A stretch of DNA of 61,953 bases, counting the filler. It is 10 parts of 10 records of this genome, joined end to end, with 100 filler letters (N's around TTAATTAATTAA, not from the genome) between each part and the next. Parts side by side here need not be neighbours in the genome. Positions count along the whole stretch, not along the records: positions 38,989 to 43,089 come from SRR11831585_90; 9 more parts are not named here. One strand, given 5' to 3'. The notes under the pieces are model-generated. The model was not told the DNA's origin and did no database searches. It was given only the letters and a program-made list of their open reading frames with translations. Made by a program: the position numbers and the translations under genes. This document shows, piece by piece, positions 1 to 61,953 of this stretch. Every line of letters begins with the position of its first letter. The first letter of the stretch is position 1.

Positions 1-28
1 GCAGGTTCGAATCCTGCAGGGCGCGCCA
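1..28 (+). tRNA. argU: 3' part of tRNA-Arg (argU): T-arm and acceptor end with CCA. Either the true argU end or its duplicated DLP12 att copy
   Basis: GCAGGTTCGAATCCTGCAGGGCGCGCCA has the GTTCGAATC T-loop and terminal CCA. It lies next to envY, as in E. coli. Truncated by the window start. Confidence 0.75.
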
Positions 29-73
29 TTTCTTCCTCATTTATGCCCGTCTTATCCGTTTCCGCTTTGCCCT

Positions 74-833
74 TCACCACATCACTTTTTGTCGCTGTTT
101 GGCGAGATAATTCAACGGTGTCAGGCCGTAAAACGCCTTAAAAACAGAGATAAAGTACGACGTGCTGCTATAGCCACATAATTGCGCCACCTGAGTGATA
201 TTTTTGTTATCCATCAATAACATCTGTACGGCGTAACGCATACGACACTCTGTGACAATCTGGCTATAGCTGGTATTTTCGTTTTTAATTCTTTTTGAGC
301 AGGCTGGGGCTTAAACATAGCGAACTGGCGACAATTCGCAGATTCCAGTAATGCTGAATATCGCTTTGAATAATGCGGCAGACGCTGTCGCGGACGCTGC
401 TGCGTAAGATATACATCAGTAGGGCAATAAACCGCGATTGCTCAAGAAAGTTAGACAATACGGTAAAAAGCAATGCGCGCGTCAACTCCGCTTCGCAGGG
501 TCTGCTGGGTTGCTGCTTGCTGTGGTTGGCGGCTAGCCGGAACACTTCCGGTGTACGGCTATGACAAGCGATAACCGGGGTTGCCAGCCGCGACCAGGGC
601 TTTACACAGGTTAAGTTCTTATTTAAAAACAACAGATAATCGTTGATGATGTTACGGTTGATGTGGGTGATTAATACGTGATTTAACGTTGAGAGTTCAA
701 TGACGTTATTGTTGCACGCGAAGGCGGCCAGGTAGTTTTTCGGAAGGGTAAACGTAGCATGGTTATTGACGCTTACCTCTACCTCTTTTTCGGTCAGGAT
801 CACCACGCAAGGTTCACTGCTGCTCAATTGCAT
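74..833 (-). pseudogene. envY: AraC-family porin thermoregulator EnvY, frameshifted as assembled
   Basis: ORF 285-833 matches the EnvY N-terminus and stops at LLKKN*. The HTH C-terminus (ENTSYSQIVTECRMRYA...KQRQKVMW*) continues in another frame to TGA at 74-76. The total of 760 nt is not a multiple of 3. Confidence 0.85.
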
Positions 834-1015
834 TTCGCACTCCTCAGATATCAGAAACTCCGCTCAAAGGATCTATGCTTCCTGCATGAGTGATCGGCCC
901 GTTCGCCGATAACGATCTTCTTTCTTTAGCACGCTTTTTAGCAATTAATCTTGATGGAATTCTGATGAGAGCGAAAGAGGTAAGCCAGGTCGTACCCGAC
1001 TTACCTGGAGGAGAT

Positions 1016-1906
1016 TTAATACTCGAGAATGCCGTGCGCGACGGGCAAATAGCGCAGAGAGAAATAGAGAGTGTCTTTACCGCAAGAGGAACGTTTCGCT
1101 AACAGCGAGGCAATTTCTGCGTCCGGTTTCGGTTTCGCTGTAAAGGTTTTGCCTTTGCCGGCGACAAAAAGTTCATAAACAACGCCGCTGGCAGGGGCGG
1201 GACTTTGGCAATCGGCGCTGGCCTGTAAATAACGTTCACGCTGTTCAGCGGTCAGTTTATCCACGCCGCTGCCATCCTGTACCCAGACATTAACGCCGGT
1301 TGCTTTAACGTGTTCCAGCAGTTGGCGATAGCCATCGGGCGACATGTTTCCGGCGAAAAAACTACTGATATAAACCGGTTTTGCTGAAACATCGCTAATC
1401 AGCCGCTGCGCGTTGTTTAACCATGTTAGCAAAGGCTGACGGGCGGCTTCGCTGCGCCAGTTCAGGTCGTCAATTTCCGCGCTGATGTACCAGCCATCCG
1501 GCGTTATGCCAGGCGCGGCGCTCCATAATCTGGCTTGCTGGAGATCGGCAGCCAGCAGGCGATTAAGATAGCTTTCCAGCGCTGCGGACGACTGTTTCTG
1601 GTGCATAAAAAATTCCGGATCGGCGTTCAGCCCGACAATAAGCTTCAGACCAGCCTGTTGCGCAGCTGCGGCCCGCTTAAACAATAACGTGCGCTGTTCT
1701 GGCTGGGTAAATGCATCGCCGTAACGGGTCCATTGCAAAACAAGGGTATCGAAGCCTTGCAAACGTAACTGACTCATCAGCCCCTGCCACTGGGTATCGG
1801 TAACCTGACTATCTCGGTTTTGTGGTTGCCAGATAATACCTTTCATCGCAAAGGAAAAAGGGCTGACCAAAAGCAGTGTCAGCAATACGAAAATGAACTT
1901 ACGCAT
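1016..1906 (-). CDS. ybcH: Periplasmic DUF4434 glycoside-hydrolase-like protein YbcH
   Basis: 296 aa with signal peptide, directly downstream of nfrA. Sequence recognised. Confidence 0.9.
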   Translation of the reverse strand: MRKFIFVLLTLLLVSPFSFAMKGIIWQPQNRDSQVTDTQWQGLMSQLRLQGFDTLVLQWTRYGDAFTQPEQRTLLFKRAAAAQQAGLKLIVGLNADPEFFMHQKQSSAALESYLNRLLAADLQQARLWSAAPGITPDGWYISAEIDDLNWRSEAARQPLLTWLNNAQRLISDVSAKPVYISSFFAGNMSPDGYRQLLEHVKATGVNVWVQDGSGVDKLTAEQRERYLQASADCQSPAPASGVVYELFVAGKGKTFTAKPKPDAEIASLLAKRSSCGKDTLYFSLRYLPVAHGILEY

Positions 1907-4879
1907 TTACCAGTGCACTCCAATGGTGAGAAACGCGTTGTTGCGCTCTCCGTTACGTTGATTAATCGCCTTAAAGGTATGTTGATACTCGACGCCGAGA
2001 CTGACTTTGTGCGGCCAGGCGTCGTAGTGCGTCTCGCCGGTCCAGATATTCCAGCGGACCCCGACTCCGCCAAGCTGCGCGCCCTGAGTGCCTTTATCAC
2101 GATAGCCGTTGTCCTGAACGTGAGCGTAAGGCTCAATAGTCTGTCCGTTAGCTACCTTCTGATGCCAGCTGACGCGATAATCTGCCGTCCACGCCTGAAT
2201 ATCCTGGCGGATATATTGCGCCGCATCGAGGTACAGGTTTTGGGCAAACCAGCCTGAACCGTTCGGGTGCCATTCGTCGCTGTATTTGCCGCCATTAAAG
2301 AATGAGGCGCTGGCGCGCAGCATGGTATCGGATGCGCCATTTTGGCCGTTCAGCGGCAACTGCTGTTCGACGGCGATGAAAAAGATCTGATCGCGCAGCG
2401 GCTTCCAGCGCAGACCGGTGCCGGACATCGGATTTTTCACCGGCATCATCACCCCGTTTTCTCCGGTATCGGCAAAGACGCGGCTATAAACTGAGAGCAG
2501 GTCGCCTTCCAGCAGCATATTGCGTCCGATGCGGTACTCGGCTTCCAGTTGTCCGTAGCTACGATAGCTTTTCCCTGGCGCTGCGCCGCCGACATTATTG
2601 TTAGCGGTACTCATTGCGCCGGAACGCAAGCCGATGGAAGAATCGAAACTGAACGTCCAGCGGCGACCGACCTCCTCATGCAAACGGCGGAAATTGAAGC
2701 GTTGTTGATTTTGTTCTGGGGTCAGTGGGGTTATCAGCGCCTGATTATCAATGTCATCAATCACCAGCCGGGCGTAGTGCTGCGTCGCAGGCATGTCATC
2801 CAGACGCTGGTTCACGTAGGCCAGTTGTCGGATCAGTGCCGGATCGTCCGGAAGCCCTTTATGCGCCGGTTCGAGCATTTCCCGCGACTGTGCGATATCA
2901 CCGCTATCCCACAAGGCGTAACCAAGCGCTGCCTGGGTGTTGCTATTATTCGGTTCCAGTTCCAGCGCGGCGCGCAAATCACTCACCGCGGCCGGGACAT
3001 TATGACGTTGGCGATAAATTGTCGCCCGCGCAACGTAAGCGTTGGCAGAAGGCGCAATATTGATTGAGCGCGTGAGATCGTTCAGTGCGAGTTCCGGCTG
3101 ACCAGGAATGTAACGTTGCGCATGCAGCCACCAGTAGAGGGCATTGCTTCCCAGTCCACGTTTTTCTGCCTGTTGTAGCCAGCGATCGCGAGCCGCACCA
3201 TTTCCTGCCGCCTGGGCGGTATTGGCAGCAGCAAGCAGATCCTCATTGCTCATGTCGTGAAGACTGATTTTCTGCCAGGCCGCCAGTGCGGTGGCGTAGT
3301 CCTCAACCTGATACGCCTGATAGGCTACCGCACGATGTTGCCAGGCGCTCGGTTGTCGTTGTTCGGCCTGAAGCCATGCATACAACGCCACACCGGGTAG
3401 CGTGTCCCGATAACACTTTGCCAGACGGTTCCAGGCGGCGGCATCGTAGGAAGGCGACATATCGCCCAGCAAGCGAACTATTGCCGGGCAATTATCTGCA
3501 ATACCCGGCAACTGACTTTGCCACTGACGTTGCTCCGCCAGCGGTAAGGGTTTCGATAAAATCGCCACCTTCGCCGGCGTTGCCAGGTAAGGATGACTTT
3601 CCAGCAGAGACGCCAGTCGCGCCATTAAAGTCTGGCTGACACGCGCATCGCCCTGGAAAGGATAGCGTTGCAGCAATAAATCGGCAGCTTCGCGTGACTG
3701 CTCGTTCTGCATCAGTTGCCAGGTTAGTTGATCCAGGCGGGTAAGATTTGCCGGTTCTTGCTGATACAGCAATCGTGCCAGACGCAGAGCTTCAGCCTTG
3801 TTACGGGTCGCCACGCTGACAGCATAACGCTCCTCAAGCATTTCATTGGCGGGGAGGGTGGCGAGCAGTTTTTGCGCTGCGTCGTACTGACCTTCTTTTA
3901 ACAGCACCGGTAGCGTCGCGCCAACAACATACTGGCGGTTGTCGGCAAACTGTACCGTATAATTCGCCAACGCCTGAACGGGGTTAGCGCTGTATTTAGA
4001 TAACAGATAGAGCCAACTTTTCTCTTGTGCGTCCGTGGTAAATAGTGGCTTATTTTCAATGAGATAATGCTGGAGGCGTGCTTTTTCGCCACGATAAGCC
4101 AGCGCGGTCGCGTAAGTAATATATGACTGAGGATCGGTGAAGATCCCCTGTGATTGCAGTGCCAGGATCCGATCGTCCAGCTGCCCGGCAAGAAGCACGT
4201 CAAACCACTGACGGCGTTCTGCCGCGCTTAATGTGTTCTGCTGGCGTGCTTCATTGTATAGCGTATCTGCCTGGGACCATTGTTTCAGGTAGATTGCCCG
4301 TTGCAGCAGATCGGTTCGCAGCGTTTTTCCTTCCGGCGATGCAGCAAACGTCGCATCGTTCAGTTGCGCTCTGGCGACAGGTAACTGTGCCAGCCGCAGG
4401 GCATTCTGCCCGACTTCACTGCGACAACGCAGGGTCGGCGCAGCATCGCACGCTTTTTGCTGGGCAAGCAGTTCTTCAACTGTCGTAACGCTTTTCACTT
4501 CAACCGGAATAGCCGCCAGACTGCGCTCAAGTCGGGCATCTCCTGGGTGACGTTTCAGTTGATCCTCAAGCAACAGCCGCGCCCGGTCATCATGACCAAA
4601 ATGGCGATAGGCTTCCGCAAGGTATAAAGTCAGCGGAATATTATCCGGCACCTGCTGGTGTATATATTCAAATTCGCGGATGGCGGTTGCTTCGTCGTTA
4701 TTTTTCTGTGCCTTCAGCGCTTTATCGAGACGGGGATAAATAACAAAATGGCGATAATCGCTCAGCCCCAGCTCTTCTGCGCTGGTGCCGATATTGTCTG
4801 CGAGTGCGCTGGTACTCAATAAAGACGTCAGCAGTAAACCAGACCATCCGATGACGCGATTAAGGTTATTCTCCTTCAT
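1907..4879 (-). CDS. nfrA: Phage N4 receptor outer-membrane protein NfrA (TPR repeats plus C-terminal beta-barrel)
   Basis: Start MKENNLNRV, signal peptide, TPR-like helices, C-terminal ...TIGVHW. Confidence 0.95.
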   Translation of the reverse strand: MKENNLNRVIGWSGLLLTSLLSTSALADNIGTSAEELGLSDYRHFVIYPRLDKALKAQKNNDEATAIREFEYIHQQVPDNIPLTLYLAEAYRHFGHDDRARLLLEDQLKRHPGDARLERSLAAIPVEVKSVTTVEELLAQQKACDAAPTLRCRSEVGQNALRLAQLPVARAQLNDATFAASPEGKTLRTDLLQRAIYLKQWSQADTLYNEARQQNTLSAAERRQWFDVLLAGQLDDRILALQSQGIFTDPQSYITYATALAYRGEKARLQHYLIENKPLFTTDAQEKSWLYLLSKYSANPVQALANYTVQFADNRQYVVGATLPVLLKEGQYDAAQKLLATLPANEMLEERYAVSVATRNKAEALRLARLLYQQEPANLTRLDQLTWQLMQNEQSREAADLLLQRYPFQGDARVSQTLMARLASLLESHPYLATPAKVAILSKPLPLAEQRQWQSQLPGIADNCPAIVRLLGDMSPSYDAAAWNRLAKCYRDTLPGVALYAWLQAEQRQPSAWQHRAVAYQAYQVEDYATALAAWQKISLHDMSNEDLLAAANTAQAAGNGAARDRWLQQAEKRGLGSNALYWWLHAQRYIPGQPELALNDLTRSINIAPSANAYVARATIYRQRHNVPAAVSDLRAALELEPNNSNTQAALGYALWDSGDIAQSREMLEPAHKGLPDDPALIRQLAYVNQRLDDMPATQHYARLVIDDIDNQALITPLTPEQNQQRFNFRRLHEEVGRRWTFSFDSSIGLRSGAMSTANNNVGGAAPGKSYRSYGQLEAEYRIGRNMLLEGDLLSVYSRVFADTGENGVMMPVKNPMSGTGLRWKPLRDQIFFIAVEQQLPLNGQNGASDTMLRASASFFNGGKYSDEWHPNGSGWFAQNLYLDAAQYIRQDIQAWTADYRVSWHQKVANGQTIEPYAHVQDNGYRDKGTQGAQLGGVGVRWNIWTGETHYDAWPHKVSLGVEYQHTFKAINQRNGERNNAFLTIGVHW

Positions 4880-7103
4880 TTTCGGACTCCAGTTGCGCAA
4901 CCTGTTCTGTGTTTAAACCTGCTTTGAGTAATAGTGATTGCATCGAAACTTGTAATTCGCGTTGAATTGTCAGGACGCGATCCAACGTTTCCTGGCTGAT
5001 AACGCCTTCGGTGACCAAAAACTTGCCGAGCGGCAGAGAACTGCGTTCATGGCGCAATAACAACACGTTAATTGCTGAACGATTAATATGACCGAGCGTG
5101 GTCAGTATTTCGGCGAACAGGAACTGATGCGGCACATATTGCCGCCAGATTTCACCGGCCTGCTGTTCCGTGAGCCACTGATGCTGAACCGCATTGTACA
5201 ACATTGCCCGCGGATCGTGACCGCGTCGGCGTGCATACCAGTGACGTAACCCTGTGACAATTTGTCCCCGCAGAACAATGACGTAACGCACTTTGCGTCC
5301 GACTTTACGCGTCAGGGCCGCCAGCGAAACCGGGTCAATACCATCTTCACTGCCGACAATTAACTCGTCATTTTCCAGACGCAGCGGCAGTACCGCATAA
5401 TGCAGCGCCACGGAGGCCGGCATTTCGGCAATCAGCGAGGAAGGGATCTGCCAGGCATCGATGGATTCCCACGCCACGCCGTTTTGCTCTGCCAGCGCCT
5501 GTGCCAGCTGCTCGGCGCTAATCAGCCCCTGCATCAGCATTGAACCGCCCAGGCGTAGACCTTCGACGCGATTACGCAGTGCTGTATCGAGTTGTTCTTC
5601 AGTGATGACCTGATTTTCCAGCAGAATTTGACCTAACGGGCGCAACGAGCGGGTATCGCCAGTCACGCTGGGGAAGTCATGCGTTGTTTTATCCCACGCC
5701 ACGCGACGTGGATCGCCGTGTTGAAGTACCTGTTTTAGCGCGCGCCAGTTGGCCATGAAGTTAATCAGGTTGCCCCAGAAAAGACGCAGGACGGAAAGCA
5801 GCCCCTGCGTCAGGCCGTAGTAGCCAGTAACGAAAATCACCCGCTGCACGATGCGGTTAACCATCAAACCAAAGTTTAGCCACAGCAGGGTCATTAACCA
5901 TGCGCTGCCGCTGAAAATAGAAAGGAAATGCCAGGCATCGGGCCACAAACTTTCATACGCCAGCAACAGCAAAAGCTGGATCATCACCAGCATCGCGAGG
6001 AAGCTGACAAAGTTACTGATTGCCCCTTTGCGGTCGCGCCAGAGAAAGTAGTTCAGCGTCAGGCTGGAGGTCCATTTATGGGTTTTAAAGCCTTGGAAAA
6101 CAATGCCGATGATCCAGCGGGATTTTTGTCGAACCGCAGTCGAAAAGGTATCGGGGAAATATTCGCGCACGCAGATCATGTTTGATGTCCGCGCGTGCTG
6201 TAAAAATTTACGCTGCTCGCGTTCTTTGGCTTCGTCCACCACCGGAAAACGGACAAAAATTTCCGTCATACCTTTTTCTTTCAGGCGGAAGCCAATGTCG
6301 TAATCTTCAGTAAGACTCTGCACGTCGAAAGCAATACCGTCACCGTCAGCTAACAGTGCGGTCACGGCGCGGCGGCTGAAACAGGTGCCGACGCCTGCGC
6401 TGGGCACTTGTCCGGCGAGGGCTTCACGCACCGGAACATCTTTGCCATGCAGCTCTGAAAACTCATCAATGTAAGTCATGCTGGTGAAGTGCGTCCATTC
6501 GCGTTCGAACGGATACACCGGGATCTGAATCAGATCTTTACGCTCGACCAGATAGTTGAACAGACGCAATTCCATCGGTGAAATCACATCTTCGGCGTCA
6601 TGCAGAATAAAACCAGCAAAAGCGAAATTGGCGCTACGCTCAAATTGGGTGATGGCGTCCAGCACGTTGTTCAGACAGTCGGCTTTGCTGGTGGGGCCAG
6701 GACGCGCGCAGACTACCTTATGCACATTCGGGAAGCGAGCGCACACTTCGTCAACATCACGCTGAGTATCGGGGTCGTTGGGGTAGGTGCCAACAAAGAT
6801 ATGATAGTTTTCGTAGTCGAGCGTGGTCGCCGCCAGCTCGGCCATATTGCCGATGACGCCCGTTTCATTCCACGCCGGAACCATAATCGCTAACGGTTTT
6901 TCATCTGGTTTATACAGTTCGCGGTAACTCATTCGCGGGTAGCGGCGATAAACACTCAACTTGCGTTTAATGCGGCGTACCCAGTAGACGACATCAATAA
7001 AAAAATCGTCCAGCCCGCTGATGAACATGATGACCGCTAACGTTATCGCGATTACTTTTAAGCCGTAGAGCCAGGTAGCAAAAACATCAAGAAGCCAGTC
7101 CAC
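4866..7103 (-). CDS. nfrB: NfrB, GT2 glycosyltransferase with MshEN c-di-GMP-binding domain
   Basis: 745 aa with DAED, TED and QKSRW GT2 motifs, TM helices and RPLGQILL/LRLGGSML MshEN-like motifs. Confidence 0.95.
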   Translation of the reverse strand: MDWLLDVFATWLYGLKVIAITLAVIMFISGLDDFFIDVVYWVRRIKRKLSVYRRYPRMSYRELYKPDEKPLAIMVPAWNETGVIGNMAELAATTLDYENYHIFVGTYPNDPDTQRDVDEVCARFPNVHKVVCARPGPTSKADCLNNVLDAITQFERSANFAFAGFILHDAEDVISPMELRLFNYLVERKDLIQIPVYPFEREWTHFTSMTYIDEFSELHGKDVPVREALAGQVPSAGVGTCFSRRAVTALLADGDGIAFDVQSLTEDYDIGFRLKEKGMTEIFVRFPVVDEAKEREQRKFLQHARTSNMICVREYFPDTFSTAVRQKSRWIIGIVFQGFKTHKWTSSLTLNYFLWRDRKGAISNFVSFLAMLVMIQLLLLLAYESLWPDAWHFLSIFSGSAWLMTLLWLNFGLMVNRIVQRVIFVTGYYGLTQGLLSVLRLFWGNLINFMANWRALKQVLQHGDPRRVAWDKTTHDFPSVTGDTRSLRPLGQILLENQVITEEQLDTALRNRVEGLRLGGSMLMQGLISAEQLAQALAEQNGVAWESIDAWQIPSSLIAEMPASVALHYAVLPLRLENDELIVGSEDGIDPVSLAALTRKVGRKVRYVIVLRGQIVTGLRHWYARRRGHDPRAMLYNAVQHQWLTEQQAGEIWRQYVPHQFLFAEILTTLGHINRSAINVLLLRHERSSLPLGKFLVTEGVISQETLDRVLTIQRELQVSMQSLLLKAGLNTEQVAQLESENEGE

Positions 7104-7252
7104 ACAAAAACCTTACATTAACGCTGGTTATGTTTAGGGTGGCGTATATTAAGGTTTTTTATGAATTGTGACAGCTTTTTACCATTAATAGGTATGACTA
7201 TTGCGGCACGTTATTTTTACACTGGTTATAAAAGTTGCCGTTTGCTGAAGGA

Positions 7253-8695
7253 TTAAGCGGGTAATGTGATAACAAACCTTGTCCCCCGCGCATCCGACGT
7301 TACCGCAACCGTGCCTTTATGCGCGACAACAATCGATTTCACTATCGCCAGGCCAATACCGCTACCTTCACCTTTTCGCTGGCGGGAGGGGTCAACGCGA
7401 TAGAAACGGTCAAACAATCGCGGTAAGTGCTCGGGCGCAATGGGCGTACCGGGGTTTTCGACGATAACTTGCACCAGGTGATCGACCGTCTGACAGCGCA
7501 CTACAATTGTCTCTCCGGTTGGCGTATAACGCAGGGCGTTCGAAAGCAGGTTGCTTAGCGCCCGACGCAGCATCAGCGGATCGCCCGCGACCTGACACTT
7601 GTCGCCAACAAACCGCAACTCCACGCCGCGATCTTCCGCTAACGCCTCGAAAAAATCGAACACTTTGCCGACTTCATCCGCCAGGTTGAGCATTTTCTTT
7701 TCGGGGATTAGCTGGTTGTTATCGGCCTGAGCGAGAAACAGCATATCGCTGACCATTTTCGCCATTCGCGTCAGCTCTTCGAGATTAGAGTAGAGCACAT
7801 CTTCCAGCTCCTTCTGGCTGCGCGACTGGCTGAGGGCGATTTCGGTTTGCGTTATGAGATTCGTAATTGGTGTGCGAATTTCGTGAGCGATATCCGCTGA
7901 GAAATTGGACTGGCGGGTAAAGACATCCTCAATACGCTCGATCATATGGTTGAACGACAGTACCAGCTGTTCCAGCTCAATGGGCACGGTCTGCGGGTCG
8001 AGGCGAACGTCGAGATCTTTCGAGGTAATATTCTGGATTTGACGGCTGACGCTGCGGATCGGCGCGTGACCTTTATGTACCGCCAACAGTACGATAAAGA
8101 CGATCAGGATGCTGATTACCGATGCGGTCATAATAAGTTTATTCATCAAATCATTTATGTAATGAAGATGAAAATCGATCGAAAGCGCGATGTAGAGCGT
8201 ATAAATCGGTTTGCCGTCCACCAACGGGCCAACCGGCAAGTTAATCATCCGCCAGTTGCTGTGTTCCATATGCCCGTGACCGTGGCCTGGCATCATCATC
8301 GTCGGGCCGGAAAGGAGATACACCTCGCCACCCTGAGCGTCTTTATCGGGTATGGCGTCACGCGTAAACTCGCGGATATCCGGCGCACCGGGGGAGTGAT
8401 ACACCGTTTTACCCTGACTATCTGCCAGGGAAATCAACACATTGGAATAACCACTGACGATATCTTCCAGCGTCATTAAGCGTCGGGCTTGCGTTTCGTC
8501 AGGGTGATTTAGTACCCGTTCAAGGGTGGCGCTAATCTCTTTTAAATCATTAATATCCTGCTCGGCAAAATGAACTTTTACTGAGTGGATCATGATCCAT
8601 GCAAAGGCGAAAAACGCCGCGATGGTGGCCAGGCTGATAAAAAAGGTCAGGCGGGTTGCCAGCGAAAACGGGCGCTGAAATGGCTTACTGACCAT
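7253..8695 (-). CDS. cusS: Copper/silver sensor histidine kinase CusS
   Basis: Start MVSKPFQ, H-box AHEIRTP, HATPase G-boxes. Confidence 0.95.
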
Positions 8696-9368
8696 CCGGC
8701 ACCTCAAGCATGTAACCCACGCCGCGCACGGTCTGAATTAGCTTCGGCTCAAAGTCGTTGTCGATTTTGCCGCGCAGCCGCTTCACCGCCACATCAATAG
8801 CATTGGTATCGCTGTCAAAATTCATGTCCCATACCTGCGAGGCGATAAGCGAGCGGGGCAGCACTTCGCCCTGATGGCGAAGGAAGAACTCCAGCAGAGT
8901 AAACTCTTTACTGGTCAAAGTGATGCGCGTGCCGCTGCGGGTGACTTTGCGGCTGACGAGATCGACCATCAAATCGGCAACCTGAAACTGACTTTCGATA
9001 ATCACCGCCGCCCCGCGCCGCAGTAATGTGCGCACCCGCGCCAGCAGTTCAGCAAAAGCGAATGGCTTCACCAGGTAGTCATCTGCCCCCAACTCCAGCC
9101 CCTTGACGCGATGTTCAATGGTGCCAAGCGCGGTAAGCAACAGAATCGGCATCCCTTTATTGGCGGAGCGTAACATGCGCACGATATCCCAGCCGTTCAC
9201 GTCCGGCAGCATAATATCGAGGATTATCAGATCATAATCACCGGTCATCGCCAGATGGTAGCCATTCAGCCCGTTGTCGGCCAAATCGACCACAAAACCG
9301 GCTTCGGTTAACCCTTTGGTCAAGTATTCTCCGGTTTTCTTTTCATCTTCGACAATCAACAGTTTCAT
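8685..9368 (-). CDS. cusR: Response regulator CusR
   Basis: 227 aa OmpR-family receiver plus winged helix. Confidence 0.95.
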
Positions 9369-9433
9369 ATTTCCTCCGCATGTTGCCCGGGCAATTCTAG
9401 AGTAGCGGGATCAGATGGCAATCGCTTATTGGC

Positions 9434-9455
9434 AAAATGACAATTTTGTCATTTT
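9434..9455. promoter_or_regulatory. CusR box (copper box)
   Basis: Palindrome AAAATGACAA-TT-TTGTCATTTT between divergent cusR and cusC. Confidence 0.85.
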
Positions 9456-9524
9456 TCTGTCACCGGAAAATCAGAGCCTGGCGAGTAAAGTTGGCGGCAT
9501 AAAATCACCAGAAATTATGAGCCT

Positions 9525-10898
9525 ATGTCTCCTTGTAAACTTCTGCCATTTTGTGTGGCCCTTGCGCTAACCGGTTGTTCACTGGCACCGGATTATCAGC
9601 GTCCGGCAATGCCCGTGCCGCAGCAGTTCTCACTCAGCCAGAACGGCCTGGTTAACGCAGCAGATAACTATCAGAACGCGGGCTGGCGCACCTTTTTTGT
9701 TGATAATCAGGTGAAGACGCTGATTAGCGAGGCGCTGGTGAATAATCGGGATTTGCGCATGGCGACGCTGAAAGTGCAGGAGGCACGGGCGCAATATCGT
9801 CTGACCGATGCCGACCGCTACCCACAGCTCAATGGCGAGGGCAGCGGCAGCTGGAGCGGTAATCTTAAAGGGAATACCGCCACGACACGGGAGTTTTCGA
9901 CCGGCCTTAACGCCAGCTTTGACCTCGATTTTTTCGGTCGCTTAAAGAACATGAGCGAAGCCGAGCGACAAAATTATTTAGCCACTGAGGAAGCTCAGCG
10001 CGCGGTGCATATTCTGCTGGTTTCTAATGTCGCGCAAAGCTATTTCAATCAGCAACTGGCGTATGCGCAATTGCAAATAGCCGAAGAAACGCTGCGTAAT
10101 TATCAGCAGTCATATGCGTTTGTCGAAAAACAACTGTTGACAGGTAGCAGTAATGTTCTGGCGCTGGAACAGGCTCGCGGGGTGATAGAAAGTACCCGCA
10201 GCGACATCGCTAAACGTCAGGGGGAACTGGCGCAGGCGAATAATGCATTGCAACTGTTGCTGGGAAGCTACGGCAAGCTGCCGCAAGCGCAGACAGTAAA
10301 CAGCGACAGCCTGCAAAGCGTTAAATTACCGGCGGGATTGTCGTCGCAAATCTTATTGCAGCGCCCGGATATTATGGAAGCTGAACACGCGTTAATGGCG
10401 GCTAATGCCAATATTGGCGCTGCACGCGCGGCATTTTTTCCGTCTATAAGCCTGACCAGCGGAATATCGACCGCCAGTAGCGATCTATCGTCATTATTTA
10501 ACGCCAGCAGCGGGATGTGGAATTTTATACCCAAAATTGAGATCCCCATTTTTAATGCCGGACGCAACCAGGCCAATCTGGATATCGCCGAAATTCGCCA
10601 GCAGCAGTCGGTGGTGAATTATGAACAGAAAATCCAGAACGCCTTTAAAGAAGTGGCAGATGCGCTGGCATTACGTCAAAGCCTGAACGATCAAATTAGC
10701 GCCCAGCAGCGTTATCTGGCATCGCTGCAAATTACTTTGCAACGGGCGCGGGCATTATATCAGCACGGCGCAGTAAGTTATCTGGAAGTGCTGGATGCCG
10801 AGCGTTCTTTATTTGCAACCCGACAAACTTTACTTGATCTGAATTATGCCCGTCAGGTTAACGAAATTTCTTTGTATACCGCACTTGGTGGCGGTTGA
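9525..10898 (+). CDS. cusC: Outer-membrane efflux lipoprotein CusC
   Basis: 457 aa, lipobox LTGC, OMF family. Confidence 0.95.
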   Translation: MSPCKLLPFCVALALTGCSLAPDYQRPAMPVPQQFSLSQNGLVNAADNYQNAGWRTFFVDNQVKTLISEALVNNRDLRMATLKVQEARAQYRLTDADRYPQLNGEGSGSWSGNLKGNTATTREFSTGLNASFDLDFFGRLKNMSEAERQNYLATEEAQRAVHILLVSNVAQSYFNQQLAYAQLQIAEETLRNYQQSYAFVEKQLLTGSSNVLALEQARGVIESTRSDIAKRQGELAQANNALQLLLGSYGKLPQAQTVNSDSLQSVKLPAGLSSQILLQRPDIMEAEHALMAANANIGAARAAFFPSISLTSGISTASSDLSSLFNASSGMWNFIPKIEIPIFNAGRNQANLDIAEIRQQQSVVNYEQKIQNAFKEVADALALRQSLNDQISAQQRYLASLQITLQRARALYQHGAVSYLEVLDAERSLFATRQTLLDLNYARQVNEISLYTALGGG

Positions 10899-10904
10899 CA
10901 GCAA

Positions 10905-10934
10905 TATACTCGTCATACTTCAAGTTGCATGTGC
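10905..10934 (+). repeat. Start of an ERIC/IRU repeat, truncated by contig end
   Basis: TATACTCGTCATACTTCAAGTTGCATGTGC matches the ERIC terminal sequence. Confidence 0.7.
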
Positions 10935-11034
10935 NNNNNNNNNNNNNNNNNNNNNNNNNNNNNNNNNNNNNNNNNNNNTTAATTAATTAANNNNNNNNNN
11001 NNNNNNNNNNNNNNNNNNNNNNNNNNNNNNNNNN
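10935..11034. other. Artificial contig spacer. The same spacer occurs at 21593-21692, 35553-35652, 38889-38988, 43090-43189, 46060-46159, 48265-48364, 54840-54939 and 58511-58610
   Basis: Identical 100-nt N runs with central TTAATTAATTAA, which puts stops in all six frames. Confidence 0.98.
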
Positions 11035-36936: not shown

Positions 36937-38336
36937 ACACTCGCCAGCTATTGAGCGTCGGTATCGATATCGGCACCACCACCACCCAGGTGATTTTCTC
37001 CCGGCTGGAGCTGGTTAACCGTGCGGCGGTGTCGCAGGTGCCGCGCTACGAATTCATTAAACGCGAAATTAGCTGGCAAAGTCCGGTGTTCTTTACCCCT
37101 GTCGATAAACAGGGCGGTTTAAAAGAAGCGGAACTGAAAACCTTAATACTCGAGCAATATCATGCTGCGGGTATTGAGCCGGAAAGCGTTGATTCTGGTG
37201 CCATCATCATCACCGGTGAAAGCGCGAAAACCCGCAATGCTCGCCCGGCGGTGATGGCGCTCTCTCAGTCGCTGGGCGATTTTGTCGTTGCCAGCGCCGG
37301 GCCGCACCTCGAATCCGTGATCGCCGGTCACGGAGCCGGGGCACAAACCCTTTCTGAACAACGGCTGTGTCGGGTACTGAATATCGACATCGGCGGTGGC
37401 ACCGCGAACTACGCCCTGTTCGATGCCGGAAAAATCAGCGGCACTGCCTGCCTCAACGTCGGTGGTCGCCTGCTGGAAACCGACAGCCACGGGCGCGTGG
37501 TTTACGCTCATAAACCGGGGCAGATGATTGTGGATGAGTGCTTCGGTGCAGGCACCGACGCCCGTTCGCTGACCGGCGCGCAGCTGGTGCAGGTGACCCG
37601 GCGGATGGCAGAACTGATTGTCGAAGTGATTGACGGAACGCTCTCACCGCTCGCGCAGGCATTGATGCAAACCGGTTTGCTGCCCGCAGGTGTTACGCCC
37701 GAAATCATTACGCTTTCTGGCGGCGTGGGCGAATGTTATCGCCACCAGCCCGCCGACCCGTTCTGTTTTGCCGATATTGGCCCGCTGCTGGCAACTGCGC
37801 TGCATGACCATCCGCGCCTGCGTGAGATGAACGTACAGTTTCCGGCGCAAACCGTGCGCGCCACGGTGATTGGCGCGGGCGCGCATACCCTTTCGCTCTC
37901 TGGCAGCACAATCTGGCTTGAGGGCGTACAACTGCCGCTGCGCAATTTGCCGGTGGCGATCCCGATTGATGAAACGGATCTGGTGGGGGCCTGGCAACAG
38001 GCGCTGATTCAGCTGGATCTTGATCCCAAAACTGACGCGTACGTGCTGGCGCTTCCCGCCTCGCTGCCTGTGCGTTACGCCGCGGTACTGACGGTCATCA
38101 ACGCGTTGGTCGATTTCGTCGCGCGTTTTCCGAATCCGCATCCCCTGCTGGTGGTGGCCGGGCAGGACTTTGGTAAAGCTCTGGGCATGTTGTTGCGCCC
38201 ACAGCTACAACAACTCCCGTTGGCAGTCATTGACGAAGTGATTGTCCGCGCGGGGGACTATATCGACATTGGTACGCCTCTTTTTGGCGGATCGGTTGTG
38301 CCGGTGACGGTGAAATCACTCGCATTTCCTTCCTGA
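36933..38336 (+). CDS. eutA: Ethanolamine ammonia-lyase reactivase EutA
   Basis: GIDIGTTTT and DIGGGT actin-like ATPase motifs. Confidence 0.95.
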   Translation: MNTRQLLSVGIDIGTTTTQVIFSRLELVNRAAVSQVPRYEFIKREISWQSPVFFTPVDKQGGLKEAELKTLILEQYHAAGIEPESVDSGAIIITGESAKTRNARPAVMALSQSLGDFVVASAGPHLESVIAGHGAGAQTLSEQRLCRVLNIDIGGGTANYALFDAGKISGTACLNVGGRLLETDSHGRVVYAHKPGQMIVDECFGAGTDARSLTGAQLVQVTRRMAELIVEVIDGTLSPLAQALMQTGLLPAGVTPEIITLSGGVGECYRHQPADPFCFADIGPLLATALHDHPRLREMNVQFPAQTVRATVIGAGAHTLSLSGSTIWLEGVQLPLRNLPVAIPIDETDLVGAWQQALIQLDLDPKTDAYVLALPASLPVRYAAVLTVINALVDFVARFPNPHPLLVVAGQDFGKALGMLLRPQLQQLPLAVIDEVIVRAGDYIDIGTPLFGGSVVPVTVKSLAFPS

Positions 38337-38347
38337 GGGAACGACTT

Positions 38348-38885
38348 ATGAAACTAAAGACCACATTGTTCGGCAATGTATATCAGTTTAAGGATGTAAA
38401 AGAGGTGCTGGCTAAAGCCAACGAACTGCGTTCGGGGGATGTGCTGGCGGGCGTCGCAGCGGCAAGCTCACAGGAGCGCGTGGCGGCAAAGCAGGTGTTG
38501 TCGGAAATGACCGTAGCGGACATCCGCAATAATCCGGTGATTGCCTATGAAGATGACTGCGTGACGCGGCTGATTCAGGACGATGTTAACGAAACGGCCT
38601 ACAACCAGATTAAAAACTGGAGCATCAGCGAACTGCGTGAGTATGTGCTGAGCGATGAAACCAGCGTGGACGACATTGCCTTTACCCGCAAAGGGCTGAC
38701 CTCGGAAGTGGTCGCGGCGGTAGCGAAGATTTGCTCCAACGCGGACCTGATCTACGGCGCGAAGAAAATGCCGGTAATCAAAAAGGCCAATACCACCATC
38801 GGTATTCCGGGCACCTTTAGCGCCCGTTTGCAGCCAAATGACACCCGTGACGACGTGCAAAGTATCGCCGCGCAAATCTACGAAA
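38348..38885 (+). CDS. eutB: Ethanolamine ammonia-lyase large subunit, 5' part (truncated)
   Basis: MKLKTTLFG...RLQPNDTRDD, runs into the spacer. Confidence 0.95.
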
Positions 38886-39089
38886 GTCNNNNNNNNNNNN
38901 NNNNNNNNNNNNNNNNNNNNNNNNNNNNNNNNTTAATTAATTAANNNNNNNNNNNNNNNNNNNNNNNNNNNNNNNNNNNNNNNNNNNNGATGGTTTGGAA
39001 GCCCGTCCTGGTAGACGACCTAGCCTACCGAAGATGTGAGTTATTCAAAAATGTCGCTTTCCCGCGTTCCGTAGACAAACGTACCTAAA

Positions 39090-41279
39090 TCAATGTCGTC
39101 TAATACCGAGCGCGCGCCTGATAAACATCTGATCAACGTACCCAATCGATCTACTCCAAATGTCCTGAGTATCCCGAAGATACTGGCTCAACTCATCCAC
39201 ATCAGCCTCGTCGGAAAATTCCAGCAAGTCTACCAGTCGGTGTAACGTCTGAATGGGAATGCCAATCTCTTCTAAGGCATTGACACCTGGTGGTAGATGG
39301 AAACTTTCGAACGCCAATTTGACATGTGTGTAATCGACTTTGCTGCGTATACCACGCTTTACAGCGTGGTGTTTAACTACATCCTCCATCAAGCTGAGCA
39401 CCTTAGGTAGGGTATAGCCGAAGGTATTGGTTATGAGCTTCAAATCATTGTTGAGGGCAATGGAAAGAGTACGTTTCTCCCCTTCAGAAATCCACTGTCG
39501 TGCATAATCGATCTGATTTTTCAGATATTCCGAATAACTTTCAGCACTTAAATAGCCGGCAAGTTTTGCGATCATGACATCCGTAGGCTTAACAGGGACC
39601 CCATTGCGACTGAACGTATGGGGAACCAGTCTGGCAATGATCTTTGCAAAGGTCTTGAGGAAGTTTGTCGCGGGAGTCCAGTGAAACACTAACGAGGAAA
39701 ATTCGTTATCGTCCATCATCTCGAACATGCTTTGCAGCATTTCGAACTGCTCGACACGGAAGTACGAATGCTTCTTCACAAGGTCGATGGAAACACGGTC
39801 GTTTATGAAAACCTCATCAAAGCGATCCTGTGAAAACTCGGACAAGTGGTCTGGTTGAACGCTGGCTAACAGGTTGATTGGGGTATCAATGCCCTGAATA
39901 CCGAGCGGAATATCCACCTCTTGATTGAGATTGTCTTCCGGGATTTCCTCCAGGCAAAAGATTTTGCCGACGAAGTGAACGCCCATGCGCCCGGCGCGAC
40001 CTTTGATGTTCCCATGGGTGAATTTGTCAATGCTGCGAGTTCCATCGCGGTTGTCGTAGATCACAACGTTCTTAGCGATAGTGTTGACTCCTTCAATGAT
40101 CGTGGAGGTGCAGAGCAAAAAGCGCAGTTTTCCAGCATTGAATTGGTCGGCAGTGTATTGCTGCAGTGCCCTCGGTAGCGCGCCAAAATGCAAGCCAATA
40201 CCGTTTCTAAGGGCGACTGTGTAATCCCAGTCGGCATCGAACTCTTCGCTGACCCAGTCGACATGGGGATTCTCAGTCGGAGTGCCATGCCCAAGCCTGA
40301 TCAGCTCGCGCGCCACCAGGCCCGCAACAGTTGGTGACTTGCAATAAATGATCGTTGCGTCGACACATGCGTGCGCGATTTCCCCCAGCGCTTTGAGCTT
40401 GGCTTTGTCGTCATTCGCTTTGATGCCGAACGTCTTAACATCTAGCGCGACTGTATTGAAGTCGGTAGAAACGAAAGTATGCGGATATCCAAGTTTTTCG
40501 AGACCGCGAATGCTGTTAACGAACGGTCCCGTCAGGTAAAACTGCCTGGAGACCTTAAGCAGTTTGCTTAACGCAATGTTGAGCTCGATGACTCGTTCGT
40601 CTTGATGATCAATGTCCCCGCTTTTCAGTTGTCGGAACGCCAACTTGTAAAACTCGTCAATGACGAAGAGGTCAATGTCGACGATGTCGTCACGCTCGTT
40701 CACTCGCTCCTGAGTTAACACATAAACAGCCTGATCGGAATGGCACACTTGGGAACTGTGGTGGATGATCTGATATCGGTCACCGAATCGCTCTTGCAGT
40801 CGGCGACGGGTTTCGTCGGCAAGAGCCACGGTTGGAACAACCAGAACAAGCCGTTTCAAAGTTCCCATGCCGAGCAATGAATCGACGATTGCACTTTTGC
40901 CCATGCTTGTAGGTGCACTCAGCACCACGTTTTGACCAGACTTGAGCAGATCGAATATGTGGAACTGCATTGAGTGGAAAACATAACCATCCGAGAATGG
41001 CGTCCGGTATAGCTCAAGCACCCTCAGGTCATCCGGTGTCAGGCTGGTGAACTCCTTTTTGAGATACGGGAACAAACCTGATTTTCTCACCATATTTTTC
41101 AAAATTGTGGTGTGCTCGGAAAACCGCTCGCGCGAATCGAGAGCTCGCACGATCAAGTCCCGTCCCAAGTCATACGAAACAGGGTTAGACAACAGCTTGT
41201 TAACCGCAAACAGATAATTGAACGATGAGAAGTCCTCACCCTGCAGGCTATGTTTCGCCTGTTCATAGATCTCTGTCAT
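39090..41279 (-). CDS. abpB: Ski2-like SF2 helicase, Hachiman HamB-type anti-phage protein (AbpB/YfjK)
   Basis: 729 aa. Motif I APTSMGKS, Ia VPTVALA, Ib TQER, II DEFY, V TSTIIEGVN, VI NIKGRAGR. Confidence 0.9.
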   Translation of the reverse strand: MTEIYEQAKHSLQGEDFSSFNYLFAVNKLLSNPVSYDLGRDLIVRALDSRERFSEHTTILKNMVRKSGLFPYLKKEFTSLTPDDLRVLELYRTPFSDGYVFHSMQFHIFDLLKSGQNVVLSAPTSMGKSAIVDSLLGMGTLKRLVLVVPTVALADETRRRLQERFGDRYQIIHHSSQVCHSDQAVYVLTQERVNERDDIVDIDLFVIDEFYKLAFRQLKSGDIDHQDERVIELNIALSKLLKVSRQFYLTGPFVNSIRGLEKLGYPHTFVSTDFNTVALDVKTFGIKANDDKAKLKALGEIAHACVDATIIYCKSPTVAGLVARELIRLGHGTPTENPHVDWVSEEFDADWDYTVALRNGIGLHFGALPRALQQYTADQFNAGKLRFLLCTSTIIEGVNTIAKNVVIYDNRDGTRSIDKFTHGNIKGRAGRMGVHFVGKIFCLEEIPEDNLNQEVDIPLGIQGIDTPINLLASVQPDHLSEFSQDRFDEVFINDRVSIDLVKKHSYFRVEQFEMLQSMFEMMDDNEFSSLVFHWTPATNFLKTFAKIIARLVPHTFSRNGVPVKPTDVMIAKLAGYLSAESYSEYLKNQIDYARQWISEGEKRTLSIALNNDLKLITNTFGYTLPKVLSLMEDVVKHHAVKRGIRSKVDYTHVKLAFESFHLPPGVNALEEIGIPIQTLHRLVDLLEFSDEADVDELSQYLRDTQDIWSRSIGYVDQMFIRRALGIRRH

Positions 41280-42892
41280 ACGACCTCTCTCACCTTCTCA
41301 TCAACTAATTGGGTTAACCGCTCAAGACTCGGGGCTGGATAAATGAATACGTGGATGCAAAGATTCGCAAACGGCGAATCCTCGATGAGGTCAGCCGCGA
41401 ATTTTTCGAACAGCACCGCTGTTTCTTTCTCCAGGTCATCCTCGAACCCCGGCGTTTCAGGCTCGGTTAGTAGATTAGAGTCGTAGCCCACGAACAGAAC
41501 AAACGTGAAACGATCGAGGTGAGCATCGAAAGGTTGGCTGCCATCAAGAATTTCGTCAATGTCGTGGCGAAGCAGGTAGTTATCGTCTTTAATGTCGAGG
41601 ATTTTTTTGCGCGCGGTATCGATGCAATCCGAAATGTCCTCGTACAACTGATCCCGTATCTCCGGCAATCTGACGGCAATGTTAATATCAGTCACCAACT
41701 CGCTGAAGCCAATCCAAAGCTGATCACCTTCTGGATCGCGGCGAACGATATGCACGTTTTCAAGAATTTTTTCGGCCCCTGCTTTTTCCACGTATAGCAT
41801 GCAAGGAATAGGCTGGCTTTCGTGGTGCTGCCGGATCGTTGCGTGCAACAGCACTCGACCCAAAAATTCGCTGACGTCATGGAGCGATTTGAAGACGGAA
41901 TTCTTTAGTCGTTCTCGCTTTTCAATGAATGTCAGTTTATGAATATCAGACATTTCTTTTGGTCGGAGAAAAACCTCATCCAACCATTGACAGACGTTAT
42001 CCGCGATGTGCTTGTAGCGGTATTTCTTAAGTGAGTACTGCTGATGTAGAACCTGGCCTTTACGCTTAGCGCAGACCGAAGCCATAGGCGCTCTAAATGG
42101 CGTAAGGATGTGGGGTAAGTCCCGTTTGACGTAGATTTTGCGGCCTGACCGAGATTGGTCATCTTCGACACGCTGCTTGAACCACTCAAGTAGGTCTGGT
42201 CGTAAGTAGGACTTGTCATCAGCACTGTGAATGCGTCGAGAATGCTCGCCCTTGCGCGTCACAGTATCAAGGATGCGGCACCAAATGTCTTCGGCGACGG
42301 TTTCGGAACTGAGAATGACCCCATGTAGATCTTGGGAGGCCAGCCGTATGTTCTTGATCCCTAGAAGTTCCAGTTCGCGCAGGGATGAAAACACTTCCCA
42401 TGTAGCCGCATCGATCCAATCTGAAACGCTTATACCTGAGTCTGTTAAAAAATTGTCTGTGCGTTTGTTGAGGTCATCGATGAGTTCCTGTCGACCTGGC
42501 TTATCTAGTCGGGCGTTTGGGCTGATCGTCAAGTACTCAAGGGTTTTGTTGACCTTTTCCTCTGTGACGATGGAGTACCTACGTCCAAGGGACAGGTCAG
42601 ACTCACACTGCATTGATTTGTGCAAAATTGAACTGCAGGGGATCGTCTTTTTATCAGCACCTTTTGAATTCTGAACGATGTCCGAAATGTTCCAACGTGT
42701 TTTGCCGGTGCTTTTTACCTGAACGAAGTCGATGTATCCATCAGATACAATGTCGATATCGTCTGTGACCTCGCAGCGCACACTGCGGATAGTCTTGTCA
42801 CGAAGCATTCGGGTGACATGGTAAGCGGCTACGCAGTCCTGAAATAAGAAACCGTGCTTGGCGGCTACTCCGCCTGAATCGTTCGACTCCAT
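41276..42892 (-). CDS. abpA: Cap4-like (DUF4297) PD-(D/E)xK nuclease fused to a HamA/DUF1837-like domain (AbpA/YfjL)
   Basis: 538 aa. N-terminal GG..A..GF.FQD / EVTDD / QVK nuclease signature. Stop overlaps the helicase start (ATGA). Confidence 0.85.
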   Translation of the reverse strand: MESNDSGGVAAKHGFLFQDCVAAYHVTRMLRDKTIRSVRCEVTDDIDIVSDGYIDFVQVKSTGKTRWNISDIVQNSKGADKKTIPCSSILHKSMQCESDLSLGRRYSIVTEEKVNKTLEYLTISPNARLDKPGRQELIDDLNKRTDNFLTDSGISVSDWIDAATWEVFSSLRELELLGIKNIRLASQDLHGVILSSETVAEDIWCRILDTVTRKGEHSRRIHSADDKSYLRPDLLEWFKQRVEDDQSRSGRKIYVKRDLPHILTPFRAPMASVCAKRKGQVLHQQYSLKKYRYKHIADNVCQWLDEVFLRPKEMSDIHKLTFIEKRERLKNSVFKSLHDVSEFLGRVLLHATIRQHHESQPIPCMLYVEKAGAEKILENVHIVRRDPEGDQLWIGFSELVTDINIAVRLPEIRDQLYEDISDCIDTARKKILDIKDDNYLLRHDIDEILDGSQPFDAHLDRFTFVLFVGYDSNLLTEPETPGFEDDLEKETAVLFEKFAADLIEDSPFANLCIHVFIYPAPSLERLTQLVDEKVREVV

Positions 42893-43189
42893 TTAGACAT
42901 CCGTGACAATTTTGCGAAAATTAAGGAGATGTTATGACACAGTCCAATCGGATCACTGCATCATCACCAGTGATCTAAATACTTCACAGCCATTCTCGGT
43001 CGCAGGTATCAAGCTTTTCAGGATTCCACAAATATTGTAACCCTGACGTCTAATTTGGTTATATAACATACTGCCCCAACTAACGTAAGNNNNNNNNNNN
43101 NNNNNNNNNNNNNNNNNNNNNNNNNNNNNNNNNTTAATTAATTAANNNNNNNNNNNNNNNNNNNNNNNNNNNNNNNNNNNNNNNNNNNN

Positions 43190-45402
43190 GGTCCGTGCCA
43201 AGCTCGCGCCCCACACGTTGTTCTGCACGGCGGTCTTGAGGAACTGCACGGCATACTTGCGCACATTGGCTGCTTTGTCACTCACGCGCGCACATGCCCG
43301 CTCCACCATGGCAAGAAGGACCTTCCACGGCACCGCTTTCTCACTGCATGGGGTTTGTGTTGTTTCGTGAGCCGATCAAATTATAACAGCCGGAGAGCGA
43401 TGATACGAGATACGGTTGGAATGCACTTGGAGCACCGCGGGGAATTGGTGAAATGGAAGTAGACAGCACAGACGAGACTAACGACTGCCACCAGCAAAAG
43501 CCACGACGCAGACACACAACAATACCACCACAACACCAAAGCAGTAACCCGGAAACATGGAGTGTGCCACAACATACGCGACCAGCTGAATCCATGTCTG
43601 CAGCGTCTTGCTGCGTGTGTACGCGTTCACATCCTCATGGCGCTCCAGCAGAACTTTAATCAGGGAATCGCGCGTCTCCGTCGATTTCATTGCGATAGAG
43701 GCATCCTCGGCCGGCTGTTGTGTGCTCTCCGCAACCTTGAGGATCAGCTGCCCAATCATGGAGATGATGGCGTTTCGGATCACGTAACTCTGCAGCAAAT
43801 ACAACCAGCACGATTTTTCCGTGAGCCCATTGACGGCCGCATTACCACAGACAGGAAACAAACTCTGAGAATGATGCAACTCAATGAATGTGTGACGGCA
43901 ATATTTACACAGCCACACGAGAAAAGCAACGTGCGAATCGAACGGCTATATTCGCCTGTCAACACTCATAGTGTGGTGAAGAAACGGGGTTTGAGAAATG
44001 AGACAACAAAAACAACAACAAACTACGGCACGCCTGACGCACCTCTTCCTCCAGGTGGCTCAGCAGCAGACTGATGTTGCTAAGGGTAAACTTGGGCGCC
44101 ACCACACTCAGCCGCACCAAGAACGCAGCCAGGTTCTTTCCTGCACTAGCGTCCTTTCCCAGATCATCCGCGTTGAGGCTGCCCATCTGTCGCAGCAGAG
44201 CCACCGCACACAGTGGGTGCACACCGGTCAGCTGTTCCACCATATCGGCACAGCATTCGGCGAAATGTTCGTGTTTGAGCACCGCGTCAAGGATGGCGGA
44301 GAGAAAGAGAGTGTAGGTGGGGTCGGGATCGCGTTGTGCGCAGTGAACCAGTGTCTTGAAGACCTAAGGGCCGTTGCGGGGGTGATAAGAGAAAAGGCGG
44401 ATACGTGGATAGATATGCAGAGTCAAGGATGCTTTTTGCAGGACGAAGAACAGCAGAGTATGATGAGAACACAGGAGATACATATGATATAAGCAGAAAA
44501 AGACGAACAAGTATATAGGCACGAAACACCATACACAGGGCTTGACACAGGATGAGGACACAAGAGACACATATGATATAAGCAGAAACAGACGAACAAG
44601 TACATACGCACGCAAAAGCAGGCGGAACGTACGGATGCAAGCGTTGCCTTCTGCTTCACGATCTTGTTGTTGCACAGCAGAGCGACACCTGCAGAGGCGA
44701 GCAGCTGCAGATACTGTGCAAGCGCAGTCTTTGCCCACGCAGATGTGTCGCAGTTGGTAAATGCCGTCATTGCACTCACTAACTTGCTGTGCTCCGAGTC
44801 CCAGTCAAAAGTCTCGCTGGCACTGTGTGAGCTGGTCGCCTTCTTTTTCCCTCGCCCCTGCAGAAATGTTTGAATGAGCATTTTCATACAAGTGTTTGCG
44901 ACAACCTGACAGGTGTTGTGAGACAACGAGACACCACAACAGAGGCGACTGAACAAGCGAATGCGGGCTGTACCTTCGCGGGGACGGCGGTGACCGATGC
45001 CGAGATAACACCAGCCGCATCACTTGCTTCCACCACGCGCACAACACGTGTTAAGAGATACAGATAGCAATGCACAGCTCGTTGATCGCCGTGATCCCCC
45101 GATGGATTCGTCATGCAAAGCGCTTTCAGACCCGAAGCGACCAAATCAACCAATTGACTTTTGAATGTGACCTCCAACTCTTGCCACCGGCCACTGTATA
45201 CATGTGCCAGCCCAATTACATTGGATTCGCAAATGTACCTCGGATTCTCAAGGATACGATCCACAAATTCTACCACATATTAATATACACTCCGAAACAA
45301 ATCGGGCGTACCATCTAGGTTGCGTGCAATGGCAGCCGCATTGAATTCGGCATCAGTAAACTGATCCGCGAAGTTGGCCAGCTCTTCCTCTAGCGACGGC
45401 AT
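43190..45402 (-). CDS. Eukaryotic condensin subunit CAP-D2/Cnd1 (NCAPD2-like), 5' part, spliced
   Basis: Exons 45402-45312, 45269-44974, 44857-44633, 44363-44043, 43789-43578 and 43343-43190 are joined by GT-AG introns and stay in frame. Peptides FDW, LLSHLEEESYVIRNA, DVNAYTRSKTLQ and DKAANVRKYAVQFL are typical of CAP-D2 HEAT repeats. Confidence 0.8.
44462..44612. repeat. Diverged ~62-bp direct repeat inside an intron
   Basis: GATGAG(A/G)ACACA(G/A)GAGA(T/C)ACATATGATATAAGCAGAAA(A/C)AGACGAACAAGTA... at 44462 and 44551. Confidence 0.85.
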
Positions 45403-45654
45403 CCTTTGCGGTTACCTCGCAGACCAAGCAGATAGAATAGAAACTCGGATCCGCGCTGAGACCTGCTTGGGACGAAGCCTGAAAACACAAGGTTCAAAAT
45501 GCGCGCCAATGCAATACGCCGCTTTTTGAGGGCGAGCATCCGAACTTCCGAACTTCATAGGGTTGCAGTCTTCTGGACAGCGGTAGCATCTGCTGCTCTC
45601 TCGCGACCGTGTTACAGCTAACGAGCGTCCCAAGCAGGTGAGCATGTGCAACCA

Positions 45655-46058
45655 ATGGCTATGAAGGCGGTAGTATTTTGTGTTGTTTTGATAATTGCGA
45701 CATTGGCGCTGGTAAATGCTCGCGGATCGAAAGCATTCTCATTTGTTGAGTACTTTCAAGGGTATTGTTCACTCCCCGTCGTACGCTGTGCTAAAACCTT
45801 GATAGGGAGTGGGATGTAGATGTGACTCATTCTTCCTACGGGGGAGACAGATCCAACACAGGTATGTCATTTGTGTTCATAATTTTCTGGTCGCTAACTA
45901 ATGTGCGTACTGTTACAGATGCGCCGCTGGCTGTGCAAATTCATGTGTCTGTACATGCTGCCACAGACGTGTTCGAGGGACTTATGGGCTTCTACAACAC
46001 CTCTCTTTCTCCGTTCACGCATAACCCGGTCTTCGTGTACGTCACAGTTCCCATCTGA
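45655..46058 (+). CDS. Eukaryotic secreted protein of unknown function, 5' part, spliced
   Basis: Signal-peptide-like MAMKAVVFCVVLIIATLALVNA. GT-AG introns 45762-45805 and 45862-45918 keep the frame: ...YFQGEWDVDVTHSSYGGDRSNTDAPLAVQ... Confidence 0.55.
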
Positions 46059-46315
46059 CNNNNNNNNNNNNNNNNNNNNNNNNNNNNNNNNNNNNNNNNN
46101 NNNTTAATTAATTAANNNNNNNNNNNNNNNNNNNNNNNNNNNNNNNNNNNNNNNNNNNNATTGCTGCAAGTGTGTTTGTGTGGGTCGTTCGTGGCACCGC
46201 GGCAGCTGATTACAGTGGTTGACGAATGTGTTCTGTGAACGTTGAACAGTTTTTGTTGTCGAATGTGTGTTGTGTGTTGTTGTTGTTGTTACTGAGCGGA
46301 CTCTCTATGTGTCAG

Positions 46316-48204
46316 GTGTTTTGCCGCGGTTGCTGAACGAGATTCTGAAGACGCGCGTGATGATTAAGACCGCCATGAAAGAAGTGCCTGCGGAGGATAA
46401 GGTTTGTGTTTATTGTTTGCAGTGTCAGTGTGTGTGCCTCTCACCGCGCGTAACTGTGTGTGTATGTGTGTATGTGTGTACTGTCTGTTCCTGTCATTTT
46501 GTCCTGCGTGTTTATGCACTGATATATATATATATACATCGATGCACATCGCGCACGGTGTGTGTCGCTTTCATCCTTCCTCCTGTATATTTGACCGTTT
46601 CATTCTGCAGACCCTGCTTCGCTTGCTGGACTATCGACAAATGGCTCTTAAAATGATTGCCAACGTAACGTATGGATACACTTCGGCGTCGTTCTCAGGT
46701 CGCATGCCTTGCGTTGAGATTGCAGGTACGTTTCTGTTATATTATATATACACACGAACATGGGTGTATGTTTGTGAGGTAGCGTTCCTGTTATCACAGA
46801 ATTTTGATGGTATTTGCGCTTTTGGTACCTTTTCTGTAGATCCTTCAAGCCGGAGCTGTTCTTGCGTGTTGAATATCAGTGTGCGTGCGTGCGTGTGGTT
46901 TCTTTTAAGAATATAGTGTGCTGCGGCGAGTACCAGTTGGCTTATGTATCTCTCATTCGTTGTATGTCACTCGAGATATGTGCCCGAAATGTTGACACTG
47001 TGTATCTTTGCCGCGATTTTGCGCTGATATGTGCTGTGTGTGCGTGTGTGTCGTACAGACGCGATTGTGCAAACTGGTCGCGAAACACTGGAGCGTGCTA
47101 TCCGCGTGATAGAGTCTGAATGGCATGCAGAAGGTGACTAACTATTTTCTGGTAGATTTGAGGGTTGATCCTCTGTGTGAGTTTGTGAGGGTAGTGTTGT
47201 TCTGTTGGTTTGTTTTTCTTTGAAACTGTGTGTGTAATATTGCAGCATCTATGCGTCTATCCGTGTTGGTGAGTGAGGGTGGCACACACACAAGGTACTA
47301 CGTGTGGTGACTGTACTGTTTGTGAGTGTGTGTGTATGCGCACTCCGTGTCTGAGTGCCCTGTGTCTGGTTGTCTGTGCGTAGTGGTATATGGCGATACC
47401 GACTCCCTGTTTGTGCATCTGCCCGGCGCTTCACGCGATGAAGCTTTCCGCATTGGGAAACAGATCGCCGCGAAAATCACCTCTATGAACCCGCGCCCGG
47501 TGCGTGATTAATTATTGTTTTTGGTCAGTGCTTTCCTGTCAGGGTTCAATCACGGAGGGTACGGTGCCCGCTTGGAGGGTGTTCGTGTCGTCTTGTACTG
47601 TTCACGAGTTCCGCCATGTAATGTGCTCTGTATGCACTGTGCGTTTTTGAGTTTACAATGTGTCTACGCTGATGTACATATTTGTGACTTATGCTTTCTG
47701 TGATATATGGCGCAACACACGTTCGTTTGATTGCGTATACCTTTGCATATATGAATGATGTATGTATGTGCACGTGTGTGTATGCTGACGGACTGTGCCG
47801 TGGTTCAGGTGACGCTCAAATTCGAGAAGGTGTTTCATCCGTGCGTGCTCCTCTCCAAGGTATACGACACGTTACAACATTCACTGTCCCTTCTTTCATT
47901 TTCGAGAACTTCCGCCATTTCTCGTGCTGCATACCGCAACTGTACCTTCTGTGAACTGCGTTCGTGTATGCTGCACCCACTGGTACTCTGAGATGTGTAG
48001 CGGTTACTGACCCTGCGAACCTGCTAGAAACGTTACGTGGGTTATGCGTATGAGTCTCCCGCGCAGCAGAGCCCCAAGTTTGACGCGAAGGGTATTGAAA
48101 CAGTGCGTCGGGACACGTGTCCGGCGGTTCAGAAAATCATGGAGAAATCCTTGCATATGCTGTTCACGGATCCGGATTTGTCTGCAATCAAGTCATACCT
48201 GACG
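46316..48204 (+). CDS. REV3: Eukaryotic DNA polymerase zeta catalytic subunit (REV3-like), internal fragment, spliced
   Basis: Exons 46316-46401, 46611-46725, 47059-47133, 47384-47499, 47809-47859 and 48028-48204 give ALKMIANVTYGYTSASFSGRMPC, YGDTDS, KKRYVG and DAKGIETVRRD. Confidence 0.9.
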
Positions 48205-48386
48205 GTATGTCGTTGTGTGTCCTCTAGATGTTCTGCGTATGTGTGTGGACGCTCTGTATAATATNNNNNNNNNNNNNNNNNNNNNNNNNNNNNNNNNNNN
48301 NNNNNNNNTTAATTAATTAANNNNNNNNNNNNNNNNNNNNNNNNNNNNNNNNNNNNNNNNNNNNGGGTTTCGGCCCCGGTTCTCTT

Positions 48387-49013
48387 TTATTTCTGCTTCG
48401 TTAACGTGTCATAACTGGTCATCAAATTACGATAATCAGGAATGTGGTTAGAGAACAACGTCGCCAGTCCTTCAATATCATTACGCCAGTCGCGATGCAG
48501 CTCGCACGCCACGCCGAACCATGTCATCAATTGCGCACCAGCTTGCGACAAGCGATCCCATGCCGAATGCCGGGTAATTTCATTAAAGGTCCCTGACGCG
48601 TCAGTCACGACAAAGACGTCAAACCCTTCTTCAATGGCTGAAAGCGCCGGGAATGCCACGCAAACTTCGGTTACCACACCGGCAATAATTAACTGTTTTT
48701 TACCTGTCGCTTTGACAGCTTTTACAAAATCTTCGTTATCCCAGGCGTTAATATTTCCCGGGCGAGCAATGTAAGGTGTATCGGGGAATTGTGCTTTCAG
48801 TTCTGGAACTAATGGGCCGTTAGGACCGGTTTCAAAACTGGTGGTAAGAATAGTTGGTAAGTTGAAATACTTAGCCAGGTCACCCAGCGCCAGCACGTTA
48901 TTTTTAAACTTATCGGGTTCGATATCCCGTACAAGGGAAAGTAAACCAGCCTGGTGATCAACAAGCAAAACGGCAGCATCATTTTTATCAAGACGAACAT
49001 ACGGTTTGGTCAT
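48387..49013 (-). CDS. ycaC: Isochorismatase-family hydrolase YcaC
   Basis: 208 aa, VDHQ and TEVCV motifs. Confidence 0.93.
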   Translation of the reverse strand: MTKPYVRLDKNDAAVLLVDHQAGLLSLVRDIEPDKFKNNVLALGDLAKYFNLPTILTTSFETGPNGPLVPELKAQFPDTPYIARPGNINAWDNEDFVKAVKATGKKQLIIAGVVTEVCVAFPALSAIEEGFDVFVVTDASGTFNEITRHSAWDRLSQAGAQLMTWFGVACELHRDWRNDIEGLATLFSNHIPDYRNLMTSYDTLTKQK

Positions 49014-49326
49014 CCTCTTCTCCTTTCGAGAGTCAGTGGTACGTCTGAAATCGATCAGACGCGATGCATTGCTCTGAAAGCATAGACGGGAAATATGAGT
49101 TTGCTGTGACCATGAAATTTTTCGACTGAACGAAGCGTATGAAATTTGTGTTAGTTCAATAAAAACAATCAGATGAGACTAATCATCTCTTCAGCATTAG
49201 CGTTATGAATGAGTAATATAAATCGATAATACCGCCGCTGGGATATCGCGTATTTTCACCCATTGACAATGTTTTTGGCGGTGGCATGATGCGCATGAAA
49301 TTTGAACTTCCTCACGGTTTTAATTC

Positions 49327-50475
49327 ATGTCCACGTATACCCAGCCTGTCATGCTTTTGCTGTCTGGCCTGCTTTTGTTGACTCTGGCGATTGCGGTGTT
49401 AAATACACTCGTGCCGCTTTGGCTCGCCCAGGAACACATGTCCACATGGCAGGTAGGCGTTGTCAGCTCATCCTATTTTACCGGCAACCTTGTCGGTACA
49501 TTGCTGACAGGGTATGTCATTAAGCGCATTGGCTTTAACCGCAGCTATTATCTGGCCTCCTTCATTTTTGCCGCTGGCTGTGCCGGCCTTGGCCTGATGA
49601 TTGGATTCTGGAGCTGGTTGGCTTGGCGTTTTGTCGCGGGCGTCGGCTGTGCCATGATTTGGGTGGTTGTTGAGAGCGCGCTGATGTGCAGTGGGACGTC
49701 ACGTAACCGTGGGCGTTTGCTTGCTGCGTATATGATGGTTTATTACGTGGGAACGTTTTTAGGCCAGTTACTGGTCAGCAAAGTTTCAACCGAGCTGATG
49801 TCCGTATTGCCGTGGGTTACAGGTTTGACGTTGGCAGGGATCTTACCGCTGTTGTTTACGCGTGTGCTGAATCAGCAGGCTGAAAACCATGATTCGACGT
49901 CAATTACGTCAATGCTAAAACTCCGTCAGGCGCGGCTTGGCGTGAATGGCTGCATTATCTCAGGAATCGTTCTGGGATCTCTATATGGCCTGATGCCGCT
50001 GTACCTCAATCACAAAGGGGTGAGCAATGCCAGCATTGGTTTCTGGATGGCGGTACTGGTCAGTGCGGGTATCCTTGGACAATGGCCGATTGGACGTCTG
50101 GCGGATAAGTTTGGTCGACTGCTGGTGTTGCGTGTTCAGGTCTTTGTCGTCATTCTCGGCAGTATCGCGATGCTTAGCCAGGCGGCGATGGCCCCAGCGT
50201 TATTCATCCTCGGTGCCGCTGGCTTTACGCTATATCCGGTGGCGATGGCATGGGCTTGCGAGAAAGTTGAACATCATCAACTGGTGGCGATGAACCAGGC
50301 CTTACTGTTGAGCTATACTGTGGGAAGTCTGCTTGGCCCGTCATTTACCGCTATGCTAATGCAGAATTTCTCCGATAATTTATTGTTTATCATGATCGCC
50401 AGCGTATCGTTTATCTATTTGCTGATGCTGCTGCGCAACGCCGGTCATACGCCGAAACCCGTTGCTCACGTGTAA
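49327..50475 (+). CDS. ycaD: MFS transporter YcaD
   Basis: 382 aa, GRLADKFGR motif. Confidence 0.92.
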
Positions 50476-50684
50476 ATGAATTCAAGCAGAGTGTGAACTT
50501 ACTGTTTCACACTCTGCTTTTTTGTTTCTTCTATCTGACTTGCTTTATTCCAAATTTTATTCGTTTAAAAATAAAATGTGCAGCAGGTTATAATTTTGCA
50601 TTTCGCTATTTCCGCACTTCTTATTTGCCGCGCATAATCCCTCGTTTTACCGATGCCCCTTTAATTTTGGCGAAGGATTTGTCT

Positions 50685-52115
50685 ATGGCTGGGAATGTTC
50701 AGGAAAAACAGTTGCGATGGTACAACATTGCGCTGATGTCTTTTATCACTGTCTGGGGTTTTGGCAACGTTGTTAATAACTATGCCAACCAGGGGCTGGT
50801 GGTTGTTTTTTCATGGGTGTTTATCTTTGCACTCTATTTCACACCTTATGCGCTAATTGTTGGTCAGTTAGGCTCGACCTTCAAAGATGGGAAGGGCGGG
50901 GTCAGTACCTGGATTAAACACACGATGGGACCCGGACTGGCTTATCTCGCCGCGTGGACCTACTGGGTGGTGCATATTCCCTATCTGGCACAAAAACCCC
51001 AGGCAATTCTGATTGCGCTCGGTTGGGCGATGAAAGGCGACGGTTCGCTAATCAAAGAATATTCAGTCGTAGCGTTACAGGGGTTAACGCTGGTGCTGTT
51101 TATCTTCTTTATGTGGGTTGCTTCACGCGGTATGAAATCGCTGAAAATCGTCGGTTCTGTGGCAGGGATTGCTATGTTTGTTATGTCACTCCTGTATGTG
51201 GCGATGGCGGTAACCGCGCCTGCAATTACTGAAGTGCATATTGCGACCACAAACATTACCTGGGAAACGTTCATTCCTCATATCGACTTTACCTACATTA
51301 CCACTATTTCAATGCTGGTTTTCGCGGTTGGCGGAGCAGAGAAGATTTCTCCTTACGTTAATCAAACGCGCAACCCAGGAAAAGAATTTCCAAAAGGGAT
51401 GTTATGCCTGGCGGTGATGGTTGCGGTTTGTGCCATTCTGGGCTCGCTGGCGATGGGGATGATGTTTGATTCGCGTAATATCCCGGATGACTTAATGACC
51501 AACGGTCAGTATTACGCCTTTCAGAAGCTGGGCGAGTATTACAACATGGGTAATACTTTAATGGTGATTTACGCCATTGCGAATACCCTGGGACAAGTAG
51601 CGGCGCTGGTATTCTCGATTGATGCCCCGCTTAAAGTGCTATTAGGTGATGCTGACAGCAAATATATTCCAGCCAGTTTATGTCGTACCAACGCTTCTGG
51701 TACGCCCGTTAATGGCTATTTTCTGACCCTGGTACTGGTGGCGATTCTGATTATGCTGCCGACTCTCGGCATTGGTGATATGAACAATCTCTATAAATGG
51801 CTGTTGAACCTTAATTCGGTAGTGATGCCGCTGCGTTATTTATGGGTATTTGTTGCATTTATTGCAGTCGTTCGCTTGGCGCAGAAATATAAACCAGAAT
51901 ATGTCTTTATTCGTAATAAGCCTCTGGCAATGACCGTCGGGATTTGGTGTTTTGCCTTTACCGCCTTTGCCTGTTTGACGGGGATCTTCCCGAAAATGGA
52001 AGCCTTCACTGCAGAGTGGACCTTCCAGTTGGCGCTGAATGTTGCAACGCCGTTTGTGCTGGTAGGATTAGGACTGATATTCCCGCTGCTGGCGCGTAAA
52101 GCGAATAGTAAATAA
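50685..52115 (+). CDS. ycaM: APC-family transporter YcaM
   Basis: 476 aa from MAGNVQEK with AAGGA RBS. Confidence 0.9.
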   Translation: MAGNVQEKQLRWYNIALMSFITVWGFGNVVNNYANQGLVVVFSWVFIFALYFTPYALIVGQLGSTFKDGKGGVSTWIKHTMGPGLAYLAAWTYWVVHIPYLAQKPQAILIALGWAMKGDGSLIKEYSVVALQGLTLVLFIFFMWVASRGMKSLKIVGSVAGIAMFVMSLLYVAMAVTAPAITEVHIATTNITWETFIPHIDFTYITTISMLVFAVGGAEKISPYVNQTRNPGKEFPKGMLCLAVMVAVCAILGSLAMGMMFDSRNIPDDLMTNGQYYAFQKLGEYYNMGNTLMVIYAIANTLGQVAALVFSIDAPLKVLLGDADSKYIPASLCRTNASGTPVNGYFLTLVLVAILIMLPTLGIGDMNNLYKWLLNLNSVVMPLRYLWVFVAFIAVVRLAQKYKPEYVFIRNKPLAMTVGIWCFAFTAFACLTGIFPKMEAFTAEWTFQLALNVATPFVLVGLGLIFPLLARKANSK

Positions 52116-53024
52116 TTATTGTGGTCGGTGACGCTGACTCTGGCAGATCTGACCCGTTTTTACATAATCGAGAAATGCGCGCAAGCCGCAGGACATATAC
52201 TGGCGGTTTGGATAATAGATCTGGAAGCCTGGACGCTCTGTGCTCCAGTCTTCCAGTACACATTCTAAACGACCAGTATCAAGGTACTCCTTGATCTGTT
52301 CATAGAGCAGATACCCGATACCAGCACCCATCAAAACGGCCTCCAGTTCAGCATCAACATCATCCAGAATGATATTTCCTGCGACAGCAATTTCCAGCTC
52401 CTTTGCAAATTGCCAGTGGAAAGGTTTGCCGCTGGGATAACGAAAAACAACACATTGATGATTAAGCAGATCATGAGGATGGCGGGGTTTGCCATATCTT
52501 GCAAAGTACTCTGGCGTTGCTGCTACACATAATTTCACTGGCGGGCCGATCGCCACGCTGATCATATCTTTTTCGACGATGCAACTAAGTCGAACGCCAG
52601 CGTCAAAGCCCTGTTGGACGATATCGACAAGAGAGTCGTCAGTTGTGAGCTCGACTTTAATATCAGGATATTCACGTGTGAAACCAACCAGTAAAGACAT
52701 TAAAAATATACGTGCAGCTACCCGGGCGGCATTGATTTTGAGCGTTCCTGTCGGTGTCAGACGAAAATCATTCATCTCATCTAACATGATCTGAATTTCG
52801 TCGAAAGCTGGGCGCAATCGTTCATAGAGATTAGAACCCGCTTCCGTTAACGATACGCTTCGGGTTGTCCGATTGAATAAGCGAATTTTAAGACGTTGTT
52901 CCAGTGTTTTAATACTATGGCTAATGGCGGACGAGGATAAGCCTAACTCATCGCCCGCTGCACGAAAGCTTTGATTACGGGCCACGGCAAAGAAAGTGGC
53001 AAAGTCAGACATATTCATCCGCAT
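52116..53024 (-). CDS. ycaN: LysR-family regulator YcaN
   Basis: HTH and LFNRTTRSVSLTEAG motif. Confidence 0.92.
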   Translation of the reverse strand: MRMNMSDFATFFAVARNQSFRAAGDELGLSSSAISHSIKTLEQRLKIRLFNRTTRSVSLTEAGSNLYERLRPAFDEIQIMLDEMNDFRLTPTGTLKINAARVAARIFLMSLLVGFTREYPDIKVELTTDDSLVDIVQQGFDAGVRLSCIVEKDMISVAIGPPVKLCVAATPEYFARYGKPRHPHDLLNHQCVVFRYPSGKPFHWQFAKELEIAVAGNIILDDVDAELEAVLMGAGIGYLLYEQIKEYLDTGRLECVLEDWSTERPGFQIYYPNRQYMSCGLRAFLDYVKTGQICQSQRHRPQ

Positions 53025-53123
53025 TAGTGAAAATCCTTCATTAACTCATCCTGAATCATCACGTTTACAGGATTATGCCGCCTGCGTAAAGTGCGCTCCA
53101 GAACTTAACGTGGAGGTAAAATT

Positions 53124-53714
53124 ATGCAGTCTGAACGTATTTATTTGGTATGGGCCCATCCTCGTCATGATTCATTGACCGCACATATTGCTGATGCGAT
53201 CCATCAGCGGGCAATGGAGCGGAAAATACAGGTGACGGAACTCGATTTATATCGGCGTAATTTCAACCCAGTGATGACGCCGGAAGATGAACCAGACTGG
53301 AAGAATATGGATAAACGTTATTCTCCAGAGGTTCATCAGCTTTATTCAGAGCTGCTTGAACATGACACGTTAGTGGTGGTTTTTCCTCTCTGGTGGTACA
53401 GCTTCCCGGCAATGCTAAAAGGATATATTGACAGAGTATGGAATAATGGGCTGGCTTATGGAGATGGGCACAAATTACCATTCAATAAAGTTCGTTGGGT
53501 GGCGCTGGTTGGAGGAGACAAAGAATCATTTGTCCAGATGGGCTGGGAAAAAAATATAAGCGATTATTTAAAAAATATGTGCAGTTATCTTGGTATTGAA
53601 GATGCCGATGTCACTTTCTTGTGTAATACAGTGGTATTCGATGGGGAAGAACTTCACGCGAGCTATTATCAGTCGTTATTATCTCAGGTACGGGATATGG
53701 TAGATGCACTATAA
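53124..53714 (+). CDS. ycaK: NAD(P)H quinone oxidoreductase-like YcaK
   Basis: AHP and FPLWWYSFPAMLKGYIDRV flavodoxin-2 motifs. Confidence 0.9.
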   Translation: MQSERIYLVWAHPRHDSLTAHIADAIHQRAMERKIQVTELDLYRRNFNPVMTPEDEPDWKNMDKRYSPEVHQLYSELLEHDTLVVVFPLWWYSFPAMLKGYIDRVWNNGLAYGDGHKLPFNKVRWVALVGGDKESFVQMGWEKNISDYLKNMCSYLGIEDADVTFLCNTVVFDGEELHASYYQSLLSQVRDMVDAL

Positions 53715-53753
53715 GATGTGTTAAAAACGCTGTAGCAGAATGAAGCGCGGAAT

Positions 53754-53786
53754 AAAAAAGCGGCAACTCAATAAAGTTGCCGCTTT
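53754..53786 (-). terminator. Rho-independent terminator of pflA
   Basis: AAAGCGGCAACT / AGTTGCCGCTTT stem followed by a U-tract on the minus strand. Confidence 0.8.
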
Positions 53787-53795
53787 ACGGGGAAA

Positions 53796-54536
53796 TTAGA
53801 ACATTACCTTATGACCGTACTGCTCAAGAATGCCTTTCACGCGTTCCATGGTCTCTTTCTTCGGTGGTTTAACACCGTCGAGTTTGTACTCTTCACCCAT
53901 TGCCACCCATTTGTGTTTGCCCAGCTCGTGGTAGGGGAGAAGCTCGATTTTCTCAACGTTGCCCATATCACGGGTAAATTCACCGAGGCGATGCGCTGAA
54001 TCGTCATCGTCAGACCAGCCTGGGACAACAACGTAGCGGATCCACACCTTCACATTTTTGTTCGCCAGATATTTAGCGAACTCCAGCGTGCGGTGGTTGG
54101 AAACTCCAACCAGATTTTGGTGGATCTCGTCGTTCATCTGTTTGAGATCGAGCATTACCAGGTCGGTTACTTCCAGCAGTTCATCAATCACCGGATCGTA
54201 ACGACGAACAAAACCGTTGGTGTCCAGACAGGTATGAATGCCTTCTTTTTTGCAGGCGCGGAACCAGTCACGAACAAACTCAGCTTGCAGGATTGCTTCA
54301 CCGCCGGATGCGGTAACGCCGCCGCCGGAAGCGTTCATAAAGTGGCGATAGGTCACCACTTCCTTCATCAAATCTTCAACGGTAACTTCTTTACCGCCAT
54401 GCGTGTCCCAGGTGTCGCGGTTATGACAATACAGGCAGCGCATCAGGCAGCCCTGGAAAAAGGTGATAAAGCGAATACCTGGGCCGTCTACGGTTCCACA
54501 GGATTCAAAGGAGTGAATGCGACCAATAACTGACAT
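53796..54536 (-). CDS. pflA: Pyruvate formate-lyase activating enzyme
   Basis: Radical SAM motif CLMRCLYC, start MSVIGRIH. Confidence 0.97.
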
Positions 54537-54727
54537 TGCGGTGTTTCTCCAGATGTGGCCCATCTGAGGCCGTGTTGGTGCGCAGCTCGAAGGCTACGTC
54601 GAGTCTGTTTTGGCAGTCACCTTAAAGTATAGATAGCTGACAAAAAAGGCTCTCGCGCTAAAAAAGGCCCCACTTTCGTGGAGCCTTTATTGTACGCTTT
54701 TTACTGTACGATTTCAGTCAAATCTAA

Positions 54728-54839
54728 TTACATAGATTGAGTGAAGGTACGAGTAATAACGTCCTGCTGCTGTTCTTTAGTCAGCGAGTTGAAACGTACT
54801 GCGTAGCCAGATACACGGATGGTCAGCTGCGGATATTTT
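54728..54839 (-). CDS. pflB: Pyruvate formate-lyase C-terminus (partial)
   Basis: [36 protein letters not shown], containing the glycyl-radical motif. Confidence 0.95.
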
Positions 54840-54939
54840 NNNNNNNNNNNNNNNNNNNNNNNNNNNNNNNNNNNNNNNNNNNNTTAATTAATTAANNNNN
54901 NNNNNNNNNNNNNNNNNNNNNNNNNNNNNNNNNNNNNNN

Positions 54940-55475
54940 GATGAAGATGATTGCACACGACTGGGATGACGGAGATTTTGGACGCATTCTGCGGAATATT
55001 GTGAGGAGCATGCCGCGCGGGGCGAGGGTGCTTGTGGTGGATAGTGTGTTGGAGAATGCGTACGGGATGTCGTACACAGAGATGGTGAAGGTGCGTGTGT
55101 GCGGTGTCGCGTGCGTGGGTGTGGTTGTTGGTGACATTGTGTTAGTTTTTTCGAGGCGCGTTGTGTACGGATGAGAGGTTTCGTGGGCTGCATGCATGCT
55201 GTATGTGTATATGGAAGTTTTCCTGTGTCCACCGCCAGTGCACACAAATTGTAACTAATAGGGTGAATTCCCGCGTTTGTCTCTGTGTGCCGCCGTCTCA
55301 CGTTATCGTGTAGGTGCTGATGGACATCAACATGATGGCGAGCTGTGCTTCGGGGGCCAAGGAACGCACCCGACCGGAGTTTGAGCGTGTGTTTGAATCG
55401 GCCGATCTGAAACTGAACGCTGTGTATCCGCTGCGTACTCTGTTGAGTCTTGTGGAGGCGGTGCGTGCGCAATAA
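54940..55475 (+). CDS. Eukaryotic SAM-dependent O-methyltransferase (Methyltransf_2 type), 3' end, spliced
   Basis: KMIAHDWDD...RVLVVDSV, intron 55091-55313 (GT-AG), then VLMDINMM...GAKERTRPEF...*. Confidence 0.8.
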
Positions 55476-56278
55476 TGTGTAAAGGGTGATACGTATTCTT
55501 TATATGAGTAAGTGACGGATATGTACCGTGAGCGCGTGTGGGTGAAAAGTATATAGTGTGCGTGGGGGTGTGTGTATGTGCTAATGTGATGCTATGTGCA
55601 CTGATGTCGGTGTGTGGGCTTCTGTGTGTCTGTGTTTGTGCATCGTGTGTATTTGTTCGTGTGAGCGCGTACTATCGTGTTGAGAGTGGTAAGTGGATGT
55701 ATATGATACCAGAACGCAGAAAGATATTATATATGAGTTACTATATATGTACTAGTGGCCGTGTTGGAATTTTTCCCTTTTAGTTAAAGTTATACGCAAC
55801 AGAATACAGTGATAGCAGCAATTCATAGCTTGATGTGTTGGAACTTTTTGGGTGAGAAGCAGCCGTACCCCAGTAGTACACATAGGTGGTTTAAGTTCGC
55901 GGGTGGGGCGGTTGTGACCTCGGCGACATAAAATACGAGAGAGCAAGCATGCGCTGCAGAGAGGAGAGAAGCGTTTACGACTAAGCACGTAGGATTGCTA
56001 GTCTACATCCGATCGCGTCAATACATGAATTTTGTACAAATCGATGTGCTACCGTCGATATCCACACACCGGAGCTGAGTTGAGCGGAAACACTGTCAAC
56101 TGCGTATGGACAATTGAGAACCGGAGCGGGCACACTATTATATTTATTGGAATGGCGGAGAATTCCTGGAAACATGACATACCAACCACTGACGTCATAA
56201 CGAATAATGCAACGTCCAGAAAAAGCATCCACGACGTAAGCGCATAGTCTAACTGCTTACGTAAATAGCAATGAAATT

Positions 56279-58367
56279 TCAGAACCACGCCTTCATGTCC
56301 ACCTCCACGTAAGTGGCACAGCTGAACCGCAGACATAAATGTAAGTGAGCACGCGTAAGCGAAACAGAACACGCAAACATCAATATCTCTGGCGGTAAGA
56401 CAAGCATCAAGAGGGTTCCACACCTCACCACCAAACACCAGAAGACAAATCAAACAAACACAACAAAAACACATTTACGGATCCCATGAAACGGGCCCAC
56501 GAGACTCAACCACCAAGCAACACAGTATGCAACTGTTTAGCCAACACATACCAGGCTGGGCGCCACGACTTTTGTGTGCCCTGCTCCCACGCCACGAACG
56601 CACGCAGCGTGGTCGGCTGCCACACGACACTGAGAATATTGCTCCCCTCCGGCGCATCCTATACACAGCGTGCGGGTATGAGGGAGGGGAGATGACTGGG
56701 ATACTCCACAGGGCGTCGTGTTGTTAGGGGGGATAACAATGGACTGTACGGTTAAGTACGAAAGACAACAGGATGGGCAGTAGGGATAACAGCACACACA
56801 TCCCAAGAGTATGAAGAACAGCCTATACCAAGATGGGACGTAGCAAAAAGAACAAGAGGCTTGCGCAACAAGCACATAAACAGAGAGCATCATAACTATC
56901 ACTAGAAACTGCAGCACGGTCTCCATCTCGCACAATACCCCAGCAAGAAACCTGTTTCACGCGCCACACACGAGCACAATTTATGCACACAACACACGCA
57001 CATACACACAAACACGCACACACACGTACAGAGCACTGGTACGGATGGTCGAGACCCTTGTCAGCCACAATGGATGTGGTGTTCATCGCCTCTAGATCGC
57101 CGATCTGAATTCCCTCGGTTTCGTAGTAGGCGAAAGAGTCGTGGATGAAGAAATACCTGCACGCCATCCATACACACATTAGGAGACCACTAAGCACTGT
57201 ACATGCGCGTGCGGGTCGGGAAGTGCGGCTACGACTGGGCTCGGACCGATCGGCACACTGTACGAATGCAAACAGAAAACTCACACCCGCACAAACACAC
57301 ATAATATACCCCGCGGACCACGTCGACCCCAAATGTTTCCCATATTTGCACACAAACACACACACACATCTCGCGGTGTGTCCCAAGGAACCGTGCGACG
57401 TACCGGCGAATAGTGCTTTCATGCGGGGCCTGGCTCCACAGGAAATGGGCGCGAATGGTGGGATCGTACCCGTGGTTTGTGCGCCACACAGCCTAGTGCA
57501 GCGCATGCGTTGAGAACAAGCAGGGAAAGAAGGACGGAACGATGAGAGAGAACATGTAACGGGAAACAGCCATAGCAAGACCAACTATAGCAATAGGAGC
57601 AACAGAGTTGAAAGGGGGCTCCGCAACCGAAGAATACGCGCTACCGCACACAGAGCCTAGAGGAGGGAAACAGAGCAAAAGAAACACAACACAACCACGC
57701 ACACACATTCAAAACAAAACATCTTCTTACTGACATGAGCACAACACCAGTTACAGTGTGGGTACCTCCTTCATCGGCTGCCCGATTGGGGTGGAGACGT
57801 GGGTCTGGGGATCAACATAGACCGCGTTCGCTTCCCTACACATACATACATTCACCAAATGCATACACAGTGCACGGCGTAAGCCACACGGATACAAGCG
57901 AGCACCAAAAAAATGCATTGATCACCCACCACGCACACCGATGAAAACATACCGCGGGTCGTTGTCGTTGAAGAAAGCCGTGTACACAGCATTGGTCTCC
58001 AGAGCCAGGGCCATACGGTCCGAAGCACTCGATACCATGTGGTTGAATCCAACCTGATCGATAGACACACGCGAAAAACATAAAACACAAGCAACAGCAA
58101 CACGGAACAGAAGATTAAAACGTTACCGCGACGGACGATAACCAAGTTGCATGCACGCTCGGAGCAGCTGAATCCAAATACACCACCGCACTCCCAGCCC
58201 CAGACACGAAGGCAAAAAACATATAGTTGATCATCCCAAGATCCCACATGAAAACATCTATAGACCGTTGCATACAGTGTTGTTGGTGGCCTGCCACAGC
58301 TGCTTGGCCTCAGCCAGGTTGGACGCCCGCTCCATCACATAACGCAGACGAAGGACCCAGGGGAACC
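56279..58367 (-). CDS. Eukaryotic Ntn-hydrolase (peptidase C45 / Dcd1 acid-ceramidase-like), 3' part, spliced
   Basis: Seven in-frame exons (58367-58276, 58053-57953, 57835-57766, 57492-57404, 57156-57030, 56658-56552, 56321-56279) read GFPWVLRLRYVMERA...GFNHMV...WRTNHGYDP...WRPACCATYVEVDMKAWF*. Family assignment is from memory. Confidence 0.65.
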
Positions 58368-58610
58368 CTACCACATATGTTGAGCGTGCGTGTGAAAGAG
58401 ACAGAGAAACACACGCGCATGCAAACACATTCTACTGCTTATCAGACACACAGCCACCCGACAACACGTCAACTGTGAAAACACACACCCACACCCACAC
58501 CCACACCCACNNNNNNNNNNNNNNNNNNNNNNNNNNNNNNNNNNNNNNNNNNNNTTAATTAATTAANNNNNNNNNNNNNNNNNNNNNNNNNNNNNNNNNN
58601 NNNNNNNNNN

Positions 58611-58962
58611 GAAAGTAGTCATGTCCAACCATGACTTCCATAAAACGCCGGAAGCCGAAGAAATCATTGCCCGTCTGCGCAAAATGCAATCCTTCGACGC
58701 CGATATTCCTAAGATTGCGCTGATGCCGCAAAGTACCAGCGATGTGCTGACGTTGCTTGCCGCGACCCTGGAGATGCAGGAGCAGTATGCCGATCGTCCA
58801 ATTATCACGATGTCGATGGCAAAAACTGGCGTAATTTCTCGTCTGGCTGGTGAAGTATTTGGCTCGGCGGCAACTTTTGGTGCGGTAAAAAAAGCGTCTG
58901 CGCCAGGGCAAATCTCGGTAAATGATTTGCGCACGGTATTAACTATTTTACACCAGGCATAA
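58611..58962 (+). CDS. aroD: 3-dehydroquinate dehydratase, 3' part
   Basis: [16 protein letters not shown] and SAPGQ motifs. Confidence 0.95.
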
Positions 58963-58972
58963 GCAATAATAT

Positions 58973-58999
58973 TTCGGCGGGAACACCCTCCCCGCCGAA
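58973..58999. terminator. Hairpin after aroD
   Basis: TTCGGCGGG...CCCGCCGAA inverted repeat. Confidence 0.6.
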
Positions 59000-59104
59000 C
59001 TAAAAAATATATTCAATCGTATTTAATAAAAATATTTCGTGAGTCTCTGTGCGCTAATTCTCCATTTGGCGTAGGGAAAATCACATCTGAATCAGGAATT
59101 AACA

Positions 59105-60700
59105 ATGAAACCTGTAAAACCACCTCGTATTAATGGACGAGTGCCGGTCCTGTCGGCACAGGAAGCGGTGAATTATATTCCCGACGAAGCAACACTTTGT
59201 GTGTTAGGCGCTGGCGGCGGTATTCTGGAAGCCACCACGTTAATTACTGCTCTTGCTGATAAATATAAACAGACTCAAACACCACGTAATTTATCGATTA
59301 TTAGTCCAACAGGGCTTGGCGATCGCGCCGACCGTGGTATTAGTCCTCTGGCGCAAGAAGGTCTGGTGAAATGGGCATTATGTGGTCACTGGGGACAATC
59401 GCCGCGTATTTCTGAACTCGCAGAACAAAATAAAATTATTGCTTATAACTACCCACAAGGTGTACTTACACAAACCTTACGCGCCGCCGCAGCCCACCAG
59501 CCTGGTATTATTAGTGATATTGGCATCGGGACATTTGTCGATCCACGCCAGCAAGGCGGCAAACTGAATGAAGTCACTAAAGAAGACCTGATTAAACTGG
59601 TCGAGTTTGATAACAAAAAATATCTCTATTACAAAGCGATTGCGCCAGATATTGCCTTCATTCGCGCTACCACCTGCGACAGTGAAGGCTACGCCACTTT
59701 TGAAGATGAGGTGATGTATCTCGACGCATTGGTTATTGCCCAGGCGGTGCACAATAACGGCGGTATTGTGATGATGCAGGTGCAGAAAATGGTTAAGAAA
59801 GCCACGCTGCATCCTAAATCTGTCCGTATTCCGGGTTATCTGGTGGATATTGTGGTGGTCGATCCGGATCAAACCCAACTGTATGGCGGTGCACCGGTTA
59901 ACCGCTTTATTTCTGGTGACTTCACCCTTGATGACAGTACCAAACTTAGCCTGCCCCTAAACCAACGTAAATTAGTTGCGCGGCGCGCATTATTCGAAAT
60001 GCGTAAAGGCGCGGTGGGGAATGTCGGCGTCGGTATTGCTGACGGCATTGGCCTGGTCGCCCGAGAAGAAGGTTGTGCTGATGACTTTATTCTGACGGTA
60101 GAAACAGGTCCGATTGGCGGAATTACTTCACAGGGGATCGCCTTTGGCGCGAACGTGAATACCCGTGCCATTCTGGATATGACGTCCCAGTTTGATTTTT
60201 ATCACGGTGGCGGTCTGGATGTTTGTTATTTGAGTTTTGCTGAAGTCGACCAGCACGGTAACGTCGGCGTGCATAAATTCAATGGTAAAATCATGGGCAC
60301 CGGTGGATTTATTGATATCAGTGCCACTTCGAAGAAAATCATTTTCTGCGGCACATTAACTGCGGGCAGTTTAAAAACAGAAATTACCGACGGCAAATTA
60401 AATATCGTCCAGGAAGGACGGGTGAAGAAATTTATTCGGGAACTACCGGAAATTACTTTCAGCGGAAAAATCGCTCTCGAGCGAGGGCTGGATGTTCGTT
60501 ATATCACTGAGCGCGCAGTATTCACGCTGAAAGAAGACGGCCTGCATTTAATCGAAATCGCCCCTGGCGTCGATTTACAAAAAGATATTCTCGACAAAAT
60601 GGATTTCACCCCAGTGATTTCGCCAGAACTCAAACTGATGGACGAAAGATTATTTATCGATGCGGCGATGGGTTTTGTCCTGCCTGAAGCGGCTCATTAA
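59105..60700 (+). CDS. ydiF: Acyl-CoA:acetate CoA-transferase YdiF
   Basis: 531 aa family-I CoA-transferase, ETG motif. Confidence 0.93.
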   Translation: MKPVKPPRINGRVPVLSAQEAVNYIPDEATLCVLGAGGGILEATTLITALADKYKQTQTPRNLSIISPTGLGDRADRGISPLAQEGLVKWALCGHWGQSPRISELAEQNKIIAYNYPQGVLTQTLRAAAAHQPGIISDIGIGTFVDPRQQGGKLNEVTKEDLIKLVEFDNKKYLYYKAIAPDIAFIRATTCDSEGYATFEDEVMYLDALVIAQAVHNNGGIVMMQVQKMVKKATLHPKSVRIPGYLVDIVVVDPDQTQLYGGAPVNRFISGDFTLDDSTKLSLPLNQRKLVARRALFEMRKGAVGNVGVGIADGIGLVAREEGCADDFILTVETGPIGGITSQGIAFGANVNTRAILDMTSQFDFYHGGGLDVCYLSFAEVDQHGNVGVHKFNGKIMGTGGFIDISATSKKIIFCGTLTAGSLKTEITDGKLNIVQEGRVKKFIRELPEITFSGKIALERGLDVRYITERAVFTLKEDGLHLIEIAPGVDLQKDILDKMDFTPVISPELKLMDERLFIDAAMGFVLPEAAH

Positions 60701-60713
60701 CAGGAGTATAATG

Positions 60714-61865
60714 ATGGATTTTTCTTTAACTGAAGAACAAGAACTGCTGCTGGCCAGTATTCGCGAACTGATTACGACTAACTTTCCGGAAGAGTATTTC
60801 CGCACCTGCGATCAAAACGGGACATATCCGCGTGAGTTTATGCGGGCGCTGGCGGATAACGGTATTTCCATGCTTGGCGTGCCGGAAGAATTTGGTGGTA
60901 TCCCTGCGGATTACGTCACCCAAATGCTGGCGCTGATGGAAGTGTCAAAATGCGGTGCTCCGGCATTTTTAATTACCAACGGTCAATGTATTCACAGTAT
61001 GCGCCGTTTCGGTTCTGCAGAGCAGCTACGTAAAACGGCAGAGAGCACCCTGGAAACGGGTGATCCCGCCTATGCCCTGGCGTTGACGGAACCAGGTGCT
61101 GGCTCAGATAACAACAGTGCCACTACCACTTACACGCGTAAAAACGGCAAGGTCTACATCAACGGACAAAAAACCTTTATTACCGGTGCGAAAGAGTACC
61201 CGTATATGCTGGTGCTGGCGCGCGATCCGCAACCGAAAGATCCCAAAAAAGCCTTCACCCTGTGGTGGGTCGACTCCAGTAAGCCCGGCATTAAGATTAA
61301 CCCGCTGCATAAAATCGGCTGGCATATGCTCAGCACCTGCGAAGTCTATCTCGACAACGTGGAGGTTGAAGAGAGCGACATGGTGGGCGAAGAAGGAATG
61401 GGTTTCCTCAATGTGATGTACAACTTTGAGATGGAGCGCCTGATCAACGCCGCGCGCAGCACCGGCTTTGCCGAATGCGCCTTTGAAGATGCCGCCCGCT
61501 ATGCCAACCAACGTATCGCTTTTGGTAAGCCCATTGGTCATAACCAGATGATCCAGGAAAAACTGGCGCTGATGGCGATTAAGATCGACAACATGCGCAA
61601 CATGGTGCTGAAAGTGGCATGGCAAGCCGATCAGCATCAGTCACTGCGCACCAGCGCGGCGCTGGCAAAACTGTACTGTGCACGTACCGCAATGGAAGTC
61701 ATTGATGATGCGATTCAAATCATGGGCGGTCTGGGCTATACCGATGAGGCGCGCGTCTCCCGCTTCTGGCGTGATGTCCGTTGTGAACGTATCGGCGGCG
61801 GTACAGACGAAATTATGATTTACGTAGCAGGTCGGCAGATCCTGAAAGACTATCAGAACAAATAA
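60714..61865 (+). CDS. ydiO: Acyl-CoA dehydrogenase YdiO
   Basis: 383 aa, ALTEPGAGSD and IGGGTDEI motifs. Confidence 0.93.
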   Translation: MDFSLTEEQELLLASIRELITTNFPEEYFRTCDQNGTYPREFMRALADNGISMLGVPEEFGGIPADYVTQMLALMEVSKCGAPAFLITNGQCIHSMRRFGSAEQLRKTAESTLETGDPAYALALTEPGAGSDNNSATTTYTRKNGKVYINGQKTFITGAKEYPYMLVLARDPQPKDPKKAFTLWWVDSSKPGIKINPLHKIGWHMLSTCEVYLDNVEVEESDMVGEEGMGFLNVMYNFEMERLINAARSTGFAECAFEDAARYANQRIAFGKPIGHNQMIQEKLALMAIKIDNMRNMVLKVAWQADQHQSLRTSAALAKLYCARTAMEVIDDAIQIMGGLGYTDEARVSRFWRDVRCERIGGGTDEIMIYVAGRQILKDYQNK

Positions 61866-61907
61866 TCTGCAGGCGGCGCAGCTTCTTAACAAACTGCGCC
61901 GCCAGAT

Positions 61908-61953
61908 TTATCCAACAAGACTTACCGGTTGAGGAAATTCAGATAGGATTTCT
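61908..61953 (-). CDS. ydiP: Probable C-terminus of AraC-family regulator YdiP (partial)
   Basis: Reads EILSEFPQPVSLVG*, convergent on ydiO with a GC hairpin at 61866-61906 between them. Based on synteny. Confidence 0.6.
   Translation of the reverse strand, partial: EILSEFPQPVSLVG

Follow-up and report, generated by a model that had tools for sequence, protein, structure and literature searches.

The contig at positions 38,989 to 43,089 almost certainly carries the abpA-abpB operon of the Escherichia coli K-12 lineage, a type I-B Hachiman system acting by abortive infection through a Cap4 nuclease that works within the AbpA-AbpB complex. The pair is already known: its exact sequence is published together with phage range, triggers, host factors and a cryo-EM structure, as the earlier note had anticipated in calling the system probably not new to science. 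The contig is thus of little value as a discovery, and it shows that recognition from the raw sequence alone was accurate.

The window analysed here (61,953 nucleotides) consists of ten contigs separated by spacers of the form N44-TTAATTAATTAA-N44. The two genes lie on a separate contig flanked by these spacers and fill it, as had been described, occupying 3,803 of its 4,101 bases; 101 bases remain beyond abpB and 197 before abpA. The ORF listing gives exactly two ORFs, of 538 and 729 aa, both on the minus strand, and no RNA family was found on the contig in an Rfam search with E-values up to 1. The other contigs are physically unlinked to this one and come from several organisms, so neighbours in the window are uninformative about the abpAB locus and arguments from context across the spacers are unsound. 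For the same reason, the earlier remark that the pair has no relation to housekeeping genes elsewhere holds trivially. The features are as follows.

38989..43089, no strand: stand-alone contig, 4,101 bases, identical to E. coli K-12 CP4-57 DNA
41276..42892, minus strand: abpA (yfjL, HamA of type I-B Hachiman), 538 aa (ORF; PADLOC HamA1; 8zue_A)
39090..41279, minus strand: abpB (yfjK, HamB), 729-aa Ski2-like SF2 helicase/ATPase (ORF; PADLOC HamB1; Pfam; 8zue_B)
41276..41279, minus strand: overlap of the abpA stop and abpB start, ATGA, 4 bases (letters read directly)
42248..42877, minus strand: Cap4-type (formerly DUF4297) PD-(D/E)xK endonuclease domain, aa 6-215 of AbpA (Pfam PF14130, 1e-55)
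42713..42760, minus strand: codons of the catalytic residues D45, Q58 and K60 (residues read directly)
41336..42013, minus strand: HamA/DUF1837 domain, aa 294-519 of AbpA (Pfam PF08878, 3.7e-41, 141.9 bits, cut-off 25)
40893..40916, minus strand: Walker A/motif I APTSMGKS, aa 122-129 of AbpB, with K128 (read directly)
40647..40658, minus strand: motif II DEFY, aa 208-211 of AbpB, with D208 and E209 (read directly)
42893..42952, minus strand: about 60 bases immediately 5' of abpA, conserved in distant loci (alignment A3)

Identity and origin of the contig

Over its full 4,101 bases the contig matches E. coli K-12 MG1655 and other K-12 strains, where the genes are annotated abpB and abpA, at 100% identity, and positions 1-4101 show the same identity to G001, a K-12-like genome. 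At the protein level, AbpA is identical to residues 28-565 of chain 8zue_A and AbpB is identical to 8zue_B (PDB 8ZUE). The DNA and proteins are therefore the same as those of K-12 AbpA/AbpB (YfjL/YfjK; type I-B Hachiman; 8ZUE), with no sequence differences; only the CP4-57 flanks are missing from the window. In MG1655 the pair lies between yfjJ and yfjM inside the feature 'cryptic prophage CP4-57', which bears out the recognition of the genes as abpA/abpB (yfjL/yfjK) of that prophage, a placement that is read from MG1655 since the contig stops short of both yfjJ and yfjM.

The locus was found in 363 of 5,426 complete E. coli genomes, every copy at least 99% identical. Among the 75 carriers listed of the 363, most are labelled K-12, MG1655, W3110, BW25113, DH5a, C600, J53 or MC4100. 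The contig ends were also considered as possible borders of a cassette that varies between strains. This was rejected because the 1-kb K-12 flanks, at an identity of at least 99%, occur in 363 and 362 of the 5,426 genomes and are thus as frequent as the locus.

Whether the contig represents stray K-12-lineage DNA in a mixed or contaminated assembly is evenly balanced, and its function would be unaffected either way. A stray origin is favored by the mixed composition of the ten contigs: contigs 1, 4, 5 and 10, together with most of contig 3, match G001 at 100% identity, contig 8 shows 96% and contig 2 shows 78-86% identity to it, and contigs 6, 7 and 9 have no G001 match and few long ORFs, yielding only a weak condensin Cnd1_N match and a family-B DNA polymerase match. 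The predominance of K-12-type labels among the listed carriers, with the near-identity of all 363 copies, points the same way, as does a 273-base low-coverage contig in a Nocardioides assembly (L019) that is 100% identical to abpA. On the other side, for some of the listed carriers the recorded source is mouse gut, dog, chicken, pig or human, which leaves room for a K-12-like strain genuinely present in the sample. The eut contig is also without CPZ-55, a prophage found in G001, although C600 lacks it too. If the DNA is stray, nothing can be learned from the contig about the biology of the assembly's intended organism.

Gene arrangement and expression signals

The two genes are co-oriented and coupled by the ATGA overlap at 41276-41279, as the earlier note had described, with GAGAGG located 5 bases ahead of the abpB ATG. 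Of 12 related loci from other genera, 11 preserve both the adjacency and the ATGA overlap, and we infer translational coupling of abpA and abpB through the overlap.

The block immediately upstream of abpA (42893..42952) is probably a promoter and leader, judging from its conservation: the pattern TGGAC ... TA.ATT ... TTGTCACGGATGTC..A.ATG also occurs in Pseudomonas and Stutzerimonas loci whose AbpA proteins are 69-88% identical. The consensus promoter scan made no call within this block, and across the contig the promoter and terminator scan gave one site of each kind against 4.6 and 4.1 expected from shuffles, showing no enrichment. A 14-codon plus-strand ORF at 42934-42978 was considered as a divergent small gene on account of an AAGGAG Shine-Dalgarno sequence and a preceding lone promoter-like site. 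It was ruled out, as three enterobacterial loci have AAGAAG at the Shine-Dalgarno position and the Pseudomonas, Stutzerimonas and Rheinheimera loci do not conserve the start codon.

Domain structure of AbpA

AbpA contains two domains, matched by Pfam with E-values of 1e-55 to 3.7e-41, far beyond chance, and the whole protein matches PADLOC HamA1 (PDLC00153) at 2.8e-266. The N-terminus starts with MESNDSGGVAAKHGFLFQD and carries D45 in EVTDD and Q58 and K60 in FVQVK; the PD-(D/E)xK signature that had been proposed there is thus confirmed both by direct reading and by the PF14130 match. D45, Q58 and K60 are each conserved in all 34 aligned fused relatives of 500-580 aa and are also kept in 12 of 12 related loci. 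Mutants Q58A, K60A and D45A are reported to lose defense or cleavage (PMC10732053; PMC11914072), and the equivalent residues of Cap4 are given as D50, E67 and K69 (PMC10732053).

The C-terminal DUF1837 domain is predicted to be catalytically dead, its D..ExK site being lost. All 12 stand-alone DUF1837 forms carry D132, E150 and K152; in AbpA, the D, E and K columns of this site hold E378, F396 and E398. In our own alignment, the ExK glutamate is present in none of the 34 fused relatives, compared with 12 of 19 proteins of 270-345 aa. This loss of the active site, as read from our alignments, reproduces a published point: AbpAB has been proposed to be a Hachiman variant whose HamA site is inactive (PMC12278908), and the AbpA DUF1837 domain is described as binding AbpB in a scaffold role (PMC11914072).

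The C-terminal part of AbpA, searched as a single sequence with E-values up to 10, reached only 8zue_A in the PDB. A profile built from short DUF1837 proteins and the AbpA C-terminal domain (A1) reached only 8zue_A and 9wh1_A, and one built from the 12 stand-alone forms (A2) only 8zue_A. The HamA chain of 8VX9 was reached by neither profile, so the dead-site comparison is made against stand-alone relatives and not against the ECOR31 chain. A homologue search for shorter proteins gave 30 matches, nearly all of them AbpA-type fragments, and no clear type I-A HamA.

A preprint on the purified protein PaAbpAB places Cap4 at the C-terminus and the HamA-like domain at the N-terminus of AbpA (10.1101/2025.07.10.664194), the reverse of the Pfam order in AbpA here.

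AbpB helicase

AbpB matches PADLOC HamB1 (PDLC00180) at 4.2e-220, and its Pfam matches to DEAD (32.6 bits) and Helicase_C (26.4 bits) both exceed the cut-offs. These matches, along with APTSMGKS and DEFY, agree with the earlier description of SF2 motifs with a DEFY box. Its nearest solved relatives are SF2 helicases of the Ski2/Hel308/Pol-theta type and HamB. The mutants K128A, D208A and E209A are reported to lose defense (PMC10732053).

Published activity and proposed mechanism

Both genes are required for phage defense (PMC10732053; PMC11914072), and AbpAB is reported to cause abortive infection with T4 and phiX174 (PMC10732053). The same source lists Gp32, mitomycin C (MMC), norfloxacin and bleomycin as activators and describes partial activation upon deletion of recB or recC. 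The name type I-B, the cryo-EM structure and the protection measured on a panel of 50 phages come from PMC11914072, where the complex is described as degrading linear, plasmid, single-stranded, phage and host DNA, with ATPase activity about tenfold higher in the AbpA-AbpB complex with 52-bp dsDNA. Cleavage is published as non-specific and dependent on ATP hydrolysis. DNA polymerase I (PolA) is reported to be required, and deletion of rnhA to make AbpAB toxic, which indicates restraint by RNase HI (PMC13689553).

AbpA and AbpB form a 1:1 complex in which the C-terminal DUF1837/HamA domain of AbpA binds the helical repeats at the N-terminus of AbpB, and the N-terminal Cap4-type PD-(D/E)xK endonuclease (D45, Q58, K60) is the effector. 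In the proposed mechanism, once replication or repair intermediates appear, AbpB would hydrolyze ATP to drive unwinding, which would let the Cap4 domain degrade DNA irrespective of sequence. The known triggers are the phage ssDNA-binding protein Gp32 on ssDNA, and damage by mitomycin C, norfloxacin or bleomycin. Both phage and host DNA are degraded, and the infected cell stops growing or dies. The exact in vivo signal read by AbpB and the unlocking of Cap4 within the complex are the parts of this scheme that we infer; ATPase activity in vitro responds to short dsDNA (PMC11914072), whereas the in vivo triggers point to ssDNA-protein complexes or damage (PMC10732053).

The earlier note had proposed that the helicase releases the nuclease, causing DNA degradation and abortive infection. 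Degradation and abortive infection agree with the published work. Release is the model proposed for the type I-A system of ECOR31 (PMC12278908); for AbpAB, purified AbpA alone is inactive on DNA and the AbpA-AbpB complex cuts (PMC11914072). As far as shown, the type I-B nuclease thus works in the complex. The mechanism is corrected accordingly to cleavage by the complex rather than by a released nuclease.

Normal growth of protected cultures at low multiplicity (PMC10732053; PMC11914072) would also fit direct immunity, in which phage DNA is selectively degraded and the host is spared. Such immunity is very improbable in view of the early collapse of cultures at high multiplicity (PMC10732053; PMC11914072), the killing of more than 99% of AbpAB-expressing cells by MMC without phage (PMC10732053), and the in vitro degradation of MG1655 genomic DNA by the complex (PMC11914072).

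Relationship to other defense systems

Hachiman had been named on the combination of DUF1837 (HamA) and an SF2 helicase (HamB), with PADLOC and Pfam as the suggested checks; the HamA1 and HamB1 profiles and the Cap4 (former DUF4297, PF14130), DUF1837, DEAD and Helicase_C families are all matched. The locus combines a DUF1837 HamA with an adjacent, co-oriented HamB that has intact ATPase motifs. Assignment to type I-B follows from the N-terminal Cap4 domain with D45/Q58/K60 fused to a DUF1837 domain classed as inactive, and from identity with K-12 AbpA/AbpB.

Type I-A HamAB (E. coli ECOR31, PDB 8VX9; E. coli DEC14B) is likewise a 1:1 complex of a DUF1837 protein and a Ski2-like SF2 helicase, and is reported to share activation by DNA damage, degradation of phage and host DNA, and abortive infection with AbpAB (PMC12278908; PMC11914072). 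AbpB matches the type I-A HamB chain 8vx9_B at 1e-07. Type I-A HamA, however, is a protein of about 280-300 aa with DUF1837 only and an active D..ExK site, whereas in AbpA this site is lost and an N-terminal Cap4 domain is added. As D..ExK is absent, with E378, F396 and E398 in its place, AbpAB was not filed as type I-A. The corresponding mechanism, in which DUF1837 would be the nuclease, freed when the helicase senses a 3' ssDNA end, draws on the presence of a DUF1837 domain in AbpA and on the release model proposed for ECOR31 HamAB (PMC12278908). It has scarcely any likelihood for AbpAB, given that no fused relative retains the ExK glutamate, that mutants of the Cap4 site lose defense and cleavage, that AbpA by itself is inactive, and that type I-B HamB, unlike type I-A, has neither the WH nor the OB domain and responds to dsDNA in vitro (PMC11914072).

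The CBASS effector Cap4 (PDB 6WAN) has the same endonuclease fold and metal-binding triad as AbpA. AbpAB differs from it in having no SAVED sensor or CD-NTase gene, and its activator is a helicase partner rather than a cyclic oligonucleotide. CBASS was rejected on these grounds, since Pfam shows no SAVED/cyclic-nucleotide sensor or CD-NTase in AbpA or AbpB and the contig has no space for a third gene. Lamassu (LmuA/LmuB) was also rejected: the LmuA matches are weak (best 5.8e-14, versus 2.8e-266 for HamA1) and mostly confined to the N-terminal Cap4/DUF4297 part of AbpA, and AbpA is paired with a helicase instead of an SMC-like LmuB.

A second solved fused HamA-type complex (PDB 9WH1/9WHK/9WHU) is a distant relative of AbpAB. 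Its 528-aa chain, 'Anti-bacteriophage protein A/HamA C-terminal domain-containing protein', matches the DUF1837 profile at 9.3e-06, and its 853-aa partner matches AbpB at 7e-20.

Possible cassette ancestry

It is a doubtful but conceivable scenario that abpAB reached the K-12 lineage as the distal half of a mobile cassette of GmrSD-like 1, GmrSD-like 2, abpA and abpB whose halves act in series. How they might do so is pure speculation: GmrSD (type IV restriction) could cut modified phage DNA, and the resulting ends or damage could switch on AbpAB. The four-gene GmrSD-GmrSD-abpA-abpB cassette is intact in Pectobacterium and Providencia. Of the second GmrSD gene, K-12 retains only an 87-aa stub, yfjM, and common ancestry of this stub with its counterpart in the cassette is supported.

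Identification of the AbpAB locus

Contig 5 of the window (38989–43089, 4,101 bases) is largely filled by two co-oriented ORFs on the minus strand (3,803 of its bases), as the earlier note had claimed:

41276–42892, minus strand, abpA, 538-residue ORF (ORF listing)
39090–41279, minus strand, abpB, 729-residue ORF (ORF listing)

The ATGA overlap said to couple them was read in the sequence at 41276–41279, and a GAGAGG box lies 5 bases ahead of the abpB start codon. The motifs quoted for AbpA (GGVAAKHGFLFQD at the N-terminus, D45 in EVTDD, and Q58 and K60 in FVQVK) and for AbpB (APTSMGKS, residues 122–129; DEFY, residues 208–211) are all present. Pfam assigns DEAD and Helicase_C domains to AbpB and two domains to AbpA:

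AbpA residues 6–215, Cap4 dsDNA endonuclease domain (PF14130, formerly DUF4297), 1e-55
AbpA residues 294–519, HamA/DUF1837 domain (PF08878), 3.7e-41

The proposed assignment to Hachiman is further supported by the full-length PADLOC models, with AbpA matching HamA1 at 2.8e-266 and AbpB matching HamB1 at 4.2e-220. NCBIfam gave only weak Hel308-type matches for AbpB, far under the cut-offs.

Megablast with the entire contig as query found it in 363 of 5,426 complete E. coli genomes, all with at least 99% identity, and the matched features are annotated abpB and abpA. Identity is 100% across all 4,101 bases in MG1655, C600, J53 and others, and is also 100% in the K-12-like genome used as nearest reference (G001). 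In MG1655 the pair lies within the feature "cryptic prophage CP4-57", flanked by yfjJ and yfjM, then rnlAB, with ssrA-intA-alpA-yfjI upstream, in agreement with the K-12 CP4-57 identification made from the sequence. Moreover, AbpA and AbpB agree at every residue with PDB entry 8ZUE ("Anti-bacteriophage protein A/B"), as its chains A and B respectively. The other solved relatives of AbpB are Pol-theta helicase domains, SLH1, the HamB of 8VX9, Mtr4, Hel308 and Ski2, which bears out the label "Ski2-like". The finding is real and was rightly named; it is not new, as abpAB has already been fully described and a structure has been solved for this very sequence.

Published mechanism

AbpAB was reportedly first described by Yasui et al. 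in 2014. AbpAB acts by abortive infection and stops T4, phiX174 and the lambdoid phage Sp5, with the RNA phage Qbeta unaffected; defence requires Q58 and K60 of AbpA and K128, D208 and E209 of AbpB (Sasaki et al. 2023, PMC10732053). The system is activated by T4 Gp32 able to bind ssDNA and by mitomycin C, norfloxacin or bleomycin, and partially by loss of recB or recC, independently of RecA and LexA (PMC10732053). DNA polymerase I is required, and loss of RNase HI renders AbpAB toxic without phage (Takita et al. 2026, PMC13689553).

The solved complex (8ZUE) was named type I-B Hachiman and protects 10- to 10,000-fold over a 50-phage panel; in it, the DUF1837 domain binds HamB/AbpB at its N-terminal repeats (Cui et al. 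2025, PMC11914072). In the same study, AbpA alone did not cut DNA and AbpB alone did not unwind it, whereas the complex unwinds short duplexes and, with 52-bp dsDNA, has about 10 times the ATP hydrolysis rate of AbpB on its own. It breaks down linear, plasmid, single-stranded, phage and host DNA into pieces of less than 100 bp; cleavage is abolished by D45A or K60A. The earlier proposal that the helicase releases the nuclease corresponds to the model for type I-A Hachiman and calls for correction; the evidence on this subtype is for a nuclease that is inactive alone and works in the complex (PMC11914072). A preprint (10.1101/2025.07.10.664194) likewise describes a 1:1 complex with cleavage dependent on AbpB. 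Section 6 of that preprint places the Cap4 domain of AbpA at the C-terminus and the HamA-like domain at the N-terminus, the reverse of the Pfam layout found here.

The DUF1837 site of AbpA

Tuck et al. (2024, PMC12278908) proposed that AbpAB is a Hachiman variant whose HamA site is catalytically dead; DUF1837 domains, both active and inactive, have been aligned in print (Cui Supplementary Fig. 7a; Tuck Figs S2 and S7H). In a full HMMER search, 86 proteins matched AbpA residues 285–538 at E up to 0.001. In 12 stand-alone proteins (281–311 residues), D132, E150 and K152 are invariant within the motifs KGfD.vH and LWlGEaKFY; AbpA aligned to them has ILENVH and LWIGFSELV, with E378, F396 and E398 at the D, E and K columns. 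The columns rest on these stand-alone relatives, the solved ECOR31 HamA chain not having been reached by any search.

Of the 76 newly listed proteins, 53 went into a local alignment; 23 with lengths outside 270–345 and 500–580 residues were dropped, and ten rows repeating the earlier-found fragments P0006–P0029 were also left out. All 34 relatives of fused length retain D45, Q58 and K60, and their DUF1837 columns hold aspartate in 9/34, glutamate in 0/34 and lysine in 5/34. Judged by these aligned residues, the published dead-site statement is independently reproduced. The short proteins have D, E and K all present in 12 of 19 and absent in seven, possibly AbpA-type genes that are truncated or split.

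Relatives and flanking genes

Scanning a single genome for each species gave 17 loci with AbpA at 65–100% identity (best segment), in Escherichia, Pectobacterium, Tenebrionibacter, Mixta, Providencia, Pantoea, Pseudescherichia, Pseudomonas, Stutzerimonas, Rheinheimera, Iodobacter and Aeromonas. An intact abpA of 538–539 codons with the ATGA overlap is found in 11 of the 12 loci with a full match and enough DNA; the exception, from an insect-symbiont Pantoea (L008:4001–5614), carries a homologue with a premature stop at codon 67. Full-length abpB follows abpA in 13 loci. AbpA is 98% identical in Pectobacterium and Tenebrionibacter, suggesting that it was recently transferred horizontally. A Nocardioides assembly also contains a low-coverage contig of 273 bases (L019) that matches part of abpA at 100% identity and is likely stray E. 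coli DNA.

The flanks were inspected at seven of the 17 loci. Two intact GmrSD-family genes lie directly upstream in two of these, from Pectobacterium (L004) and Providencia (L010), and a third has BrxL upstream and a PD-(D/E)xK gene downstream. Two of the flanking genes were compared:

L001 (K-12 locus) 13263–13526, yfjM, adjoining the locus just outside the window's contig
L004 (Pectobacterium locus) 1756–3681, second GmrSD-family gene, intact, 641-residue protein

K-12 YfjM (87 residues) shares 90% identity with residues 555–641 of the Pectobacterium protein, and by this comparison is the C-terminal stub of a 641-residue GmrSD-family protein.

Non-coding surroundings

Contig 5 has no Rfam match, and promoter-like and terminator-like sites are not enriched on it. 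The K-12 DNA flanking the locus for 1 kb on each side is as narrowly distributed as the locus itself, with matches of at least 99% identity in 363 and 362 of the 5,426 genomes; the contig ends were therefore rejected as cassette borders. About 60 bases ahead of the abpA start (42893–42952) are kept even where the flanking DNA is otherwise unrelated, in the loci of Pseudomonas and Stutzerimonas, and may represent the native promoter and leader. Two plus-strand features overlap this segment:

42894–42921, plus strand, sole promoter-like site on contig 5, preceding the 14-codon ORF
42934–42978, plus strand, 14-codon ORF with an AAGGAG box 5 bases upstream

The ORF is not conserved in distant loci; it was therefore rejected as a gene and is probably due to chance.

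Composition of the window

The window consists of ten unlinked contigs of mixed origin, rather than a single genome stretch, cut by nine N44-TTAATTAATTAA-N44 spacers (10935–11034, 21593–21692, 35553–35652, 38889–38988, 43090–43189, 46060–46159, 48265–48364, 54840–54939 and 58511–58610). Identity to G001 is 100% for contigs 1, 4, 5, 10 and most of contig 3, 96% for contig 8 and 78–86% for contig 2. Contig 3 is identical until about 33572; its last 1.6 kb (33920–35552) shows only 73% identity to the syntenic adjoining region of G001, and could reflect either a highly divergent allele or a chimera joining DNA from two organisms.

Contigs 6, 7 and 9 (43190–46059, 46160–48264 and 54940–58510) have no match to G001. 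They contain very few long ORFs (table 11), with short minus-strand ORFs spread over different frames, and two domain matches were found:

44423–45019, weak match to Cnd1_N (condensin)
46401–46916, match to DNA_pol_B (family-B polymerase)

These contigs look eukaryote-like rather than bacterial.

The eutH-eutA-eutB contig (35653–38888) is 100% K-12-like and is without the segment of about 6.8 kb between eutA and eutB in G001; in MG1655 this position is occupied by CPZ-55. The two G001-matching pieces share 8 bases at the junction, near 38329–38336, and C600, like many E. coli strains outside K-12, has the same uninterrupted eutA/eutB junction.
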